From sequence record PX974237.1: a stretch of DNA of 44,742 bases; one strand, written 5' to 3'. The position numbers were made by a program, and so were the translations under genes. This document shows, piece by piece, positions 1-44,742 of this stretch. Numbering within the stretch: position 1 is the first letter of the stretch; every line of letters starts with the position of its first letter. The notes under the pieces are model-generated. The model had not been told where the DNA came from. It made no database searches and saw only the letters and a list, made by a program, of their open reading frames with translations. This DNA comes from a phage.

Positions 1-127
1 ATCAAAGTCCCAGCAGTGTTTCATGATTAGGCGATCGAAAAGTCCACCGTTGTGCCACACCATCTTGATGCGGCTGTTGGGCTTAACAAGGCGGCGCAGT
101 GCGCGGTGTAAATCCCCCGGCATGTCG
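1..127. repeat. Terminal overlap: bases 1-127 are identical to 44616-44742 (circular assembly or terminal redundancy)
   Basis: Direct comparison of the first and last 127 bases of the window; exact match. Confidence 0.9.
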
Positions 128-285
128 CTGCCGTCGGTGCAATCCCATACCCGCACAGGTTCGTCGTCAAAAGCATATGTACAGATAAGCACTTCGGTTG
201 ACGGGTGTTCGGCGTAAGCGTAAGAACCGACTTTCTTCAAATCGGCTTCTGAGAATGTTTCAAAGTCTAAGAACAGGTAACTCAT
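1..285 (-). CDS. DNA polymerase family A, N-terminal part (3'-5' exonuclease domain); same gene as 42720..44742
   Basis: Minus-strand translation from ATG at 285-283 reads MSYLFLDFETFSEADLKKVGSYAYAEHP..., containing a DnaQ-like Exo I motif (LDFET); frame is continuous with the 42720..44738 ORF across the terminal overlap. Confidence 0.8.
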   Translation of the reverse strand, partial: MSYLFLDFETFSEADLKKVGSYAYAEHPSTEVLICTYAFDDEPVRVWDCTDGSDMPGDLHRALRRLVKPNSRIKMVWHNGGLFDRLIMKHCWDFD

Positions 286-302
286 TATTTTTGACCCCTA
301 GT

Positions 303-325
303 AAAAAGGCCCAATGAAGGGCCTT
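303..325 (-). terminator. Weak hairpin terminator between SSB gene and polymerase start
   Basis: Inverted repeat aaggccc-aatgaa-gggcctt followed on the minus strand by a short T run. Confidence 0.3.
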
Positions 326-344
326 AGTTAAATTGATTCAGATA

Positions 345-971
345 TTAGCGGCGGCGACGTTCGCGGCGCGGTGCTTCATCTTCTTCGTCGTCTTCCAGGT
401 CATTGACGCTCGCAGCGACTTTAGAACCGCCGAACGCTTTGCCTTCGCCAACGTATTTAATCGCCAGCAGGTTAACACCGAGGACTTTGTATTTCTGGCT
501 GAACCAGATTTCAACGCTTACGTTAGCGACGCAGCCGCTGTAAACCTGTTCACCTTCAATCTGTTCACCATCTACATTGAAGTCCTGTTCTACCTGAGTC
601 TCACCTTTTTTAGAGGTTACAATCAGTGGCTGTTTCTGAGCCTTCGCTTTGAAGTATAAGCCTTCCGGGAAGTCTTCAAACGGATTGTCGCGCTCGGCAA
701 TATCTTTAATCGCGCATTTGTCCATGTGCTTACCTTCGCCGTAGTTGGACTTCATCCATTTCTCGGCGGCGGCCGCACCTAACGCTTCTTCAACCACAGC
801 GTAAACAGTGTCGTATAGCGCATCGATTTGAGCATGGTCAGACGGCAGGATAATAGTCGCGCTGTACTGGCCTTTAGTGATTGAGCCATCATCGTTTTCA
901 CGGTCTTTTTCACGTTCAAATACGTTAACCCAAGCAGTGTTTACTTTACGCAGATTCAGTTTAATACCCAT
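345..971 (-). CDS. Single-stranded DNA-binding protein, T7 gp2.5-like (DUF2815-like)
   Basis: 208 aa; MGIKLNLRKVNTAWVNVFE N-terminus and acidic C-terminal tail DLEDDEEDE typical of gp2.5-type SSBs; adjacent to DUF2800-like nuclease and polymerase. Confidence 0.45.
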   Translation of the reverse strand: MGIKLNLRKVNTAWVNVFEREKDRENDDGSITKGQYSATIILPSDHAQIDALYDTVYAVVEEALGAAAAEKWMKSNYGEGKHMDKCAIKDIAERDNPFEDFPEGLYFKAKAQKQPLIVTSKKGETQVEQDFNVDGEQIEGEQVYSGCVANVSVEIWFSQKYKVLGVNLLAIKYVGEGKAFGGSKVAASVNDLEDDEEDEAPRRERRRR

Positions 972-1030
972 CTTAATTTCTCGCTTTTAAGTTTCGTTTA
1001 CTCCGGGAAGCTGCCCGGTCAGTGATTAGA

Positions 1031-1059
1031 ACTATAATAGCTAACTATTCAGGTGTCAA
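1031..1059 (-). promoter_or_regulatory. Sigma70-like promoter (TTGACA-17-TATAGT) of the replication-module family
   Basis: Minus-strand TTGACA (1059-1054), 17-bp spacer, TATAGT (1036-1031); spacer nearly identical to promoters at 3855-3883 and 42233-42261. Confidence 0.5.
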
Positions 1060-1248
1060 ATAAAATTTCGCAATACGGACTATGTTCTCGAAATCATTCA
1101 TATCAACGGGTTCGAATTCATCCTCCACATGGTTGTATCGCACCATCGTGCCGTTCAGGAACGTAAACGATTCCGAATGGATATAACCGCCCCAGCGCCA
1201 TATCATCACAAAATCTTTATCTGTGGGCATTTCATTTACTTGAATCAT
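1045..1248 (-). CDS. Hypothetical protein (67 aa)
   Basis: ORF in operon context, stop-start overlap with upstream gene. Confidence 0.4.
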   Translation of the reverse strand: MIQVNEMPTDKDFVMIWRWGGYIHSESFTFLNGTMVRYNHVEDEFEPVDMNDFENIVRIAKFYLTPE

Positions 1249-2501
1249 TCTAAATCCTCCTCTGTTACCCTATTCCACTCAGGACGTTTGTCGTCTGCCG
1301 TTGCGACACATGGTGCGCCTGGATTACGGGTAATGAAGTCTTTCAGTTCTTCTTCCGGTATGACTTTAACAGCTTCGGTAGGTGACATGAGCACTTCTTT
1401 AGTCAGCTTGTCGCCGTAGAGTTCTGTTACTTTCTCCGCGTCTTTCCATGCACGATTACCCGGGCGGCCTTCAACCAACTTGTAACCAGGAACTTTCTTA
1501 CCTGAATGCAACGCGGCCGCCATAGCTTTCTCAACCTTGTCGATGTGCTGGCGCAACAGCGGCAACTTCTCATACTCAGCTACGAGTTGCTCCGGCGTCA
1601 GTTCCAGCACAAAGTCGTCTTCCAGTTCTTCCGCCAGTACAGAATTAACCGTCTTTGTACGCGCAGCGCATTGTTCAGAGAACCGGCACCACTGACAACC
1701 ATCTACCGATGGCTTGAAGTCCGACGCTTTCAGGTTCTTCTTGCCACGGAAATACGCATCAAGCGCTAACAGCGCGCGTTTCTGTGCGAACTTAGCAAAC
1801 AGTTCCAGACCTTCAACTGAGATGTCCCACTCCGATGCACCGCCAGCATACGGCTGGAAGATTACCAGGCGCACTACTGTGATGTTATAACGTCGCTTGA
1901 GTCGACGATAAACACCGAGAGCGTAAAGCATAAGCTGTTTGTTTTCTTTCGCTTCGACACGATGCCGTCCTGTTTTCAGGTCGCCAATAATGAGCATGTG
2001 CTCTTCGGTGTTCGCCAGTTCCTGAATGGCAACAAGGTCGGCGGTTCCGAACGTCTCAACGCCTTCATACCCCGGATGCAATACCTCAGTAAGATTGACA
2101 CGCATTTCCAGCTTGGCGTAAGTCGCTACGTCTATAATCGCTTTGCAGTAGTCGGTGTACTTGCGCACCTGCTCAATCATGTCCGCCGTAATCAGTACCG
2201 CGCCTTTCATCGGGCTGATTAGCGCCTTAATCTGACCTTTGCCTTCATCCAGTACGTAAGCGCCGACTTCACGCTCCAACGGCAACGCAGTGCCGCGTAT
2301 ATAGGCGTTGAGATGGACCTCAGCTATGGTGTGCATGGCGGTCCCCGTAACGGCAGCTTTACCTGACGTGTTAGGAATATCTTTTTCACAGGCCAGTGAT
2401 GCACTGCACGTCAGCCACTTCTTAGCACCTGACGGCGACAATAAGGCGTGCACATCATTATTGCCACCGCGTTCTTTTAGAATCATGCTCTGTTCTCCCA
2501 C
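1245..2501 (-). CDS. PD-(D/E)XK exonuclease, DUF2800-like (Cas4/RecB-like with C-terminal Cys cluster)
   Basis: 418 aa; LSPSGAKKWLTC motif near N-terminus and CQWCRFSEQC cysteine cluster, as in DUF2800 phage exonucleases. Confidence 0.6.
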   Translation of the reverse strand: MGEQSMILKERGGNNDVHALLSPSGAKKWLTCSASLACEKDIPNTSGKAAVTGTAMHTIAEVHLNAYIRGTALPLEREVGAYVLDEGKGQIKALISPMKGAVLITADMIEQVRKYTDYCKAIIDVATYAKLEMRVNLTEVLHPGYEGVETFGTADLVAIQELANTEEHMLIIGDLKTGRHRVEAKENKQLMLYALGVYRRLKRRYNITVVRLVIFQPYAGGASEWDISVEGLELFAKFAQKRALLALDAYFRGKKNLKASDFKPSVDGCQWCRFSEQCAARTKTVNSVLAEELEDDFVLELTPEQLVAEYEKLPLLRQHIDKVEKAMAAALHSGKKVPGYKLVEGRPGNRAWKDAEKVTELYGDKLTKEVLMSPTEAVKVIPEEELKDFITRNPGAPCVATADDKRPEWNRVTEEDLE

Positions 2502-2755
2502 TGGTCAATTAAATGCCGTGTCTTGTGGTCGCAATGTAAGGCCCATCCATACATCGACTCGAAGACATAAAAGTCGGGCTTGGCGAATGTCGTGCGTTTA
2601 ATCCGCGACACGTGACGACCTATATCTTTAGCCCGCGGTACTTTGCCTAAGTACGCCATCTCTTCCATCTGGTGCGCACCGGACGGCGCACGCAACAGCC
2701 ACAACGCCTCTGTGCTATCCCGCCTGTCTACGGCGCGGTAGAGTTGGTAAATCAT
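2483..2755 (-). CDS. Hypothetical protein (90 aa)
   Basis: ORF overlapping the start of the downstream gene by 19 nt in the same operon. Confidence 0.4.
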   Translation of the reverse strand: MIYQLYRAVDRRDSTEALWLLRAPSGAHQMEEMAYLGKVPRAKDIGRHVSRIKRTTFAKPDFYVFESMYGWALHCDHKTRHLIDQWENRA

Positions 2756-2798
2756 ATTTCCGCCCCTCCGTTAAAGCGGCCCGAAGGCCGCCTGATAG

Positions 2799-3317
2799 TT
2801 ATTCTTCTTCGAAATACTTGTTCTTGATTGCTGTCAGGCGTTCCAGGTACTCAACCAGGTCTTCGTCTTTAATCGCGGCAATCTTCATCTTCTTACCTGT
2901 GAACTCTTCCAGCAGTTCATCAGAATCATCGCACGCGGCATCGATAGGACCTTCATTAATTGCATCGTCGATGGCCTGAATCTGGTCACGCAGAGACTTG
3001 TAATCGACTTCTTCTTTCTCTTCTTCCGGTTCTGGCGCAGGTTCCTCTACTTTAGCTTTACGCGGCTTGCGTTTTGGCTCCTCTTCTTCTGCCGGTTTAG
3101 TGTCAACTACGTCTTCACCTTCAACCGGGATTTCTTTTGTTGCCTCTTTTACAACAGTAGGCGTGATTGTTGCAGTTTCTGCGACACCACTGTCGACGTC
3201 TTTACCATATGGCGCCGTGATAGCCTTCGGCAGTTCAGTACGGCGTGCACTGTTCGCAGCAATCAGTTCATGTGCAACTACGAAACGTTCCAGTAATTTA
3301 ATAAATTGTTCTAACAT
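2799..3317 (-). CDS. Hypothetical acidic protein (172 aa)
   Basis: ORF with Glu/Pro/Lys-rich low-complexity centre; operon context. Confidence 0.5.
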   Translation of the reverse strand: MLEQFIKLLERFVVAHELIAANSARRTELPKAITAPYGKDVDSGVAETATITPTVVKEATKEIPVEGEDVVDTKPAEEEEPKRKPRKAKVEEPAPEPEEEKEEVDYKSLRDQIQAIDDAINEGPIDAACDDSDELLEEFTGKKMKIAAIKDEDLVEYLERLTAIKNKYFEEE

Positions 3318-3320
3318 GGT

Positions 3321-3824
3321 TCATTCTCCGTGATTTTTATGGAAGTTGAGTTTTATTTCTGCTTCTTTTCTTGCGAAAACAGCATCTTCAAATTTTGAAA
3401 AGTATCCTAAGTTGTAATTTGTACCTTTTTTGTATATGTACGCATACCACTTATTTTGCTTCCCCACCCAAGACACGCCAGTTACACCCGATGTGTTGTT
3501 CTTGTGCTTTGACCTGTTGTGCATATTCGATAGGTGGCAAACTTTTCTAAGATTAGAAGCTCGGTTATTCAGCCTATCATGGTCTATATGGTCCACTTCA
3601 TCACCCTCTTCGAGTTTATCTGTAGGGTTTAGAATATCCCATATTATTCTATGCACAGGCGTAAGAACCCCGTCTAATCTTACCATTCTATAGCCGCATG
3701 TTTTTGCTAAACACCCCGCTTCATCCCCCGGCCGAACCTTCCCCTTCTTTACAGCCCATCGAAGTATGCCGGTTTCAGGTGAGTAGATGAACTGACCTGT
3801 TTTAATGTTTTTCGTTTCCTCCAT
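3321..3824 (-). CDS. HNH homing endonuclease with AP2 DNA-binding domain
   Basis: 167 aa; HIDHDRLNNRASNLR HNH motif followed by AP2-like segment GVSWVGKQNKWYAYIYKKGTNYNLGYFSKFEDAVFARKEAE. Confidence 0.8.
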   Translation of the reverse strand: MEETKNIKTGQFIYSPETGILRWAVKKGKVRPGDEAGCLAKTCGYRMVRLDGVLTPVHRIIWDILNPTDKLEEGDEVDHIDHDRLNNRASNLRKVCHLSNMHNRSKHKNNTSGVTGVSWVGKQNKWYAYIYKKGTNYNLGYFSKFEDAVFARKEAEIKLNFHKNHGE

Positions 3825-3854
3825 TTTGACTCTCCTCTCGTTTGGTATGGGCTA

Positions 3855-3883
3855 ACTATAATAGCGAACTATTCACATGTCAA
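3855..3883 (-). promoter_or_regulatory. Sigma70-like promoter (TTGACA-17-TATAGT), replication-module family
   Basis: Minus-strand TTGACA (3883-3878), 17-bp spacer, TATAGT (3860-3855); about 30 nt upstream of the HNH start. Confidence 0.5.
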
Positions 3884-3887
3884 TGGG

Positions 3888-3916
3888 CTTTTCTAAAATA
3901 ATTAATATGGTACTAT
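3888..3916 (+). promoter_or_regulatory. Candidate promoter for the XRE-type HTH gene (-10 TACTAT, weak -35)
   Basis: TACTAT at 3911-3916 followed by the conserved TCAC motif seen downstream of the early promoters; -35 is poor. Confidence 0.35.
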
Positions 3917-3947
3917 TCACATATCAACTGACTAAGGAGTAACTGAC

Positions 3948-4163
3948 ATGCAACCATCTGAACTAGGCACCCGTGTAGAACAACGCCGTAAAGAACTCGG
4001 CATCTCCCAGCGCCGTTTGGCGGCCCTGACCGGCGTTTCCCAGGGCGCGATTAACCAACTGGCACTTGGAGTAACTCAGGACGTCCGCCCGGCAACGCTG
4101 TTCAAACTGGCGGAAGTTCTGGAAGTAGACGCCAAGTGGCTGGCGTTCGGTGAAGGGGCTTAA
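3948..4163 (+). CDS. XRE-family helix-turn-helix transcriptional regulator
   Basis: 71 aa; GISQRRLAALTGVSQGAINQLALG HTH motif; RBS AAGGAG upstream. Confidence 0.75.
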   Translation: MQPSELGTRVEQRRKELGISQRRLAALTGVSQGAINQLALGVTQDVRPATLFKLAEVLEVDAKWLAFGEGA

Positions 4164-4179
4164 AGCCCCTTTCTTTTTA
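4154..4179 (+). terminator. Rho-independent terminator
   Basis: Hairpin aggggct-taa-agcccct followed by tttcttttt. Confidence 0.6.
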
Positions 4180-4180
4180 C

Positions 4181-6421
4181 CTATTCCAAATCCTCCTCTG
4201 TCACCACCAGCATCTCATTTGGTTCGTATAGTGTCTTCGGCCTTAATCTATCCCCTATTCTTTCGGGTATACGATATGTTCTCGGTACTACTTCGCCGTT
4301 AGCATCGCAACCAAGCATTAGTTCTCCATCTTTCAACATTTTATCAAGATGGGTGTTAGTCACAGAGAAGTCACCGGAACGAGCCACTATCTGCTGCTGA
4401 GTAAAACCGCGACCTGTGTCATCTGACTGTTGCAGGTCTTCCAGTGCCGAAAGTATTGACTCCTTCCTTACTTCATCCCTGCCGCGTTTAACTTCTTCCT
4501 TTACTTTTTGCTTACCTTCTTTCGTCAACCCTTCTTCCCGCTCTTTCTCCTCGTCAGTTTTGAACGGCTCGAAACCCCACGGCATCAACACAAGCGCCTT
4601 GTGTGGTTCAGGAAGGTCCAGGTTTACGATTGTGCCGTATTCTTCTGTGCCCCCCAGGAACTCAACCGCACGGTACTCTTTCGGCGGCGGAGCTTCGCGG
4701 AACTGCACAGACTCCAGCACCATGCCAACCGTTTTCTGTTGAGGACCGTGCTTAAATTTCGAGTGGTATACGTTTATTTGACGGTCGGTTGCACGTTCAA
4801 TCGTCAGTTCCACGTCGACACCCGCATACAATGCTCCACTGCCGCGGGCTTTCTTTCCGCCCTTCGGAGTATGGTGAACGACACCGACAGCGGCTTTAGT
4901 TGCATCGCGCACTTCTTTCAGGATGGCGATAACTTTACCCATACCGATTGTCGTTGATGAACTGTTCTCGTCGAACTTATCAATCGTCAGGGCCAGCGTC
5001 TGGTTAAGGGTGTCGAAGGCAACCATGCCAATAGGTTCATCCCCTGCGGTTTCGCGCATCCTGCGGATTAGAGCTGGAATTTTTTTATCACCATGCGTAG
5101 CGAGTATTTCGCCTATATCGATGACATGTACATAATCTTTACCTTCCTCGCCATATTTAGCCGCGAGCGCATCGATACGTGTGCGTGTAGCTGCACCACC
5201 TTCACCATCAATATAGAAATGGTGGCAACGCTGGGTATCCGCCCCCGCAAACCTGTACCCGGCGGCGCTGAGGTACATCATCCCCAGCGTATAGAACGAT
5301 TTGTACGTGCCAGACTCACCGACGATATCCCAGATACAATCCGACGGCATGTACCCCTCAACGACGAAATCAGCCTTTACCGGCTCCGGTAACTCGTCCT
5401 CCTCTGAGTCCTCGTCGTCTTCCAGGTCGTCGAGGCTGCAAGTTACAGGCTCCTCGTTCTCTGTGCGGTGCAGTTCTTCAATCTCTTCATCCGGTAAATC
5501 AGGCAGAGCCGCACGAATGCTGTTAATACTGATAGGTTGCTTGTCTACGTTAAGCTCGTCTGGCAGGCCGCACATACGCAGGGCCAAATGCTGTCGGCGG
5601 TTAAGCTCGGTGCAAGCGCCGTTGTTTGTATGCTGGCACACAAAGCGCACTTCTTTACCATCAAGCATGATGCTTGTGGAGCCTTTGCCTGTATGCAGAT
5701 GTTCGTTAGGGCATGGGACTTCGTACCCGCGCCCGGAAGATAAAGCGTCAAGGCCAAGCTCGGCTTCGCAGAAATGCGCTATATCCGCGTTAAGCCCATG
5801 CTCATCAGCGGCAAGTGTTTTAGCCTCACGCTTACGCAACCCCATCTCTTCGGCTTTCTTGATGTACCGCTCAGCACGGATAACACGCCCTTCTGTAACC
5901 GTTATCTTCGACTCTTTATGCGGCAGGTAGATAAGGCGGTTGCCGTCTTCTGTGCAGTGGTCGCGCAACGCTTCGTCTATTTCTAACTCTGCACAAATAG
6001 CACGTTGCACCATCCACGCGTCGTTAGAGTTAAACGGCGTGCGAGCTGGAACCAGAACGCGGAAAGCGTAATCTCCGTTTTTACATGCGTGCTGATGCGA
6101 TGCCGTTGTGTGCAGAATATTGAAGAACGGCGCGTTCTTGAATTTGCGTGTCAGGTCGCGGTACTGAGTACGGTTGAGATGGTCGAAATCGAACTTAACC
6201 ACACTGTCTTCCAGGATAGCGTTTTTACGGCGACCACCAACAGGCGCAATAGCTTTCTGTTTAATCTTGGCAGCGTCGTACTCTTCCTTAGTCCATGACG
6301 GGTCCACGGATAAACGCTTCGATGTATCGCAGACATACTCGACAAACTGCTCCAGCGGCATTTCACGCGCTACAGGGTTTTTATCGAATGTGTTACGCAG
6401 CGTTGCAAAAACAATATTCAT
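4181..6421 (-). CDS. Replicative primase-helicase (N-terminal primase-like domain, zinc-binding segment, C-terminal RecA-like DnaB/RepA-type ATPase)
   Basis: 746 aa; Walker A-like GESGTYKS, VHHTPKGG motif typical of RepA/DnaB-like helicases, N-terminal DFDH and SHQH motifs reminiscent of AEP primases, Cys/His cluster CPNEH...C. Confidence 0.65.
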   Translation of the reverse strand: MNIVFATLRNTFDKNPVAREMPLEQFVEYVCDTSKRLSVDPSWTKEEYDAAKIKQKAIAPVGGRRKNAILEDSVVKFDFDHLNRTQYRDLTRKFKNAPFFNILHTTASHQHACKNGDYAFRVLVPARTPFNSNDAWMVQRAICAELEIDEALRDHCTEDGNRLIYLPHKESKITVTEGRVIRAERYIKKAEEMGLRKREAKTLAADEHGLNADIAHFCEAELGLDALSSGRGYEVPCPNEHLHTGKGSTSIMLDGKEVRFVCQHTNNGACTELNRRQHLALRMCGLPDELNVDKQPISINSIRAALPDLPDEEIEELHRTENEEPVTCSLDDLEDDEDSEEDELPEPVKADFVVEGYMPSDCIWDIVGESGTYKSFYTLGMMYLSAAGYRFAGADTQRCHHFYIDGEGGAATRTRIDALAAKYGEEGKDYVHVIDIGEILATHGDKKIPALIRRMRETAGDEPIGMVAFDTLNQTLALTIDKFDENSSSTTIGMGKVIAILKEVRDATKAAVGVVHHTPKGGKKARGSGALYAGVDVELTIERATDRQINVYHSKFKHGPQQKTVGMVLESVQFREAPPPKEYRAVEFLGGTEEYGTIVNLDLPEPHKALVLMPWGFEPFKTDEEKEREEGLTKEGKQKVKEEVKRGRDEVRKESILSALEDLQQSDDTGRGFTQQQIVARSGDFSVTNTHLDKMLKDGELMLGCDANGEVVPRTYRIPERIGDRLRPKTLYEPNEMLVVTEEDLE

Positions 6422-6546
6422 TTCTTTTTCTCCGCACGTTCTAAGGCTTCCTGCATACGGCGCATTGCGCGGTTCATCTTTACCGGCGCGAAGAAATCGG
6501 CGCCGTGTTTCTGTCGGCGCAGCTGTGGAACTATTAACTTCGTCAT
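6418..6546 (-). CDS. Small basic protein (42 aa), translationally coupled to primase-helicase
   Basis: ATG with AAGGA RBS 8 nt upstream; stop overlaps primase-helicase ATG (ATGA). Confidence 0.3.
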   Translation of the reverse strand: MTKLIVPQLRRQKHGADFFAPVKMNRAMRRMQEALERAEKKK

Positions 6547-6615
6547 TGTATAATCCTTGTGCTTACTTTGATGATTTGTGCTTTGGCCCCGACGTTCTTG
6601 CGTTGGGGTTTCTTT

Positions 6616-6906
6616 TTACCGTTTAGCCAACCCTTCCAGCAAATTTTTATACTCTTCAAAATATTCCTCGACCAAATCATCGCCGAAATAGAAGTCGATA
6701 TACTCGAGATTATCTCTTACGTTAAGCGATGCCGACATGGTGCTTAGTTGGCGTAAGCTAATTAGCTTCATTTCTGTTTCTACGCAGAAAGGCCGGTAGG
6801 TATCAAGATGGCAAGAGATATTGAAGCATAAAGCGAACTCTCCGGCCACGGAGTGAACCATATACACTTCGTTTTCTGCTTTATTGTGGAAAATTACGCC
6901 TTTCAT
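6616..6906 (-). CDS. Hypothetical protein (96 aa)
   Basis: ORF; start overlaps stop of upstream HTH gene. Confidence 0.4.
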   Translation of the reverse strand: MKGVIFHNKAENEVYMVHSVAGEFALCFNISCHLDTYRPFCVETEMKLISLRQLSTMSASLNVRDNLEYIDFYFGDDLVEEYFEEYKNLLEGLAKR

Positions 6907-7085
6907 TTCACGTTCTCCTTAATCCATGCTTCGACTTTATTACGGTCAAATGTTCCCGGTAAACGGCGGCCCATAACCTTAATACAGCAGTCAGGGAATT
7001 TGCCGCTGCGCAACCAGTTATTAATGGTCTGACGTGTCACCCCGATACGTTCAGCTACTTCATTCTGCGTCATATAATGCGACAT
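6903..7085 (-). CDS. Small HTH DNA-binding protein (putative transcriptional regulator)
   Basis: Start placed at internal ATG (7085-7083) with AGGAGAT RBS; MSHYMTQNEVAERIGVTRQTINNWLRSGKFP helix-turn-helix; divergent from the early operon. Confidence 0.55.
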   Translation of the reverse strand: MSHYMTQNEVAERIGVTRQTINNWLRSGKFPDCCIKVMGRRLPGTFDRNKVEAWIKENVK

Positions 7086-7116
7086 TTTTATATCTCCTGT
7101 TTGTTTGGTGAAACTG

Positions 7117-7145
7117 AGTATAGGATAGCGGGAATGTAAAAGCAA
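7117..7145 (-). promoter_or_regulatory. Sigma70-like promoter (TTGCTT-17-TATACT) for the leftward HTH operon
   Basis: Minus-strand -35 at 7145-7140 and -10 at 7122-7117 with 17-bp spacer. Confidence 0.45.
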
Positions 7146-7182
7146 CCAATCTCTGTAATATTTAATCTTTACAAAAATGTTA

Positions 7183-7212
7183 TTGAAAGTTCTTGACACA
7201 TGTTTGTATAAT
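7183..7212 (+). promoter_or_regulatory. Strong sigma70-like promoter (TTGAAA-18-TATAAT)
   Basis: TTGAAA at 7183-7188, TATAAT at 7207-7212. Confidence 0.5.
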
Positions 7213-7237
7213 GGTTTTGGGACTTGTATATATTACG

Positions 7238-7274
7238 GAGTTGACGAACCCTCCCCGAGGGATTCGTCAACTCC
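7238..7274 (+). promoter_or_regulatory. Long perfect inverted repeat (hairpin or operator)
   Basis: ggagttgacgaaccctc-ccc-gagggattcgtcaactcc: 17-bp stem with one bulge and a 3-nt loop. Confidence 0.5.
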
Positions 7275-7411
7275 TCCCAGACAGCTGAGATGCTTGCCTT
7301 GGGGTTTATGGATAAGTGTATCTAAATCTCATTTAAAGAAGTAACCCGCTGAAATATCTACTGTTTCTTAATGTGCCGTAGATTCGCAACCGTAAAAATG
7401 TAACGATTATT

Positions 7412-7438
7412 GGGCAGGCTTAAGCCTGCCCTTTAGTT
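7412..7438 (+). terminator. Terminator-like hairpin
   Basis: gggcaggc-ttaa-gcctgccc followed by tttagtt. Confidence 0.45.
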
Positions 7439-7503
7439 ACCAAGTAATAAGAATAAAGGCACAACCCTCCCCGAAGAATCACAACGGCAACGTAACTAAT
7501 CTC

Positions 7504-7532
7504 TTGCACACCCCAACATAATAGGATACTAT
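7504..7532 (+). promoter_or_regulatory. Early promoter (TTGCAC-17-TACTAT), conserved family
   Basis: TTGCAC 7504-7509, TACTAT 7527-7532; about 38 bp near-identical to minus-strand promoters at 19051-19079 and 29089-29117. Confidence 0.55.
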
Positions 7533-7566
7533 TCACTTATCGAAACGAGACATAAGGAATTTAGAA

Positions 7567-7785
7567 ATGAACAAAGCGACCGCAAGCGTAGTTTCCGCAA
7601 TCAAACAAGTTTACGGCATCGATATTTCAGAGCGCGTAATTATCGGGAACAAGCGCAACTTCTTTACGTTAGACACCGACGGAATGGATGAAAATGATTT
7701 TGTTAACGTACAACGTTTCGCTATCGGTAAGGGGCTTCGTAATGAGCCTGCGGGTTACAAGAAATTCGCTATCTACTTTAAATAA
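7567..7785 (+). CDS. Hypothetical early protein (72 aa)
   Basis: First ORF after the early promoter; RBS AAGGAA upstream. Confidence 0.55.
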   Translation: MNKATASVVSAIKQVYGIDISERVIIGNKRNFFTLDTDGMDENDFVNVQRFAIGKGLRNEPAGYKKFAIYFK

Positions 7786-7842
7786 ACCCACGGCGCCGAA
7801 TCATGGCGCCAGTGCCGACGACTCTGAGGGAGGTTGCCGTTA

Positions 7843-7998
7843 ATGAAAATTCGAATAACTGACCGCAGGCTTATAGATTTCGGTATCTCGGTAGGTGATG
7901 TTTTTCTGGCGTTCAGCAGCAACCATTATGGTTTTATGATTGAGTACAAAGGGTCATTATTGTTCGTGTATCGGGATGAATGCGAGGTTCTGGTATGA
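7843..7998 (+). CDS. Hypothetical early protein (51 aa)
   Basis: ATG at 7843 with GAGGGAGG RBS; below the length cutoff of the ORF track. Confidence 0.4.
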   Translation: MKIRITDRRLIDFGISVGDVFLAFSSNHYGFMIEYKGSLLFVYRDECEVLV

Positions 7999-8156
7999 GA
8001 GAAGCATTCGAACGATGGGCCGTCGTCGAGGGTCTGCCGGTTAATAAGGGTTCGAAGAAAGAGTACCTGAACGTTAAGACGCGTCTCGCGTGGCGGGCGT
8101 GGAAAGCTGGTGCGAATGTAATGGCTGGCGCATTTGAGAAGAGAGGCGATTTATGA
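7995..8156 (+). CDS. Hypothetical early protein (53 aa)
   Basis: ATGA start-stop overlap with upstream gene; MREAFERWAVVEGLPVNKG... Confidence 0.4.
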   Translation: MREAFERWAVVEGLPVNKGSKKEYLNVKTRLAWRAWKAGANVMAGAFEKRGDL

Positions 8157-8332
8157 GCAAGTGGATTAAGTGTAGTGAGCGGATGCCTAAATATGGGGAG
8201 TATGTCATTGTCTATGTCCGCGCCGGGTACAGCTATATAGCAAGATACAACGGTGACTTTGTCTGTGATGAATATGTTAAGTGCGCCGGGGTGACCCACT
8301 GGATGCCGTTACCCGAGCCGCCGGAAGTGTGA
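8153..8332 (+). CDS. DUF551-like phage protein (59 aa)
   Basis: MSKWIKCSERMPKYGEYVIV...VTHWMPLPEPPEV matches the DUF551 signature (W-x-C-x-ER-P, THWMPLP). Confidence 0.5.
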   Translation: MSKWIKCSERMPKYGEYVIVYVRAGYSYIARYNGDFVCDEYVKCAGVTHWMPLPEPPEV

Positions 8333-8479
8333 TGTTCAATAGTTTGGGATTTTACTGAGTGACTTACGCTGCTACACAGCAGCGTATCATTTTTCTCATT
8401 TTTGTTCTATTTCACCAAACGCAACAATCGAAGCGACTATTGCAGGAGATGCAACAATACAAACACCAATAAAATTTAC

Positions 8480-8508
8480 TTGCACACTAAGATAGAATAG
8501 GCTACTAT
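8480..8508 (+). promoter_or_regulatory. Early promoter (TTGCAC-17-TACTAT)
   Basis: TTGCAC 8480-8485, TACTAT 8503-8508, then conserved TCAtTTAC motif. Confidence 0.5.
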
Positions 8509-8539
8509 TCATTTACACGAACGAGAGGAGAGACAGAAG

Positions 8540-8758
8540 ATGTTCCTGGAATGCAAATCCTATGATGACTATCGGGCGCTGACTAAAAACGACCTGTATC
8601 ACCTCAAAGAAGACGGCGATGAGAGCCGCTGCTACATAATAGACGACAACGGCACTGAACTTGATGTCTATTACACTGGGTACGGTCGATGGGCGCTATC
8701 CGCAGACGATGACTTTGTGTTTGAAGAATATAACGGGGAGGAGTCGGAAGATGAGTAA
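8540..8758 (+). CDS. Small highly acidic protein (72 aa)
   Basis: ORF with GAGAGGAGAG RBS directly behind an early promoter; about 30 percent Asp/Glu, C-terminal EEYNGEESEDE. Confidence 0.55.
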   Translation: MFLECKSYDDYRALTKNDLYHLKEDGDESRCYIIDDNGTELDVYYTGYGRWALSADDDFVFEEYNGEESEDE

Positions 8759-9053
8759 CAAAAACCAAGTATTCGAGTACCTGATTGACCAACTACGGCA
8801 GCAAGTAAATAACAACCAGTGCGAAGACCTGGCGCATGAGGTGCAGTCACTTAAGAATCAGTTACGTGATGCTTCGGCGCAGATTAAGGAGTTGTATGAG
8901 GCACTGGATGCAGAGCTTAAATACAGCCGTAAGTTTCAAGAAGAGCAATCTGGCCGCAGGAAAGAAGATGCTCATGAATGTAGGCACGAGTGGTCCCGGT
9001 ACATCGTACACCCTCACAGAAAGGTATGCTTGGTGTGCGGAGTAAAGAAATGA
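8751..9053 (+). CDS. Coiled-coil protein with C-terminal Cys/His zinc-ribbon-like module (paralog of 9255..9554)
   Basis: ATG at 8751 overlapping upstream stop; C-terminus HECRHEWSRYIVHPHRKVCLVCGVKK. Confidence 0.5.
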   Translation: MSNKNQVFEYLIDQLRQQVNNNQCEDLAHEVQSLKNQLRDASAQIKELYEALDAELKYSRKFQEEQSGRRKEDAHECRHEWSRYIVHPHRKVCLVCGVKK

Positions 9054-9253
9054 CCAGCATCTTATTCATCTGGGTACTGTCCGCGGGCCAGATGCACCTC
9101 GCGGCATCAGAAACGTTTTACTCAATGGAGGCGTGCCAGTCGGCTGCCCGCGCCGCAGAGAACGCGCACTTTCTGTTTCAGGGTGACAAGCCCATCGATT
9201 CAGAGGTACGCGCTATCTGCTCACCTAAGCGACTTGGTAAACAGGAGAAATAA
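9050..9253 (+). CDS. Small protein with hydrophobic N-terminus (signal-peptide-like), 67 aa
   Basis: ATGA overlap with upstream gene; MTSILFIWVLSAGQMHLAASE... Confidence 0.4.
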   Translation: MTSILFIWVLSAGQMHLAASETFYSMEACQSAARAAENAHFLFQGDKPIDSEVRAICSPKRLGKQEK

Positions 9254-9254
9254 C

Positions 9255-9554
9255 ATGGTACAGAGATATACCTACGACCAGATATTCGGGTTTACTCCTG
9301 ATGTTGAGGGCGTGTTAGTGCTTTACGAAGATTACGCGAAACTTGAAGCTGAGTTACAGAAATACAAAGACCAGTACCCTGATTACGTCGAGTGCGTGAA
9401 CTGTGGGTCGGTTACACATGTGGAGGGGGTCGAAGACGCTATGGGGCAATCCGGTTGCCGTAAAGAAGACGCCAAAGAATGTGAACACGTGTGGAATAGG
9501 TACATTGTACACCCTCACAGAAAGATATGCTTAGTATGCGGGGTGAAGGAATGA
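9255..9554 (+). CDS. Protein with C-terminal Cys/His zinc-ribbon-like module (paralog of 8751..9053)
   Basis: ATG at 9255 with AGGAGA RBS; C-terminus KECEHVWNRYIVHPHRKICLVCGVKE nearly identical to upstream paralog. Confidence 0.5.
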   Translation: MVQRYTYDQIFGFTPDVEGVLVLYEDYAKLEAELQKYKDQYPDYVECVNCGSVTHVEGVEDAMGQSGCRKEDAKECEHVWNRYIVHPHRKICLVCGVKE

Positions 9555-9844
9555 CACTTGCAACTGACATCCTGAAACGAAGCGGCCTTGCGCCGCTGTC
9601 ACCGAGAGCTAAAACACAGATATACAAGCGGCGCCATAACGCGCTGTACCCAGAGATACAAGAACGGCGTAAAGCTATCCGCGCCTGTGGATTCCAGAAC
9701 GGAAAGGCCGTGAATCTCGGGGAGTTTAAAACACAGGAACGCGCGGCAATCGCTAATCGGTTATTTAATTACTGGAAATCGCTCGGATACGATGATATTC
9801 CGACTAAACCGCAGAGACGACAATACATCTGGCGTCATAAATAA
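9551..9844 (+). CDS. Hypothetical basic protein (97 aa)
   Basis: ATGA overlap with upstream gene. Confidence 0.45.
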   Translation: MTLATDILKRSGLAPLSPRAKTQIYKRRHNALYPEIQERRKAIRACGFQNGKAVNLGEFKTQERAAIANRLFNYWKSLGYDDIPTKPQRRQYIWRHK

Positions 9845-9919
9845 ACCGTTATTAGGATAATTCCTACCCGTGGTATCCTCCAGTTACTGCATACTTAATA
9901 CGCACCTGGAGGATTCATC

Positions 9920-10228
9920 TTGGATAAATTTACTGAAACAGTGACGGGCTGGCTTCTCGCTGCCGCACTCGCCGGAGGGGTCATCGGACTACGACAACAT
10001 AAGTCCGTTATTTCTGGCCCTATCGACGGCTTCTGCTTCATCGCTACTGGTTTCGCCTGCGCCGTATTTGGCGCCCCTCTTGCAGCTCAATGGTTCGGTA
10101 TCACGGGCGACCGTGAAATCGCTGGCCTTGGATTCATCATTGCTATTCTCTGGATGCCTATTTATTCCCGTCTCTCCGGTATTGTTGCCGGAGAATACAT
10201 CTCACGTCGAGGAGGCCCGGATGAATGA
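9920..10228 (+). CDS. Holin (multi-pass membrane protein)
   Basis: 102 aa, TTG start with GGAGGA RBS; three hydrophobic segments and charged C-terminus; immediately upstream of endolysin. Confidence 0.55.
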   Translation: MDKFTETVTGWLLAAALAGGVIGLRQHKSVISGPIDGFCFIATGFACAVFGAPLAAQWFGITGDREIAGLGFIIAILWMPIYSRLSGIVAGEYISRRGGPDE

Positions 10229-10493
10229 GTTATTCTGGTTCTGCGGTATGCTGGCAATCGGAGGCACATCGCTGTTTAATGTGTATCATCCCAGCGTTGA
10301 CGACGGGCTGTTCGGGCGTGTGCTTTATATTCTGACTGCTATTGTCTGCGCCGCCGGATGTATCCACCTGTTACAGGGCAGCATGTCACCTACGCTGCCT
10401 GAGACATTAATCACATTAGTTGCGCTGCGTCAGATTCGTCAGGCGTGGCTGTCGTACGGAGGACATAAGCGTGTCTCGAAACATTTCAGATAA
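10221..10493 (+). CDS. Second small membrane protein of the lysis cassette (holin or antiholin-like)
   Basis: ATG 10221 with GGAGG RBS; two hydrophobic segments; overlaps holin stop and endolysin start. Confidence 0.4.
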   Translation: MNELFWFCGMLAIGGTSLFNVYHPSVDDGLFGRVLYILTAIVCAAGCIHLLQGSMSPTLPETLITLVALRQIRQAWLSYGGHKRVSKHFR

Positions 10494-10959
10494 TGGCATC
10501 AAATTCACCGCTGCGTTCGAGGGATTCCGTGGCACTGCGTATCGCGCTACACCGAACGAGAAGTACCTTACGATTGGGTATGGTCACTACGGGCCGGACG
10601 TTAAGGCGGGGCAGACCATCACTCCAGGACAAGGCCTCCTGTTACTTAATCGCGATATGGCTAAAGCCGTAGCTGCGGTTGACGCAGCAGCACACCATTC
10701 ATTGACACAGGCACAGTTCGATGCAGTGTGCGACCTGGTATACAACGCAGGTGCTGGTGTGATTGCTGCTACTACCGGCACGGGTAAGGCACTGCGTTCT
10801 GGTGATATTGCAACGCTGCGGGCTAAGCTGGCGCTGTTCATCAACCAGAACGGCAAACCGATACTTGGACTGCGTCGTCGTACCGCCGGTCGTCTGGCGC
10901 TGTTCGACGGTAAACCGTGGCAGGAGGCTGAGGCTATCGGGCGCGCGGTGAAAGGTTGA
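10471..10959 (+). CDS. Endolysin, lysozyme-like glycoside hydrolase
   Basis: NGIKFTAAFEGFRGTAYR...TIGYGH resembles lambda R / GH24 lysozyme N-terminal catalytic region; GTG start with GGAGGA RBS (start uncertain). Confidence 0.7.
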   Translation: MSRNISDNGIKFTAAFEGFRGTAYRATPNEKYLTIGYGHYGPDVKAGQTITPGQGLLLLNRDMAKAVAAVDAAAHHSLTQAQFDAVCDLVYNAGAGVIAATTGTGKALRSGDIATLRAKLALFINQNGKPILGLRRRTAGRLALFDGKPWQEAEAIGRAVKG

Positions 10960-11024
10960 CACATAAGACTAATCCGACGATACTTAAATCACCTCCTGTT
11001 CCATCCCTCTGCTCTCCAGTTTTA

Positions 11025-11056
11025 TCCCGGCCCTGACCCAGCCGGGATTTTTTTTT
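11025..11056 (+). terminator. Rho-independent terminator ending the early/lysis transcription unit
   Basis: cccggccctgacccagccggg hairpin followed by nine T. Confidence 0.7.
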
Positions 11057-11142
11057 ATCTATTTTCTGTAATGACTAGTTGACTATTACCTACGACCCTA
11101 TTATATTTACTCCATCGACAACGAGAACGGAGTAGAGAGAAG

Positions 11143-11292
11143 ATGAAAATCACAGATATCGAAGCATTCAAAGACGCACAACTGATGGCGCGCATCGCCG
11201 TTGGTAACCTGAGCAACAGCATTCCAGCGGACGCGTTCTGGTTCGCCGCGATGCAGACACTGAAAGCAGCTTACGCAGGAGAGAAGAAATGA
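11143..11292 (+). CDS. Hypothetical protein (49 aa)
   Basis: ATG with GAGAGAAG RBS; start of a chain of translationally coupled small genes. Confidence 0.35.
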   Translation: MKITDIEAFKDAQLMARIAVGNLSNSIPADAFWFAAMQTLKAAYAGEKK

Positions 11293-11453
11293 TTAAGTTA
11301 GCTACTGATTTAGTCCCTGGCGATGTTCTGTTCATAGATAACCGCGACGGTGGGTATTTTGTGGAGGTTAAACGCGTCTTCGAGGACTCGGGTATTTTAG
11401 TTGTTAACGGTGACATTGTATTCCTGACTACCGATTATGTTGAGGTTAAGTGA
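11289..11453 (+). CDS. Hypothetical protein (54 aa)
   Basis: ATGA overlap coupling. Confidence 0.35.
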   Translation: MIKLATDLVPGDVLFIDNRDGGYFVEVKRVFEDSGILVVNGDIVFLTTDYVEVK

Positions 11454-11611
11454 TGAGCGAACAAGGTCAAGTAAGCCAACCATTACGAGTAGGCCGTAAA
11501 GTCAGCCACACCCCGTTCCCGACACGCGAGGAACTGATGAAACGTAACAGTTTCCCGGGGCCGGACAAGAACAAGTATCTAAATCGCATGTGGGGAGAGC
11601 GTAAAGAATGA
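11453..11611 (+). CDS. Hypothetical protein (52 aa)
   Basis: TGATG overlap coupling. Confidence 0.35.
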   Translation: MSEQGQVSQPLRVGRKVSHTPFPTREELMKRNSFPGPDKNKYLNRMWGERKE

Positions 11612-11805
11612 CTGACCGCGAATACGAAAAGATGATGGTAGAGGCCGTTAAAGGCGGCGTAGACATTAGCCACGTGATGCACGTCCTGAATACTAAAATC
11701 GCGGTAGCCGAGCAAATGGTAGAGTCGCTCTACGAGACACGCCGTGAACTGATTAACCGCTTCAACCTTAACAAAGCCTCGGGCGATGGGTATGAAAGCG
11801 CCTGA
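11608..11805 (+). CDS. Hypothetical protein (65 aa)
   Basis: ORF track; ATGA overlap coupling. Confidence 0.45.
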   Translation: MTDREYEKMMVEAVKGGVDISHVMHVLNTKIAVAEQMVESLYETRRELINRFNLNKASGDGYESA

Positions 11806-11974
11806 ACCGGTAGTTATTGATGGCGTCCTGTGGAAACCATACTCGGTTAACCACATCGACGCCGACGGGAAGAAGTTTAGCTTCTACATTTTTGCAATTA
11901 GCCGTGAGCACGCCGCTTGCGTGGTTTCCGATATACGAGAAACGGCGTGGCTCGGTGATGAGATAGTGGGGTGA
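11786..11974 (+). CDS. Hypothetical protein (62 aa)
   Basis: ORF track; overlaps upstream gene. Confidence 0.4.
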   Translation: MGMKAPEPVVIDGVLWKPYSVNHIDADGKKFSFYIFAISREHAACVVSDIRETAWLGDEIVG

Positions 11975-12061
11975 GAGTATGAGTCTTGAGGTTGTTATAA
12001 GTCTGGTTGGTCTTAGTTACTTCATTGGGCTATTGGTCGGTTTTCTGTGGGGTAGATACTA

Positions 12062-12232
12062 ATGTTCAGCGACATCAACGCAGCAATCGAAGAAGCAATC
12101 TGGCGCCGTTACAACGGCGAGCAACAGCGTCACTTCTGCCTGGTGCAACGTGGTAACATGGTCGCCGTGGTGCAGGACCGCGATAACAAATATCCGAATG
12201 CGATGTGGACAACGAGGAATTTCTTAGGATGA
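12062..12232 (+). CDS. Hypothetical protein (56 aa)
   Basis: ATG overlapping stop of a 27-codon hydrophobic micro-ORF (11979..12062). Confidence 0.35.
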   Translation: MFSDINAAIEEAIWRRYNGEQQRHFCLVQRGNMVAVVQDRDNKYPNAMWTTRNFLG

Positions 12233-12465
12233 TTACCAGCATTCCTAACCTGATTAAAGAATTTGGCACGATGGCGGAGACATGTCGGCAAACCGGCATC
12301 AACGAAATGACGATTGCGAAGTACAGCAAAGACGTGAAATGCGAGCGCCATGTAATTTATAATAACCGCCTTATGACGCACGTTAAGACAAGCCCGGTGT
12401 TATTCACACGCCGCGGTATCACTAAAACTGAACAGCGCATTGCTAAAGGGGAGAGCGGGGAATGA
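12229..12465 (+). CDS. Hypothetical protein (78 aa), possible HTH
   Basis: ATGA overlap; ETCRQTGINEMTIAKY segment. Confidence 0.4.
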   Translation: MITSIPNLIKEFGTMAETCRQTGINEMTIAKYSKDVKCERHVIYNNRLMTHVKTSPVLFTRRGITKTEQRIAKGESGE

Positions 12466-12644
12466 TTGAGATTTTGAGGGCTACAAATGCTGCTGGCGAC
12501 CTGGTGTTTTGGCTGGCCTTTCTCGGCGTACTGATAAAACAACCGACTTTGTTTAACAGTATTCCTTGCTATCTGTGGTGGCCTATGTTTTTAGGCATGG
12601 GTGTATCAGGAGTAGCTGGCGTCCTTTTGTGGTTTTTCAAATGA
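12462..12644 (+). CDS. Small membrane protein (60 aa)
   Basis: ORF track; two hydrophobic segments. Confidence 0.4.
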   Translation: MIEILRATNAAGDLVFWLAFLGVLIKQPTLFNSIPCYLWWPMFLGMGVSGVAGVLLWFFK

Positions 12645-12745
12645 GACTGCTAATCATCCCTAACGCCTGGGCTATTGCCGTAGCTAACGACCATTACGGC
12701 GGCGACGGTAAAAGAGCACCACGACACGGCCTATACAACTGATAC

Positions 12746-12769
12746 AAGCCCTCTACGGAGGGCTTTTCT
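12746..12769 (+). terminator. Rho-independent terminator
   Basis: aagccctc-tacg-gagggctt followed by TTTTCT. Confidence 0.5.
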
Positions 12770-12863
12770 GTACATCCCGCCCAATCCCCTTATATAATCC
12801 CTTTAGACGCGTAGGGCGCGTCTGGTGCGCTCTGATGGTCAGACGCATATGCAAGGGGATTCT

Positions 12864-13409
12864 ATGAAGCTGAAACTTAAGCAGCCATCGCCAGAGGTGG
12901 TACAAGCTGCACATGAAGAAGCTGTTAGCGCAAACCGTCGCCGTAAACGACCGCGCGGTAAACAGAGCCTTTATCAATCATCCCGTAATTCTGCGGCATT
13001 GTGGGACCCGGACTACTGTGACGCGTTAATCGAGTTCTTCGACCGCACGTCGTGGGAGCTTGTGCCTACGTCTAAGGGTGACGAACGCCCGCTGATTCAG
13101 GATAAACCACCGTCACTGGCCCGCTTCGCCTTACACATCGGAGTCACTATCCCGATTATTAAGCTTTGGCTGCGTGAGATTCCCGCATTTGCAGAAGCCT
13201 ATGAAACGGCGCAGGCGCTGGAAGAGGCGTACTTCACCGAGACAGGGGCCGCAGGTATCTCTGCTACGTTTGCTGCTGCGAAACTGGGCCTCAGCAAAGA
13301 GAAACCGGTTGCATCCACCGAAGAACCAGCACCGACTGAGATTGTTTTCAGTGTTGCGGAGCCTGTAGGTAAAATCGTAACAACGAACATGGGTGAGGTA
13401 GAGGAATGA
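12864..13409 (+). CDS. Terminase small subunit (putative)
   Basis: Gene immediately upstream of, and overlapping, the large terminase; start placed at ATG 12864 with AAGGGG RBS; basic N-terminal region. Confidence 0.5.
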   Translation: MKLKLKQPSPEVVQAAHEEAVSANRRRKRPRGKQSLYQSSRNSAALWDPDYCDALIEFFDRTSWELVPTSKGDERPLIQDKPPSLARFALHIGVTIPIIKLWLREIPAFAEAYETAQALEEAYFTETGAAGISATFAAAKLGLSKEKPVASTEEPAPTEIVFSVAEPVGKIVTTNMGEVEE

Positions 13410-14656
13410 GTATTCAGCTATCCGCACCACAGGCACTGTTCCTGAATTGCGATAACAAATACAAGGCCTATGTCGGAGGCTTCGGTAGCGGCAAGACATT
13501 TGTCGGCTGTCTCGACCTGCTTACGTTCATGCTCCGGAACCCGGGTACCCGCCTGGGCTACTTCGGCCCCACCTACCCGGCTATCCGCGACATCTTCTAC
13601 CCGACATTCGAGGAAGCGGCTAACCTCCTCGGCCTCGATGTGCTGGTTAAATCTGGCGACAAAGAAGTCGTGGTCACTCGCGGTAAGACGGTGCTCGGAA
13701 CTGTTATCTGCCGCTCGATGGATAACCCCGGCTCGATAGTCGGCTTCAAAATCGCGGCTGCGGTCGTGGATGAGCTGGACGTATTGAGCCGTGAGAAAGC
13801 CGAGCTGGCGTGGAACAAAATCGTAGCCCGCATGCGTCTGGTTATCCCGGAGGTAATTAACCACATCTCCGTCACCACGACTCCGGAAGGGTTCAAGTTC
13901 GTTTACGCCAAGTTCAAGGAGAACCCGACGCCGAGTTACTCAATGGTGCAGGCGTCCACTCACGAGAACGCCAGATTCCTGCCGCCGGATTACATTAGCT
14001 CGCTGACTGAGACTTACCCGGCGCAACTGATTAACGCGTATCTGAACGGTGAGTTTGTCAACCTGACATCCGGAAGCGTGTATTACGCATACGACCGACG
14101 CAAGCACCGCAGCAAAGAGACAATTCAACCGGGCGACACGCTGTACATCGGGCAGGACTTCAACGTTACGAAGAACGCCAGCGCCGTGTATGTGCAGCGT
14201 AAAGATGGATGGCACGCGGTTGCAGAACTGAAGGGCCTGTTCGATACGCCGGACACCGTGCGCGTAATTACCGAGAAGTGGAAGTCACAAGGCCACCGCA
14301 TCGTCGTTTACCCCGACGCTAGCGGCAAGAACCGTAAGACAAACTCGGCGTCAATCTCTGATATTGCATTACTCCAGCAGGCGGGTTTCGATGTTCGCGC
14401 TAAATCAGCCAACCCCCCGGTTAAAGACCGCGTTTTAGCCGTGAACACCGCGCTGGAAAAAGGTAAGCTGTGGGTTAATGACCACTTATGTCCTGAGATA
14501 GCCAAGACGCTGGAACAGCAGGCATACGACGATAACGGAGAGCCGGCTAAAGACGGCGTCATTGACCATATGGCTGATGCTCTCGGCTATCCTGTAGTTT
14601 ATGAGATGCCGGTGGTTAAACCAGTAATCAACATCCCGGTGACTTTCGCACTTTAA
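13406..14656 (+). CDS. Terminase large subunit
   Basis: 416 aa; Walker A GGFGSGKT, Walker B-like VVDELD, C-terminal nuclease-like region. Confidence 0.85.
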   Translation: MSIQLSAPQALFLNCDNKYKAYVGGFGSGKTFVGCLDLLTFMLRNPGTRLGYFGPTYPAIRDIFYPTFEEAANLLGLDVLVKSGDKEVVVTRGKTVLGTVICRSMDNPGSIVGFKIAAAVVDELDVLSREKAELAWNKIVARMRLVIPEVINHISVTTTPEGFKFVYAKFKENPTPSYSMVQASTHENARFLPPDYISSLTETYPAQLINAYLNGEFVNLTSGSVYYAYDRRKHRSKETIQPGDTLYIGQDFNVTKNASAVYVQRKDGWHAVAELKGLFDTPDTVRVITEKWKSQGHRIVVYPDASGKNRKTNSASISDIALLQQAGFDVRAKSANPPVKDRVLAVNTALEKGKLWVNDHLCPEIAKTLEQQAYDDNGEPAKDGVIDHMADALGYPVVYEMPVVKPVINIPVTFAL

Positions 14657-14668
14657 GAGGATTATTAA

Positions 14669-16138
14669 ATGTTAACTATGAACGGTCAGAATCAGGGTGT
14701 TAAGACAAAACACCGGGAATGGCTGCATCACTTCGATAAATGGCAGAAGGTACGCCACGCGCTGGAAGGCGACCTTATTCGCTATCTGCGCAACGTCGGG
14801 AAGAACGAACCTGACCCGACCTACGCAGCACAGCGACAGGAAGAATACGAGAACGGCGCTATCTGCTACAATTTCACCAAACGCACGCTGGCGGGGATGA
14901 CGGGGTCAGTGATGCGCAAAGACCCTGAGCAGATTATCCCGCCTGAACTTGAGTACCTGTTGCACAACGCTGACGGTTCGGGTGTAGGGCTGTGGCAGCA
15001 CGCGCAGGATACGTTAATGGAGATTGACTCGATAGGACGCGGTGGGTTGCTGGTGGATGCCCCGGAAACAGCCGCAGCAACGGCGGCAGAGCAGAACGCG
15101 GGATTATTAAACCCGGTAATCGCATTCTATACCGCGGAGAACATTATCAACTGGAGACTCACCCGCATCGGTTCAGTGAACCGCGTGACGATGGTTGTAT
15201 TGCGTGAGGCATGGGAATACTCGGAACCAGGCGCTGAGTTTGAAACAAAATTCGGCGAGCAATACCGCGTCCTTGACCTGATTGACGGTCGCTACCGCCA
15301 GCGAATCTATCGCTTCGATGCCGAAGGTGGCGCTCAGGATGATGTAATCGAAATATTCCCGGAACTTGGCGAACAGTTACGGGGCAAAATCCCGTTCACG
15401 TTCATTGGGGCAAGCAACAACGATGCGACCATTGATGATGCACCTTTGCTGCCGTTAGCTGAGCTTAATATCGGGCATTTCCGCAACAGCGCGGACAACG
15501 AGGAATCCAGCTTCGTTGTAGGCCAGCCTACTCTGTTCATCGCCCCTGGCGAGAACATGAGCATGGAACAGTGGAAAGAAGCCAACCCTCACGGCGTGCG
15601 CATGGGGTCGCGTTCGGGCCATAACATCGGTTACGGCGGCAATGCATTTCTTGTTCAGGCAGGAGAGAACAACCTCGCCAAACAGAATATGCTGGATAAA
15701 GAGAATCAGGCCATTCAGATTGGTGCGCAGCTTATCACCCCGACGCAGCAAATCACCGCCGAATCCGCCCGCCTGCAACGTGGCGCGGATACGTCTGTTA
15801 TGGCGACAATCGCACGTAACGTAAGTATGGCGTATACCGATGCATTGCGCTGGGTAGCGGCGATGCTAGGGTTGCGCGAAGACACAGAGATTGAATTCAA
15901 GCTGAACATGGAGTTCTTCCTGCAACCGATGACAGCTCAGGACCGCGCTCAGTGGATGGCGGACATTAACGCAGGCCTGCTACCAGCTACTGCTTACTAC
16001 GCCGCGTTGCGTAAGGCTGGCGTAACCGACTGGACCGATGAGGACATTCAGAACGCTATTGGGGACGCACCGCTGCCGTTGGGTGCGGTTGCTCAGGTAG
16101 CAGGAGAAATTCCGCAGTCCGCGCAACAACAGGAGTAA
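14669..16138 (+). CDS. Portal protein
   Basis: 489 aa ORF immediately after terminase with AAGAGGA RBS; size and position typical of portal. Confidence 0.65.
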   Translation: MLTMNGQNQGVKTKHREWLHHFDKWQKVRHALEGDLIRYLRNVGKNEPDPTYAAQRQEEYENGAICYNFTKRTLAGMTGSVMRKDPEQIIPPELEYLLHNADGSGVGLWQHAQDTLMEIDSIGRGGLLVDAPETAAATAAEQNAGLLNPVIAFYTAENIINWRLTRIGSVNRVTMVVLREAWEYSEPGAEFETKFGEQYRVLDLIDGRYRQRIYRFDAEGGAQDDVIEIFPELGEQLRGKIPFTFIGASNNDATIDDAPLLPLAELNIGHFRNSADNEESSFVVGQPTLFIAPGENMSMEQWKEANPHGVRMGSRSGHNIGYGGNAFLVQAGENNLAKQNMLDKENQAIQIGAQLITPTQQITAESARLQRGADTSVMATIARNVSMAYTDALRWVAAMLGLREDTEIEFKLNMEFFLQPMTAQDRAQWMADINAGLLPATAYYAALRKAGVTDWTDEDIQNAIGDAPLPLGAVAQVAGEIPQSAQQQE

Positions 16139-16144
16139 ATAGAA

Positions 16145-16170
16145 AGGCCCCGCTAGGGGCCTTAGTTTTA
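16145..16170. terminator. Bidirectional hairpin terminator between portal (+) and KilA-N gene (-)
   Basis: aggcccc-gcta-ggggcct flanked by T-rich sequence on both strands. Confidence 0.5.
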
Positions 16171-16821
16171 ACGTATATTAGCCGCACATTTACGCACAAC
16201 CCGAGGTATCGCCTCTTTCAGTTCACCCCATGTATTAACGGCCTCCATGTCAAGAAGCGTCACCAGAGCTTTCTGGATGTCACTTCGCAACTGATTGGTC
16301 TTCGCATCCTGAGAGTCCCATGTATCGAAACCCGTTACGTCGCGGATATCTACGGATTCCTTTACCGCTTTAGCCACCTGTATGAAGTGCCCACTGTGGC
16401 CAATTCTTCCCTCCGTGCGCTCGATCATTCGACTAACGGCAGCGTTAAGCTCGACAAAGCTCACCGCGCCAATGTTTCGTAGTTCTACCTGCCGTTGTGT
16501 GATAAAGCGGTCGATAACGAGGAAATGGAAATAGGCGCTGTATTGCTCAGCAATATATACTGCCAGATGGAGACATGCAAAGGTGCGACCGTTTCGGCCT
16601 TTCGTCGCCCTTATGGCATTCTCGATTCCGAGTTGTTTTTCGCATTCCTCCTTGAAAATCTTGAAGCCATCCGTTGCCATGACCTGGCGAAGCTCTCTGG
16701 TCCCCATGCCGTTGTCTAAACGCCAACGGTTCATCTGGTCAACCAGCTCGTTTACGTTAATAAAGTTTTCACGGTCAAAAGTGATTTCTCCATAAGGGAA
16801 CTCTAATGTTTGCAGTTTCAT
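16168..16821 (-). CDS. KilA-N domain protein
   Basis: 217 aa; N-terminal FINVNELV...GTRELR...RTFACLHLAVYIAEQYSAYFHFLV fits the KilA-N/APSES pattern; AGGAGAAA RBS. Confidence 0.6.
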   Translation of the reverse strand: MKLQTLEFPYGEITFDRENFINVNELVDQMNRWRLDNGMGTRELRQVMATDGFKIFKEECEKQLGIENAIRATKGRNGRTFACLHLAVYIAEQYSAYFHFLVIDRFITQRQVELRNIGAVSFVELNAAVSRMIERTEGRIGHSGHFIQVAKAVKESVDIRDVTGFDTWDSQDAKTNQLRSDIQKALVTLLDMEAVNTWGELKEAIPRVVRKCAANIR

Positions 16822-16848
16822 GTGTATTTCTCCTGTTTAAGTGTACGT

Positions 16849-16878
16849 TTAAATTCTACATTCAAATGTAGAATTTAA
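16849..16878. promoter_or_regulatory. 30-bp perfect palindrome (candidate operator) in the KilA-N promoter region
   Basis: ttaaattctacatt-ca-aatgtagaatttaa; overlaps a TTGATT-18-TAGAAT minus-strand promoter. Confidence 0.55.
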
Positions 16879-16963
16879 TCAAGCTCTTTTTAACCTTAAA
16901 TGTGTATGATTATGCCAATACGTTACCGACTGATATGATTGTCATATCGAAACAGGAGGGTAT

Positions 16964-18007
16964 ATGAGCTTACTGACATCACTAATCAGCCACCAGATTT
17001 GGCTGCAACGCACCGCATCTGGTGAAGTGAAAGACTTAGCACCGTTCATTCAGGAGATGCGGGACGAAATAAAACGGCAGGTGCTGTTATTCGGTGACGA
17101 CGGTCGCAGCACTGCGCGACTGAATAAACTGTTACGCGACCTGGAAGAAGCACTAACCGGTATTACGGGCGGCTGGCAGACAAAGCTGACAGAAGACCTT
17201 AAGGAACTGGCGGCGTATGAGGCTGAGTGGAACGTAAAGACACTGACCGCCAACGTAGACGCGGAATTTGTTACGCCTACCGCTGAGCAGGTATGGGCCG
17301 CTGCCGAGTTTCAACCATTATCATTGAGCGACAAGCCCGTTGATTTCACCAAGCTGATGTCTGGATGGGGTGAAACGGAAGTAGCACGTCTTGTAACTGG
17401 AGTTAAGATGGGCTTTGTGCAAGGTCAAACCACACGGCAGATTGTTAAGAATGTTGTTGGCGCTGGTGGACTAGCCGACATCTCAGAACGTAACGCGACT
17501 ACGGTAATCCGCACCGCGCTGTCCCACGTATCCAACGAGGCCCGTAACGAGACGTACCGCCAGAACGACGACATCATCGAGAAATATGAGTGGGTGTCAA
17601 CTTTGGACAGCCGTACCAGCACGATTTGCAGGGCCAGAGACGGAATGACGTGGGAAATCGGTAAAGGTCCGATGCCACCAGCCCATCCTAATTGCCGGTC
17701 GTGCACGGCTCCGGTAATCAGTTCCGAGTTCGACTTCCTCGATAAAGGCGCAAAACGCGCGGCTAAAGGCGCGGAAGGTGGCACTCAGGTAAGCGCAGAC
17801 ACCACTTACTACGAGTTCCTTAAACAACAACCGGCGTGGTTTCAGGACCAGGCGCTCGGCCCGGTGCGAGGTAAGATTTTCCGTAACAGCGGTATATCGC
17901 CGGAAGAGTTTCGCGTAATATCTGTAGATGGTTTCGGGAATCCGCTCACGCTTAAGCAGATGGCGGAACTCGATAAACGTGTTGCTGATTATCTGAAAGG
18001 GGAATAA
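16964..18007 (+). CDS. Head morphogenesis protein (Mu F / SPP1 gp7-like minor head protein)
   Basis: 347 aa; WVSTLDSRTSTICRARDGMTWEIGKGPMPPAHPNCRSC segment typical of the Mu F family; located after portal. Confidence 0.6.
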   Translation: MSLLTSLISHQIWLQRTASGEVKDLAPFIQEMRDEIKRQVLLFGDDGRSTARLNKLLRDLEEALTGITGGWQTKLTEDLKELAAYEAEWNVKTLTANVDAEFVTPTAEQVWAAAEFQPLSLSDKPVDFTKLMSGWGETEVARLVTGVKMGFVQGQTTRQIVKNVVGAGGLADISERNATTVIRTALSHVSNEARNETYRQNDDIIEKYEWVSTLDSRTSTICRARDGMTWEIGKGPMPPAHPNCRSCTAPVISSEFDFLDKGAKRAAKGAEGGTQVSADTTYYEFLKQQPAWFQDQALGPVRGKIFRNSGISPEEFRVISVDGFGNPLTLKQMAELDKRVADYLKGE

Positions 18008-18468
18008 TGATGGGCTTTTTCAAAGTAACTGACGTACCGTCTCGTCGCGTAGTCCAGTACGCCCGCGTGTCTGGCTCTGGCGAGAACGTGGTATTTATTG
18101 GGGACGAAAGTGTACTCGGTACACCGGTAGATGATATGCCGTTTGCAGATAAAACCGGTATTGCGTTGCCCGCCGCCGGTATGCTTTATGAAATTCCGTA
18201 TCTGGCGGACGCTGGCGACGTGTATTTCTCTGCGCAACCGCAGGACGCTGAACTGGCGGGCGGCAGCGCAACCATCACTGTCGAGGTTAAGGCAGGCAAA
18301 GCGCCGTATTCTCTGACCTGGTACAAAGACGGTAAGGAAGTGGTGAATGCGCCTGAGGAGGCTCTGTCTCTGACGGTTAATGCGGTCGGCGAATACTTCG
18401 TTAAAGTTACTGATGCCGATGGGGTAGAGGCCGTCAGTAAAGCGGCGAAGGTTACTAAGCCGGAATGA
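18007..18468 (+). CDS. Ig-like domain structural protein
   Basis: 153 aa; C-terminal ATITVEVKAGKAPYSLTWYKDGKEV...YFVKVTDADG resembles a bacterial Ig-like fold. Confidence 0.45.
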   Translation: MMGFFKVTDVPSRRVVQYARVSGSGENVVFIGDESVLGTPVDDMPFADKTGIALPAAGMLYEIPYLADAGDVYFSAQPQDAELAGGSATITVEVKAGKAPYSLTWYKDGKEVVNAPEEALSLTVNAVGEYFVKVTDADGVEAVSKAAKVTKPE

Positions 18469-18493
18469 TAAAAAGCCGGAATGATAAAAAGCC
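18462..18493. repeat. Tandem 16-bp direct repeat (gccggaatgataaaaa x2) across a stop codon
   Basis: Exact duplication seen at 18462-18477 and 18478-18493. Confidence 0.9.
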
Positions 18494-18516
18494 CCGCTAT
18501 GGGGCTTTATTTTTAT
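18486..18516. terminator. Bidirectional rho-independent terminator
   Basis: agcccc-gctat-ggggct with T runs on both sides. Confidence 0.7.
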
Positions 18517-18580
18517 ATGAACATCGCGGTGATAGCCGCAGCAGATACCCACAAAACAAAATAAAACATCACACTATTTG

Positions 18581-18925
18581 TCATTTGCATTTCTCGTCGT
18601 ATGTTTGTTGTAACTGCGACAGACGATTACCGGCTGTCATCTCGTCCATAGAAGGCCCGGCGCCCGTGTCCATAAAGAACAGCGGAACAATCAGGAATGC
18701 GCCTGTAACACCGAGTACAACGTTAGTACCTATTTGCTTATTAACACGGTGCGTAGCGTTGGCTTGAGCTTGTTTTGTCGTGGCGATTCTCGATAGTAAC
18801 TGATTACATGTTGCCGTTGTATCCCCTGCCTGATAAACCTGTAAAGCCGGGTCTGGCAACGACCTTACGCAACCACTCAAACAAACGGCTACAACACCTG
18901 CTACTGCTAATTTAATATATTTCAT
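18581..18925 (-). CDS. Lipoprotein (signal peptide plus lipobox LSGC), possible superinfection-exclusion or envelope moron
   Basis: 114 aa; MKYIKLAVAGVVAVCLSGC signal and lipobox; second hydrophobic segment VVLGVTGAFLIVPLFF. Confidence 0.6.
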   Translation of the reverse strand: MKYIKLAVAGVVAVCLSGCVRSLPDPALQVYQAGDTTATCNQLLSRIATTKQAQANATHRVNKQIGTNVVLGVTGAFLIVPLFFMDTGAGPSMDEMTAGNRLSQLQQTYDEKCK

Positions 18926-19023
18926 AGTTCACCATTACCCGTGTCAATGTCACCAATACCGCTACAAGCCCAAAGAAACATCACCGCATCAACTGCAATT
19001 ACTACTGAAATAACGACTAACAT
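18922..19023 (-). CDS. Small single-pass membrane peptide (33 aa), coupled to the lipoprotein
   Basis: ATG with GGGGAGG RBS 5 nt upstream; MLVVISVVIAVDAVMFLWACSG...; stop overlaps lipoprotein ATG. Confidence 0.35.
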   Translation of the reverse strand: MLVVISVVIAVDAVMFLWACSGIGDIDTGNGEL

Positions 19024-19050
19024 GACGGCCTCCCCGGTTCGATAGAATGA

Positions 19051-19079
19051 ATAGTACCCTATTATATTGGGGTGCGCAA
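19051..19079 (-). promoter_or_regulatory. Early-family promoter (TTGCGC-17-TACTAT) driving the membrane peptide and lipoprotein
   Basis: Minus-strand -35 at 19079-19074, -10 at 19056-19051; spacer accccaatataataggg nearly identical to promoter at 7504-7532. Confidence 0.55.
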
Positions 19080-19145
19080 ACTATTTGTTTATGTATTCCG
19101 GTTATTCCACTCAATTGTAAATGTTGGAATAAACTATTCGAATAG

Positions 19146-19174
19146 TTGACTTTTCACCAAAAATGTGCTAAGCT
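19146..19174 (+). promoter_or_regulatory. Candidate promoter (TTGACT-17-TAAGCT with TG extended -10)
   Basis: TTGACT 19146-19151; TGcTAAGCT 19166-19174. Confidence 0.35.
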
Positions 19175-19354
19175 CCACCTGAGCTTGTGAAGTATGAACA
19201 AGCGACCGCGGCGCGGGCAGGTAACGGAGCGGGACGTAAGTCCTGAGTGTAGTTACGCTGACGCGTTCGGAAGGGCCATACTCTATTGCTTGTGTAAAAA
19301 GTAACTGGTTTACTGAGATTACGCCGTTTCTATGTTTAAATGATAAGGACTAGC

Positions 19355-19381
19355 GCCCCGCTTTAAGGCGGGGCTTTACTT
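19355..19381 (+). terminator. GC-rich hairpin with weak T tract just upstream of the spanin RBS (terminator or attenuator)
   Basis: gccccgc-tttaag-gcggggc followed by tttactt. Confidence 0.35.
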
Positions 19382-19398
19382 ATCGAGAAAGGAGAAAC

Positions 19399-19785
19399 AT
19401 GAATCTTAAAGCAACCGTCGTAGCAGGAGCATGTTTCATCATCCTGGCTTACACACACGGCATTTATCAGTACCGCAGCGGCTGGAGCGAAGGCCGGGCG
19501 AATCTCGTTTCGCAGCAACAGCAGAAAGCGCAGGCCGAGTTAGCGAAGAAAACACAACGGCAGCAGCAGGACGAATCAAAGGCCGCCGCCGCCGACAACG
19601 AAGGCAAGACGAAATCAGAGGTGATTACCCGTGAAGTCGTTAAATACATTAAAACGCCAGGTCGCAGCGTGTGCACTTTCGACGATGCTCGCGTCCTGCT
19701 CAAGTCCCACGCCGTCGCAAACGCTAATTCCATTACCGGATACGACGATGATGCAGCCTCCGTGCAAACTGGCAGCTCCAAGTAG
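19399..19785 (+). CDS. i-spanin (Rz-like)
   Basis: 128 aa; N-terminal transmembrane segment, Gln/Ala-rich coiled coil; contains an overlapping lipoprotein ORF in the +1 frame. Confidence 0.55.
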   Translation: MNLKATVVAGACFIILAYTHGIYQYRSGWSEGRANLVSQQQQKAQAELAKKTQRQQQDESKAAAADNEGKTKSEVITREVVKYIKTPGRSVCTFDDARVLLKSHAVANANSITGYDDDAASVQTGSSK

Positions 19786-19894
19786 CGACGCTGACGAGGA
19801 TTTAGCTATCGACGTTCAGAACGCTGAATGCGTACGGCAACTGAGACTGAAAGTGTTCATGTTGCAGGATTACGTGAGGAATATTCTGGAATAG
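19631..19894 (+). CDS. o-spanin (Rz1-like lipoprotein) overlapping the i-spanin gene
   Basis: GTG start with GAGGTGA RBS; signal peptide and lipobox LASC followed by Pro-rich segment; embedded in and extending past 19399..19785. Confidence 0.5.
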   Translation: MKSLNTLKRQVAACALSTMLASCSSPTPSQTLIPLPDTTMMQPPCKLAAPSSDADEDLAIDVQNAECVRQLRLKVFMLQDYVRNILE

Positions 19895-19976
19895 TTGCCT
19901 TGCATGTTGGAATAATTTATTCTTGACATGTAAATCCGGGTGGCCCGGGTTCCAACGTCCAGGGGACATACTGACT

Positions 19977-20678
19977 ATGAATCGTTTTTTACGTTATCCG
20001 TTCCGGGAAGAAGCTGGGGCAGAAGATAAAGCTGGTGGCGGTGACGCGCCGAAAATGTTCACCGCTGAAGAAGTTCAGGCGCTGATTGAGAAAGAAGTTG
20101 CCGGGCTTAAGGCTAATCAGGAAGCATTGTTGGCGGAGAAGAAAGAAGCCGCTCGCAAAGCAAAAGAGGCCGAAGAAGAACGGCAGCGCGCGCACCAGGA
20201 GGCGTTAAAAGCCGCTGGTAAGATGGATGAGTTCGAAAAGACGATTCGTAGCCAGTATGACCCGGTGTTAGCCGAGAAAGACGGTCGCATCTCCAGAATG
20301 GCAGAGCGTATCCTCGGCAGCGAACGTAAAGCGGTGCTAGGCTCTTTCGCGGGTGACTTTATTACCCCAGAAGCAGTGGACATTCTTGCGCCGTTCGTTA
20401 AGACTGAGTTCGAAGGCGATGATGTGGTTACTAAGTTTGTTGGTGCAGACGGTAACGTAATCACGACTGACCCGGAACAGTTCCGCAAATACCTGCGCGA
20501 ACACAAGGCGTTTTCGCATTTGATCAAAGCAAATGCAGCTTCCGGCGGCGGGGCTTCCGGTAGCAAAGGCGGCGGGGCCGCACCAGCGTTTAAAGACATG
20601 AGTGAAGCAGAGCGTTTAGCCCTGTATAAATCGAACCCTGCCGAATTTGAACGGCAACTTAAAGCCCTGAGGAAATAA
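19977..20678 (+). CDS. Scaffolding protein
   Basis: Start placed at ATG 19977; Ala/Glu/Lys-rich coiled-coil protein immediately upstream of major capsid gene. Confidence 0.55.
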   Translation: MNRFLRYPFREEAGAEDKAGGGDAPKMFTAEEVQALIEKEVAGLKANQEALLAEKKEAARKAKEAEEERQRAHQEALKAAGKMDEFEKTIRSQYDPVLAEKDGRISRMAERILGSERKAVLGSFAGDFITPEAVDILAPFVKTEFEGDDVVTKFVGADGNVITTDPEQFRKYLREHKAFSHLIKANAASGGGASGSKGGGAAPAFKDMSEAERLALYKSNPAEFERQLKALRK

Positions 20679-20680
20679 TA

Positions 20681-21730
20681 ATGGCAATTACCACTATCGG
20701 CGATATCGTAACTGGCAACATCCCGGTCCTGGCGTCTTATATGACCGAGGACCCGGTAGAAAAAACCGCGTTCTTCCAGTCTGGTATTCTCACCCCGACC
20801 CCATACGCCGCCGAGATTGCCCGCGGCCCGTCCAACGTCGCTAATATTCCTTTCTGGAAAGCGATTGATACCTCTATCGAGCCGAACTACTCGAACGACG
20901 TATACCAGGACATCGCCACCCCGCGTAACGTGCAGACCGGCGAGATGATGGCGCGCGTTGCGTACCTGAACGAAGGTTTCGGTCAGGCGGATTTGACCGT
21001 TGAACTGACCAGCCAGAACCCGCTGCAATCCGTAGCGTCACGTCTGGATAACTTCTGGCAGCGTCAGGCACAACGCCGTCTGATTGCTACCGCGCTCGGG
21101 CTGTACAATGACAACGTAGCCGCTACCGACGCATACCACGAGCAGAATGACATGGTAATCGACGTGTCTGCTACTCTGGGCTTCGATGCGGGCGCGTTCA
21201 TCGACGCTACCCAGACTATGGGCGATGCTCTGATGGGCAACGGCGGTGAAGTGCTGGGGGCTATCGCGATGCATAGCTTCGTTTATGCGCAGGCACGTAA
21301 GCAGCAGCTTATCGACTTCATCCGTGACGCGGACAACAACACCATGTTCGCCACCTACCAGGGCTACCGCGTGATTGTTGACGACAGCATGACCGTAGTC
21401 GGCACTGGCCCGACCCGTAAGTTCATCTCCATCATCTTCGGCAACGGCGCTATCGGTTACGGTGAAGGTTCTCCGTCCAACCCGCTGGAATACGAGCGCG
21501 AAGCGTCCCGCGGCAACGGCGGCGGCGTTGAAACCCTGTGGACCCGTAAGACCTGGTTGCTACATCCGTTTGGTTACAGCTTCACCAGTGCAGTAATCAC
21601 TGGCAACGGCACCGAGACTACCCCGCGCTCTGCTTCCTGGCAGGACCTGGCGAACGCCTCCAACTGGAACCGTGTGGTTGACCGCAAGCACGTACCGATT
21701 GCCTTCCTGGTAACTGGTGTCGGTGCTTAA
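20681..21730 (+). CDS. Major capsid protein
   Basis: 349 aa ORF after scaffold gene, strong RBS, followed by a strong terminator (partial attenuator typical after capsid genes). Confidence 0.7.
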   Translation: MAITTIGDIVTGNIPVLASYMTEDPVEKTAFFQSGILTPTPYAAEIARGPSNVANIPFWKAIDTSIEPNYSNDVYQDIATPRNVQTGEMMARVAYLNEGFGQADLTVELTSQNPLQSVASRLDNFWQRQAQRRLIATALGLYNDNVAATDAYHEQNDMVIDVSATLGFDAGAFIDATQTMGDALMGNGGEVLGAIAMHSFVYAQARKQQLIDFIRDADNNTMFATYQGYRVIVDDSMTVVGTGPTRKFISIIFGNGAIGYGEGSPSNPLEYEREASRGNGGGVETLWTRKTWLLHPFGYSFTSAVITGNGTETTPRSASWQDLANASNWNRVVDRKHVPIAFLVTGVGA

Positions 21731-21746
21731 GGTTAAGATATAATCG

Positions 21747-21770
21747 AGAGGGACTTCGGTCCCTCTTTTC
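21747..21770 (+). terminator. Rho-independent terminator after capsid gene
   Basis: agagggac-ttcg-gtccctct followed by TTTTC. Confidence 0.6.
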
Positions 21771-21791
21771 ATTTACTAAGAGGATTCCTAA

Positions 21792-22133
21792 ATGGTAGAC
21801 GTATTGAAGCGACGTATCACCGGCGTCTCCGCTGACGCCCCGGGCGCTAAGATTGACATGGCGACTATTTCTCCTGCGTCTTTCTCTTCCGCGCTGGCGG
21901 CTACTACCGCAGTGACCACAGGTGAAACTATGACGCTGACCGTAACGGTAGCCGGTGGTCTGGAGCCATATTCTTACCAGTGGTATAAGAATAACAACGC
22001 CATCGCCGGGGCTACCGCAGCTACCTATGCTAAAGCATCGACCACTGCCGCCGACTCCGGTACGTATAAAGTGGTCGTTCACGATGCATATGGTAATATT
22101 ATCTCCAGCAGCACTGTAGCAACTGTGTCTTAA
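21792..22133 (+). CDS. Ig-like domain protein (candidate capsid decoration protein)
   Basis: 113 aa; MTLTVTVAGGLEPYSYQWYKNNNAIAGATAATY...GTYKVVVHDAYGN Ig-like pattern; follows capsid gene. Confidence 0.5.
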   Translation: MVDVLKRRITGVSADAPGAKIDMATISPASFSSALAATTAVTTGETMTLTVTVAGGLEPYSYQWYKNNNAIAGATAATYAKASTTAADSGTYKVVVHDAYGNIISSSTVATVS

Positions 22134-22169
22134 TACAACGGCCCTTCGGGGCCGTAATAAGGAAAGGTC

Positions 22170-22349
22170 ATGGCAGATAATTACGTAATCCGCGAAAAGT
22201 ACACCCACGTTGATATTGTTGACGGTCAGGTAATGCCGGTTCGCGGTGTTGTAGAAGCGGATGAACTGGTTGCGACTCAACCGGACAACGAAGAAGCGCA
22301 CAACAACGGCGGTGGTACTAAGCGTCGTCGCCGTAAGTCTGAGGAATAG
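22170..22349 (+). CDS. Small protein with basic C-terminus (59 aa)
   Basis: ATG 22170 with AAGGAAAGG RBS; C-terminal KRRRRK. Confidence 0.4.
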   Translation: MADNYVIREKYTHVDIVDGQVMPVRGVVEADELVATQPDNEEAHNNGGGTKRRRRKSEE

Positions 22350-22404
22350 TAATATCTGGCGTAGTTGGTATAATGAATCCATCCTCCATTGAAAAGGGTG
22401 AATC

Positions 22405-23154
22405 ATGAACTACGCCAAAATCTATGAACAGTTAATATCGAACGCAAAAATCAATCCGTTTAGTGGGTATACCGAAAAACATCACATAGTCCCGAAATGC
22501 ATGGGTGGTGGGGATACCTATGACAATATTGTATCTTTGAGCGCTAGACAGCATTTTATTGCGCATTGGCTTCTCTATAAGATACACGGGACTAAAGAAC
22601 TAGCTTTCGCCTGGAGGGTTATGTGTATTAACCCTAAAAACAATCAAAGGTCAAAAGTTAACTCACATTCCTTTAAGTTGGCGAAAGAGGCTTGGGCTAT
22701 AGAGATGTCCAGGTTGAATACTGGTGTTAAATTTTCTGATAAACGTATAGAAAATCTCAGACAAGCACATCTAGGGCAAAAGGCGTGGAATAAAGGAATT
22801 GCTACCGGGGAAACTGCAAGTAGAAAAGCCAGAATAGAGCATTACATGGCAAACCCACAACGATGTGTAACATGCGACCAGCCGATCCCCTACCGTTTTA
22901 AATCACGAGCGCGTAAATATTGCTGCAAGAAATGCCAGTTCGCGGACCCAAATAGAATCGTTGGCAAGGTTAATAGAAAACCTAACTCCGGAAGTTTTAA
23001 GAAGGGCCATACGTTAAAGGGCGAGACTGTCAAGAAAATTTCAGATAAACTTACTGGAATGAAACGCCCGCGCGGGGTATGCCCACATTGCGGAACCGAA
23101 GGGGCGCTATCTCTTCTAAAGAGGTGGCACTTTGATAACTGTAAGAAGGGGTGA
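22405..23154 (+). CDS. HNH homing endonuclease
   Basis: 249 aa; EKHHIVPKCMGGGDTYDNIVSLSARQHFIAHWL HNH motif; AT-rich relative to flanks; own TGgTATAAT extended -10 upstream. Confidence 0.8.
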   Translation: MNYAKIYEQLISNAKINPFSGYTEKHHIVPKCMGGGDTYDNIVSLSARQHFIAHWLLYKIHGTKELAFAWRVMCINPKNNQRSKVNSHSFKLAKEAWAIEMSRLNTGVKFSDKRIENLRQAHLGQKAWNKGIATGETASRKARIEHYMANPQRCVTCDQPIPYRFKSRARKYCCKKCQFADPNRIVGKVNRKPNSGSFKKGHTLKGETVKKISDKLTGMKRPRGVCPHCGTEGALSLLKRWHFDNCKKG

Positions 23155-23157
23155 AAA

Positions 23158-23670
23158 GTGTCCTTAACCGTAGAAACAGGTCAAATTATAGAAGGGGCCG
23201 ATTCGTACATCTCACTGGCTGACGCCCGCGCGTTAGCGGCTAATTACGGTCTTGAGTTACCCGCAGACGATACCGCAGCAGAGGTGGCCTTACGCAACGG
23301 TGCTACTTATGTAGGGCTTGCAGAACCGCAGATGTGCGGTCGTCGAGTATCCGCTGAACAGTCTCTTGCGTATCCACGCACGGGTGTAACGTTGAATGGT
23401 TTCCCAGTAGCTAACAATGCCATTCCGAAACAGGTAATTCTCGCGCAGGTAATCGCCGCTGTTACGTATGGAGCTGGCACTGATGTTCGGGCTAACTCCG
23501 ATGGACGTTCCGTGCAGACCGAGCGTGTAGAGGGTGCGGTAACAGTTACCTACTTCAACAACGGCAACAGCGGAGCCACAACCGCGATTACCGCCGCTGA
23601 CGACGCCTTACGCCCGTTACTGTGTGGTGGTCTTAACAACGGCTTCTCATTTAATGTGTACCGGGGTTAA
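23158..23670 (+). CDS. Head-tail connector or adaptor protein (putative)
   Basis: 170 aa, GTG start with AAGGGG RBS; position between head and tail genes. Confidence 0.45.
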   Translation: MSLTVETGQIIEGADSYISLADARALAANYGLELPADDTAAEVALRNGATYVGLAEPQMCGRRVSAEQSLAYPRTGVTLNGFPVANNAIPKQVILAQVIAAVTYGAGTDVRANSDGRSVQTERVEGAVTVTYFNNGNSGATTAITAADDALRPLLCGGLNNGFSFNVYRG

Positions 23671-23672
23671 AA

Positions 23673-24287
23673 ATGGCGAAGACTAAATCAGAGATGTTTA
23701 CTCTTATCGGCGCAAACCTCCCCGATAACACTACCGGGCTTATTACCCCAGCAGCGTTGCGCGAGGTAATGACACAGATGGCTGACTCACCTATTTACGC
23801 CACTCCAGGTGTTAAAGAGGTTGAAGTTCTCCGTGCCGCGTCTACGGTAACCCAAGCGCCTACCGCGGTAGATACGGCATTGCAGTTAACTTTCGGTGCA
23901 GCTCAGGGTAGTGCATCCGACCCGGTAATGATTAATGCTGCGGGGCTGGTTACATTCAACACCGCCGGTAACTACGCCGTTCGCATCAAGTTACAGGCAG
24001 GCCGCACAGGTGCCAGCGGAACGTCTATCCTGTTATCACGCATTCTTCTGAACGGTGCTCAGTACGGCTCACCTGCCGCCACGAAACTGGTAAGCGCGGA
24101 CACCACAATCCCGATTGAATCTCGCGTTGTTATTAACCCAACAGCAGGCCAGACGTTTGCCGTTCAGATTATGCGGGATAGCGTCGGAACTAACTTCGGT
24201 GGTGTATACCCGCAAGCGGCTACCGTAACCGCATGGGGTACAGCCCCGTCCGCGTTGCTGGTTATTTCGAGACTGGAGGCCGCCTGA
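23673..24287 (+). CDS. Structural protein, neck or head closure (putative)
   Basis: 204 aa ORF in the neck gene block. Confidence 0.45.
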   Translation: MAKTKSEMFTLIGANLPDNTTGLITPAALREVMTQMADSPIYATPGVKEVEVLRAASTVTQAPTAVDTALQLTFGAAQGSASDPVMINAAGLVTFNTAGNYAVRIKLQAGRTGASGTSILLSRILLNGAQYGSPAATKLVSADTTIPIESRVVINPTAGQTFAVQIMRDSVGTNFGGVYPQAATVTAWGTAPSALLVISRLEAA

Positions 24288-24646
24288 TGAGCACCGCTTT
24301 CAGTAAACGTATGCAAGGCGTGGGTACACGCCTGCTAACCAAATTCGGCAGCACGGTATCTCTGGTTCGTGCTGGCTCGAAAGTGTGGGATGAAGTTCTC
24401 GGTGAGTACGTCTGGTCTGCGGATGAAGTGTTGCCGTTGAAAGCGGTTCCGGTTCCGGTTAATGCTGGACTGGTAAACGGTTCGACGATTCAGGCGGCCG
24501 ACATGATTGTTAAAGCCGATTACAGCGTCGTTCCGAAGATGGAAGACAAGGTTCAGTTTAGCGGCGCGCAATGGTCTATCGTAGCTATCGAGACGAAGAT
24601 GGTTAACGATGATGTCGTGGCATATTTTATTCAGGTGAGAAAATGA
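24287..24646 (+). CDS. Neck or tail-completion protein (putative)
   Basis: ATG 24287 overlapping upstream stop; 119 aa. Confidence 0.45.
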   Translation: MSTAFSKRMQGVGTRLLTKFGSTVSLVRAGSKVWDEVLGEYVWSADEVLPLKAVPVPVNAGLVNGSTIQAADMIVKADYSVVPKMEDKVQFSGAQWSIVAIETKMVNDDVVAYFIQVRK

Positions 24647-25038
24647 GTTTCGCGCTTGATGTCTCTAAGTTCGTGGAAAAGGCGAAGAAGAACCCTGAGA
24701 AGGTGATGCGTCAGGTGTCTATCAAGCTGTTTTCCGCTATTATAAAGGCGAGTCCGGTAGATACTGGTCGGTTTCGCATGAACTGGATGGCATCTGGCGG
24801 TACTCCTGCTTCCGGGATTACGGATGCTACGGATAAATCAGGAAACACAGCAACCGGAAACGCTACAAGTTTCGTGCTGAAAGCCGCTGACTGGCATGAG
24901 TTCACGCTGACAAATAACCTGCCGTATGCACAACGGCTGGAGTATGGCTGGTCGCAACAGGCCCCGCAAGGATTCGTCAGGACTAACGTGTCCCGCTTCC
25001 AGCAACTCATTAACGAAGAAGCTAGCAAGGTGAGATGA
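24643..25038 (+). CDS. Neck or tail-completion protein (HK97 gp10-like, putative)
   Basis: 131 aa; position and size; coupled start. Confidence 0.4.
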   Translation: MSFALDVSKFVEKAKKNPEKVMRQVSIKLFSAIIKASPVDTGRFRMNWMASGGTPASGITDATDKSGNTATGNATSFVLKAADWHEFTLTNNLPYAQRLEYGWSQQAPQGFVRTNVSRFQQLINEEASKVR

Positions 25039-25451
25039 TGGGCTACTTTGAGGACTTAACAAAAGCGTTTGATGTGCCGCTGGTAGCCTTCGGAACCACC
25101 AACGGCATCAAGGTAGCGCTTGAAAACATCGACGCGCCGACGTCAACAGATACGCCGTATCTGGCAAGTTACATGTTGCTGGCGGATACCGAGCAGGCTG
25201 ACTTATTCTTCACGGAACAACGCGCTGGCGTCTATCAGGTAGATATTAACTACGCATCGGTGAAAGGTAGCGCGCCGATCAATAAAATGGCAGACTTACT
25301 TAACACGGCGTTTAAAGCAGGTAAGTCATTTTCACGTAACGACATCTGCGCCGAGGTTCAATCGGTTAGCCTGGGGCCGCTGATTGTAGAAAACGGATGG
25401 GCCAAACGACCATTGTCAATTAACTTTATTGCATTCACCAAGAGGCTGTGA
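25035..25451 (+). CDS. Tail terminator or completion protein (putative)
   Basis: 138 aa; immediately upstream of the tail tube gene. Confidence 0.4.
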   Translation: MMGYFEDLTKAFDVPLVAFGTTNGIKVALENIDAPTSTDTPYLASYMLLADTEQADLFFTEQRAGVYQVDINYASVKGSAPINKMADLLNTAFKAGKSFSRNDICAEVQSVSLGPLIVENGWAKRPLSINFIAFTKRL

Positions 25452-25453
25452 AT

Positions 25454-26620
25454 ATGGCTACAACTCCTTTTAAGGGCGCGAATACCGCGCAATTCTATGT
25501 GGCGGAAGTGACCCCGGGCGTAACACCGGCTAACCCGGTATGGTCGCCGTTGCGCAACACGGGCGGCGTTCCTGCCATTACCCGCGACACGCTGACCTCC
25601 AACGAACTTGACGGCAGCCGAGAAACCACATCCATCCGCACCGGTAACAAGCAGGTTAGCGGAGAATACGCTATTGAGCTTAGCTCTAAAAGTCAGGACG
25701 ACTGGTTAGCCGGGGCTTTAGGCTCTACGTGGCAATCCGGCGTTTCCCTGTCAGGGCTATCGATTACCGTCGCACCGGCTGGCAAGACGTTCACTCGTGC
25801 CACCGGCAGCTTTATCACTGACGGAGTTGAGGTAGGCGACCTGATTGCGTTTACCAACTTAACAGGCGATAACGCAAAACCATTTATCGTTACTGCAGTA
25901 ACGGCTACGGTTGTTACTGGTGCTGGTATCCAACACACCCTGACCACAGAGACAAAAACTAGTAAGGCTAAAACTGGCGACACGCTGGAAACCGGTAACA
26001 CGTGTAAGACGTTCTCTATCCTTACCTGGTACAAAGGCCAGTGCGGCGGCACTGACGCGTACACGTTAACCAAAGGCGTGGAAGTTTCTGGTTTTACCAT
26101 CGAACAGGCTGTTAACGCGATGGTAACTGGCAGCTTCCCATTCATCGGTCGCAGTCAGGAGATTCTCACTACGCCGCCGACCGGTTCCAACTTCTCATCT
26201 GTTACTTTTGGTGATGAGCCGTTCTCTTCGGTTGACGTTTCCGTGTTCGACGGCTCTACGCCGTTGCGTTGCGACAGTCTGACTATCACCAACGATAACA
26301 GCGCGTCCGCGCAGTTCGAACTTGGTAACACTAACGTAGCGTTTGTGGAGCGTGGACGCGCAGCTAACACATTCTCTATCTCTGGCAAGCTGTACGACAT
26401 GGCGATGATTCAGAAGTTTATCAACGAGCAGCAGGTAGAGATTAACTCTATTCTGGCAGGGGTAAACGGGGCTATGTCTTTCAGTTTGAAACGTGCAGAG
26501 CTTACGGCGGTTACACCTGAGATTGGTGGGCCTGAGTCAATCACTCAGTCCATTGAAGGCCAGGCTACCGGCAATCAGTACCAGTCGTCTATCGTAATTC
26601 AACGTATCACCTACGCATAA
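25454..26620 (+). CDS. Major tail (tube) protein
   Basis: About 388 aa; Thr/Ser/Gly-rich, positioned before tail chaperones and tape measure; followed by a strong terminator. Confidence 0.6.
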   Translation: MATTPFKGANTAQFYVAEVTPGVTPANPVWSPLRNTGGVPAITRDTLTSNELDGSRETTSIRTGNKQVSGEYAIELSSKSQDDWLAGALGSTWQSGVSLSGLSITVAPAGKTFTRATGSFITDGVEVGDLIAFTNLTGDNAKPFIVTAVTATVVTGAGIQHTLTTETKTSKAKTGDTLETGNTCKTFSILTWYKGQCGGTDAYTLTKGVEVSGFTIEQAVNAMVTGSFPFIGRSQEILTTPPTGSNFSSVTFGDEPFSSVDVSVFDGSTPLRCDSLTITNDNSASAQFELGNTNVAFVERGRAANTFSISGKLYDMAMIQKFINEQQVEINSILAGVNGAMSFSLKRAELTAVTPEIGGPESITQSIEGQATGNQYQSSIVIQRITYA

Positions 26621-26624
26621 AACT

Positions 26625-26650
26625 AAGGCCCCTTTCGGGGCCTTTTTCTT
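26625..26650. terminator. Bidirectional rho-independent terminator (tail tube + / kinase -)
   Basis: aaggcccc-tttc-ggggcctt followed by TTTTCTT. Confidence 0.7.
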
Positions 26651-27203
26651 ACAAACCTAATTTTAAAGCAATGTCTATAACGTTCGATTTAACGTCACCC
26701 GGTATGATGTAGGTGTCGTAATCTTTTACACCACCAACATCGTACAGATAGCCACGGCTATCGCCGATGAACGTATAGCCGTCACGATGGAGGCGGACGA
26801 TTCGCACGTCATGCCCCGCGGCGACGATAGGGGCAACTTCACTGGCGAATCCACCGTCGGACACTACAAAAACTTCGTCGCCGTCAGGCAAGTTTTCAGC
26901 AAGATACTTACCGAAATAATCATCGCCGAATACCGGTTTAATGAATTGCTCAGAAATGGCAATCATTAACCGGCGGCGGGACAACCCATTAAGAAAACCC
27001 TCGGGTTTTTCTTTCCGCGCCCGGTCGTCGTAGCCGTCGAGAAATTCGTGGTAAGCATCCTGGCCTAACGCTGCCAAAGCAATATTGAACATTGGATTCT
27101 TGAAACTGGTAGTTCCTTTCGCAAAGCCCATTTCTACCAGCGCCATAGCAAGCGTGTCTTTCCCGCAACCCGCAGGGCCATTAAGAATAATTACCTTAGC
27201 CAT
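26649..27203 (-). CDS. P-loop nucleotide kinase (dNMP-kinase-like; possibly polynucleotide 5'-kinase)
   Basis: 184 aa; Walker A GPAGCGKDT and RRLM segment as recalled from T4 gp1 dNMP kinase. Confidence 0.6.
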   Translation of the reverse strand: MAKVIILNGPAGCGKDTLAMALVEMGFAKGTTSFKNPMFNIALAALGQDAYHEFLDGYDDRARKEKPEGFLNGLSRRRLMIAISEQFIKPVFGDDYFGKYLAENLPDGDEVFVVSDGGFASEVAPIVAAGHDVRIVRLHRDGYTFIGDSRGYLYDVGGVKDYDTYIIPGDVKSNVIDIALKLGL

Positions 27204-27691
27204 TATTTATCGCTCCCGTGTGGTTTTAAGTGTGTAGAGTTCCCGTTACAGTCGTATTCGGTAACTGCGTGTACGGTTATGCCGAGGTCACGGAAATGCT
27301 TTATTACCGCTGGAGAGTCGTCGAACGCACACAAGATTCTTTCCAGTCCGAAAGCACGCAACACCTCTTCTTTAATTACGATGTCTTTTCTGTTGTCGTG
27401 TTTGCTGCGCATGATTAGCGTGTCAAACCTAACGTTATTCTCTCGTAACCATTCGCGAGTCTCCTCCTCAGCGTCATCACTTCGCCCGGTAAGGATAATT
27501 ATAGTAAGTCCGGAATGCCACAGTACGCTACACAAATGGATATTGTCGTATATCGGAGCGTCATCTTTGCAGGCCATGTTAAATGGCTTCCACGCCCACG
27601 TTTCTCCGTAGTTATCTTTTGGTAACAGGTGTAAGCGATGGGTACCGTCAGCCAATGTCCCGTCTAAATCGAAAATTACAATATCTTTCAT
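27203..27691 (-). CDS. HAD-superfamily phosphatase resembling the 3'-phosphatase domain of polynucleotide kinase-phosphatase
   Basis: 162 aa; VIFDLDGTLA motif I, IILTGR motif II, DNRKDIVIKEEV...FDDSPAV motif III/IV, closely resembling my recollection of the T4 PseT phosphatase domain. Confidence 0.65.
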   Translation of the reverse strand: MKDIVIFDLDGTLADGTHRLHLLPKDNYGETWAWKPFNMACKDDAPIYDNIHLCSVLWHSGLTIIILTGRSDDAEEETREWLRENNVRFDTLIMRSKHDNRKDIVIKEEVLRAFGLERILCAFDDSPAVIKHFRDLGITVHAVTEYDCNGNSTHLKPHGSDK

Positions 27692-28818
27692 CCCAGCATC
27701 TCCGGTGAAATAGTTAAACGTGCGACCTCGCCATATTCGGCGCTATAAGTAATTACATTTGCACTGCGGCCCGACATCCATCCGCCGCGAGAGGCGTAGG
27801 CGTCTTTAGCCGCTAAGGTGCGGTGTTGCTCAACAATCATGTTACGGCTTTCTACAATCTTCTGGTGGTGCAGATGGCCTACGTGGGCGTAGCTGTAAAC
27901 ACTCTCGCCGAACGCTTTACGGAACTTGGCAATCATAACCGGTTCGATAGCGTCGAATCGTGCTTTATGCCCGTGATGGAAGAACAGCGTCGTTTTGCCG
28001 TGTTGCACCATCTTGTAAACATCCGGCGACGTATCAACAATCACTCGGCTGTCGTTTGAGTATAAAACCGTGAACATTTCAGCAAGCCATACGGAGCCAA
28101 CAGGGTCGTGGTTACCTTGAACGATTAAAAGTTTTACTGTGTGATGCTTAACCAGCGCCATATCAACAACACGGCGGACCATACGAATCATGTAACGTAC
28201 CAGTTTCTGATAGCGAGTATCCGCATCTAATACATGGCGCGACTCGGGGGTAACGGCATCAAGACTATCGAAGTGTGCGAAGTCCCCAAGCAGGTTAATA
28301 ACTCCTGTTCCTGCATCCGGTGCTTTCTGAAACGCCGCGTCGAACCACCGAGAGAACAGGTCTTCTGCAATCTTCATGTCCCAGTCGTCGCCGCTCTCAT
28401 CGGCCCATGCCAGCATACCGAGATGGAAATCAGATACAGTGTAAAGATTGAGTAGCTTGTCGTCACGTTTGGCGCGCGCCGCTTTAACAGGCGCAACGGG
28501 CGTAATCTCTGACTTCATGCCCTCTATTACGGCTTTCATCAATTCAACCTGACGTTCGGCGTCGGTATCAGTCTTAACCCATTGCAACTTAGTGTTGCCG
28601 AACTCGTCCACAAGTGACGACGTTCCTTTAATCTTGTAACCGTCTGGTACAAGGTGACTAACGTCGCGCCCGTGGCCTACGCCTTTCTTAGCCAGCTTCG
28701 CTTTACGGATACGAATAACGCGGTCTGAGATGCCGTATTTACGGGCGATATCTACATTCTTCATACCGGCGTTCAATTCTTCCTGCAACTGTTCGTCGGT
28801 TATTTTCTTCCGGGCCAT
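27688..28818 (-). CDS. Calcineurin-like metallophosphoesterase with N-terminal HTH domain
   Basis: 376 aa; phosphoesterase motifs DFH, GDFAHFD, GNHD, HHGH, GHLHH; N-terminal 50 aa KNVDIARKYGISDRVIRIRKAK looks like an HTH. Confidence 0.7.
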   Translation of the reverse strand: MARKKITDEQLQEELNAGMKNVDIARKYGISDRVIRIRKAKLAKKGVGHGRDVSHLVPDGYKIKGTSSLVDEFGNTKLQWVKTDTDAERQVELMKAVIEGMKSEITPVAPVKAARAKRDDKLLNLYTVSDFHLGMLAWADESGDDWDMKIAEDLFSRWFDAAFQKAPDAGTGVINLLGDFAHFDSLDAVTPESRHVLDADTRYQKLVRYMIRMVRRVVDMALVKHHTVKLLIVQGNHDPVGSVWLAEMFTVLYSNDSRVIVDTSPDVYKMVQHGKTTLFFHHGHKARFDAIEPVMIAKFRKAFGESVYSYAHVGHLHHQKIVESRNMIVEQHRTLAAKDAYASRGGWMSGRSANVITYSAEYGEVARLTISPEMLG

Positions 28819-28855
28819 GTTTATTCCTCGTGCTTAGGATTTGTCCTATACTAGC

Positions 28856-29047
28856 TCACTTCTCTTTGACATTCGAGTTGCAAGCCCAGATTAAAATAAA
28901 TACCCACGGCAGCAGAACCCATCCAAGAAACAGATTAGCCATGAATATCGCTAATTTCGCTTTATGGTCGCGCATATGCGCCACGAGAAATGGAATAAAA
29001 TAAACTAAAACGATAATGATTAAGAAGAACATAGTAATACCCGTCAT
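28856..29047 (-). CDS. Superinfection-immunity-like small membrane protein (Imm_superinfect-like)
   Basis: Start at internal ATG 29047 with AGGAG RBS; 63 aa with two TM helices; YFIPFLVAHMRDHKAKLAIFMANLFLGWVLLPWVFILIWA matches the Imm_superinfect pattern. Confidence 0.55.
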   Translation of the reverse strand: MTGITMFFLIIIVLVYFIPFLVAHMRDHKAKLAIFMANLFLGWVLLPWVFILIWACNSNVKEK

Positions 29048-29088
29048 GGTGTAGCTCCTGTTTGGGATAACATCGTTGGTGTAAGTGA

Positions 29089-29117
29089 ATAGTACACTAT
29101 TATATTGGGGTGTGCAA
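29089..29117 (-). promoter_or_regulatory. Early-family promoter (TTGCAC-17-TACTAT) driving the imm / phosphoesterase / phosphatase / kinase cassette
   Basis: Minus-strand -35 at 29117-29112, -10 at 29094-29089; spacer accccaatataatagtg nearly identical to 7504-7532 and 19051-19079. Confidence 0.55.
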
Positions 29118-29224
29118 GTAATGTGATAGAATAATTTTGCGCCTAGTGTCGCACACGAAAAGCGGGTGGTTCCCGTCTGGCGCATTAACCTTAACCCGTA
29201 ACCTCTTAACCAAAGGATTAAAGA

Positions 29225-29641
29225 ATGAAACTTTCTGATTTTTATTACGAAGCTGAGGCAGAAAAAGGCGCCCGTATGCCGATCCCACTGAAAGACGGCA
29301 CCGATTCAGGGGAGTGGCTGAACGTTGTTTCACCGGAGGCAGACGTTGCGGTTAAAGCCATGCGTGCATTTACCCTGGCGTACCGCGCGTCGTTAGGTAA
29401 ACTGAAGCCGCTTCGTGATAAATGCGAGGAACTGAAAGATTTCTCGGAATATAACATTAAGATGGAAGACGCCGCGACGGACCTTAACCGCCAGTTAGCA
29501 CTTGAACTGGTTAACGGTTGGAGTCTCGACGATGAATTTAATAAAGAGAACCTGAATACTCTTTTTTCACAATATAAACGCCTCGCTGAACACGTTGTTG
29601 TTTTCCACAACGAACAGCTTCACCAATTGCAGGAAAAGTAG
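29225..29641 (+). CDS. Tail assembly chaperone (lambda G-like)
   Basis: 138 aa acidic protein immediately upstream of tape measure; downstream ORF in the -1 frame overlaps its 3' end. Confidence 0.55.
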   Translation: MKLSDFYYEAEAEKGARMPIPLKDGTDSGEWLNVVSPEADVAVKAMRAFTLAYRASLGKLKPLRDKCEELKDFSEYNIKMEDAATDLNRQLALELVNGWSLDDEFNKENLNTLFSQYKRLAEHVVVFHNEQLHQLQEK

Positions 29642-29646
29642 ACGCG

Positions 29647-30006
29647 TTGCTCCAGTTTGCCCGTTGGAACTTCATAACTCGCCACAAACGGCGGGAGTTT
29701 GACAGTATCTCCGACGGGCATAAAGCCGCGCTAATTGCTATGGGGGTTATGCAAGACGCGCCGGAAGCAACGCAGGACACCGGGCCAGAATGCCCCCCTG
29801 AGCTATTAACCACCTTCGAGAAGTACAGGGAAATCAAATTCACCCGCCGAGTGGACGATGATGGCATCAAGATGTATCCGCGTGAACAGTTAAGATGGTC
29901 GGATTTAGTGGCATATAGCACCGTTTCAGGCCAGAATATAGGCATGTTTGAATCTGACATCATCATGAGCTTAGACGCTATTTTCGAGGGTAGAAACGAT
30001 GGCTGA
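29647..30006 (+). CDS. Tail assembly chaperone extension (lambda T-like), probably made as G-T fusion by -1 frameshift
   Basis: -1 frame relative to 29225..29641 is open from 29590; candidate slippery heptamer G_GAA_AAG at 29632-29638; no convincing independent RBS (track start is TTG). Confidence 0.4.
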   Translation: MLQFARWNFITRHKRREFDSISDGHKAALIAMGVMQDAPEATQDTGPECPPELLTTFEKYREIKFTRRVDDDGIKMYPREQLRWSDLVAYSTVSGQNIGMFESDIIMSLDAIFEGRNDG

Positions 30007-32338
30007 TGTAGCTAGTTTAGTTGTAAAAGTATCAGAGCAAGGCGCGAAAGCTACATCAGACCGTCTTGATAACCTTTCCAAGTCTGCAAAGGTAGCCGGA
30101 GCTGCGGTAGCGGGCCTCGCTTCCATCGTCGCCGCTACCGCTTACAAGGCCGCACAGGAACTAGTTGACTCACAGCGGCAACTGGACAAGATGTCCGCCA
30201 GTTTGAAGACCTTAACCGGAAGTACCCAAGGTGCTAAACAGGCGCTAAGTATCCTGCAAGATTTTGCACGCGACACCCCATACGGACTGGAGCAGGCGGT
30301 GGAAGGCTTCCGTAAGCTGGTGGCCCTTGGCCTTACCCCATCCGAGGAGGCGTTGCGGTCCTACGGCAATACCGCATCGGCTATGGGTAAGGACCTTAAT
30401 CAGATGATTGAGGCGGTAGCCGACGCCAGTACGTTTGAGTTCGAACGCCTCAAAGAATTCGGCATCAAAGCCAAGCAGAACAAAACCGACGTAGAGTTTA
30501 CGTTCCAGGGAACGACAACCGTAGTTAAGAAAAGCGCTGCCGATATTGAGCAGTATTTACTTAACATTGGTAACGTAAATTTTGCGGGGGCTATGGCTGA
30601 CCAGGCCAACACCCTTAACGGGGCCATCGCCAGTGCCAGCGACTCATGGTCGCAGTTAAAAATGACACTGGCTACCAGTCTTGATGTTGGTGCGCTCGCC
30701 GAACCTATCCGATACATCGATGATTTAATCCAGGAACTTAACGCACAGGTTGCATCCGGTGAACTTGCCGCAGAGATGCGTATGTGGGGTGACATCGCGT
30801 CGGAAGTAGGAAGCGCAATAGAGATGTCATTCGACGCGGCATTTGGTTTCGTGGGTGATGCGATAAACGGGCTAAATGAGCTTTGGGATTTTAGTAGCAA
30901 AAGTATCACGGATAGCGGCGAACAAACGGCGACAACCATAGCGGAATCAGCCGCCGATGCGCTCGATTTCATCGCGGAAGAATTTACCGCGATGGAGCGC
31001 TTCTTTGAGGATATGGTTAAAGGGGCGCAGGATGCCGGTCGGCTGGTTAAGGCCGCCTTCACACCAGGGGAATCCGTAGACGTAGCAAAAAATATTAACT
31101 TCCAGCTGGGGATGGCACTGGATACTCAGCGCGACGTTGCGGACCTGACACGTAAAAGTTTCCGCGAACAGGTGGAGGCTCAGCAAAATATCGTCGCGCT
31201 TAAACGCGCAGCGTATGACATCGACAAAGAAGCCGCTAAGGAAGAAGGGCTTAGTAAATTTAAGGTAACTGGTACCGGCGGCGGATCTGAAGATGATAGC
31301 GCGGGTGCAAAAGCCGCTAAGAAAGCAGCGGATGCGTTCGAGCGCCAGAAGAAAGCCGCGGAGGATTTCTACTATCAGTCAATTCATCTCAATGATGACG
31401 TATTCCAGAAAATAGAAGCCAACCAGGAACAGCAGTTAACCAAGCTACAGGAGTTTTACGGCAATCAGCTTCTTAGCGACCAGCAGTACGAAAACGCCAA
31501 GACGCAGATTATGCTGGAAGCGGACACTGCTCGCCAGGAGGAACTCGCTAAACGAGAGAAAGAACGGCAGGAAAAGAACCAGAAAGGTGAAGACTTCATG
31601 GCTCAGATTATGGGTCAGAACGCCGCTGAGCTTGAGCTTCTCAACATTCAGGAACAGCAGAAACTGTCGGTAGCAGATAAGTACCGCGAGCAGGGTTTGA
31701 TTAGTGAGAAGCAGTATCAGGCTGCGCTTAATGCCGTCAACGAGCAGTACGCCACGAAGCGTGCCGACGCAACGGCAACGGCCTTCGGTAACATGGCCTC
31801 AAACATCGGTTCGGCTTTGGGCGAGGCTTCTGGCGCGTACAAGGCATTCGCTATCGTGCAGGCCACTATAGCCACGTACACCGCGGCTATTGAGGCGTAT
31901 AAGTCAACAGCGGCTATCCCTGTAGTTGGCCCGTTCCTGGCTCCTGTAGCTGCCGCTGCTGCCGTTGGGGCGGGTATGGCGCAGATTTCCGCTATCAGGT
32001 CCGCACGTGAACAGGGCGGTCAGTTATCCGCTGGGCAGGCTTCTACTATCGCAGAACGCGGTAAACCAGAAGTTATCATGCCCGCTGGTGCGTCACGTGT
32101 ACGCACCGCACAGCAGATGAAAGAAATTATGGGGCAAAACGGCGGCAGTACCGGACCAGCCAATATCAGCATTATAAATAACACCAGTGCACAAATTGGC
32201 AACACCAGCGTTGAACAGGACGAAGAAGGCCGCCTACGTATCATCATCGAAGAACAGGTAGCCGCCTCTTTGCAGAATAGCAACAGCAAAATATCGAAAG
32301 CGAGGAAGGCTACAAGAAACGCACCGGGCTTTAAGTAG
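29999..32338 (+). CDS. Tail tape measure protein
   Basis: 779 aa, Ala/Gln/Glu-rich coiled coil, located after chaperone pair and before tip genes. Confidence 0.8.
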   Translation: MADVASLVVKVSEQGAKATSDRLDNLSKSAKVAGAAVAGLASIVAATAYKAAQELVDSQRQLDKMSASLKTLTGSTQGAKQALSILQDFARDTPYGLEQAVEGFRKLVALGLTPSEEALRSYGNTASAMGKDLNQMIEAVADASTFEFERLKEFGIKAKQNKTDVEFTFQGTTTVVKKSAADIEQYLLNIGNVNFAGAMADQANTLNGAIASASDSWSQLKMTLATSLDVGALAEPIRYIDDLIQELNAQVASGELAAEMRMWGDIASEVGSAIEMSFDAAFGFVGDAINGLNELWDFSSKSITDSGEQTATTIAESAADALDFIAEEFTAMERFFEDMVKGAQDAGRLVKAAFTPGESVDVAKNINFQLGMALDTQRDVADLTRKSFREQVEAQQNIVALKRAAYDIDKEAAKEEGLSKFKVTGTGGGSEDDSAGAKAAKKAADAFERQKKAAEDFYYQSIHLNDDVFQKIEANQEQQLTKLQEFYGNQLLSDQQYENAKTQIMLEADTARQEELAKREKERQEKNQKGEDFMAQIMGQNAAELELLNIQEQQKLSVADKYREQGLISEKQYQAALNAVNEQYATKRADATATAFGNMASNIGSALGEASGAYKAFAIVQATIATYTAAIEAYKSTAAIPVVGPFLAPVAAAAAVGAGMAQISAIRSAREQGGQLSAGQASTIAERGKPEVIMPAGASRVRTAQQMKEIMGQNGGSTGPANISIINNTSAQIGNTSVEQDEEGRLRIIIEEQVAASLQNSNSKISKARKATRNAPGFK

Positions 32339-32352
32339 TAACAAAAAAAAAT

Positions 32353-32376
32353 AAGGCCCGAAAGGGCCTTATTTCT
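32353..32376. terminator. Bidirectional hairpin terminator (strong T run on minus strand)
   Basis: aaggccc-gaaa-gggcctt flanked by A9 upstream and ATTTCT downstream. Confidence 0.55.
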
Positions 32377-32388
32377 CCAGCCTCTGGG

Positions 32389-33039
32389 CTAACGACCCTC
32401 TTTTATCAAGGCGATAACGCGGTCGAACATACCTTCCCTTATCGCCTCTATCTCACATCTTCTTGATTCCGCCACCCTTATCTTTTCAGCAATGTAAGCA
32501 TCTAGCGCTTCTTCCTGAGTTTCAAAACGTCCTAGATTAATAGTTTTTTTATCATAGCTCACTGAGGCTTTAAATTTACCTCTAGATTCTTCATAAAAAA
32601 CACCCGTAGGTGTTCCCCTATTTTTCTTTTCCTTTAGGAAAACATTCAGCCATTTAGGGATGAAGATGCAAGTGGTAGGGCTGTATACCTTATTAATACC
32701 AGAGAATATATCCTTATCTAGCTCCCATCCCTCCACATAATTACAAAGCCACCATCTACGGAAGGACATAAACCTTTGCCACCCATGCCACACAGTTACA
32801 TCCCTGTACGCAGGCCTTTTGTTTTTATACTCGGCGTCCACGCAACGTTGGATCATCCCTCGCCATGTAGCGTACGCCAGACACGTCTCACGGTTGCCGT
32901 TTATCTTGGGGCTAACCACATAATCGGCGTCATTTATGCCAAAATCGCATATAGTTGCACGCTTAGTTTTGCTGCTTTTGTTCGCAGGATAATTCGCACG
33001 CAGCCACATGCTCTTGGCTACTTTTTCGGTTGGCATCAT
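32389..33039 (-). CDS. AP2-domain homing-endonuclease-like protein (HNH motif apparently degenerate)
   Basis: Start placed at ATGATG 33039 with AGGAGA RBS; C-terminal AP2-like GVFYEESRGKFKASVSYDKKTINLGRFETQEEA; AT-rich; the long ORF-track start would overlap the downstream tail gene. Confidence 0.5.
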   Translation of the reverse strand: MMPTEKVAKSMWLRANYPANKSSKTKRATICDFGINDADYVVSPKINGNRETCLAYATWRGMIQRCVDAEYKNKRPAYRDVTVWHGWQRFMSFRRWWLCNYVEGWELDKDIFSGINKVYSPTTCIFIPKWLNVFLKEKKNRGTPTGVFYEESRGKFKASVSYDKKTINLGRFETQEEALDAYIAEKIRVAESRRCEIEAIREGMFDRVIALIKEGR

Positions 33040-33074
33040 GTTAGTATCTCCTAAACTAATAGGAGTATCTTGCC

Positions 33075-34466
33075 ATGTCTTCTTTGAAATTTCCAGCAAG
33101 TTTAAAGCCGGTGGTATCAAAAGGCTACTCAATGACCAGACGTAACAACGTCTGGAGGGTCGATTTAGCCGGTGGCGGGGTGCGTCAGGGCCGTGACACA
33201 TATTACGACGTGTTCCCGGTGAGCGTAACCCTGATCACATCCGCAATGGGGCGGCAGGCGTTTCTGTCGTTCCTCGAAAAAGTAGACGGTGGTGCGTCAA
33301 GTTTCTGGATGGCCCACGATTTCGGCATGGGTATCGAGGATTACCAGGTAACCATCACGTCCACCATCGCCGAGTCCACAGAAGATGGGATTAACTGGAC
33401 AATCACTTTCACAGCAACCGCTGAGAAATCCCCGTTCCAGGATGAAGACAACCAGTGCCTGATTAACAATCTGCCAGATTTGTACGGTTGCTATGGAGAT
33501 TGCCTCGGTGGTTTCCTGAAAGCATATGGCATTTACGAAACGACGTTCCCTCGCATCTGGAGCAATGAAGGCCCAGCAGGACACCCGCCGATTAACCTTC
33601 TGGCGTCGACTCTTGATAGCCGCATTGTGTATGACGGACCACAGGTTTACTACATCAACCGAAACGGCAATCTTGTGCAGTCCGCCGCCAATGAATGGCC
33701 TTTAACATTTATTGATGGTGTTGCTGCAGGTCGTGTGCCGCCGGAAAATATCCGCGTTAATTTCGCAGTAAATAACGCGAACATATCCAGCGCTGCATGG
33801 GTGAAGATTAATATGTCTGTTTCTGAATATGACACCATCACCGGAGGGTATGCCCTAACCCCGACCACAACAAAGGGCTCGCACAATTTAAACCAAACTG
33901 TGACAAACACGACGCACCAGGTAGGTAGTTTGGTGACAGTTAGTTACATGGTCAAGGCTAACGGCTATGATTTTTTCCGCGTAAGAGTAGCTGACAGTTT
34001 AGGCTTCCTGGGGGATGTAGTAATAAACTCTACTTCAGGGGAGGTTGTTAGCGGCGGTAGTGGGTCAACAGTACAAAATCTTGGAGGAGGACTGTTCCGG
34101 GTTACCGAAACAGTAACAATACGGGCCGGGGGGACAACAAGTATACTTATGCAGTGTTTTGTGGACGCTGACGGGTTGAAGTCAACCTATCCGGGAGACG
34201 GGGTCAGCGGTGCGGTTATTTTGCTGCCACAAATAGAAAAATCTGCGATAGCTACATCACCGATAGTAACCGAATCGTCACCGGTAACCCGCGCGACGGC
34301 ATCCGCAAAAGTAGCAATGAACGGTGCGACAAGCATCGACATCACCTATTCCGACGGCACTGTGGTAAACGTTCCGTCTGCTGACGGTTACGCGACTATC
34401 CCGCAAGCGGATTCTGCGTGGGGTAGTAAGTACATCACTCGTATCGACTTTAATGTGGACGGTTAA
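33075..34466 (+). CDS. Minor tail protein, lambda gpM-like N-terminal domain with long C-terminal extension
   Basis: 463 aa; first ~115 aa (FLSFLEKVDGGASSFWMAHDF) resemble gpM family; remaining ~350 aa Thr/Ser/Gly-rich. Confidence 0.45.
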   Translation: MSSLKFPASLKPVVSKGYSMTRRNNVWRVDLAGGGVRQGRDTYYDVFPVSVTLITSAMGRQAFLSFLEKVDGGASSFWMAHDFGMGIEDYQVTITSTIAESTEDGINWTITFTATAEKSPFQDEDNQCLINNLPDLYGCYGDCLGGFLKAYGIYETTFPRIWSNEGPAGHPPINLLASTLDSRIVYDGPQVYYINRNGNLVQSAANEWPLTFIDGVAAGRVPPENIRVNFAVNNANISSAAWVKINMSVSEYDTITGGYALTPTTTKGSHNLNQTVTNTTHQVGSLVTVSYMVKANGYDFFRVRVADSLGFLGDVVINSTSGEVVSGGSGSTVQNLGGGLFRVTETVTIRAGGTTSILMQCFVDADGLKSTYPGDGVSGAVILLPQIEKSAIATSPIVTESSPVTRATASAKVAMNGATSIDITYSDGTVVNVPSADGYATIPQADSAWGSKYITRIDFNVDG

Positions 34467-34469
34467 TTT

Positions 34470-34985
34470 ATGAGTCAGGAATCAGTAGAAGCTGCCTATC
34501 GCCGTAAGCTGGCCTCCAACCCCGACGGCGAGATGGACTACATCACGTTGCAAATCAGCCACCCGTTGCTGTCTAAGACGTACTATCTTGTGCGCGGGTT
34601 ACAGGAACTCACGGCAACACTGGAGACAGGCGAAATTATCACGTTCGAGCCAACCCCGATGGAGGCGTCGGGGGCGGCTAACAACAGTGATATGGACCAG
34701 ACGACTACGTTTACTTTACCGGATATTCTCAATCAACTTGACGATGAGATGGATAAAATCCCTATGAGTAACACCGAGTTGCCGAAGTTCGTCTTCCGTC
34801 GTTACGTCAGCACAGACCTGTCTTATCCGGCTGACGGTCCTGTCATGTATGAGTTGCAGGCCATCAACCAGGAGAAGGGCGAGTTCTCCGCGGATGTTGG
34901 TACACCTATGCTGAACCAGCGAAGCACTGGTATACTGATGACACCTAAAGAGATACCGTTATTACGCGGCCTGTTGACCACATGA
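34470..34985 (+). CDS. Minor tail protein, lambda gpL-like (putative)
   Basis: 171 aa; position in M-L-K-J order. Confidence 0.4.
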   Translation: MSQESVEAAYRRKLASNPDGEMDYITLQISHPLLSKTYYLVRGLQELTATLETGEIITFEPTPMEASGAANNSDMDQTTTFTLPDILNQLDDEMDKIPMSNTELPKFVFRRYVSTDLSYPADGPVMYELQAINQEKGEFSADVGTPMLNQRSTGILMTPKEIPLLRGLLTT

Positions 34986-35347
34986 ATATTAACGACTACA
35001 CGGGCATACCTTACGACTTTCGCAAACGTAATTGCTGGCATCACGTGCGCATTGTCCGCGCGGATGCCGGGTTAGAAACCCCAGCGTTCGACGTTGCAAG
35101 CCCAACGGCGATTAACGAAGCGTTTGACGAAGGGCATCGCAACACGAAGGGGCTTACAAAAATTGATAAGCCTGAAAACTTCTGTGCGGTGCTTATGGGG
35201 TATCGCCGCGGCGGTCGTATCGTGTGGCACGCTGGAGTTTACTTCGACGGGATGGTGAGTCATTGCGAGCTTGCATCCCGTCAGGTACGGCTTGACAGGC
35301 TGGTGGACCTCAGAGACACGTACACGGAGATTGAATTTTGGCGATAA
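34982..35347 (+). CDS. Tail assembly protein, NlpC/P60-like (lambda gpK-like)
   Basis: 121 aa; NCWHHV Cys-His segment and downstream His consistent with NlpC/P60 catalytic residues. Confidence 0.45.
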   Translation: MNINDYTGIPYDFRKRNCWHHVRIVRADAGLETPAFDVASPTAINEAFDEGHRNTKGLTKIDKPENFCAVLMGYRRGGRIVWHAGVYFDGMVSHCELASRQVRLDRLVDLRDTYTEIEFWR

Positions 35348-37905
35348 TCCTGCACTACACGCGAAACGCTGAAGGCGCTTTCGACCGTACAAAACACGTC
35401 GGGATGCCGATAGATTTTGTCGTTAACCATATTCCTGACGGGGTGCCTGCGCGCGTCTACCTCGGCGAGATTGGCGATGATACTGATGTTACAGACGACT
35501 TCAATGCGCTCAAAGACGAGGACGCCGTGTACCACATTATCGAGGGTGCAGGCGGTGGTATCGGCGACGCTATCGGTAGTGTATTCAGTTTCATCCTTAA
35601 GCCAATTGCCAAATTGTTCGGGCTAAACACAGCAGCTAACGCTAATTATTCCGCTACCAACAATCAGGCTACGTCGCCTAACAACAGTCTTACTGACCGC
35701 TCGAACAAGCCACGTCCTTATGAACGTTCTTATGACATCTGCGGGACAGTGCAGACTATACCCAATGACCTGATGCAGACGTATAAGGTGTTTAACGCCA
35801 CGGGGGCGCTTATTGAATATGCGTACTATGACGCCGGTCGAGGGTATCTGCATATTGAGGAAGACGGTGTAACTGAGGCAGATACCCGAATCAGCGAGAT
35901 AACTGGCTCGTCGGTGACGGTGTATTCTCCTTACACTTCGCCGAATAACACCAGCACACCACAATTGCATATCGGCGACCCTATAGACCAGAAATTGTAC
36001 GTTACATTTAAAAACGCCGATGTCGATGGCGCTGTTCTTCCCGCCCCTAATGATATCGCTATAGACGTGCAGGACTACACTGTCCAGCGGCAGGGAACAA
36101 CCGGCGTTGTAGTAGGCGATGACGCTGGTTTCGATGAGTTTTTGGCGGTCGGGGACCTGGCATACTTCGATAACGTATATGCAGATACAACCCCAGGGTC
36201 TTTGGGTAATGAGGTTAACCTGGACGGGAGGTACACGGTTCTTTCTGTTAGTGAAACGACCCTTATTGTGGACGTCAGTACAAATCAATCAATATGGAAC
36301 CAGCTAGGAACATCTGTATGGTTTATAGGTGAAGAGGGCAACCATCTTATAGGCCCGGCGGATACTTACGCGGCTTCCCTCTCTGAATGGGCGTACATCA
36401 CCCGCGGAACCGTCGACCGTGTTGTAGCCAATGTCGCCGCCAGCAACGGCATGTATAAATATAACGGCGATTATAACCGTGCCTCCGTTACGGTGGAACT
36501 GCAATACCAGATGGTGGACGAATTGAAACAGCCCGTTGGTGGCATATTCACCGTGCAAGGCACTGTTACAGGGAGAAACACCGATTACACTGGTATTACC
36601 CTATACGGAAGCTTGCCTACCGCTTCCAGATTACGCGCCCGTATGCGCCGTGTTTCCGATACTGATAAAGATTTTGAGGGTACTGTTAGCGACGAGGTTA
36701 CTTTCACTAACCTGTACGGACAGTCTCTGGACACAACACCGCACTACGGCAACCGCACTACGGTGCACTGTGCCCGTAAACAAACCCCACGTGCAGCCGA
36801 GGTGTCAGAACCGGAACTGCGCATGATTGCTACCGAGATGTGCTACAAATACTTAGGTAACTGCGTATTCGATACGGTAATGACACCGAACACTCAGGCC
36901 GTGCAGTCGCTAATCAGGCTGGCGCGTGACCCTGTGGTGGGTAATCTGGAACTGACAACGGCAAATATGGACAAGTTACTTGCCGTGCAGGAAGAAATTG
37001 AGTCGTATTTTGACAGTGAATTAGCCGGGCAGTTCTGCTACACATTCGACGACTACGACACAACCATGCAAGACATCGTTCAGACCATCGCGGAAGCCGT
37101 GTTTTGTACGGCATACCGTAAAGGTGCTGATATTATGCTGCGATTCGACCGTCCTGTTGCGGGGCCTGAGATGGTTTTCACCCACCGCAGCAAAACGACC
37201 GGTACGGAGAAATGGACGCGCACGTTCAACGATTCGACAACCTACGATAGCCTATCGTTCTCGTACATTGACCCGGATACAAACGTACAGGAGACGATTT
37301 ATATCCCGGAAGAACTCGGCGCGAACACCGAGGAGTACGAATCGAAGGGTGTACGTAACTATCAGCAAGCGTACTGGCTGGCGTGGCGTCGCTACCAGCG
37401 CAACACGTTAAGTAAAGTTGTCGTAGAGTTCGAAGCTACCGAAGAAGGCGCTCTCGCTACTCCCGGCGGCGTAATCAGTGTGGTTAAAGGCTCGCGTATC
37501 GCGCCGCAGGATGGTTATGTTGTTGCCGTCAATGGCCTTACGCTGACGCTGTCTCAGCCTGTTACGTTTACTCCTGGTGATGACCATTCCATCATTCTTA
37601 AGAAGCGCGACGGCTCTGTGCAGAGTATTTCTGTTATCAAAGGAAGCCACGACCGCGAAGTGATTATGCTCTCCGCGCCGGAGGAGGCAATCTACACGGG
37701 GAATAGTGCGCTAAAAACTGAGTTTTCATTCGGCAACGAAGCAAGGCATAATGCTCAGAAGATAGTTGTTTCTTCAATCGACCCCGGCGACGACCGCACA
37801 GTCAAGATTACGGGCTACAACTATGATGACGGATTCTATAAATACGACGGCGTCGCGCCATACGGCAGCGGTTTCTCCGACGGATTCAGCAATGGTTTTA
37901 ATTAA
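35338..37905 (+). CDS. Tail tip / central fibre protein (lambda gpJ-like host specificity protein)
   Basis: 855 aa ORF (TTG start in track) following the M/L/K-like genes. Confidence 0.5.
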   Translation: MAIILHYTRNAEGAFDRTKHVGMPIDFVVNHIPDGVPARVYLGEIGDDTDVTDDFNALKDEDAVYHIIEGAGGGIGDAIGSVFSFILKPIAKLFGLNTAANANYSATNNQATSPNNSLTDRSNKPRPYERSYDICGTVQTIPNDLMQTYKVFNATGALIEYAYYDAGRGYLHIEEDGVTEADTRISEITGSSVTVYSPYTSPNNTSTPQLHIGDPIDQKLYVTFKNADVDGAVLPAPNDIAIDVQDYTVQRQGTTGVVVGDDAGFDEFLAVGDLAYFDNVYADTTPGSLGNEVNLDGRYTVLSVSETTLIVDVSTNQSIWNQLGTSVWFIGEEGNHLIGPADTYAASLSEWAYITRGTVDRVVANVAASNGMYKYNGDYNRASVTVELQYQMVDELKQPVGGIFTVQGTVTGRNTDYTGITLYGSLPTASRLRARMRRVSDTDKDFEGTVSDEVTFTNLYGQSLDTTPHYGNRTTVHCARKQTPRAAEVSEPELRMIATEMCYKYLGNCVFDTVMTPNTQAVQSLIRLARDPVVGNLELTTANMDKLLAVQEEIESYFDSELAGQFCYTFDDYDTTMQDIVQTIAEAVFCTAYRKGADIMLRFDRPVAGPEMVFTHRSKTTGTEKWTRTFNDSTTYDSLSFSYIDPDTNVQETIYIPEELGANTEEYESKGVRNYQQAYWLAWRRYQRNTLSKVVVEFEATEEGALATPGGVISVVKGSRIAPQDGYVVAVNGLTLTLSQPVTFTPGDDHSIILKKRDGSVQSISVIKGSHDREVIMLSAPEEAIYTGNSALKTEFSFGNEARHNAQKIVVSSIDPGDDRTVKITGYNYDDGFYKYDGVAPYGSGFSDGFSNGFN

Positions 37906-37917
37906 AGAGGACTCTAT

Positions 37918-39903
37918 ATGTCAAGCGGATGCGGTGACGTTTTAAGCCTGGCGGATTTACAAACCGCCAAGAAACACCAAATTTTTGAAGCCGAGGTTAT
38001 CACCGGTAAATCCGGCGGGGTTGCTGGTGGCGCCGATATTGATTACGCGACCAACCCTGTTACCGGGCAGACCCAGAAGACGCTCCCTGCCGTGTTGCGT
38101 GACGCTGGTTTTTCTCCTGTATCGTGGGACTTTTCCACCGGCGGTACGTTAACCGCTAATGACCGCGACAAAGTGGTGTATGACCCTGTACGCAAGACGT
38201 GGTACTCGTATACCGGGACTCTGCCGGTTGTTGTCCCCGCATCGTTTAACCCGGTTGGTAACGCTAACTGGAAGCCGCAGACTGACCCGGATTTGCGTAA
38301 TGATTTGGCGTCAAGTACCGCCGGTTTAGGGGCTTCACTGGTGTCTTTTTCCAACGGTAACACCGTTGAAACATTATCTGACGCGGAAGGTGCCAAGAAC
38401 ATAGGCAGTGGCGAAAGGAGTTTGCTTGCACGTAACAATGATATTAAGCATTCTGGCGACTTTTCTACCCTTCAAGCCGCGGTAGATGCGTCGTTAACTA
38501 AAAACGACTTAATTGTTTCTCCGGGTGAGTATACAGAAGCAATCACTCTGGGTAGTAAGCAGATAAAAGGTGTAGGTGGTGCTGCAATATTAAAACCATC
38601 GGCAAACTATGCAAATACTGTACAGGTTAATTTATCCACCCCGCACTGGCAGTTTCGACACAGCGGTGGTTTTGCCGTAGATGGTACAGGTACAACTGGG
38701 GCCGTAGGTATTAGTTTTGACCCGTCAGACCAATATTCCGGACGTCATAATTTTAGTGATTTATACATCCACAACATCAACAAGGCCATTCAGAAGCCTT
38801 CCGGGAACATCGGTAATACATGGAGAAATATTGGGGTATCTACGTGTGATTGGGGGTATTACGCGATTAGTGGCTCAGAGATGCATTGCGGGGCCGATAC
38901 CCTCTACAATATCCACTTCGACGGCATCTCCACCTATGCCGTCTACCTAAACGGCACTGTCAATAACGGCGGGATAGGCGGATGGTGGCTTAAAGACTCC
39001 ATTATTGAGGCTTCCGGAGGCGGCGGGATATACTTAAAAAGCAAATCGGGTGACTGTCCTACATCTCCATGCGGGGTATCCAATGTAGGGATGGAAGCTA
39101 TTGCAACATCATCGGCTGTTCAGGTAGACGGCGTGGCGCAAAAACCGCGAGTTCTCAAGTTGGTAGACACCGCGATATTCTTTGCTGAGTATTCTTATCT
39201 CAATAACATCGAGCTATCCAACTCCAACTTAGTAACTTATGGTTGCCGTTTTGACAACGCTGATGGTAATCAGGATATTGTAGTGGATGCACAAAGCACC
39301 ATCGTAGCCCACGACGTGTATTTAAACGGCAGCTCTGGAAAGGACGTTATTGTAGAGTCTGTCGCGTCGCAATCCGCAACGATAGCCACTACAAACTTGT
39401 CTCTACGAGGAAATTTAACAAGGGGACGAGTGTTTAATACGCCGACGGGGAATAAGTTAAAAGCTATCACATTTGACTCAGGTAGCCATAATTTTTCTGG
39501 TAGCGGTACCGTTAACGGTTCGACTGTATCTGACGGACTTCACGCCGCTACATGTACCGAATTTTCATTCCCTGGGTCCGGTTTATATGAAATGGTAGCG
39601 TCAAGAACGACACTTACATCCGGCAGATGGTACGTGTGGGGCGTCAACTCTCGCCGCCAATCAGGAACAGCAGATGTGAGTATAACGTCAGGTATTACTA
39701 TGGGTAGCGTTTATACTAAGTCTGGTGAGTGGATTAGCACATTTGGTGTGGGTAAAGCTTCCGCTAACGGTACTGTAGGTCTGTACGTCTCTACTGGGGG
39801 AGGTTCAGGTGCTGTTATCAGATTTAGTGACTTCTTCATCGCTGAGTTTACGACGCAGGCTCAGGCTTTAGCTTTCGCTAACTCCCGAATGTCGTTGGCT
39901 TAA
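37918..39903 (+). CDS. Tailspike / receptor-binding protein with beta-helix (pectate-lyase-like) domain
   Basis: 661 aa; GC-rich N-terminal ~180 aa anchor, then AT-richer region beginning DFSTLQAAVDAS... with Gly/Asn/Ser/Thr-rich repeats typical of beta-helix depolymerases. Confidence 0.6.
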   Translation: MSSGCGDVLSLADLQTAKKHQIFEAEVITGKSGGVAGGADIDYATNPVTGQTQKTLPAVLRDAGFSPVSWDFSTGGTLTANDRDKVVYDPVRKTWYSYTGTLPVVVPASFNPVGNANWKPQTDPDLRNDLASSTAGLGASLVSFSNGNTVETLSDAEGAKNIGSGERSLLARNNDIKHSGDFSTLQAAVDASLTKNDLIVSPGEYTEAITLGSKQIKGVGGAAILKPSANYANTVQVNLSTPHWQFRHSGGFAVDGTGTTGAVGISFDPSDQYSGRHNFSDLYIHNINKAIQKPSGNIGNTWRNIGVSTCDWGYYAISGSEMHCGADTLYNIHFDGISTYAVYLNGTVNNGGIGGWWLKDSIIEASGGGGIYLKSKSGDCPTSPCGVSNVGMEAIATSSAVQVDGVAQKPRVLKLVDTAIFFAEYSYLNNIELSNSNLVTYGCRFDNADGNQDIVVDAQSTIVAHDVYLNGSSGKDVIVESVASQSATIATTNLSLRGNLTRGRVFNTPTGNKLKAITFDSGSHNFSGSGTVNGSTVSDGLHAATCTEFSFPGSGLYEMVASRTTLTSGRWYVWGVNSRRQSGTADVSITSGITMGSVYTKSGEWISTFGVGKASANGTVGLYVSTGGGSGAVIRFSDFFIAEFTTQAQALAFANSRMSLA

Positions 39904-39907
39904 AACT

Positions 39908-39930
39908 AAGGCCCCAAACGGGGCCTTTTC
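39908..39930. terminator. Bidirectional rho-independent terminator
   Basis: aaggcccc-aaac-ggggcctt followed by TTTTCTCT. Confidence 0.7.
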
Positions 39931-39931
39931 T

Positions 39932-40069
39932 CTACTCTTCTGATAACTTCTCCAGTACAAACGCCAGTTGCGCATTAGCGGCGTCTCTTTGCTGACGTAG
40001 CCGCAGAACCTCTTCTTCGAGTTCCTTGATACGTTTTTGCAATGCTGGAATCGGGGCTATGATGTTCAT
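39932..40069 (-). CDS. Small coiled-coil protein (45 aa), last gene of the leftward replication operon
   Basis: ATG overlapping stop of the Toprim gene (ATGA); MNIIAPIPALQKRIKELEEEVLRLRQQRD... Confidence 0.3.
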   Translation of the reverse strand: MNIIAPIPALQKRIKELEEEVLRLRQQRDAANAQLAFVLEKLSEE

Positions 40070-40581
40070 CTGGTAAATTTCCTCGCAAGATACGTTATTT
40101 CTTCTTCACAAAGTTCATCGAGGTCGTTAGATACAAATCCTCTGGTGAATGTTTTGCTGAACTTTAAGCCCGCTTTATCACTGTCACCGGCGCACACCCA
40201 TTCATACGGCAAAAGTGACATTTGCTGCCGTAAGTCAGCTGGTATGTTCGACCCCAATGCGCTAACTGCATTAAACCCGCAATTCATCAAAGCAACAGCT
40301 TTAAATATGCTTTCGGTAACAAATACCACCCCGCTACTTGGCAAATACTCAAGTCCCCATAAACACGGCCTTGTTGTTCGGGTAAAGTACCGCGCGTCTT
40401 TAGGGTTTTTACAGTTCTTTTCAGCATGCGGCTTGTAATGCTGGTATCCTCGTAGCCTGCCGTCAAAACCCCACAAGTAGAATGTAGCAACGCCAGGGGC
40501 TAAGACTACCTGGAGACGGTCTGCGTCAAAACCTCGTGACAGCAGATGCGCCTTAAGTAGAAACTCTTCGAAATCCATCAT
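40066..40581 (-). CDS. Toprim-domain protein (DnaG-like primase core, putative)
   Basis: 171 aa; VVFVTESIFKAVALMNCGFNAVSALGSN...VCAGDSDKAG fits the Toprim pattern. Confidence 0.5.
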   Translation of the reverse strand: MMDFEEFLLKAHLLSRGFDADRLQVVLAPGVATFYLWGFDGRLRGYQHYKPHAEKNCKNPKDARYFTRTTRPCLWGLEYLPSSGVVFVTESIFKAVALMNCGFNAVSALGSNIPADLRQQMSLLPYEWVCAGDSDKAGLKFSKTFTRGFVSNDLDELCEEEITYLARKFTR

Positions 40582-42008
40582 TTCTTACTCCTACGTTTCA
40601 TATAATTAAGTAGTTCATCCTGTACAGACCTTTTCTCGTCTGTACGAGCGGCGACAACTTCATCAAGAGTATCTCGGGCTATTATTTGATAAATGAATAC
40701 AGACCGTTTGTATCCGGATTGCATCTGCCTTACTGGGCCTATACGCTCGATAACCTGCAGATAATGCTCCAGGTTCCACCCCTGACTCATAAAAGCCATG
40801 TGATGCCCGCCGTGTTGTAGCGACAGCCCGTGGCCCGCGGATGCCGGGTGTATCAGGAGCATAGGTATATCCCCCCGGTTCCACGCTTCCATCTGCTTAT
40901 TACCCTTAGCACCTTTTGCAAACGCCTGCGCCTGCGGGAATCGCTTAAGGATGCGCTCCAGTTCGTGCTTAAACTGATAGGCGACTAGCAACGGCGCGCC
41001 CTGTAACTCCTCAACAATTGACTCAAGCGCATCCAGTTTCGTGTCGTGCACTTTCTCCCAGTCTTTCGTTGCTTCGCCATCCGGCCCTGACACATACACG
41101 GCACCAGATGCAATCTGCAAGCACTTTGAGGTCTTCGCCGCAGCGTTAGCCGCTTCAACTTCCCCGCTCTCCAGTTCTGCGAATAACTTCTCCTCCATAT
41201 CTATGTACGCCTGACGCGCTTTCTTCGGCAGGTCTATTTCCACCGGTACGATAACAGGCGCTTCACAACCAAACCACTCGGCAGGGTCTATGGTCAGGCT
41301 GATGTCTTTCATCTTCTGATGAATCTCATTATCCGCACCCGGTCGTGCATGATACTCGCGGGCCATAGCCGATTTACCTTTCTGTACCGAGTTAAACCAG
41401 CGGTCGGTGAATGCTGTGTACGATGAACCGAGTCGCTCGCCAGCGTCGATAAACCAGTTCTGCCCCCACAAGTCCTTGAGGCCGTTTGGTGACGGCGTGC
41501 CAGTCAGGTTAATGAAACGCTTAACCTTTCCGAACGCAACCTTGCTGAGCGCCTTTGCCCGCTTGCTACCACCCGAACGGCTGCGGAACGATTTAAGCTT
41601 CGTGCTTTCATCGGCAACGATAACCGTAAAAGGCCAGTCGTCTTTGCCGTAGTAGTCAATTAGCCACTCGATAACTTCGTAGTTAGTGCACACCACGTTA
41701 GCATCTGACTCCAGCGCTGCGATGCGGCGCTTCTCCGAACCAGTTGCATCTACGACACGCAGACAAGGGAATTGCCATTTCTCTTGTTCAGCGGGCCACG
41801 TACCGGACGCAACACGTAACGGGGCAAGGATTAACACGCGGTCCTCTTCCGTAAGCTGCCCGTTGCGGAACAGGCGGTTGAGCACCCACATAGTGGAGGA
41901 GGTTTTACCTCCCCCCATTCCGCACCAGATATTACAGCGCGGGTGTTGCAGCATGAACGAAGTCATGAGCTTCTGGTACTCTCGACGGATAAATTTAGAC
42001 ATGTTCAA
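40578..42008 (-). CDS. SNF2-family helicase / ATPase
   Basis: 476 aa; Walker A GMGGGKT, DEST box, LTGTPSPN motif, C-terminal helicase motifs. Confidence 0.8.
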   Translation of the reverse strand: MNMSKFIRREYQKLMTSFMLQHPRCNIWCGMGGGKTSSTMWVLNRLFRNGQLTEEDRVLILAPLRVASGTWPAEQEKWQFPCLRVVDATGSEKRRIAALESDANVVCTNYEVIEWLIDYYGKDDWPFTVIVADESTKLKSFRSRSGGSKRAKALSKVAFGKVKRFINLTGTPSPNGLKDLWGQNWFIDAGERLGSSYTAFTDRWFNSVQKGKSAMAREYHARPGADNEIHQKMKDISLTIDPAEWFGCEAPVIVPVEIDLPKKARQAYIDMEEKLFAELESGEVEAANAAAKTSKCLQIASGAVYVSGPDGEATKDWEKVHDTKLDALESIVEELQGAPLLVAYQFKHELERILKRFPQAQAFAKGAKGNKQMEAWNRGDIPMLLIHPASAGHGLSLQHGGHHMAFMSQGWNLEHYLQVIERIGPVRQMQSGYKRSVFIYQIIARDTLDEVVAARTDEKRSVQDELLNYMKRRSKK

Positions 42009-42199
42009 TCCTTAACGTAGAGTACCAGCTCTTTACGCCCGAACGCGGTAACGTTGCCTGTTACATCTTCGATAACCAGTTTACCGTTTGACTCGACGAA
42101 CACAGTATCAACGGCAACAGGCTGGCGGGTCTTAACGTTGAAAATCATGTCGCCAGGTACGATGTCACGTGCTGGTTTACGGTCATATTCGTATTTCAT
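42005..42199 (-). CDS. Hypothetical protein (64 aa)
   Basis: ORF downstream of a conserved promoter, stop-start overlap with SNF2 gene. Confidence 0.45.
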   Translation of the reverse strand: MKYEYDRKPARDIVPGDMIFNVKTRQPVAVDTVFVESNGKLVIEDVTGNVTAFGRKELVLYVKD

Positions 42200-42229
42200 C
42201 TATCAATTCCTTATATTGTTGGTGTAGGG

Positions 42230-42517
42230 CTAACTATAATAGTTCGCTATTAGGTCGTCAACCTGTTTGAACGACCCGACGACAAAAACATTCGCACCAC
42301 GTTTACGCATCCGCTCATGCTCTCGTAACTGGTGTGGGTCAGGCTTCGTGCTTTCGTCTTTCTTCACCTCGACGAACCAGACGATGCCGCCCGGGAGAAT
42401 TACCAGCAGGTCGGGAGCGCCGGAACGTCCTTCGTAGGAGAGCTTGCGAACGAGGCCACCGAGGGCCTCGAATCGCTCTTTTGCGTATTTCTGTATGCGC
42501 CCCTCAGGCGTACTCAT
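42230..42517 (-). CDS. VRR-NUC domain nuclease
   Basis: 95 aa; GAPDLLVILPGGIVWFVEVKK matches the VRR-NUC PD-(D/E)XK signature. Confidence 0.7.
   Translation of the reverse strand: MSTPEGRIQKYAKERFEALGGLVRKLSYEGRSGAPDLLVILPGGIVWFVEVKKDESTKPDPHQLREHERMRKRGANVFVVGSFKQVDDLIANYYS
42233..42261 (-). promoter_or_regulatory. Sigma70-like promoter (TTGACG-17-TATAGT), replication-module family
   Basis: Minus-strand -35 at 42261-42256, -10 at 42238-42233; spacer shared with promoters at 1031-1059 and 3855-3883. Confidence 0.5.
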
Positions 42518-42602
42518 CTATACACCCCTCACGTTTCGTATGCTCAATACCGCAGCGCGGACAGATTCGGCAGTCTTCCTCATAAAACCAGTAAATTTTC
42601 AT
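42504..42602 (-). CDS. Zinc-ribbon micro-protein (32 aa)
   Basis: MKIYWFYEEDCRICPRCGIEHTKREGC; start overlaps upstream micro-ORF stop, stop overlaps VRR-NUC start. Confidence 0.25.
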   Translation of the reverse strand: MKIYWFYEEDCRICPRCGIEHTKREGCIDEYA

Positions 42603-42730
42603 TCCGGCACCCACAGATAAATTGCTACTAACATACCCAATACGGCGACCATCATGCCGTATTGGCCTTCGTGACAGTAGACAACTGCGGCGAATCCCGC
42701 CAGTACCGCGATAATCAGTTTACTTAGCAT
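42599..42730 (-). CDS. Hydrophobic micro-protein (43 aa, two TM-like segments)
   Basis: ATG overlaps the last codons of the polymerase gene; weak RBS. Confidence 0.2.
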   Translation of the reverse strand: MLSKLIIAVLAGFAAVVYCHEGQYGMMVAVLGMLVAIYLWVPE

Positions 42731-44742
42731 AGCGCTTCATCTCCGCACCTTCCGCCACAAGAGGGAACCCATCCGCCCATTCCGGCAATTCGCACATCAA
42801 CCGCTCAAGCTCTGCTACATTGTATTCCGGTGAATCTGGTGTCTCGCAGATAATCTCATCGTGTACGTGAAGTACAATCGGGTAGCCGTTTGCTTCTACG
42901 TTCAGCAGGGCGTTAGCCAGCAAATCACGGCACAGCGCCTGAGTACAGTTTTCCACTAGTTTACCAGAGTAGGTGTACTGGAAACCCCACTGCCTGGTTA
43001 ACTGGTTTTCGCCCTGGTACTTTATGCGCACGTTAGTAGACACCTTCCCGTCTTCGTCTGTCTCTTTTGACACGCTCAACCCGACGCCCGGGTATGACAT
43101 AACGCGACCCGACGGCAACGTCATGCGCAACCACCAACCAGCGACTTTGTTGCCGTTGTTGTCCGTTTCTACGTTACGCGAAAACTTAACCCCGCGAGGG
43201 CCAGCGGTGAACTCTTTCCCCGGATTACGGATTGCTGCCATAGCTGCGTCTTCAATATCACGCCAGAAAGCTACTGTTTCCGGGTGGGACTCCCGCCACA
43301 TACGCTTAATTGCGTCGCATGTACGCCAGACTTTCTTATCAAGAATATATGATGGTCGGTCATCCTTTTCACCCGGACGCGGTGGTCGCTTGGCTTCCTG
43401 AATACGCGCCCACTCGTACCCGCGCGCGGTAGCGGCCCAGATGTGGTCAGGGAAAGTCCCATCCATTGTTTTTGCCATATCTACAAGGTCAAGGCCGAGG
43501 TTCTTGGCGAACTGAACGAAAGCACCGACACCGCCCGCGTATCCGAGGCCCAATTCGCAGGCTTTACCAATTTGGCGTAAGTCTTTACGTTCTTTCTTAA
43601 TGTAATCCGGCTCCATGCCAAACATCTTACCTGCTGTTACGCAGTAAATATCCAGTCCGGCGCGGAACGTATCTAGCGCGGTTTCTTCGCCTGCCAGCCA
43701 CGCAAGACCGCGGCCTTCGACGTTAGAGTAATCGGCGACGACAAACTTATGCCCAGCTTCCGGTATAATGCAGCTACGAACGGTAGATGCCGTCAGCTTG
43801 GCTACGTCAAATCGGCGGTGCGCCCGGCCCTTAAGTAACGCTGAAATGCCTTTATCCAGTTCATCATCGTGATAGTACCCACGCGCCAGGTTCTGTGGCT
43901 GGAAGCCTTTACCCGCGAACCGTAACGTACGCTTTGCCCCACCGTACTGGATACAACCGCGGCGTCGGTCGTCAGACGAGCGGCCCAACAGCAGCGGGTT
44001 ATATTTCGTGGACGCGGTGGACGCCGCCCCGAGGCGCATTTCGATAATCATCCGGGCGTCGTCCGGTAAATCATCATCTGCCAACAGGTCGTTAAGCGTC
44101 GACTTCTGTGCATTGTGTATGCGGTGCGCGGGCGCAAGTTCACGCAGAATCGGAAGGAAGTCTTTACCGGTAAGCGAGCCGCCGTATTTACGTTGAGCTT
44201 CTTCCTGTAACTGTGCCTTGTGCTTCTCTACGGCTTCAATCGCGGCTTCCGCCAGTGCGACGTCAACCTTAAATCCGCGGTCGTTGATTAACTGGTCAAG
44301 TTCCAGTACACGGTCTTCGAACTCTGAGTTACCCCAACGCGGCAGCTTATGGAAGACTTCACGCATCGCAGTGATGTCGCTCACGGCGTACCTGATGAAC
44401 ATCGCCCACTCATCAGGGTGAGTTTCTGCGGTGTAGCGGCGGATTTTGTAGTTCTTCGGCGTCGGTTTAGAGAAACGCTTAATCAGAGCCTTGCCGCGTT
44501 TATCTTTCGCGTTGTCTGCAGACACGCCCAGCACTTCGCACAGCGCATCAAGAGAACCCGGCAGCGCGTGACGGAACGCCCAAATCATAGTATCAATGGT
44601 GTTACTTACCGGAATATCAAAGTCCCAGCAGTGTTTCATGATTAGGCGATCGAAAAGTCCACCGTTGTGCCACACCATCTTGATGCGGCTGTTGGGCTTA
44701 ACAAGGCGGCGCAGTGCGCGGTGTAAATCCCCCGGCATGTCG
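42720..44742 (-). CDS. DNA polymerase family A (T7-like), polymerase domain; continues into 1..285
   Basis: Motif A DYSNVEGR, motif B KACELGLGYAGG, motif C HVHDE; N-terminus lies across the window origin. Confidence 0.85.
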   Translation of the reverse strand, partial: DMPGDLHRALRRLVKPNSRIKMVWHNGGLFDRLIMKHCWDFDIPVSNTIDTMIWAFRHALPGSLDALCEVLGVSADNAKDKRGKALIKRFSKPTPKNYKIRRYTAETHPDEWAMFIRYAVSDITAMREVFHKLPRWGNSEFEDRVLELDQLINDRGFKVDVALAEAAIEAVEKHKAQLQEEAQRKYGGSLTGKDFLPILRELAPAHRIHNAQKSTLNDLLADDDLPDDARMIIEMRLGAASTASTKYNPLLLGRSSDDRRRGCIQYGGAKRTLRFAGKGFQPQNLARGYYHDDELDKGISALLKGRAHRRFDVAKLTASTVRSCIIPEAGHKFVVADYSNVEGRGLAWLAGEETALDTFRAGLDIYCVTAGKMFGMEPDYIKKERKDLRQIGKACELGLGYAGGVGAFVQFAKNLGLDLVDMAKTMDGTFPDHIWAATARGYEWARIQEAKRPPRPGEKDDRPSYILDKKVWRTCDAIKRMWRESHPETVAFWRDIEDAAMAAIRNPGKEFTAGPRGVKFSRNVETDNNGNKVAGWWLRMTLPSGRVMSYPGVGLSVSKETDEDGKVSTNVRIKYQGENQLTRQWGFQYTYSGKLVENCTQALCRDLLANALLNVEANGYPIVLHVHDEIICETPDSPEYNVAELERLMCELPEWADGFPLVAEGAEMKRYAK
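44616..44742. repeat. Terminal overlap copy (identical to 1-127)
   Basis: Exact identity with window start. Confidence 0.9.

What the first reader, a model, noticed from the sequence alone, without database searches (positions are those of the whole stretch)
18581..19079. Early-promoter-driven membrane peptide + lipoprotein pair inserted antisense in the head gene block
Seen: a 33-aa single-pass membrane peptide and a 114-aa lipoprotein (lipobox LSGC) are translationally coupled, driven by a copy of the conserved early promoter and ended by a bidirectional terminator. They lie between head genes on the opposite strand. Inference: this is a moron, likely a superinfection-exclusion or receptor-blocking system in the style of T5 Llp or phi80 Cor, or another envelope-acting factor.
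Basis: partly seen in the sequence, partly recalled or inferred. Interest (0 to 1): 0.55.

Follow-up and report, generated by a model that had tools for sequence, protein, structure and literature searches.

The report
Phage lipoprotein moron, likely exclusion factor
A virulent E. coli phage carries a small add-on gene cassette, switched on with its non-structural genes, that encodes a membrane-anchored lipoprotein of a large uncharacterised family; relatives sit where other mobile elements keep genes that shut the door on rivals, so it is a good untested candidate for a new exclusion protein.

Summary
The sequence features are real. The window is a K1G-like Kagunavirus. On the minus strand there is one copy of a repeated promoter/operator motif, a 33-aa hydrophobic ORF, a 114-aa lipoprotein (lipobox LSGC, ATGA overlap) and a bidirectional terminator. 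They lie between the Hoc-like head decoration gene and the Rz/Rz1 spanins.

The "pair" is not the conserved unit. A divergent relative (82% aa identity) lacks the 33-aa ORF. It keeps an overlooked third coupled ORF of 25 aa (18513..18590).

The cassette fits the moron definition: K1G has an empty slot and SETP13 carries other cargo there. Only 9 of about 50,000 deposited phages carry it.

The lipoprotein belongs to a large family (over 1,400 clusters at 50% identity) with no Pfam, NCBIfam, PADLOC or PDB match. It is not homologous to Llp, Cor, Bor or SieA.

The predicted form is a periplasmic helical hairpin. It has two invariant cysteines and an invariant hydrophobic tip.

The closest homologues are stand-alone morons in the sieA slot of P22-like prophages. 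Others sit in the lambdoid immunity region, after a tail fibre gene, or directly after traG in a conjugative element. Distant members are ordinary chromosomal genes.

Superinfection exclusion is the best guess (about 0.4) and is unproven.

The parts
19048..19079 (-). Promoter/operator: TTGCGC (-35), 17 nt, TACTAT (-10), overlapping the palindrome AATAG-N4-CTATT
   Evidence: Four full copies in the window against 0.01 expected. Seven exact palindromes against 0.02 expected. Conserved in L027 and in 7 related phages. Independently predicted as a phage promoter in OM272052. Activity and timing are not shown.
18922..19023 (-). ORF A, 33 aa, MLVVISVVIAVDAVMFLWACSGIGDIDTGNGEL: one hydrophobic stretch and an acidic tail. 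Lineage-specific upstream ORF.
   Evidence: GGAGG lies 7 nt upstream of the ATG, and the stop overlaps the lipoprotein start as ATGA. Among 7 phages there are 4 synonymous and 3 conservative codon changes. Absent from L027. No match in any family library.
18581..18925 (-). 114-aa lipoprotein: signal peptide with lipobox LSGC (Cys19), two predicted helices, invariant Cys40 and Cys113, invariant hydrophobic segment N68..D86.
   Evidence: phrog_13472, E=1e-44; family and invariant columns; AlphaFold2 model; residue after the lipid-bearing Cys is never Asp; charge asymmetry around the hydrophobic segment; 40 synonymous, 22 non-synonymous changes against L027.
18513..18590 (-). ORF C, 25 aa (23 aa from the second ATG), MQMTNSVMFYFVLWVSAAAITAMFI: a hydrophobic peptide overlapping the lipoprotein stop.
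   Evidence: Same length and frame in L027 (MQMTNSLGFYAVLWVTAAVITGMFI), with 8 synonymous and 6 non-synonymous codon changes. K-02 and phiEc4 carry W14R. Not found beside homologues outside Kagunavirus.
18488..18508 (.). Bidirectional intrinsic terminator hairpin AAAGCCCCGCTATGGGGCTTT, shared by the Hoc-like gene (plus strand) and the cassette (minus strand)
   Evidence: One search detects it on both strands. Also annotated on both strands in OM272052.
3948..4163 (+). Candidate trans-acting regulator of the promoter family: a 71-aa Cro/CI-type helix-turn-helix protein preceded by operator copies at 3860 and 3903 (inference only)
   Evidence: transcriptional repressor PHROGs, E about 1e-12. Binding to the operator has not been tested.

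Best explanation
This is a horizontally acquired accessory cassette (a moron) in a virulent Kagunavirus. It is probably transcribed by host RNA polymerase from a promoter/operator that it shares with the phage's non-structural operons. It ends at the terminator it shares with the Hoc-like gene.

Its core product is a lipoprotein. The protein is exported and lipidated at Cys19. The +2 rule predicts sorting to the periplasmic face of the outer membrane.

The mature part is predicted to be an antiparallel helical hairpin. The invariant Cys40 and Cys113 probably staple it together. At its far end it presents an invariant hydrophobic, Gly/Pro-containing tip (NxxLGVxGxFxxVPxFFMD).

Most likely function: soon after infection the tip engages a conserved envelope component (a membrane or a conserved machine). 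This makes the infected cell refractory to further DNA entry, which is superinfection exclusion at the periplasm or inner-membrane step. In that respect it would work like P22 SieA, HK97 gp15 or TP-J34 Ltp rather than by masking one receptor.

The 25-aa peptide is a Kagunavirus-specific accessory. The 33-aa ORF is a lineage-specific upstream ORF that may only provide translational coupling.

Shown: the genes, the motifs, moron status, family size and the genomic contexts of homologues. Inferred: expression timing, localisation, the disulfide, the target and any exclusion phenotype.
For: Moron anatomy and presence/absence are shown.

The promoter is shared with a helix-turn-helix regulator gene, with small genes next to the replication module, and with an exonuclease / polynucleotide kinase / dNMP kinase operon.

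Lipoprotein features:
- The lipobox is present and the residue after the lipid-bearing Cys is never Asp in 171 family members.
- Net charge is +1.3 before the hydrophobic segment and -2.7 after it, which argues against a membrane-spanning helix with a cytoplasmic C-terminus.
- Long C-terminal tails carry 0, 2 or 4 cysteines.
- Long homologues add Pro/Ala linkers followed by Cys-rich domains.
- Helices 40-73 and 93-112 are modelled with block-mean pLDDT of 65-87.
- Invariant columns are listed.

The nearest relatives (39-45% identity) are single-gene morons.
- They lie directly after the ejection-protein genes gp7/gp20/gp16 and before the immI region and tailspike in P22-like prophages of Citrobacter and Kluyvera, and in an unassigned read-assembly contig.
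- Five IMG/VR contigs show the same arrangement.
- This is the position of sieA, which only 22 of 66 P22-like phages carry (PMC10883804).

Other copies:
- between the N-like antiterminator and the CI-like repressor of Alcaligenes prophages
- next to a CI-like repressor and after a host-specificity tail fibre gene
- directly after TraH/TraG_N of a Seleniivibrio conjugative element, and beside BREX, OLD and SNF2/methylase defence genes
- on a Rep3 plasmid

From my own knowledge, the position after traG is where the F plasmid carries its exclusion genes traS and traT.
Against: - There is no functional evidence for any family member, and no paper on the family was found.
- Moron slots carry many kinds of cargo, so position is only circumstantial.
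- Distant members are stand-alone chromosomal genes among housekeeping genes. Examples include Rickettsiella, a Wolbachia endosymbiont MAG and Rhizobium plasmids of roughly 0.45-1.8 Mb. Outside one related clade there is no conserved neighbour. The ancestral role is therefore not phage exclusion.
- The hydrophobic tip is modelled at low confidence (pLDDT below 50).
- Topology and sorting are predictions only.
- Cassette presence does not follow any tail-tip or tailspike allele. This gives no sign of co-evolution with an entry apparatus.
- Kagunaviruses need surface glycans and no protein receptor is known for them (PMC11990801).
Confidence: 0.42

Rival explanations
1. General envelope-fitness lipoprotein. 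The phage and the prophages borrow a bacterial envelope lipoprotein that stabilises or remodels the envelope. Possible effects are stress tolerance, serum or detergent resistance as with lambda Bor or TraT, or keeping the infected cell intact until lysis. It would have no specific effect on incoming DNA.
For: The family is mostly chromosomal in distant taxa. It occurs as a stand-alone gene among housekeeping genes, including in reduced genomes. The hydrophobic tip is invariant across phyla. From my own knowledge, lambda bor is likewise an antisense lipoprotein moron next to Rz/Rz1.
Against: Profile comparison with Bor aligns only the signal peptide (probability 18%). There are no Pfam hits to Bor, Iss or TraT. 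A virulent phage gains little from host-fitness traits. The recurrence in exclusion-type slots of four kinds of mobile element is left unexplained.
Confidence: 0.2
2. Receptor masking in the manner of T5 Llp or phi80 Cor. The outer-membrane lipoprotein binds the periplasmic face of the phage's own protein receptor. This blocks adsorption or triggering, and also protects progeny virions from being inactivated by cell debris.
For: It is a predicted outer-membrane lipoprotein made from a promoter of non-structural type in a virulent siphophage. The precedent is T5 Llp, which binds FhuA (abstracts listed). One homologue lies directly after a host-specificity tail fibre gene.
Against: There is no homology to any annotated exclusion family. 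The gene is about 16 kb from the J-like and tailspike genes (35338..39903). Its presence is uncoupled from their alleles. The same conserved tip occurs in podophage and siphophage prophages, in a conjugative element, and in phyla with different outer-membrane proteins. No protein receptor is known for Kagunavirus.
Confidence: 0.12
3. Lysis-related accessory. The small membrane peptides and the lipoprotein, which sit next to Rz/Rz1, would modulate spanin or holin function or lysis timing. One version of this idea is a one-piece spanin-like bridge with a lipid anchor in the outer membrane and a hydrophobic segment in the inner membrane.
For: The cassette lies next to the spanin genes. The architecture, a lipobox plus a hydrophobic segment, superficially recalls unimolecular spanins (my own knowledge of T1 gp11). 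Two tiny hydrophobic peptides resemble holin or antiholin-like modulators.
Against: Most Kagunaviruses and Jerseyviruses lack the cassette and still lyse their hosts. Homologues in prophages, a conjugative element and chromosomes are nowhere near lysis genes. The hydrophobic segment is not C-terminal, and its flanking charges oppose a cytoplasmic C-terminus. The phage already has Rz/Rz1, and its holin and endolysin are about 8-9 kb away (holin/lysozyme genes of SZH-1; the matching window ORFs lie at about 9.9-11.0 kb).
Confidence: 0.08
4. Virion or structural component, as the "putative structural protein" label in phage HSE2 would suggest.
For: The only support is the HSE2 gp035 annotation and the location inside the structural gene block.
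Against: The HSE2 paper reports no SDS-PAGE or mass spectrometry; those words do not occur in its text (PMC5967307). The gene is on the opposite strand, has a lipoprotein signal peptide and is absent from most relatives.
Confidence: 0.03

Closest known systems
T5 Llp and the phi80/T1/N15 Cor lipoproteins (receptor-masking exclusion)
   Same: A small phage-encoded lipoprotein with a classical lipobox. It is made by a virulent siphophage from a promoter of non-structural type, and it is predicted to sit at the outer membrane.
   Different: No sequence relationship was found. The predicted fold is a helical hairpin with a hydrophobic tip. The gene is not next to the receptor-binding genes, and its presence does not follow their alleles. 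The family extends to prophages of other morphotypes, a conjugative element and chromosomes.
[quoted passage not shown]
   Same: The closest homologues occupy the same genomic slot, between gene 16 and the immI region/tailspike, as single genes with their own promoter and terminator in P22-like prophages (slot defined).
   Different: SieA is a multi-pass inner-membrane protein with the motif FxRYPxEAxxFNK. The protein here is a lipoprotein of 114-135 aa with one hydrophobic segment and no such motif.
Lambda Bor / Iss lipoprotein moron
   Same: An antisense, self-contained lipoprotein moron beside Rz/Rz1. The size is similar and there are conserved cysteines.
   Different: Profile comparison matches only the signal peptide. 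Bor is expressed from a prophage, whereas this phage is virulent.
TP-J34 Ltp and HK97 gp15 (envelope proteins that block DNA entry by acting on the tape measure protein or the injection step)
   Same: This is the proposed mode of action: an envelope-anchored protein that faces the periplasm and stops genome entry after adsorption (own knowledge; both are cited in the reference list of PMC10883804).
   Different: There is no homology. Ltp is a Gram-positive lipoprotein with helix-turn-helix-like repeats, and gp15 is an inner-membrane protein. No target is known for the protein here.
F-plasmid TraT / TraS exclusion genes
   Same: A Seleniivibrio homologue lies directly downstream of TraH/TraG_N. 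From my own knowledge, this is the position of traS and traT in the F plasmid. TraT is also an outer-membrane lipoprotein.
   Different: There is no Pfam TraT hit. Only one conjugative context was seen.

Membership tests
Moron (self-contained accessory transcription unit in a phage genome) | Own promoter and own terminator flanking the gene or genes | tested here: met
   Promoter/operator motif at 19048..19079 and a bidirectional terminator at 18488..18508. These are sequence predictions only.
Moron (self-contained accessory transcription unit in a phage genome) | Present or absent between otherwise conserved neighbouring genes in related phages | tested here: met
   Of 181 matching records, 11 hold the cassette. 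K1G has an empty slot and SETP13 carries a different antisense gene there.
Bacterial lipoprotein (signal peptidase II substrate) | A positively charged N-terminal region, a hydrophobic region and a lipobox [LVI][ASTVI][GAS]C within the first ~25 residues | tested here: met
   MKYIKLAVAGVVAVCLSGC. The lipobox Cys is invariant in 108 homologues. Lipidation itself was not tested.
Bacterial lipoprotein (signal peptidase II substrate) | Outer-membrane sorting: no Asp directly after the lipid-bearing Cys (the E. coli +2 rule) | tested here: met
   That residue is Val here. It is Ala, Gly or Val in 161 of 171 family members and never Asp. Actual localisation cannot be tested with these tools.
phrog_13472 (phage protein family of unknown function) | Full-length profile match | tested here: met
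   E=1.2e-44 over residues 3-114 against profile positions 1-113 of 113.
T5 Llp / Cor receptor-masking lipoproteins | Sequence or profile homology to Llp or Cor | tested here: not met
   The only PHROG hit is phrog_13472. No exclusion-annotated PHROG, Pfam, NCBIfam or PADLOC family is matched. No direct pairwise alignment with Llp or Cor was run.
T5 Llp / Cor receptor-masking lipoproteins | Gene linked to the receptor-binding or tail-fibre genes and co-varying with them | tested here: not met
   The cassette is at 18.5-19.1 kb and the J-like and tailspike genes are at 35.3-39.9 kb. The closest tail-tip and tailspike relatives (22664BS2, SHAK7858) lack the cassette, and cassette carriers have several different tailspikes.
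T5 Llp / Cor receptor-masking lipoproteins | Binds the phage's outer-membrane receptor and blocks adsorption or triggering | not testable with these tools
   Needs adsorption and binding assays.
P22 SieA | Multi-pass inner-membrane protein with the motif FxRYPxEAxxFNK | tested here: not met
   There is one hydrophobic segment and no such motif in the protein or in the family consensus.
P22 SieA | Located between gene 16 and gene 9 of P22-like prophages | tested here: met
   This holds for the homologues P0007, P0173 and P0004 and for five IMG/VR loci. It does not apply to the Kagunavirus copy.
Lambda Bor / Iss | Profile homology beyond the signal peptide | tested here: not met
   hhalign of the 108-sequence alignment against lambda Bor aligned 20 columns, all in the signal peptide, with probability 17.7%.
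Unimolecular spanin (T1 gp11 type) | N-terminal lipobox plus a C-terminal transmembrane domain in a phage that lacks Rz/Rz1 | tested here: not met
   The hydrophobic segment spans residues 68-86 of 114 and has an acidic C-terminal flank. The phage has Rz/Rz1 at 19399..19894.

The most novel reading that the evidence does not exclude
The 114-aa protein would be the first phage-isolate representative of a large, unnamed lipoprotein family (a disulfide-stapled periplasmic helical hairpin with an invariant hydrophobic tip). Mobile elements of several kinds would have recruited this family repeatedly as a general gatekeeper against incoming DNA: P22-like and lambdoid prophages, conjugative elements, plasmids and a virulent siphophage. 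Under this reading a single protein family would block both phage genome injection and conjugative entry by acting on a universally conserved envelope component.
Probability: 0.25. Interest if true: 0.8.

Novelty: new variant of a known kind. Interest (0 to 1): 0.5.

Why it matters
If the exclusion role holds, it would add a new and very widespread protein family to the short list of envelope-level exclusion factors. That family has no Pfam, PDB or defence-database entry.

It would also name the cargo that fills the sieA slot in P22-like prophages lacking sieA.

It would give a simple single-gene handle on how phage genomes cross the periplasm of Gram-negative cells.

There is a practical side. 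Kagunaviruses are used in therapy-oriented collections and in synthetic-biology work. An exclusion gene carried by only some isolates could affect how they behave in phage cocktails.

If the role does not hold, the cassette remains an ordinary moron of unknown function.

Tried and rejected
- **Curated libraries.** Pfam, NCBIfam, PADLOC and PDB sequence searches of the three ORFs and of homologues gave nothing above noise.
- **Fold search.** Foldseek of the AlphaFold2 model against PDB and BFVD gave nothing significant. The best hits (E above 1) were generic alpha-hairpins of AcrA and EmrA. The AFDB library was unavailable.
- **Bor homology.** Rejected; only the signal peptide aligns.
- **Obligate small-peptide partner.** Rejected. 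Thirteen homologous loci outside Kagunavirus are single genes with their own terminator and no coupled small ORF.
- **Conserved operon partner across the family.** Rejected. Neighbour clustering over 80 species genomes found synteny only in a Rickettsiella-related clade, and the neighbours there are housekeeping genes.
- **Virion component.** Rejected; the HSE2 label has no proteomic basis in the paper.
- **Small RNA in or beside the cassette.** No Rfam match. The fold z-score for the adjacent plus-strand transcript is only -1.8.
- **E. coli genomes.** A distant DNA search with the Citrobacter prophage copy found nothing.
- **More divergent cassettes.** A metagenome scan returned only one identical copy.
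- **Literature.** Searches found no paper on this family.
Full report
**What the window is.** The region around the finding is 95-98% identical to K1G-like siphophages of the genus Kagunavirus (Guernseyvirinae), for example SZH-1, phiSD1 and Golestan. The local plus-strand gene order is:
- terminase, portal and a Mu-F-like head morphogenesis gene (16964..18007)
- a Hoc-like decoration gene (18007..18468)
- after a gap, the Rz/Rz1 spanins (19399..19785 and 19631..19894)
- the scaffold protein (19923..20678) and the major capsid protein (20681..21730)

**Checking the observation.** On the minus strand, a 33-aa ORF (18922..19023) is preceded by GGAGG. It overlaps by ATGA the start of a 114-aa ORF (18581..18925). 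That ORF begins MKYIKLAVAGVVAVCLSGC, a textbook lipoprotein signal with lipobox LSGC.

A hairpin at 18488..18508 is detected as a terminator on both strands.

The upstream sequence TTGCGCACCCCAATATAATAGGGTACTATTCA (19048..19079) is one of four full copies of the motif TTGCRCAC-N15-TACTATTCA. Chance expectation is 0.01. It contains one of seven exact AATAG-N4-CTATT palindromes, against 0.02 expected. Read as a sigma-70 promoter it gives TTGCRC, 17 nt, TACTAT. The palindrome overlaps the spacer and the -10 element, which is the layout of an operator.

The other copies precede:
- a 71-aa Cro/CI-type helix-turn-helix gene (3948..4163)
- small genes next to the replication module (starting at 7567 and 8540)
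- an antisense operon inside the tail block that encodes a DNA repair exonuclease, a polynucleotide kinase and a dNMP kinase

"Early" is a reasonable inference from the company the promoter keeps, but it is not shown.

**Three corrections.**

First, the right-hand neighbours are not head genes. There is a conserved ~280-bp segment with its own promoter and terminator, followed by the spanins.

Second, the 33-aa ORF is not a conserved partner. In the only divergent cassette found (contig L027, lipoprotein 82% identical), the same promoter runs directly into the lipoprotein gene. That copy has a GTG start and its own strong ribosome-binding site, and the 102-nt ORF is simply missing. Within the close phages the ORF shows 4 synonymous and 3 conservative codon changes. 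It is probably translated, but it is lineage-specific.

Third, a further ORF was overlooked. It lies at 18513..18590 (minus) and encodes 25 aa, MQMTNSVMFYFVLWVSAAAITAMFI. Its two possible ATGs overlap the lipoprotein stop (ATGcaaATGA), and it ends just before the terminator. L027 keeps it with the same length and frame. It differs at 14 of 25 codons, 8 of them synonymous. That ratio is similar to the lipoprotein's (40 synonymous, 22 non-synonymous), which suggests purifying selection. One caveat is that two phages carry W14R in this ORF.

**Moron status.** Of 181 matching phage records, only 11 (9 distinct Kagunaviruses) contain the cassette. K1G has nothing in this slot and SETP13 has a different antisense gene.

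The window's closest relatives in the tail-tip and tailspike genes (22664BS2 and SHAK7858, 99-99.8% identical) lack the cassette. Cassette carriers have several different tailspikes. The cassette therefore moves independently of the host-recognition module.

**The lipoprotein family.** The protein matches only phrog_13472, a family of unknown function. It matches nothing in Pfam, NCBIfam, PADLOC or PDB sequences.

It nevertheless has homologues in 1,464 clusters at 50% identity (713 at E<=1e-10), and in more than 1,000 clusters at 90% identity. All of these are named "hypothetical" or "lipoprotein".

The following columns are invariant in 108 sequences:
- the lipobox Cys19
- D35 and C40
- N68, L71, G72, G75, P81, F84 and D86, which lie within the consensus NVALGVTGAFLIVPLFFMD
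- R101, L105 and C113

AlphaFold2 with that alignment gives two helices, residues 40-73 and 93-112, with block-mean pLDDT of 65-87. The hydrophobic segment is modelled with pLDDT below 50. Fold searches return only non-significant alpha-hairpins.

Several observations place both helices in the periplasm:
- The residue after the lipid-bearing Cys is never Asp in 171 members.
- The segment before the hydrophobic stretch is net positive (+1.3) and the segment after it is net acidic (-2.7). That is the wrong way round for a membrane-spanning helix with a cytoplasmic C-terminus.
- Long homologues continue into Pro/Ala linkers and Cys-rich domains. Long C-terminal tails carry 0, 2 or 4 cysteines.

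My reading, which is an inference, is an outer-membrane-anchored periplasmic helical hairpin. Cys40 and Cys113 would staple it, and it would present a hydrophobic Gly/Pro-rich tip.

**Where homologues live.** The closest relatives (39-45% identity) are single genes with their own promoter and terminator. They lie directly after the ejection-protein genes gp7, gp20 and gp16 and before Arc/Mnt/Ant and the tailspike. This is seen in P22-like prophages of Citrobacter and Kluyvera and in an unassigned read-assembly contig, and in five IMG/VR contigs. The same position holds sieA in P22, and only 22 of 66 P22-like phages carry sieA (PMC10883804).

Other copies were found:
- between the N-like antiterminator and the CI-like repressor of Alcaligenes prophages
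- next to a CI-like repressor, and after a host-specificity tail fibre gene
- on a Rep3 plasmid
- directly after TraH/TraG_N of a Seleniivibrio conjugative element, with BREX, OLD and helicase/methylase defence genes alongside

From my own knowledge, the F plasmid carries its exclusion genes traS and traT directly after traG.

Against this, more distant members are stand-alone genes among housekeeping genes. They occur in a Nitrosomonadales MAG, unassigned metagenome contigs (one from a sponge), Rickettsiella, a Wolbachia endosymbiont MAG, Planctomycetes and Rhizobium plasmids of roughly 0.45-1.8 Mb. Outside one related clade they have no conserved neighbour.

The family therefore looks like a bacterial envelope lipoprotein that mobile elements have picked up repeatedly.

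**Mechanism.** I favour superinfection exclusion at the DNA-entry step, with a probability of about 0.4. The lipoprotein would be made soon after infection and would alter a conserved envelope component through its invariant tip, so that later genomes cannot cross.

I rank masking of a specific receptor, as by Llp or Cor, lower. There is no homology to those proteins. The gene is not linked to or co-varying with the receptor-binding genes. The tip is the same in elements and phyla that use unrelated receptors.

A general envelope-fitness role remains a serious rival, given the chromosomal members. Homology to Bor was tested and rejected.

A lysis role is unlikely. Most relatives lack the cassette, and homologues elsewhere are not near lysis genes.

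The "structural protein" label in HSE2 has no proteomic basis in the paper; 'mass spectrometry' and 'SDS-PAGE' do not occur in its text.

**Verdict.** This is a real, well-formed moron, and its anatomy needed correcting. Its core gene belongs to a large uncharacterised lipoprotein family. The positions of that family's members in mobile elements make an exclusion function attractive and easy to test, but nothing here demonstrates it.

Noticed in passing
window 1036, 3860, 7520, 8496, 19050, 29088, 42238 (14 bp each): There are seven exact copies of the palindrome AATAG-N4-CTATT, against 0.02 expected. All lie upstream of non-structural genes. Four sit inside the full promoter motif TTGCRCAC-N15-TACTATTCA. 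This looks like one operator that controls a regulon.
   Followed up: partly
window 3948..4163 (+): A 71-aa Cro/CI-type helix-turn-helix protein is preceded by operator copies at 3860 and, imperfectly, at 3903. It is a candidate autoregulated repressor that shuts off the promoter family. That would be a lambda-Cro-like switch in a virulent phage.
   Followed up: partly
window 19132..19382 (+): A perfect 16-bp palindrome, AACTATTCGAATAGTT, abuts a strong sigma-70-like promoter (TTGACT, 17 nt, TGcTAAGCT). The ~190-nt unit ends at a terminator at 19355..19374. It contains a 36-aa ORF (19194..19304) with a weak ribosome-binding site. The unit is conserved in L027, and the flanks of the region match K1G. 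There is no Rfam or PHROG match, and the fold z-score is -1.8. It could be a small RNA, a leader for Rz/Rz1 or a tiny protein.
   Followed up: partly
window 16168..16821 (-): There is a second antisense variable slot, between the portal and head-morphogenesis genes. Here it holds a 217-aa amidase (phrog_6095, E=8e-121). Related phages carry different cargo at this position: a 'sliding clamp' gene in fBC-Eco01, a 122-aa ORF in SETP13 and a 55-aa ORF in SZH-1.
   Followed up: partly
window 26649..29117 (-): An antisense operon inside the tail gene block is driven by another copy of the same promoter. It encodes a small membrane ORF (MTGITMFFLIIIVL...), a DNA repair exonuclease, a polynucleotide kinase/phosphatase and a dNMP kinase.
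   Followed up: partly
window ~18447..18480: A 17-bp tandem duplication (AGCCGGAATGATAAAA) covers the stop codon of the Hoc-like gene. By query length, the window, phiEc4 and K-02 have it, while SZH-1, phiSD1, HSE2 and fBC-Eco01 do not.
   Followed up: no
L028 (PQ436005.1, phage K-02), locus 366..1205: The deposited annotation calls five hypothetical ORFs on the strand opposite to the cassette. One of them is a 100-aa ORF antisense to the lipoprotein gene. Homology and the lipobox show that the other strand is the coding one.
   Followed up: yes
CP088689.1 (plasmid collection), 33432..33725: A 44,086-bp record filed as an E. coli plasmid from a blood isolate carries the same lipoprotein. The match is of the same strength as for the Kagunavirus genomes. 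It is probably a Kagunavirus genome deposited as a plasmid.
   Followed up: no
P0030 (230 aa), P0037, P0040, P0055, P0011: Some family members carry two tandem copies of the hairpin module. Others add C-terminal Cys-rich domains, or a SHOCT domain, after Pro/Ala-rich linkers. These fusions could hint at the native function of the family.
   Followed up: no

Follow-up and report, generated by a model that had tools for sequence, protein, structure and literature searches.

A conserved structured non-coding RNA, possibly a cis-acting leader, precedes the spanin genes of Guernseyvirinae phages

Introduction

What is encoded by a stretch of phage DNA that begins with a promoter, ends with a GC-rich hairpin and carries no evident gene? 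The question is raised by positions 19146–19381 (+ strand) of a 44,742-nt phage sequence (PX974237.1), all of which was analysed and is referred to below as the window. The phage is Kagunavirus-like and belongs to the Guernseyvirinae, and the segment, called the leader hereafter, lies directly upstream of its spanin genes. Phages of this group (Kagunavirus, Jerseyvirus, Cornellvirus) are among the commonest E. coli and Salmonella phage isolates for therapy and food safety, and hundreds of Guernseyvirinae genomes are present in GenBank. The first-pass annotation, made from the sequence, had offered three options for the segment: an sRNA, an attenuator-controlled leader or a tiny protein gene.

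Nothing on a leader RNA was found in the literature on Guernseyvirinae, Kagunavirus, Jerseyvirus and MB78. The temporal transcriptome of a related phage covered genes only, with no intergenic RNA (PMC12645636), and the paper on phage fBC-Eco01 presented predicted promoters and terminators and described no RNA (PMC9825357).

Results

Promoter, operator and the downstream gene

By direct reading of the sequence, a candidate sigma-70-type promoter with an extended -10 was located at 19146–19174 (+ strand), as had been noted before: TTGACT at 19146–19151, a 17-nt spacer, TG at 19166–19167 and TAAGCT at 19169–19174. The promoter was absent from the list of a simple promoter scan, because TAAGCT agrees with TATAAT at only 3 of 6 positions, and judged by consensus alone it is weak. 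It is nevertheless more than a chance match, since three diverged leader types (K, J and C1; see below) have a common arrangement at the corresponding position, namely the GGAATAAnnTATTC palindrome, 5–6 nt, T[TGA]GA[CT]T, 17 nt and TGnTA[AC][GC]CT. Among the 40 K-type loci compared, the variation was mostly found in the spacer and the hexamers were nearly invariant. The record of phage fBC-Eco01 lists this promoter as a predicted host promoter.

Directly 5' of the -35 hexamer, and overlapping it, operator-like inverted repeats were found at 19126–19147. They consist of the inverted repeat GGAATAAACTATTC (19126–19139) and of the perfect 16-bp palindrome AACTATTCGAATAGTT (19132–19147), the latter detected as a self-match in the sequence comparison. 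The exact GGAATAANNTATTC motif occurs at two sites in the whole window, 19126 and 19909, and nowhere else in it; with up to 2 mismatches, 11 matches were counted in the window vs 3.6 expected. The K, J and C1 leader types are all preceded by conserved copies of the motif, and the repeats are a putative binding site of a phage regulator.

From the promoter geometry, transcription is predicted to start at 19181–19182 on the + strand, 7–8 nt 3' of the -10 hexamer. The distance from this start (~19181) to the end of the hairpin (19374–19384) is about 195–205 nt, and the spanin genes begin at 19399. The gene served by the leader is the i-spanin gene, with the Shine-Dalgarno sequence GGAG at 19391–19394 and the ATG at 19399–19401 (both + strand); its product was assigned to the Rz-like spanin family of PHROG with E = 2.7e-54. 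The terminal hairpin ends 6 nt 5' of this Shine-Dalgarno sequence. No tRNA or tmRNA gene was detected in the window by ARAGORN, in line with the earlier remark that the segment is unlike a tRNA.

Coding potential of the segment

The 36-codon Arg-rich ORF at 19194–19304 (+ strand), from which the first-pass annotation had derived its tiny-protein option, is indeed the only + strand ORF of at least 25 codons inside the segment; a second short frame, a 19-codon GTG ORF, lies in a different frame. A small Arg-rich protein, with the 36-codon ORF or a different short frame over the conserved AFGRA block as its gene, could be considered because several GenBank records of relatives call the ORF a hypothetical protein and because an open frame reads AFGRA over a block common to K and J. 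Several findings speak against such a protein. In 7 of the 31 close K variants, the ORF carries a frameshift or a truncation or lacks its ATG, while the RNA pairs are retained. The ATG lies within an 11-nt stretch missing from the Jerseyvirus (J) homologues; the ORF itself is missing from the J, C1 and C2 types, the start codons and N-terminal parts of the short frames vary between types, the C types share no common ORF, and the C1b leader holds no ORF of at least 15 codons. The 22 distinct substitutions in the ORF were distributed over codon positions 1, 2 and 3 as 7, 8 and 7, which shows no position bias, and 16 of them were non-synonymous and 6 synonymous. The AUG sits in the loop of a hairpin (SL1, below) without a proper Shine-Dalgarno sequence, and the PHROG search matched the ORF to no family. 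The ORF was therefore judged spurious, and the tiny protein, which was rejected, is the least probable of all the explanations considered.

Conservation and distribution of the leader

The leader is the best-conserved part of its neighbourhood. Averaged over sequence pairs, identity reached 96.4% in the leader, compared with 88.6% in the spanin gene, 81% in the scaffold gene and 71% in the upstream region. In the comparison with Salmonella phage ER23, the leader was 99.5% identical and the spanin gene 77%. A segment absent from or unconserved in close relatives would have refuted the reading of the first-pass annotation; the opposite was found. The breaks in identity coincide with the leader's own edges, which agrees with a self-contained cis module, and the leader is exchanged between phage genera as a block.

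Four sequence types of the leader (K, J, C1 and C2) were found at the same position across the Guernseyvirinae. The K type was present in 181 GenBank records, the J type in 269 and the C2 type in ~35, giving ~480 E. coli and Salmonella phage records, and the leader stood directly 5' of the i-spanin gene in the K, J and C loci examined. The search of the whole window against Rfam 15 returned nothing at the gathering thresholds; with E up to 10, the region 18900–20000 gave only chance-level matches (E = 0.45–3.4), and seven related loci of all types gave nothing at E up to 1. The best explanation of these results is that the segment is the K-type allele of an undescribed RNA family which is present throughout the Guernseyvirinae.

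Secondary structure of the 5' part

The fold of the K-type leader begins with a 5'-proximal hairpin, SL1 (19183–19203, + strand), which was taken from the minimum-energy fold and has the form GCUUGU-GAAGUAUGA-ACAAGC. SL1 was 100% paired within K, where three U:A pairs were changed to U:G, and it showed no formal covariation. Other hairpins were recognised by eye in the alignment at the same place, ACGCU/AGCGU in J and UUCGU/ACGAA in C1; part of these counterparts may lie 5' of the transcription start.

SL1 is followed by an irregular 65-nt rod at 19206–19270 (+ strand) with three stacked parts: the long-range helix P2 (19206–19216 with 19262–19270), the helix P3 (19218–19225 with 19252–19260) and, beyond an internal loop, SL3 (19230–19245), capped by a GUAA tetraloop of the GNRA class. 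The rod has 23 pairs in total. In the K+J alignment, 7 of the 17 pairs of P2 and P3 and 3 of the 6 pairs of SL3 were changed on both sides. The rod fold was the minimum-energy structure of 19181–19274 (z = -3.3). In the first model, a local hairpin (SL2, 19206–19216) was assumed instead of P2; it was dropped in favour of the long-range helix because C38, a base of the SL2 loop, varies in concert with G91 in J, L016 and L035.

The 3' strand of P2 runs into a conserved purine block, CGGAAGGGCC (19268–19277, + strand), of which CGG closes P2 and AAGGGCC is then unpaired. No variation was found in CGGAAGG across K and J, and very little in the block as a whole; the block reads GCGGAAGGG[CU]C in C1 and is replaced by CGGGGAUAG in C2. 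A local hairpin P4 around CGGAAGGG was considered and left unsupported, with 52–74% of the cells paired and no covariation. Further downstream, the small hairpin H5 (19300–19314, + strand; AGUAA-CUGGU-UUACU) is weakly supported: it was 98.7% paired in K with wobble-compatible changes and the variation concentrated in the loop, no pair was changed on both sides, and the pairing is lost in J.

The 27 nt at 19315–19341 (+ strand), GAGAUUACGCCGUUUCUAUGUUUAAAU, are predicted to be single-stranded. They are almost invariant over the 31 K variants, the divergent L035 included, and have relatives in J (AAGAUUCGCCGUAUGAUGUUUAC) and in a paralogous unit described below (GUAGAUUCGCAACCGUAAAAAUG, 7377–7400). 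The stretch is a candidate site of a sequence-specific interaction. Within it, GUUUCU (19326–19331) is able to pair with AGAAAC (19393–19398), and the ribosome site would be occluded by this helix. Between K and J the helix shows one compensatory change, and the comparison of duplex energies across types did not separate own from foreign partners; this pairing is regarded as tentative. A 5'–3' closing helix proposed by RNAalifold was not adopted, as it lies partly 5' of the predicted start and rests on a single K/J split.

Covariation and strand preference

In the K+J alignment, 97.6% of the cells assigned to pairs were paired, compared with at most 39% when the partners were slid. In the rod and the terminal hairpin together, 16 pairs were changed on both sides with the pairing kept, whereas shuffles gave 9.2 ± 1.5 such pairs (0 of 500 reached the observed value) and slid partners 5 or fewer. 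In the K-only MAFFT alignment, which was not fitted to any structure, 5 two-sided pairs were counted vs 0.5 ± 0.7 (0 of 500). RNAalifold, also with an alignment unfitted to the structure, recovered by itself both the terminal hairpin's GC stem and P2, in which C:G is replaced by U:A in 9 of 19 sequences. Two-sided pair changes thus exceeded the controls and the + strand was favoured, as is the case with structured non-coding RNAs. When all four types were treated with a single covariance model, the phiEap-2-like C1 leaders were aligned in their 5' core only (16–18 bits). For this reason, the assessment of the C-type helices relies on alignments and folds instead of formal pair counts.

The strand preference also bears on the question of whether the segment acts as DNA, as an operator array, a packaging site or a replication origin with incidental hairpins. 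The divergent-promoter region with its several inverted repeats and the strong conservation of the DNA would agree with such a role. However, G:U accounts for many of the conserved + strand pairs, and the opposite strand would have A:C there; the folding energy of the rod was -30.0 kcal/mol on the + strand and only -18.9 kcal/mol on the - strand; the compensatory changes preserve pairing and not sequence; and the cumulative GC skew turns near 6–7 kb and not at the leader. A DNA element is thus very improbable, and the reading of the segment as a functional, folded non-coding RNA on the + strand is strongly supported.

The terminal hairpin

The leader ends with an extended hairpin of 43 nt (19342–19384, + strand), which was identified by the terminator scan (GC stem), the fold and the covariation. 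It is composed of the basal stem GAUAAG/CUUAUC (19342–19347 with 19379–19384), a UAG/UUA stem (19351–19353 with 19376–19378) and the GC stem GCCCCGC-TTTAAG-GCGGGGC with the loop UUAA (19355–19374), followed by TTTACTTATC. The 17 pairs (6 + 3 + 8) are interrupted by an internal loop of 3 nt vs 0 nt and by a 1-nt mismatch between the two upper stems. The hairpin folds at -20.8 kcal/mol (z = -4.35), and six of its pairs were changed on both sides and are still paired. The basal stem is GAUAAG/CUUAUC in K and UAUACG/CGUAUA in J; within K, the GC stem GCCCCGC/GCGGGGC is exchanged for GCCCUGC/GCAGGGC. The terminal stems of the C types are GUAA/UUAC, GUGU/ACAC or GUAU/AUAC.

The 7-bp GC hairpin with a weak T tract that had been noticed before the spanin ribosome site was recovered by the terminator scan as a stem of 8 pairs (7 GC) with the tail TTTACTTATC, in which the tract is broken after three U. 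In the K type, the GC stem-loop and the following U-rich tract have the form of an intrinsic terminator. This form is not general in the family, as the U tract is unconserved: it is weak in K (UUUACUUAUC), weaker in J (CUUAGCGUAUA, UUAG) and absent from the C types (CACUGUUACG). Moreover, the short tract forms part of the lower stem of the terminal hairpin, and the basal stem, which pairs across the tract, shows compensatory changes in every type. From the unconserved tract and the covarying stem that spans it, the GC hairpin is probably not mainly a terminator.

The 3' hairpin could also be the expression platform of a riboswitch-like sensor, in which an aptamer-like 5' domain would sense a metabolite, an ion or a protein and the variable hairpin would time spanin synthesis, with transcription as its target in K and J and translation in the C types. 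Compatible with a sensor are the several helices of the domain, its conserved unpaired nucleotides and its GNRA or UNCG loops, and also the 3' hairpin, which is terminator-like in K and J and, without the U tract, lies beside the Shine-Dalgarno sequence in the C types. Such a device would be expected to switch, but no mutually exclusive antiterminator or anti-sequestrator pairing with covariation was found. By inspection, neither strand of the 19355–19374 stem has a convincing alternative partner, and the alternative pairings that were seen (local SL2 vs long-range P2; the 5'–3' pairing of RNAalifold) are without strong support. The Rfam searches described above likewise yielded no family match, and the 5' domain varies considerably by type, for example with P2 in K and J vs a local GNRA hairpin in C. 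A riboswitch-like function appears quite improbable.

A paralogous unit at 7193–7445 and the sRNA alternative

A related unit was detected in the same genome at 7193–7445, which the covariance model scored at 25–27 bits (E about 1e-5). It comprises a promoter-like motif, an ORF-poor structured stretch and the same 3' module, in which AGAUU(A)CGC... is followed by a basal stem flanking a GC hairpin, the loop UUAA and UUUA. Unlike the leader, the paralogue has a different 5' domain, lies in the early divergent control region and has no ribosome site or gene directly 3' of it. Its promoter, TTGACAC-N8-TATAAT, is the one used by the C2-type spanin leaders.

The paralogue, a promoter–RNA–hairpin unit without an adjacent gene, would agree with the alternative that the leader is a stand-alone trans-acting sRNA of ~200 nt, reaching from the promoter to the hairpin, whose invariant stretch and conserved loops target RNA or protein of the host or the phage. 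The K-type hairpin with its T-rich tail is on the list of the terminator scan, the unpaired 27 nt at 19315–19341 and the CGGAAGG(G)CC block are nearly invariant, and the leader is conserved above its neighbours and moves between genera as a module. Against this, the U tract has just 2–3 U in K and J and none in the C types, and the long U tail typical of Hfq-dependent sRNAs is missing, UUUACUUAUC having only three consecutive U. The covarying basal stem across the tract requires a read-through RNA, and the element always abuts the spanin ribosome site. Complementarity to the leader elsewhere in the phage genome did not exceed 13 nt, which is the chance level, and in E. coli genomes no match, by similarity or antisense, was obtained in a search that is blind to short seed pairings. 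The weak or absent U tract and the basal stem across it make the evidence lean from an sRNA to a read-through 5' leader, and a stand-alone sRNA appears unlikely.

Discussion

Proposed role as a leader of the spanin transcription unit

Of the options given by the first-pass annotation, the functional non-coding RNA was sustained by covariation and conservation, and the tiny protein fell with its broken frame; no antiterminator pairing that would point to a classical attenuator was found. For the RNA, we favour the reading of a cis-acting, highly structured non-coding 5' leader of the spanin transcription unit, to which we would assign an even chance. Host RNA polymerase, aided by a phage regulator at GGAATAA/TATTC, would start near 19181. 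In the K type, the GC hairpin with UUUACUUAUC would stop a fraction of the transcripts, resulting in an RNA of roughly 200 nt, and the remaining transcripts would read through into the spanin genes. The full basal stem is possible only in the read-through RNA, where the terminal hairpin would be a 5'-UTR element of the spanin mRNA. Taken together, such a start, partial stop, read-through and 5'-UTR hairpin would mean that the element works in cis with host factors. The leader would thereby set the amount and the form of the spanin message.

The terminal hairpin would most likely serve processing or stability, and it may additionally restrict the access of ribosomes. Hairpins processed by RNase III are found in phage leaders and intergenic regions, for instance the R sites of T7 and the N leader of lambda. 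Similarly to these, the irregular terminal hairpin (lower stem, asymmetric internal loop, upper stem) is situated just 5' of a ribosome site, and the covariation conserves pairing rather than sequence. In contrast, its length of only about 17 bp falls below that of typical RNase III substrates, and its upper stem in K also resembles an intrinsic terminator. The leader of E. coli ompA is an example of a 5'-UTR stabiliser hairpin. As in the ompA leader, a hairpin lies a few nucleotides from the predicted 5' end of a long structured untranslated leader; however, the phage leader is far more conserved than a generic stabiliser needs, the unpaired stretches included, and SL1 lacks formal covariation.

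Comparison with antitermination systems

The lambda late leader consists of the PR' promoter, the 194-nt 6S RNA and the tR' terminator upstream of S-R-Rz/Rz1. The two leaders share a sigma-70 promoter, an untranslated region of ~200 nt and a hairpin before lysis genes, with head genes following. They differ in that only the spanins follow here, the holin and the endolysin being located elsewhere in the genome, and in that the phage leader shows covariation in its RNA structure, exceeds its neighbours in conservation, has an upstream operator at its promoter and carries a hairpin whose U tract is weak or absent across the family. To our knowledge, no Q protein or Q-binding element is known for the Guernseyvirinae group.

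These likenesses raise processive antitermination as an explanation, either by a put-like nascent RNA that modifies the polymerase or by a Q-like loading and termination leader (lambda PR'–6S RNA–tR'), so that late transcription would pass the hairpin and later terminators. Besides the lambda-like layout, from the promoter over ~200 nt and a terminator-like hairpin to Rz/Rz1-type lysis genes and head genes, the structured RNA starts within a few nucleotides of the predicted start site, and a strong terminator lies at 21746–21767, 3' of the capsid gene. The scaffold and capsid genes, however, have their own GGAATAA-marked control region (19909–19977) from which the leader is missing, and antitermination by the leader therefore cannot be a general route of late expression. 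The annotation of the close relative Bas73, with 81 genes, names no Q-like protein, and the C-type hairpin is no terminator at all.

The put RNA of HK022 is a cis-acting antiterminator of ~70 nt with two stems in a V shape, which binds the zinc-binding domain of the beta' subunit (PMC9378689). It resembles the leader as a promoter-proximal, highly structured nascent RNA of a phage that uses the host polymerase, upstream of terminator-like signals. The leader is ~200 nt long and of a different architecture, and its covariance model (R2) found nothing with E up to 10 in the region of HK022 expected to contain PL/putL and PR/putR (25000–36500). Antitermination is accordingly improbable as the function of the leader.

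A possible specific partner of the leader

The ~96% identity and the nearly invariant 19315–19341 exceed the needs of a simple stabilising or processing leader, and they hint at a partner that recognises the sequence, as would be expected of a trans-acting RNA or a factor-binding element. It is conceivable, if rather doubtful, that the leader represents a new class of functional phage RNA that uses its near-invariant loops and its single-stranded stretch to bind a specific partner and that, in cis or in trans, actively times lysis and late expression or counters the host. The partner could be the host RNA polymerase, the ribosome, a ribonuclease, a defence protein or a small ligand. Acting in cis, an RNA of this class would be a new antitermination or riboswitch-type device, and the 7193–7445 paralogue would be a second copy of it in the early control region.

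Conclusions

In the set studied here, the best-conserved part around the spanin genes is an unannotated RNA and not a gene. The site of the leader is blank or occupied by a spurious hypothetical protein in many records, and recognition of the RNA corrects this annotation. With its four alleles and a paralogue, the leader represents a well-supported addition to the structured RNA families, and it marks a compact swap module of promoter, operator, leader and ribosome site which has moved between phage genera. If the leader controls spanin or late expression, it would offer a new handle on the timing of lysis; if it binds a host factor, it would be a new kind of phage RNA effector.

Conservation and genomic setting of the leader

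A 1-kb query around the leader, the ORF-less segment before the spanin genes, matched 300 phage records, nearly all from Guernseyvirinae (Kagunavirus, Jerseyvirus) of Escherichia and Salmonella. In the annotated relative, the genes of terminase, portal, head morphogenesis and a Hoc-like protein are followed by a short variable slot and the leader, and then by the i-spanin with embedded o-spanin, the scaffold and the major capsid. The i-spanin (19399-19785) and o-spanin (19631-19894) of the window were confirmed with PHROG.

When related genomes were compared, as the first-pass annotation had suggested, the segment was present and highly conserved. A 261-nt query over it was 95-99.6% identical in 180 records, 65 of which were Salmonella phages, while the surrounding kilobase was 60-95% identical in most of those records. 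The transcribed leader was 99.5% identical to that of Salmonella phage ER23, and the corresponding values for the i-spanin gene, the scaffold gene and the sequence upstream of the promoter were 77%, 82% and 87%. Among 37 loci of the K type, the leader type of the window, the mean pairwise identities were 96.4% for the leader, 94.1% for the promoter, 88.6% for the i-spanin gene, 81% for the scaffold gene and 71% for the upstream sequence. These identities indicate exceptional conservation, the leader being the most constrained part of its neighbourhood, and modular exchange as a block whose edges are the leader's own ends.

Phages without the K sequence had a diverged homologue at the same position. 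The J type (~197 nt) was found in most Jerseyviruses (269 GenBank records, mostly 95-99% identical within the type), C1 (~235 nt) in FSL SP-031 and phiEap-2, and C2 (~300 nt, ~35 records) in PhiSTP1 and its relatives. The i-spanin alignment search gave 71 additional loci from IMG/VR. In distant IMG/VR phages with distant spanin homologues (L063-L068, L072, L071), a 230-300-nt ORF-poor stretch, possibly homologous, precedes the spanin gene; these stretches were undetected by the covariance model. They have a different operator, the palindrome GACTCGCAAAATTTTGCGAGTC, and share short motifs with the C types, namely GACUUAGG, CUUCAAU and GCUGCCGU ... ACGGCAGC, the last of which could pair over ~200 nt.

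The slot at 18581-19023 (- strand), which follows the Hoc-like gene and precedes the leader, holds leftward cargo genes varying from phage to phage and looks like an accessory-gene hotspot. In the window these encode a lipoprotein of 114 aa (lipobox LSGC; phrog_13472, of unknown function) and a hydrophobic peptide of 33 aa; ER23 has genes for a DpnA-like methylase and for a hypothetical protein, FSL SP-031 has one for a PAPS reductase, and in many Jerseyviruses the slot is empty. A 100-codon ORF (18465-18767, +), annotated as CDS in one relative, K-02, is probably spurious; it overlaps the opposite-strand lipoprotein gene and a bidirectional terminator-like hairpin, AAAGCCCCGCTATGGGGCTTT (18488-18508), detected on both strands. 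The tRNA-Ser (anticodon TGA) annotated in Salmonella phage celemicas (L003 939-1017, -) was reproduced by ARAGORN and overlaps the 3' end of the Hoc-like gene and that gene's terminator. No such tRNA was found by ARAGORN in Shelanagig (L006), a Jerseyvirus with a like gene layout here, or in the window, and the call may be a false positive.

Coding potential of the segment

The single notable ORF of the segment has 36 codons (19194-19304), as described in the first-pass annotation, and a tiny protein gene had been one of the options proposed there. This option was rejected: the frame is broken, codon-position bias is absent and no PHROG family matched. The ORF was broken in 7 of 31 distinct K variants (three truncated at codon 9, one at codon 17, one frameshifted, one with GTG for ATG and one without a start), and frame-shifting variants retained the RNA pairs, e.g. 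CGGGAC/GUCCUG changed to CGGAC/GUCCG. The 22 distinct substitutions were distributed 7/8/7 over the codon positions, 16 being non-synonymous and 6 synonymous. The ATG of the window sits in an 11-nt stretch missing from the J type. A frame reading AFGRA is common to K and J because the nucleotide block GC[GA]TTCGGAAGGGCC is conserved; the remaining peptide and the starts differ. In C1b no ORF of at least 15 codons was found, and the relatives are annotated inconsistently, with the 36-aa ORF, a 38-aa ORF in another frame, an opposite-strand ORF or nothing. The segment had also been described as unlike a tRNA, and ARAGORN found no tRNA in the window.

RNA structure and covariation

The covariance model, built from 31 K variants, found every copy of the K and J types, with E values no worse than 1e-17. 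With the first structure, which contained the local hairpin SL2, 94.2% of cells were paired and 15 pairs were changed on both sides. RNAalifold, applied to a MAFFT alignment unfitted to any structure, suggested the long-range helix P2 instead of SL2; in P2, C38:G91 was changed to U:A in 9 of 19 sequences. With P2 adopted, the fit was better: 97.6% of 1978 cells were paired, compared with 34-39% when the 3' partners were slid, and 16 of 51 pairs were changed on both sides, compared with 9.2 ± 1.5 in shuffles (0/500 reached 16) and 1-5 in slid controls. The unfitted K-only MAFFT alignment gave 5 such pairs, compared with 0.5 ± 0.7 in shuffles (0/500) and 0-1 in slid controls.

Covarying pairs were located on the + strand in the P2-P3 part of the rod (19206-19225 with 19252-19270; 7 pairs), SL3 with its GUAA loop (19230-19245; 3 pairs), the basal stem (19342-19347 with 19379-19384; 2 pairs) and the upper part of the terminal hairpin (19351-19378; 4 pairs). 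SL1 (19183-19203, +) was always paired with no pair changed on both sides, H5 (19300-19314, +) was weakly supported, and P4, a hairpin around CGGAAGGG, was unsupported. Within the K type, variable positions were concentrated in the terminal-hairpin and H5 loops and along the 3' strand of P4. Thermodynamic folding of 19181-19274 alone gave the same SL1 and rod (z = -3.3), and the terminal hairpin had z = -4.35. The rod was predicted at -30.0 kcal/mol on the + strand versus -18.9 on the - strand, and many conserved pairs are G:U, both of which favour a + strand RNA over a DNA element. The covariation thus backs the structure of a non-coding + strand RNA.

Promoter and operator

The promoter claimed in the first-pass annotation was present at its position, with -35 TTGACT (19146-19151), a 17-nt spacer and an extended -10 (TG, 19166-19167; TAAGCT, 19169-19174). 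It was unlisted by a simple promoter scan because the -10 matches the consensus at 3 of 6 positions. A common layout, namely a GGAATAAnnTATTC palindrome, 5-6 nt, a -35-like hexamer, 17 nt and TGnTA[AC][GC]CT, recurs in three diverged versions of the region, with variation mainly within the spacer, and this conservation makes the promoter credible. The C2-type promoter differs (TTGACAC-N8-TATAAT). The exact GGAATAAnnTATTC palindrome has only two copies in the window, before the scaffold gene and here, where the K type has an overlapping perfect palindrome of 16 bp, AACTATTCGAATAGTT (19132-19147). A conserved promoter with an inverted-repeat operator precedes the leader.

The second exact palindrome, GGAATAATTTATTC, lies between o-spanin and the scaffold gene (control region 19909-19977). 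It is followed by a conserved hairpin, CCGGG-UGG-CCCGG (~19934-19950), with compensatory changes between types (AUCCGGG/CCCGGGU, CACCGGG/CCCGGUG, GCCGGG/CCCGGC), and then by GUCCAGGGGACAUAYUGACUAUG. No good -10 was found at the usual distance within 19909-19977, and the apparent TTGACA is not conserved.

A 25-nt motif, AATAGTACCCTATTATATTGGGGTG, has three copies in the window (7509-7533, -; 19050-19074, +; 29088-29112, +), with 0 expected by chance. In the fBC-Eco01 genome paper the same motif is listed as a 'phage promoter', tgAATAGTa-ccTATTat-T, with seven copies, and is attributed to a phage RNA polymerase (PMC9825357), which these phages do not seem to encode. Its opposite strand, CCAATATAATAGG, contains a perfect TATAAT, and its GAATAG/CTATT half-sites resemble the operator before the leader. 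From the copy at 19050, transcription would run leftward into the two small cargo genes.

Terminal hairpin and ribosome site

The GC hairpin with a weak T tract, noted in the first-pass annotation right before the spanin ribosome site, was found at 19355-19374 (+), followed by TTTACTTATC, the Shine-Dalgarno GGAG (19391-19394) and the i-spanin ATG (19399). It was classed as terminator-like by a terminator scan and may well stop some transcripts in the K type. Three features nevertheless indicate a conserved role other than termination. The K type has UUUACUUAUC as its U tract and the J type UUAG, whereas the C types (CACUGUUACG) have none. The bases 3' of the GC stem pair with the upstream strand, and the resulting basal stem shows compensatory changes (GAUAAG/CUUAUC in K; UAUACG/CGUAUA in J; GUAA/UUAC, GUGU/ACAC and GUAU/AUAC in the C types); this stem can only form in RNA extended past the termination point. 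In every case, a few nucleotides separate the end of the extended hairpin from the spanin Shine-Dalgarno. These features indicate that the read-through RNA is under selection, which is the main reason for preferring a 5' leader over a stand-alone sRNA. The spacer separating the Shine-Dalgarno from the AUG could be covered by a tentative pairing of GUUUCU (19326-19331) with AGAAAC (19393-19398), in which K and J differ by one compensatory change; own and foreign partners were not distinguished by the cross-type duplex test.

A related unit in the early control region

The covariance model also matched 7329-7455 of the window (25-27 bits, E ~1e-5) and the equivalent place in the close relative Bas73 (L083 37188-37351), where an opposite-strand ORF is annotated. 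The paralogous promoter-to-hairpin unit (7193-7445, +) is probably the first such segment of the first-pass annotation. It has a promoter-like motif, TTGACACATGTTTGTATAATG, which is unique in the window and is the motif of the promoter type driving C2-type spanin leaders, and a near-perfect hairpin, GGAGUUGACGAA...UUCGUCAACUCC (~7238-7276, +). Its 3' module has the same design as the spanin leader: AGAUUCGC..., GUAAC, a GC hairpin (GGGCAGGC-UUAA-GCCUGCCC), UUUA and GUUAC. The phage thus carries two related units, in the early divergent control region and before the spanins. The cumulative GC skew of the whole window tracks the transcription direction and has its minimum near 6-7 kb, in the divergent early control region with the paralogous unit, where gene orientation switches.

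Comparison with known systems and proposed mechanism

The closest layout is that of the lambda late leader, in which PR' is followed by 6S RNA, tR' and the lysis genes. The annotation of a close relative includes no Q-like protein. A separate GGAATAA-marked control region, which lacks the leader, serves the scaffold and capsid genes; this speaks against antitermination carried by the leader as the way to late expression. The put RNA of HK022 is a two-stem element of ~70 nt (PMC9378689), and the covariance model found nothing in the HK022 region expected to hold putL and putR. The leader had no similarity in E. coli genomes, and Rfam yielded no match to the window or to seven related loci that cover all types.

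Transcription would start near 19181, under a regulator bound at GGAATAA/TATTC, and a fraction of K-type transcripts would terminate. On the read-through RNA, the leader would work in cis and, with host factors, control processing, stability or translation. This cis mechanism does not account for the fact that the unpaired stretch 19315-19341 and CGGAAGG(G)CC are nearly invariant, which leaves room for a specific partner; the leader may thus be a trans-acting sRNA, a polymerase-binding RNA or a sensor. The selection on the read-through RNA disfavours the sRNA, and no antiterminator pairing of a classical attenuator or riboswitch was found in the leader. Of the first-pass options of sRNA, attenuator-controlled leader and tiny protein, a non-coding leader RNA is preferred, without the attenuator pairing.

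The earlier observation was real. Absent from Rfam and undescribed in papers on these phages, the element is a new, widespread family of structured leader RNAs, which would act by the mechanism proposed here.

Follow-up and report, generated by a model that had tools for sequence, protein, structure and literature searches.

Does a phage gene that joins an N-terminal helix-turn-helix (HTH) domain to a calcineurin-like metallophosphoesterase (MPE) represent an unusual fusion with a new activity, and what would such an enzyme do during infection? The question arises from a locus of the window, the 44,742-nucleotide stretch of phage DNA analysed here (sequence record PX974237.1), whose source is a Kagunavirus coliphage. 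An open reading frame was found on the minus strand at exactly the coordinates given by the initial annotation (27688..28818; Table 1). It begins with ATG, has a GAGGA ribosome-binding site 6 nt upstream of the start and encodes a product of 376 aa, and its stop codon overlaps the start of the downstream HAD gene (ATGA). This product is indeed the largest of the cassette, the others having 184, 162 and 63 aa, and is 100% identical to that of MZ234010 22664BS2_038 (GenBank, Kagunavirus).

Table 1. Coordinates of the HTH-MPE gene, its parts and its neighbours in the window.
Feature	Coordinates	Strand	Basis and remarks
Whole HTH-MPE gene	27688..28818	-	ORF list; PHROG 704 member
Residues 1-50, basic three-helix HTH, sigma-70 region 4 / LuxR-GerE / HTH_23-28 kind	28669..28818	-	AlphaFold2 (AF2), profiles, Pfam
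Residues 51-118, linker, beta-hairpin, helix, linker	28465..28668	-	AF2 secondary structure
Residues 119-376 and stop, binuclear MPE core	27688..28464	-	Structurally closest to nucleases PolD-DP1, Mre11, SbcD
Motif I, D130-F-H132 (DxH)	28423..28431	-	D130, H132 invariant in 138 sequences
Motif II, G178-D-F-A-H182-F-D184 (GDxxH)	28267..28287	-	G178, D179 invariant; H182, D184 at least 90% conserved
Motif III, G235-N-H-D238 (GNHD)	28105..28116	-	N236, H237 invariant
Motif IV, H281-H-G-H284	27967..27978	-	H282 invariant
Motif V, G314-H-L-H317 (GHxH)	27868..27879	-	G314, H317 invariant; H315 at least 90% conserved
HAD phosphatase, 162 aa, start overlaps HTH-MPE end	27203..27691	-	Pfam HAD_PNKP; PHROG 415
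P-loop kinase, 184 aa, T4 gp1 dNMP-kinase type, third gene	26649..27203	-	PHROG 139, E 9.7e-45
Imm-like superinfection immunity membrane protein, 63 aa, upstream, same unit	28856..29047	-	Pfam Imm_superinfect, E 3.6e-13
Sigma-70-like promoter candidate ATCACA-17-TATAAT, upstream of cassette	29099..29127	-	10/12 consensus matches
Bidirectional stem-loop terminator	26625..26644	.	8-bp stem, 6 GC pairs, T-runs on both strands

The AlphaFold2 model, for which the input was a family alignment of 138 sequences with 33-49% identity to the query, has a mean pLDDT of 93.5 and divides the protein into a basic three-helix HTH (residues 8-44), a conserved beta-hairpin followed by a helix (61-104) and the MPE core (119-376). 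The presence of an HTH within the first ~50 residues, as previously proposed, is borne out by the three predicted helices (8-16, 21-28 and 32-44), by profile matches at the family level and by the conservation of the columns. The peptide KNVDIARKYGISDRVIRIRKAK, quoted when the domain was first recognised, corresponds to helix 2, the turn and the recognition helix. A disordered segment or a generic linker had been named as the alternatives; the block is ordered (pLDDT 85-96), and in the relatives the N-terminus is a conserved HTH whose columns are nearly gap-free over 137 representatives. Detection is clear for the family and weak for this protein alone: its Pfam GerE match (E 0.025 with the full length, 0.0012 with the N-terminus) scores 18.8 bits, below the cutoff of 23.5 bits, while a profile built from 46 N-termini matches GerE 1FSE (E 5e-4), sigma-H region 4 and NarL in the PDB, and single family members match Sigma70_r4_2 (1.7e-10), GerE (4.5e-9), HTH_23 and HTH_28 in Pfam. 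With the whole protein as query, the PDB sequence search gave only a marginal match to the FixJ HTH and the NCBIfam search nothing useful. The domain, with its three helices and recognition helix, is thus detected by family profiles as an HTH of the sigma-70 region 4 / LuxR-GerE type, and residues 1-50 are strongly basic (pI 10.3, net charge +6.6). The most reasonable prediction from sequence is that the HTH would target the enzyme to nucleic acid.

Between the two domains, the model places a low-confidence linker (residues 45-60), a family-specific beta-hairpin (61-85), the connector helix (87-104) and a second linker. The hairpin carries the motif KGxSxLxDxxGxxxLQWVKT, in which W80 is invariant and G74 nearly invariant in the family alignment. 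This motif is duplicated in the relatives P0125, P0132, P0147, P0151 and P0161.

The C-terminal part has the beta-sandwich MPE fold and contains all five calcineurin-like motifs that provide the ligands of the two-metal centre, in agreement with the full motif set claimed earlier, and the key residues are invariant in the 138 sequences. The Pfam gathering thresholds of PF00149 and PF12850 are not reached (Metallophos_2, 22 bits for a cutoff of 27; Metallophos, 17.2 for 21.5) because the family has diverged too far to be captured by the Pfam models. Since the metal-ligand and catalytic residues are invariant, the enzyme activity must be under selection. In Mre11 of P. furiosus, the sites are D8/H10, D49/H52, N84/H85, H173 and H206/H208; the combination of GDxxH and GNHD is the Mre11 pattern, and motif II of Mre11 reads GDLFH. 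An active-site pattern of this type is present here (GDFAH182 in motif II and GNHD in motif III).

These motifs also bear on the frame in which the gene had first been placed, that of a lambda-type Ser/Thr protein phosphatase (PPP family) with an acquired HTH. Lambda NinI has the same superfamily fold and is also phage-encoded, and the weak Pfam Metallophos and Metallophos_2 matches are consistent with the shared superfamily, but its motif signatures are different and its structural score is much lower than those of the nucleases. Indeed, the lambda-type signatures GDxVDRG and GNHE are absent from our protein, which has GDFAHFD and GNHD instead, the hhalign probability of the family against NinI is 0.6%, and both NinI and SbcD are absent from the match lists of a reciprocal HMM comparison of ~2,280 sequences. 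The lambda-type phosphatases are therefore an inappropriate reference point for a protein with Mre11-like motifs II and III, and we consider this explanation highly improbable.

The architecture itself is not exceptional. The protein matches PHROG 704 ("DNA repair exonuclease") from end to end (residues 4-375 to profile positions 2-389/390, E 1.2e-162), relatives occur in 2,038 phage records, 1,960 of which cover at least 80% of the query, and 4,554 clusters (50% identity) match it. The length of 355-440 aa seen in 137 of the 150 best clusters implies that the N-terminal extension is kept. Members are already named "winged helix-turn-helix domain-containing protein" or "metallophosphoesterase" at NCBI; other usual annotations are "calcineurin-like phosphoesterase" and "wHTH domain protein". 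The fusion described as unusual does combine an HTH with an intact MPE, but proteins of a very large and already catalogued phage family normally have this combination, which makes the gene an ordinary one. Family membership and fold can be regarded as practically certain. We found no substantive difference between PHROG 704 and the protein of the window, and the identical Kagunavirus protein had already been deposited.

The family is distributed among Drexlerviridae, Guernseyvirinae (in which the gene position is the same as here), Dhillonvirus, Webervirus and phages of Vibrio, Rhodobacter and Campylobacter, and a genome scan with a 10-sequence alignment also located its genes in integrated proteobacterial prophages with integrases. 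Under the name "DNA repair exonuclease", the gene is persistent in 508 of 522 Drexlerviridae (PMC13164509, 2026). This PHROG name is an annotation transferred by similarity, and our literature search found no published biochemical or genetic test of any PHROG 704 member. Searches on the Kagunavirus phosphoesterase and on host DNA degradation by T1 gave nothing usable, and the gene is unmentioned in a retron-trigger paper (PMC12548924). A CRISPRi-ART screen of phage PTXU04, considered as a source of fitness data, was set aside as this phage (92 CDS, with a polyvalent protein of 2,198 aa) was judged unrelated. As a discovery the gene has little weight, its architecture being already present in PHROGs, in NCBI names and in the recent Drexlerviridae literature.

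What the enzyme might do is suggested by the structural comparisons, in which the top neighbours of the MPE core are nucleases, namely the DP1 proofreading exonuclease, Mre11 and SbcD. We predict that the protein is probably a DNA phosphodiesterase. The initial annotation had ranked it as the best candidate for a new activity, which appears overstated since this predicted activity is of a known kind. The resemblance is one of the core: neither a capping domain nor an OB domain of the DP1 type is evident in the HTH-MPE protein, Mre11, SbcD and DP1 lack the N-terminal HTH and hairpin, which are specific to the phage family, and the hhalign probability of the family against E. coli SbcD is not significant (2.8%). 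Another phage MPE, Gp48 of mycobacteriophage A10ZJ24 (Cluster A), is early-expressed, has phosphodiesterase activity and damages host genomic DNA (PMC12287305). Gp48 differs in that its motif I begins at D10, and it is therefore devoid of the N-terminal HTH extension.

A nuclease of this kind could serve the DNA of the phage itself, acting on ends, hairpins or flaps in recombination-dependent replication or concatemer maturation as Mre11/SbcD would, or it could accompany the replication machinery as a 3'-5' exonuclease of the DP1 kind. The same structural neighbours fit such a role too; the gene is a persistent core gene of the Drexlerviridae, it ends or adjoins replication modules (helicase, VRR-NUC, Dam, SSB, DnaB), and its occurrence in temperate prophages suits phage DNA metabolism better than host destruction. 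We nevertheless consider a role on the phage's own DNA rather unlikely, as no Rad50/SbcC partner was found either in a fully annotated Kagunavirus relative or among the genes that recur around the HTH-MPE gene in 47 loci, the repeated presence of a dNMP kinase beside it suggests mononucleotide products, and in Kagunavirus it stands apart from the replication module and shares a separate, reverse-oriented unit with a superinfection-immunity gene. To our knowledge, Drexlerviridae encode no DNA polymerase and yet they have the gene, so that a dedicated proofreading-subunit role is unlikely.

The HAD neighbour (Pfam PF25109, HAD_PNKP, 74.6 bits) belongs to PHROG 415 (E 1.5e-64), which also includes the dNMP 5'-phosphatase Dmp of phage T5 (E 3.6e-57). 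Compared pairwise, the HAD neighbour and T5 Dmp reach an E of only 5e-4, and a Pfam search of Dmp gave no match; by Pfam, this neighbour resembles polynucleotide 3'-phosphatase (HAD_PNKP) more than Dmp. The third gene encodes a kinase whose family profile (A4) matches the T4 dNMP kinase 1DEK (E 1.9e-19). No other neighbour of the HTH-MPE gene is as widely conserved as the dNMP kinase. Of 47 diverse loci, 14 have a homologue of the kinase downstream of the MPE gene (13 of them on the same strand), and the MPE-HAD-dNMP kinase trio is common to Kagunavirus and Webervirus (41, 56 and 45% identity, respectively). Further neighbours in the relatives belong to replication or nucleotide metabolism (SSB, helicase, methylase, ThyX and DUF7768). 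Upstream in the same unit, the Imm-like gene has the length of 192 nt annotated in the relatives when its start is placed at the ATG at 29047, which has an AGGAG site. Promoter-like sites of the region are not above those of shuffled sequences (4 found, 3.8 expected), and the stem-loop terminator separates the cassette from the convergent major tail gene. A split Pnkp-like RNA/DNA end-healing system composed of kinase, HAD and MPE was not retained as the main reading, since the kinase belongs to the T4 gp1 dNMP-kinase type and the phage encodes no ligase.

These neighbours, which are nucleotide enzymes, would also suit a phosphodiesterase or phosphatase of small nucleotides (cyclic or linear signalling oligonucleotides, dNDP/dNTP or Ap4A) that takes part in anti-defence or, together with the HAD protein and the kinase, in pool remodelling. 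There is a precedent in the PUA-Cal-HAD defence, in which calcineurin-like and HAD enzymes act in a cascade from dNTP through dNDP to dNMP (bioRxiv 10.64898/2026.01.15.699771). Such a function appears improbable for the HTH-MPE protein: the conserved basic HTH, predicted to bind DNA, would be without obvious use, nucleases are the top structural neighbours, the gene is core and persistent whereas typical anti-defence genes are patchy, and a PADLOC search of the protein gave no match.

By analogy, the closest studied counterpart of the HTH-MPE protein is A1 of phage T5. This predicted metallophosphatase, which its authors likened structurally to double-strand-break-repair nucleases and polymerase proofreading subunits, is both required and sufficient for the degradation of host DNA; in addition, it interacts with RNA polymerase and has a dampening effect on pre-early transcription (bioRxiv 10.64898/2026.04.02.716235). 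Both proteins have a C-terminal MPE with Mre11/DP1-like structural features, many relatives of A1 bear an N-terminal HTH as here, and in T5 A1 is followed by dmp on the same strand, which is the order of the MPE and HAD genes in the window. Beyond the generic motifs, the A1 family and PHROG 704 share NHD-x3-S-x-WL past motif III and a C-terminal ITY-x3-G strand. In the reciprocal HMM comparison, the two families top each other's lists (best E 1.3e-4 and 7e-3), and hhalign of the MPE regions alone gives a probability of 49% (E 1.7e-4, 214 columns); with the full lengths, only the HTH was aligned (24%). The single T5 A1 sequence gave no significant hhalign result with the family (17.7%), pairwise BLAST against it recovered motif III only, with nothing significant, and the HTH-MPE protein had no match in PHROG 1745, the A1 family. 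A1 also differs by its size (556 aa), by a conserved middle region of ~230 aa missing from the HTH-MPE protein, by being a pre-early gene tied to the two-step DNA injection of T5 and by its assignment to a separate PHROG (1745, versus 704 here). Membership of the A1 family is not supported by these sequence comparisons, which point to an analogy and a remote relationship at the superfamily level only.

The interaction of A1 with RNA polymerase and its effect on pre-early transcription are likewise consistent with another function, that of a transcription regulator whose HTH binds promoter DNA or RNA polymerase and switches gene classes (e.g. late/lysis), with the MPE domain as a sensor or accessory. 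The HTH matches the sigma-70 region 4 and LuxR/GerE families, there is a weak match to PHROG 836 ("late transcriptional activator", E 5.9e-4), endolysins adjoin the gene in ~22 of 47 loci, and in the 508 of 522 Drexlerviridae the gene lies directly upstream of the lysis cassette. The gene is, however, far from the lysis genes in Kagunavirus and Jerseyvirus, and the catalytic residues are invariant in very divergent members, which argues that catalysis is the selected function. Regulation as the role of this protein thus seems very improbable, and it might come on top of catalysis instead of replacing it.

Considering architecture, structural neighbours and gene context together, we propose that the HTH-MPE gene is an ordinary member of PHROG 704 encoding a DNA-tethered nuclease involved in phage or host DNA turnover, a reading whose chances we judge to be evenly balanced. 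The basic sigma-r4/LuxR-like HTH would hold the enzyme on double-stranded DNA, where the two-metal core of the Mre11/SbcD/PolD-DP1 type would cut phosphodiester bonds as a DNase working without Rad50/SbcC. More tentatively, the enzyme might degrade DNA in bulk during early infection, with the host chromosome as the most plausible target, and the resulting 5'-dNMPs might then be processed by the co-transcribed gp1-type dNMP kinase and HAD phosphatase, which would make the system a T1-like and Guernsey-like counterpart of the A1 (metallophosphatase) and Dmp (HAD) pair of T5. This role in host-DNA degradation or salvage is conceivable, though we give it somewhat less than an even chance. The family occurs in temperate prophages, where wholesale destruction of the host chromosome is less expected. 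Early expression is deduced only from the gene orientation and from a promoter-like site that does not exceed chance expectation.

A broader and more doubtful extension would be that HTH proteins with an Mre11/DP1-like MPE form one ancient class of Rad50-free phage DNases, with T5 A1 as one branch and PHROG 704 as a far larger one. The protein of the window would then be the host-chromosome-degrading enzyme of T1-like, Guernsey-like and many other siphophages, feeding the co-inherited gp1-type dNMP kinase and possibly dampening transcription as A1 does.

Few core genes of T1-like and Guernsey-like phages are as widespread as this one, and among these phages are candidates for therapy as well as frequent laboratory contaminants. 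The T5 A1/Dmp parallel, the recurrent dNMP-kinase partner and the structural resemblance to Mre11 and PolD-DP1 offer easy entry points for giving a function to thousands of genes, and such an assignment could help to explain the shutdown and recycling of the host genome by these phages. Elsewhere in the window, a second "exonuclease" (1245..2501, minus strand) was considered as a paralogous MPE and discarded, since it looks PD-(D/E)XK/Cas4-like by eye.

The ORF proposed for the helix-turn-helix metallophosphoesterase (HTH-MPE) protein was confirmed with the limits listed in the table below. Its start codon is ATG, with a GAGGA ribosome-binding site 6 nt upstream, and at its end the stop codon overlaps the start codon of the following gene. 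The gene is the second of four in a minus-strand unit that lies reversed, with the major tail gene on one side and the tail chaperone and tape-measure genes on the other. A bidirectional terminator lies downstream of the unit and a sigma-70-like promoter candidate upstream; such matches do not exceed chance in this region. The DNA of this cassette is 99.6% identical to that of Escherichia phage vB_EcoS-22664BS2 (Kagunavirus, Guernseyvirinae), and the HTH-MPE protein is 100% identical to the "hypothetical protein" 22664BS2_038 of that phage. Two antisense ORFs within the MPE gene have equivalents in 39 of 47 loci carrying a homologue of this gene and cluster with them; they are not genes but shadow ORFs arising from the conserved coding strand.

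Features of the cassette, of the HTH-MPE protein and of additional ORFs
Feature	Position	Strand	Description
Imm-like superinfection-immunity protein	28856-29047	-	Gene 1 of the unit; 63 aa
HTH-MPE protein	27688..28818	-	376 aa
HAD phosphatase	27203-27691	-	162 aa; Pfam HAD_PNKP, 74.6 bits; PHROG 415
P-loop kinase	26649-27203	-	184 aa; T4 gp1-type dNMP kinase (family profile versus 1DEK)
Three N-terminal helices	residues 8-16, 21-28, 32-44		AlphaFold2
Linker, lower confidence	residues 45-60		AlphaFold2
Long beta-hairpin	residues 61-85		AlphaFold2
Helix	residues 87-104		AlphaFold2
Catalytic core	residue 119 onward		AlphaFold2
Conserved hairpin motif	28465-28668	-	Between HTH and catalytic core
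Antisense ORF	27823-28059	+	Within MPE gene
Antisense ORF	28234-28455	+	Within MPE gene
ORF, 270 aa	32389-33201	-	HNH/AP2-type homing endonuclease look
ORF, 167 aa	3321-3824	-	HNH/AP2-type homing endonuclease look

Both halves of the architecture read by the initial annotation, an N-terminal HTH and a metallophosphoesterase with its full motif set, hold according to motifs, AlphaFold2 model and family profiles. The five metallophosphoesterase motifs are DFH130-132, GDFAHFD178-184, GNHD235-238, HHGH281-284 and GHLH314-317. In an alignment with 137 representatives (33-49% identical to the HTH-MPE protein), residues D130, H132, G178, D179, N236, H237, H282, G314 and H317 are invariant, and the AlphaFold2 model computed from this alignment is confident (mean pLDDT 93.5, pTM 0.82). 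The peptide first singled out as an HTH spans helix 2, the recognition helix and the turn between them. Taken alone, the protein gives a weak Pfam GerE match (E 0.025, or 0.0012 with the N-terminus only), below the cutoff in both cases. At the family level, a profile of 46 N-termini matches GerE (1FSE, E 5e-4), sigma-H region 4 and NarL in the PDB, and single members match Sigma70_r4_2 (1.7e-10), GerE (4.5e-9), HTH_23 and HTH_28. Because the HTH helices are modelled, the family gives these matches and the HTH columns are nearly gap-free across it, the N-terminus is neither disordered nor a generic linker, so that the outcome named by the initial annotation as refuting its reading did not occur; residues 1-50 have a pI of 10.3. 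Between the two domains lies a hairpin motif, PxGxxVKGxSTLxDxxGxxxxQWVKT, with an invariant W80, which matches no known domain. It is doubled in tandem in some members (P0125, P0132, P0147, P0151 and P0161) and thus behaves as a small independent module. On this evidence, the protein combines a conserved HTH of DNA-binding type with a predicted nuclease-like two-metal phosphodiesterase whose active-site residues are intact.

This fusion, which had been presented as unusual, is in fact widespread. Indeed, residues 4-375 match positions 2-389 of the 390 of the PHROG 704 profile ("DNA repair exonuclease", E 1.2e-162), and of the 2,038 phage records in which tblastn found a relative, 1,960 have one that covers 80% or more of the query. 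Among these phages are Drexlerviridae (T1-like), Webervirus, Dhillonvirus and Jerseyvirus, along with others that infect Vibrio, Rhodobacter, Campylobacter and Flavobacterium. An exhaustive HMMER search over 1.84 billion representatives, clustered at 50% identity, gave 4,554 matching clusters (1,123 at E 1e-30 or better); lengths of 355-440 aa in 137 of the best 150 indicate that the N-terminal extension is retained. Members are already named "winged helix-turn-helix domain-containing protein" or "metallophosphoesterase" at NCBI. A scan of bacterial genomes added 41 loci, including Brucella/Ochrobactrum, Rhizobiales, Dyella, Luteimonas and Bradyrhizobium. Neighbours were annotated for two of them, an endolysin and an integrase in Brucella and a DnaB-like helicase and a terminase in Dyella, so at least these two loci are prophages. 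The HTH-MPE gene has been catalogued before and is extremely common in phages, and GenBank contains a copy identical to it.

Concerning the kind of metallophosphoesterase, a PPP-type (lambda) protein phosphatase, the reference point of the initial annotation, is very unlikely: GDxVDRG and GNHE are replaced by GDxxH (motif II) and GNHD (motif III), the Mre11 pattern, and hhalign of the family against lambda NinI gave a probability of 0.6%. In structural comparison, the lead of nucleases over the small-molecule enzymes LpxH and MJ0936 (13.7 and 13.6) is modest. Since, in addition, there is no close solved structure (TM about 0.43), the family has no sequence-profile link to SbcD (probability 2.8%) and a Rad50/SbcC partner was found neither in the phage nor among its recurrent gene neighbours, we did not assign the protein to the Mre11/SbcD family and regard it as working like Mre11/SbcD without belonging there.

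The parallel with phage T5 A1, which extends to the HTH, is the most useful lead of this analysis. According to its authors, the predicted metallophosphatase A1 has structural features in common with double-strand-break-repair nucleases and with polymerase proofreading subunits; it is both required and sufficient for degrading the host chromosome, and RNA polymerase is one of its interaction partners (bioRxiv 10.64898/2026.04.02.716235). The structural neighbours named by its authors are those found here for HTH-MPE. A helix-turn-helix is not mentioned in the searched text of that preprint, and the N-terminus of A1 itself is divergent where relatives 44-49% identical to it (P0338-P0389) have a clear HTH (precomputed Pfam HTH_23, HTH_38, HTH_7, CENP-B_N and HTH_31); the A1 family is thus also "HTH plus metallophosphoesterase". 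Apart from the generic motifs, both families have NHD-x3-S-x-WL following motif III, as well as ITY-x3-G in a C-terminal strand. Their catalytic regions align by hhalign with a probability of 49% (E 1.7e-4), and in reciprocal HMM searches of local databases (~2,280 sequences) each family tops the ranking of the other (best E 1.3e-4 and 7e-3), SbcD and NinI being absent from these rankings. The full-length profiles align solely at the HTH (24%), and the HTH-MPE protein does not match the PHROG of A1. These comparisons are weakly suggestive of a specific kinship, and the relation is best described as a remote, superfamily-level parallel of architecture, not as family membership. The order of A1 then dmp on one strand in T5 is mirrored by MPE then HAD in the cassette. 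A further precedent is mycobacteriophage Gp48, a metallophosphoesterase with phosphodiesterase activity that disrupts host genomic DNA but lacks an N-terminal extension (PMC12287305).

The gene lies in a separate unit in which nucleotide-handling enzymes are also encoded. We propose that the HTH would tether the enzyme to duplex DNA and that the catalytic core would cut phosphodiester bonds there, needing no partner of the Rad50 type. Less certainly, the enzyme may attack the host chromosome at an early stage of infection, and the gp1-type kinase might rephosphorylate the resulting dNMPs, in a takeover and salvage scheme like that of T5 A1 and T4. The main rival is a function in replicating, recombining or end-processing the DNA of the phage itself, a reading favoured by the presence of family members in temperate prophages and next to replication genes. 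A small-nucleotide phosphodiesterase and a mainly regulatory protein are less likely readings.

All ORFs of the 47 loci were clustered in a neighbour survey. No neighbour is shared more widely than the P-loop kinase, which lies downstream in 14 loci, in 13 of them on the strand of the HTH-MPE gene. Kagunavirus, Webervirus and alpha-, beta- and gammaproteobacterial loci are among the 14, which span distant phages of proteobacteria and bacterial genomes, the loci in the latter being probably prophage. Its family profile matches the T4 gp1 dNMP kinase (1DEK) at E 1.9e-19, which identifies a dNMP kinase and rules out a polynucleotide kinase. In phages without the SH3 protein, genes for a dNMP kinase and for a polynucleotide kinase are the commonest ones directly after the exonuclease gene (PMC13164509). 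In nine loci (Vibrio phages L004 and L007; bacterial genomes L022, L023, L025, L026, L032, L037 and L048, of which L025 is a prophage), the HTH-MPE gene is followed by one for a DUF7768 protein (PHROG 355). This protein resembles nucleoside 2-deoxyribosyltransferases and is a second recurrent nucleotide-metabolism partner. An endolysin gene adjoins HTH-MPE in about 22 of the 47 loci. The HAD gene is limited, within this sample, to the window and Webervirus. PHROG 415 also contains T5 Dmp (dNMP 5'-phosphatase), to which the direct similarity of the cassette HAD is slight; its substrate may be a DNA 3'-phosphate end (HAD_PNKP being the polynucleotide 3'-phosphatase type) or free dNMP, between which sequence cannot decide. 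Finally, window positions 26649-29047 were compared with a Klebsiella Webervirus (L003, 3992-6226) and a Jerseyvirus (L008). The MPE, HAD and kinase proteins of Kagunavirus and Webervirus are 41, 56 and 45% identical at differing genome positions, reversed within the tail genes in the former and before the lysis genes in the latter. In Jerseyvirus, the same tail-module site contains Imm and MPE, after which genes for an HNH endonuclease and a DNA-binding protein take the place of HAD and kinase. The trio is conserved between Kagunavirus and Webervirus and moves as a module.

Two further minus-strand ORFs have, by eye, the look of HNH/AP2-type homing endonucleases. The longer one, directly after the tape-measure gene, has no counterpart there in the closest relative, vB_EcoS-22664BS2, and may be a recent homing-endonuclease insertion.

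Follow-up and report, generated by a model that had tools for sequence, protein, structure and literature searches.

The window, a stretch of 44,742 nucleotides (PX974237.1), carries the single tailspike (receptor-binding protein) of an E. coli Kagunavirus (Guernseyvirinae) siphophage, and this tailspike is very likely a mosaic with an exchanged receptor-binding domain (RBD). The open reading frame runs from an ATG at 37918 to 39903 on the plus strand, exactly as originally predicted, and encodes 661 aa. It matches PHROG 27367 (tail fiber protein) over its full length (1197 bits, aa 1–661 vs. profile positions 78–736) and shows 97.9% nucleotide identity to the annotated tailspike gene of the Kagunavirus Escherichia phage vB_EcoS-22664BS2 (22664BS2), with a backbone that is 95% identical to that of 22664BS2 across 93% of 19.7 kb. 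The ATG lies 12 nt beyond the end of the gene for an 855-aa protein, which matches PHROG 469 ('tail protein', 824 bits), PHROG 31307 and, weakly, Pfam Phage-tail_3 (18.8 bits). A tailspike locus downstream of the J-like gene has been described for Kagunaviruses (PMC11990801); here, too, the gene is located directly 3' of the J-like gene on a Kagunavirus backbone, and it is the final gene of the plus-strand structural block (Table 1). The J-like protein is the presumed docking partner of the tailspike, and the anchor would dock the spike to the tail tip beside it.

Table 1. Coordinates of the tailspike gene, its modules and its flanking elements in the window
Feature	Position	Strand	Basis or remark
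J-like central tail fibre/tail tip protein, 855 aa	35338..37905	+	PHROG 469, PHROG 31307
Shine-Dalgarno AGAGGA	37906..37911	+	Read from the sequence; 6 nt 5' of the tailspike ATG
Tailspike gene, 661 codons + TAA	37918..39903	+	ORF list, PHROG 27367, nucleotide identity to 22664BS2
Genus-specific N-terminal attachment segment, aa 1–50	37918..38067	+	Conserved in Kagunavirus-type spikes only
Small β-domain related to Tail_spike_N (PF18668), aa 52–122	38071..38283	+	Second half of the anchor
Junction motif DPDLRNDL, aa 123–130	38284..38307	+	Recombination crossover at 38291–38306
Helical neck/linker, low confidence, aa 131–184	38308..38469	+	Holds the remaining 5' cassette boundaries; pLDDT 54–71
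Right-handed parallel β-helix, aa 185 to ~540	38470..39537	+	Receptor-binding and putative catalytic domain; C-terminal limit approximate
Codon GGG, Gly391	39088..39090	+	Private; Trp in 41/43 homologues; two residues before the invariant Glu393
C-terminal β-sandwich (CBM-like), aa ~541–661	39538..39900	+	AF2, Foldseek; N-terminal limit approximate
Intrinsic terminator hairpin, 8-bp stem, AAAC loop, then UUUUCUCU	39908..39927	+	RNA fold; 3' edge of the exchangeable cassette

In the AF2 monomer model, aa 1–41 have a pLDDT below 50 and contain one helix (aa 11–24), followed by strands at aa 43–121 (pLDDT 54–90). PF18668 is found at aa 77–112 with 20.7 bits, which is under the gathering cut-off of 25 bits and leaves the domain outside formal Pfam membership. 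The relationship is still supported by homologues carrying PF18668 and by a phmmer search, in which the domain matches N-terminal parts of solved fibres and spikes (9lna_A, E 5.7e-7; 9occ_G, E 1.5e-4). Within the junction motif, the pLDDT falls below 50 at aa 126–128. The RBD is predicted to adopt the right-handed parallel β-helix characteristic of tailspike depolymerases, and in fold comparisons it comes closest to tailspikes with enzymatic activity and to enzymes that act on polysaccharides. The C-terminal β-sandwich consists of long antiparallel strands (aa 546–644, pLDDT 91–98) and a terminal helix (aa 647–656), and yields local Foldseek matches to CBM22, CBM4, CBM6, CBM16 and a porphyran-binding CBM (E 8.5e-4 to 5e-3). 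The spike would trimerise, although the AF2 prediction is that of a monomer.

At the sequence level the RBD stands apart from characterised families. Pfam shows no match for aa 181–661 at E values up to 0.1, including PF12708 (Pectate_lyase_3) and PF13229 (Beta_helix). A PDB sequence search with the full-length protein returned chance TetR matches alone (E ~0.8), and a PDB profile search built on 43 homologues matched solved structures via N-terminal anchor regions only, with just a pectinesterase (E 0.17) for the RBD. Solved β-helix tailspikes, i.e., CBA120 TSP2 (5w6p/6w4q), Sf6 (2vbk), HK620 (2vji) and the K5A lyase (2x3h), are 9–16% identical to the window protein. The predicted enrichment of Gly, Asn, Ser and Thr in the C-terminal part is real, at 39.5% vs. 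31.5% in aa 1–130 and 29.8% in the adjacent 855-aa J-like protein, and the LQAAVDAS motif is present at aa 185–192 (38470–38493). The claimed sequence repeats did not hold up, as Tandem Repeats Finder gives two trivial matches only; in the structural model, the repeats of the RBD are rungs of the predicted β-helix.

The two halves of the tailspike have incongruent relatives, which supports the proposal of an anchor joined to an exchanged domain. The anchor (aa 1–130) is 91–98% identical to that of three Kagunavirus spikes, one of which carries an unrelated RBD, and it corresponds to the genus-conserved N-terminal anchor of Kagunavirus tailspikes. The RBD (aa 157–661) shows 90% identity to gp17 of LM33_P1 (Kayfunavirus) and to the spike of a Skatevirus-like siphophage, which share 12% of the anchor, and 64% identity to a P22-like prophage spike; the anchor shared with the Kayfunavirus, Skatevirus-like and P22-like partner proteins amounts to no more than 14%. 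Under the RBD subtype criterion of Pas et al. 2023 (HGT; a minimum of 30% identity across 60% or more of the RBD), LM33_P1 gp17 belongs to the same subtype, its 90% identity extending over all 505 RBD residues. The cassette is found at 85–91% nucleotide identity on T7-like Kayfunaviruses and the Skatevirus-like siphophage, and in more distant versions on P22-like prophages, T1-like siphophages and ES17-type podophages. Other backbones are a Skatevirus-like contig, a T1-like contig and a P22-like prophage in E. coli PSJ-07. A megablast search of complete E. coli genomes with the RBD gave no match, and a sensitive blastn search recovered only two distant prophage copies (65–66%).

The same pattern emerges from domain architectures. 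The RBD follows PF09008 (P22 head-binding), PF18668 together with PF03906 (T7 fibre), or PF18668 alone in its homologues, while the same anchor precedes PF12708, PF13472, PF13229, PF27114, PF13884 or PF03009. Among PHROGs, the first 180 aa match 15 different tailspike families and the last 481 aa match PHROG 27367 alone. Nucleotide-level matches to the gene occur in 125 phage records, 13 of which are full length at 93–98%; among the matches listed, 12 records (H14–H25) cover only nt 482–1979 and 14 cover only about the first 377–404 nt. Full-length homology to one related tailspike, named beforehand as grounds for rejecting the prediction, thus exists in formal terms, yet mosaicism stands because these relatives carry the same chimera. 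This includes the 22664BS2 tailspike (QZI78537.1; MZ234010), which has the same length (661 aa) and locus and 98.5% amino acid identity. The anchor (aa 1–130) tracks the phylogeny of the phage backbone, and the cassette that starts at 38307 and ends with the stop codon (neck, β-helix and β-sandwich) tracks another. The exchange of RBDs is a known principle in Kaguna- and Kayfunaviruses (PMC10408124; PMC11990801), and the chimeric tailspike is itself already known.

The module boundary is located at 38291–38306, about 150 nt upstream of the originally claimed shift at ~38450. Differences from the 22664BS2 anchor lie nearly all in 38085–38290, where the window matches fFiEco02 instead: this segment holds 27 differences from 22664BS2, with 0 in 38291–38961. 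The fFiEco02 tailspike, a K1-type spike with Peptidase_S74, occupies the same locus, with the J-like protein on one side and the convergent replication block on the other, and has a 98% identical anchor, but homology breaks at aa 130. Just 2 differences separate it from the window in 38143–38306; homology stops at 38306, divergence is total from 38307, and the RBDs are unrelated (18% of the window RBD aligned as identical). These alignments place the latest crossover visible in the genome within the 16 nt 38291–38306, which encode DLRNDL. The alignment to the P22-like prophage spike begins at aa 123 ('DPD-LRNDLA'), and nucleotide homology starts at 38329 for Skatevirus-like L006 and at 38386 for LM33_P1. 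LM33_P1 gp17 (SBT28132.1/YP_009324518.1), from a podovirus, differs by its T7-type N-terminus (PF03906) and shorter linker, and is 86.4% identical at the nucleotide level over 38386–39905, with the same stop-codon boundary. On the 3' side, the alignments to LM33_P1 and L006 run as far as 39905 and fFiEco02 becomes homologous again from 39903, so that the 3' boundary of the cassette is the stop codon, just 5' of the terminator. This hairpin was missed by a consensus scan and found by direct folding (-15.5 kcal/mol, z -4.4, 0 of 200 shuffles equally stable). Pas et al. proposed a 44-nt junction motif shared across genera, which was rejected as the cause of the present exchange; the corresponding GTLP region is not conserved in the window, and its identity to LM33_P1 of just 42% means that the motif does not explain the event.

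Base composition agrees in direction with a GC-rich start followed by an AT-richer remainder, as originally predicted (0.526 in the first 180 codons vs. 0.470 in the rest; window 0.503), but the difference is modest and the change point is not significant alone. The best intragenic change point, at 38333, is equalled by 50 of 500 codon shuffles and was discarded as stand-alone evidence of mosaicism. The 1446-nt stretch at GC 0.470 falls on the 10th percentile of the window, and GC is back up to ~0.50 at 38800 to 39200. With the boundary set by homology at aa 156/157, independently of composition, GC3 is 0.558 on the anchor side and 0.441 in the RBD (two-proportion estimate, z ~2.6), compared with a mean of 0.541 (sd 0.068) for window genes of at least 150 aa. 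Across the 180-codon split, GC1 changes from 0.539 to 0.473, GC2 from 0.500 to 0.494 and GC3 from 0.539 to 0.442; since most of the drop occurs at third positions, it is not merely an effect of amino acid content. The compositional shift is real and modest. Across carriers whose backbones have a GC of 0.46–0.51, the RBD stays at 0.464–0.470.

The 13 full-length records and the non-significant change point would suit vertical descent of the whole gene, with a faster-evolving C-terminal part of drifted composition. This reading retains next to no probability, as it is refuted by the incongruent identity matrix. Relative to phages of other families, the C-terminal part is the slower-diverging one, with 85–91% nucleotide identity to podophages and a Skatevirus-like phage that do not share the anchor, and in Kagunaviruses whose anchor is 98% identical the RBD shows no detectable homology. 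Between the window and 22664BS2, the anchor differs by 7.2% of nucleotides and the RBD by 0.86%. The O25b O-antigen is the likely target of the RBD, because the strains on which its carriers were isolated are O25b-positive. The carriers are 22664BS2, with the O25b-positive host DSM22664, and three Kayfunaviruses; the four phages, from two families, lysed 41–44% of the same 79-strain panel (PMC8614997), which gives indirect support to the claim that the domain determines host range. In ST131-type E. coli, the β-helix would bind the O25b O-antigen, and host range would be set by the RBD cassette carried on the anchor. Evidence against O25b comes from vB_EcoP_LNA5, which has the same RBD and K-12 MG1655 as its recorded host. 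K-12 MG1655 is devoid of O-antigen. A capsule (K antigen) or another surface polysaccharide frequent in ST131-type strains is an improbable target: Kagunavirus K1G/K1H and fFiEco02-type spikes do target the K1 capsule (PMC10408124; Peptidase_S74 note) and the evidence on O25b is correlative, but all four isolation hosts are O25b-positive (PMC8614997) and LM33_P1 lyses O25b strains belonging to two sequence types, ST131 and ST69 (PMC5388864). Pas et al. 2023, who examined Kagunavirus RBPs specific for O-antigens, did not cover the O25 serogroup, which has 0 mentions in their text (PMC10408124).

Beyond binding, the RBD probably cleaves the O25b O-antigen enzymatically. The β-helix would act as a glycoside hydrolase with a groove lined by D327, D360, E364, E393, E424, D446 and D457, and by cutting the O-antigen the virion would work its way down through the LPS layer until it reaches the outer membrane. 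Among 43 homologues with identities as low as 37%, seven acidic RBD positions are conserved in 42 or more, a pattern that fits a putative catalytic or binding groove under selection. We infer the label 'depolymerase' from the fold. The catalytic residues are guesses, since the RBD has no Pfam family or PDB sequence relative, and those of solved β-helix tailspikes are not transferable because they lack a sequence-level match to it. Literature searches found no experiment on the window protein or a near-identical protein, and nothing relevant on the structure or assay of an O25b tailspike. A non-enzymatic adhesin that binds a bacterial or mammalian glycan, with passage of the O-antigen by reversible binding only, is rather unlikely. 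It draws on the Gly at the conserved Trp391, near Glu393, and on the tail fibre of the podophage ES17, a 1021-aa protein of a 75-kb podovirus with a much longer N-terminal part and 64% identity over RBD aa 181–660. The domain that ES17 has in common with LM33_P1 and vB_EcoS-Golestan was noted by the ES17 authors, who demonstrated a mammalian glycan ligand, with binding to heparan sulfate only and no depolymerase activity detected (PMC7885116). The conserved acidic positions, the fold matches to active enzymes and the description of Kagunavirus spikes as enzymatic in the BASEL work (PMC11990801) argue against an adhesin. Modification of the O-antigen by the β-helix without cleavage, e.g., deacetylation, is highly improbable. 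Some tailspikes are esterases, and SGNH/GDSL domains (PF13472) are found on Kagunavirus anchors in other phages, but such esterases have an SGNH fold rather than a β-helix, and the RBD matches no SGNH or esterase family apart from the lone pectinesterase of the PDB profile search.

The value of these results is practical rather than conceptual, in that the host-range determinant of the phage is identified. The pandemic ST131 clone has O25b, the predicted target of this determinant, as its O type, and the cassette limits, from 38307 (or 38291–38306) to the stop codon at 39903, can be used for retargeting a small siphophage. RBD exchange is an ordinary, well-documented phage route to host-range change, and the window adds a further example of the published exchange among Kaguna-, Kayfuna-, Skate-like, P22-like and T1-like phages and raises no new question.

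The sole oddity of the gene is W391G. 22664BS2 has TGG at codon 391, and 0 of 11 relatives of 661 aa carry the substitution. W391G could weaken binding or activity of the window protein. It is doubtful that the substitution makes the O25b-type spike a functional variant in host range or activity, one that processes glycans differently or less well, and that the domain separately binds mammalian heparan-sulfate-type glycans like its 64% identical ES17 relative. The alternate strand residues N389, W391 and E393 are conserved, and relative to 22664BS2 the private substitutions of the window protein are S92R, A99T, N125D, D349N, W391G and L580R.

Neither the tailspike gene nor its type is new; the strong result is its mosaicism. 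A conserved anchor joined to an exchanged receptor-binding domain (RBD) was proposed in the original prediction, and this is right in substance: the identities of the anchor (aa 1-130) and the RBD (aa 157-661) are incongruent among relatives (98%/18% in fFiEco02, 12%/90% in LM33_P1). At the nucleotide level, the gene is matched by 125 phage records, 13 of them over the full length (93-98%). Among the matches listed, 12 records (H14-H25) match on the RBD side only (nt 482-1979, 86.5-90.9%) and 14 on the anchor side only (approximately the first 377-404 nt). Within PHROGs, aa 1-180 match 15 different tailspike families, and the last 481 aa match only PHROG 27367. A large protein database contains the same RBD after the P22 head-binding domain PF09008, the T7 fibre N-terminus (PF03906 and PF18668) or PF18668 alone, while the Kagunavirus anchor precedes pectate-lyase-type, SGNH esterase, endosialidase-chaperone or GDPD domains. 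The gene contexts of two RBD copies correspond to a Skatevirus-like and a T1-like backbone.

Identity with the window protein, relative to the full 130 residues of the anchor and 505 of the RBD
Relative	Anchor	RBD
Kagunavirus 22664BS2	95%	99%
Kagunavirus fFiEco03	91%	63%
Kagunavirus fFiEco02	98%	18%
Kayfunavirus LM33_P1	12%	90%
Skatevirus-like siphophage (contig L006)	12%	90%
P22-like prophage, E. coli PSJ-07	14%	64%
T1-like siphophage (contig L008)	8%	45%

Two database records carry host labels that look doubtful, which may reflect contamination or mislabelling: 'Mycolicibacterium phage J1' (H72, MZ417522.1) contains a 71%-identical copy of the RBD, and 'Acinetobacter phage vB_AbaM_AB4P2' (H108, OR544125.1) shows 88% identity to a Skatevirus-like E. 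coli/Shigella tail module.

Homology to fFiEco02 ends at 38306 and restarts at 39903. Compared with 22664BS2, 27 of the 28 anchor differences fall within 38085-38290, and 38291-38961 is free of any; compared with fFiEco02, only two differences occur in 38143-38306 and divergence is complete from 38307 on. Because of these patterns, the anchor itself is a patchwork. As judged from the alignments, the latest crossover falls inside 38291-38306, where DLRNDL is encoded, about 150 nt upstream of the boundary originally placed at about 38450. The 5' joins of other partners (Skatevirus-like, 38329; LM33_P1, 38386; P22-like, aa 123) are all located in the low-confidence neck of the structural model, and the 3' ends of all close partners lie at most 2 bases from the stop codon. 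A cross-genus DNA motif was proposed by Pas et al. (PMC10408124); it is not conserved between the tailspike gene and LM33_P1, with 42% identity over 48 nt.

The compositional contrast on which the mosaic had been proposed is genuine and reproducible, but modest and unconvincing if taken alone. GC content falls in the expected direction, from 0.526 in codons 1-180 to 0.470 in the remainder (whole window, 0.503), but the shift is weaker than implied; the maximum-likelihood change point at 38333 was equalled in 50 of 500 codon shuffles. The C-terminal part ranks at the 10th percentile among window stretches of equal length, and the fall occurs mostly at third codon positions. With the boundary taken from homology, the anchor has a GC3 of 0.558 and the RBD one of 0.441 (window genes of at least 150 aa: mean 0.541, sd 0.068). 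Close RBD copies have a GC content of 0.464-0.470 on backbones of 0.46 to 0.51, and the unrelated RBD that fFiEco02 carries on the same Kagunavirus anchor has 0.477 versus 0.531 in its anchor. The reading frame was predicted exactly, and the LQAAVDAS motif is present at aa 185-192 (38470-38493). Gly, Asn, Ser and Thr are indeed enriched in the C-terminal part (39.5% versus 31.5% in the N-terminal part). The tailspike contains no sequence repeats; what had been described as such are β-helix rungs.

Tailspike gene, flanking features and predicted domains of the protein
Feature	Position	Strand	Remarks
Tailspike ORF	37918-39903	+	661 codons, ATG start
Ribosome-binding site AGAGGA	6 nt before tailspike ATG	+	read from sequence
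Intrinsic terminator	39908-39927 (hairpin); 39908-39931 (including U tract)		8-bp GC-rich stem; starts 5 bases past TAA
Convergent replication block	3' of terminator	-	45-aa ORF, Toprim-like ORF, SNF2-type helicase, family A DNA polymerase
Disordered segment	aa 1-41		in monomer; AlphaFold2
Small β domain	aa 43-121		AlphaFold2
Helical neck	aa 122-180		weakly predicted; AlphaFold2
Right-handed β-helix	aa 185 to about 540		confidently predicted; AlphaFold2
β-sandwich with terminal helix	aa about 541-661		AlphaFold2

The AlphaFold2 model was built as a monomer from a 43-sequence alignment (mean pLDDT 85.2). N-terminal parts of the solved fibres 9lna_A and 9occ_G are relatives of the anchor's second half, which is also weakly related, under the cut-off, to Pfam Tail_spike_N; no PDB chain related by sequence to the RBD was found. 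Each of seven acidic residues is kept by 42 or all 43 of the homologues. D327, E364, E393, E424 and D457 are spaced 29-37 residues apart in a similar local motif (hydrophobic-hydrophobic-acid-small), and these five are predicted from the sequence to stack along successive rungs.

Surface glycans are required by Kagunaviruses, whose tailspikes, encoded at the same locus, are enzymatic (PMC11990801). RBDs are exchanged among Kaguna-, Kayfuna- and other genera, and serogroup tracks the RBD (PMC10408124). The same RBD type is present in the Kayfunaviruses 22664BS1, 101118UKE1 and 101136BS1, which, like 22664BS2, have O25b-positive isolation strains; 22664BS2 and these three lyse 43, 42, 41 and 44% of one 79-strain panel (PMC8614997). 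For LM33_P1, lysis extends to O25b strains of two sequence types, ST131 and ST69 (PMC5388864). On the basis of these isolation hosts and LM33_P1 lysis, the O25b O-antigen is, with moderate confidence, the likeliest putative receptor. The O25b repeat unit is not known to contain uronic acid, which would favour a hydrolase over a lyase. For the 64%-identical ES17 fibre, heparan sulfate binding is the only activity shown (PMC7885116). The Kayfunavirus vB_EcoP_LNA5 (H63, MZ311861.1), whose RBD is 90% identical, has E. coli K-12 MG1655 as recorded host; this strain lacks O-antigen, and the record conflicts with the idea that this RBD type strictly depends on O25b.

The protein differs from all close relatives at six positions (S92R, A99T, N125D, D349N, W391G, L580R). 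Position 391, Trp in 41 of 43 homologues, lies two residues before the invariant Glu393 of the β-helix, and its codon (39088-39090) is GGG instead of the TGG of 22664BS2. The close relative P0005 has Cys-Thr in place of Trp-Met. Either a functional variant or a sequencing error could account for W391G.

The gene closes the plus-strand structural block. Upstream of it, an 855-aa product matching PHROG 469 'tail protein' is encoded, and 12 nt separate the stop codon of that gene from the tailspike ATG. The strong downstream hairpin (-15.5 kcal/mol, z -4.4 by RNA folding) was not reported by a consensus terminator scan; the terminator separates the gene from the convergent 45-aa ORF (39932-40069, minus strand). 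No tRNA genes were found across the window (1-44742). The 171-aa ORF at 40066-40581 (minus strand) is Toprim-only, without the zinc-ribbon part. Its matches are PHROG 849 'DNA primase' (profile positions 149-333 out of 435) and, slightly under the cut-off at 21.2 bits, Pfam Toprim_2. The ORF is also present in 22664BS2 and is replaced by a 186-nt ORF in fFiEco02 and fFiEco03.

The 19.7 kb around the tailspike share 95% identity over 93% of their length with 22664BS2 (Kagunavirus, Guernseyvirinae), and the annotated tailspike of that phage shows identities of 97.9% (nt) and 98.5% (aa) to the one described here. Within 34918-42000, blocks of 100% identity to 22664BS2 (L002) are interspersed with blocks of 70-94%, which suggests frequent short-patch recombination among Kagunaviruses. 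Low-identity blocks include one of 85% within the J-like tail protein (36518-36717) and one of 70-78% where the Toprim ORF meets the helicase (40518-40917).
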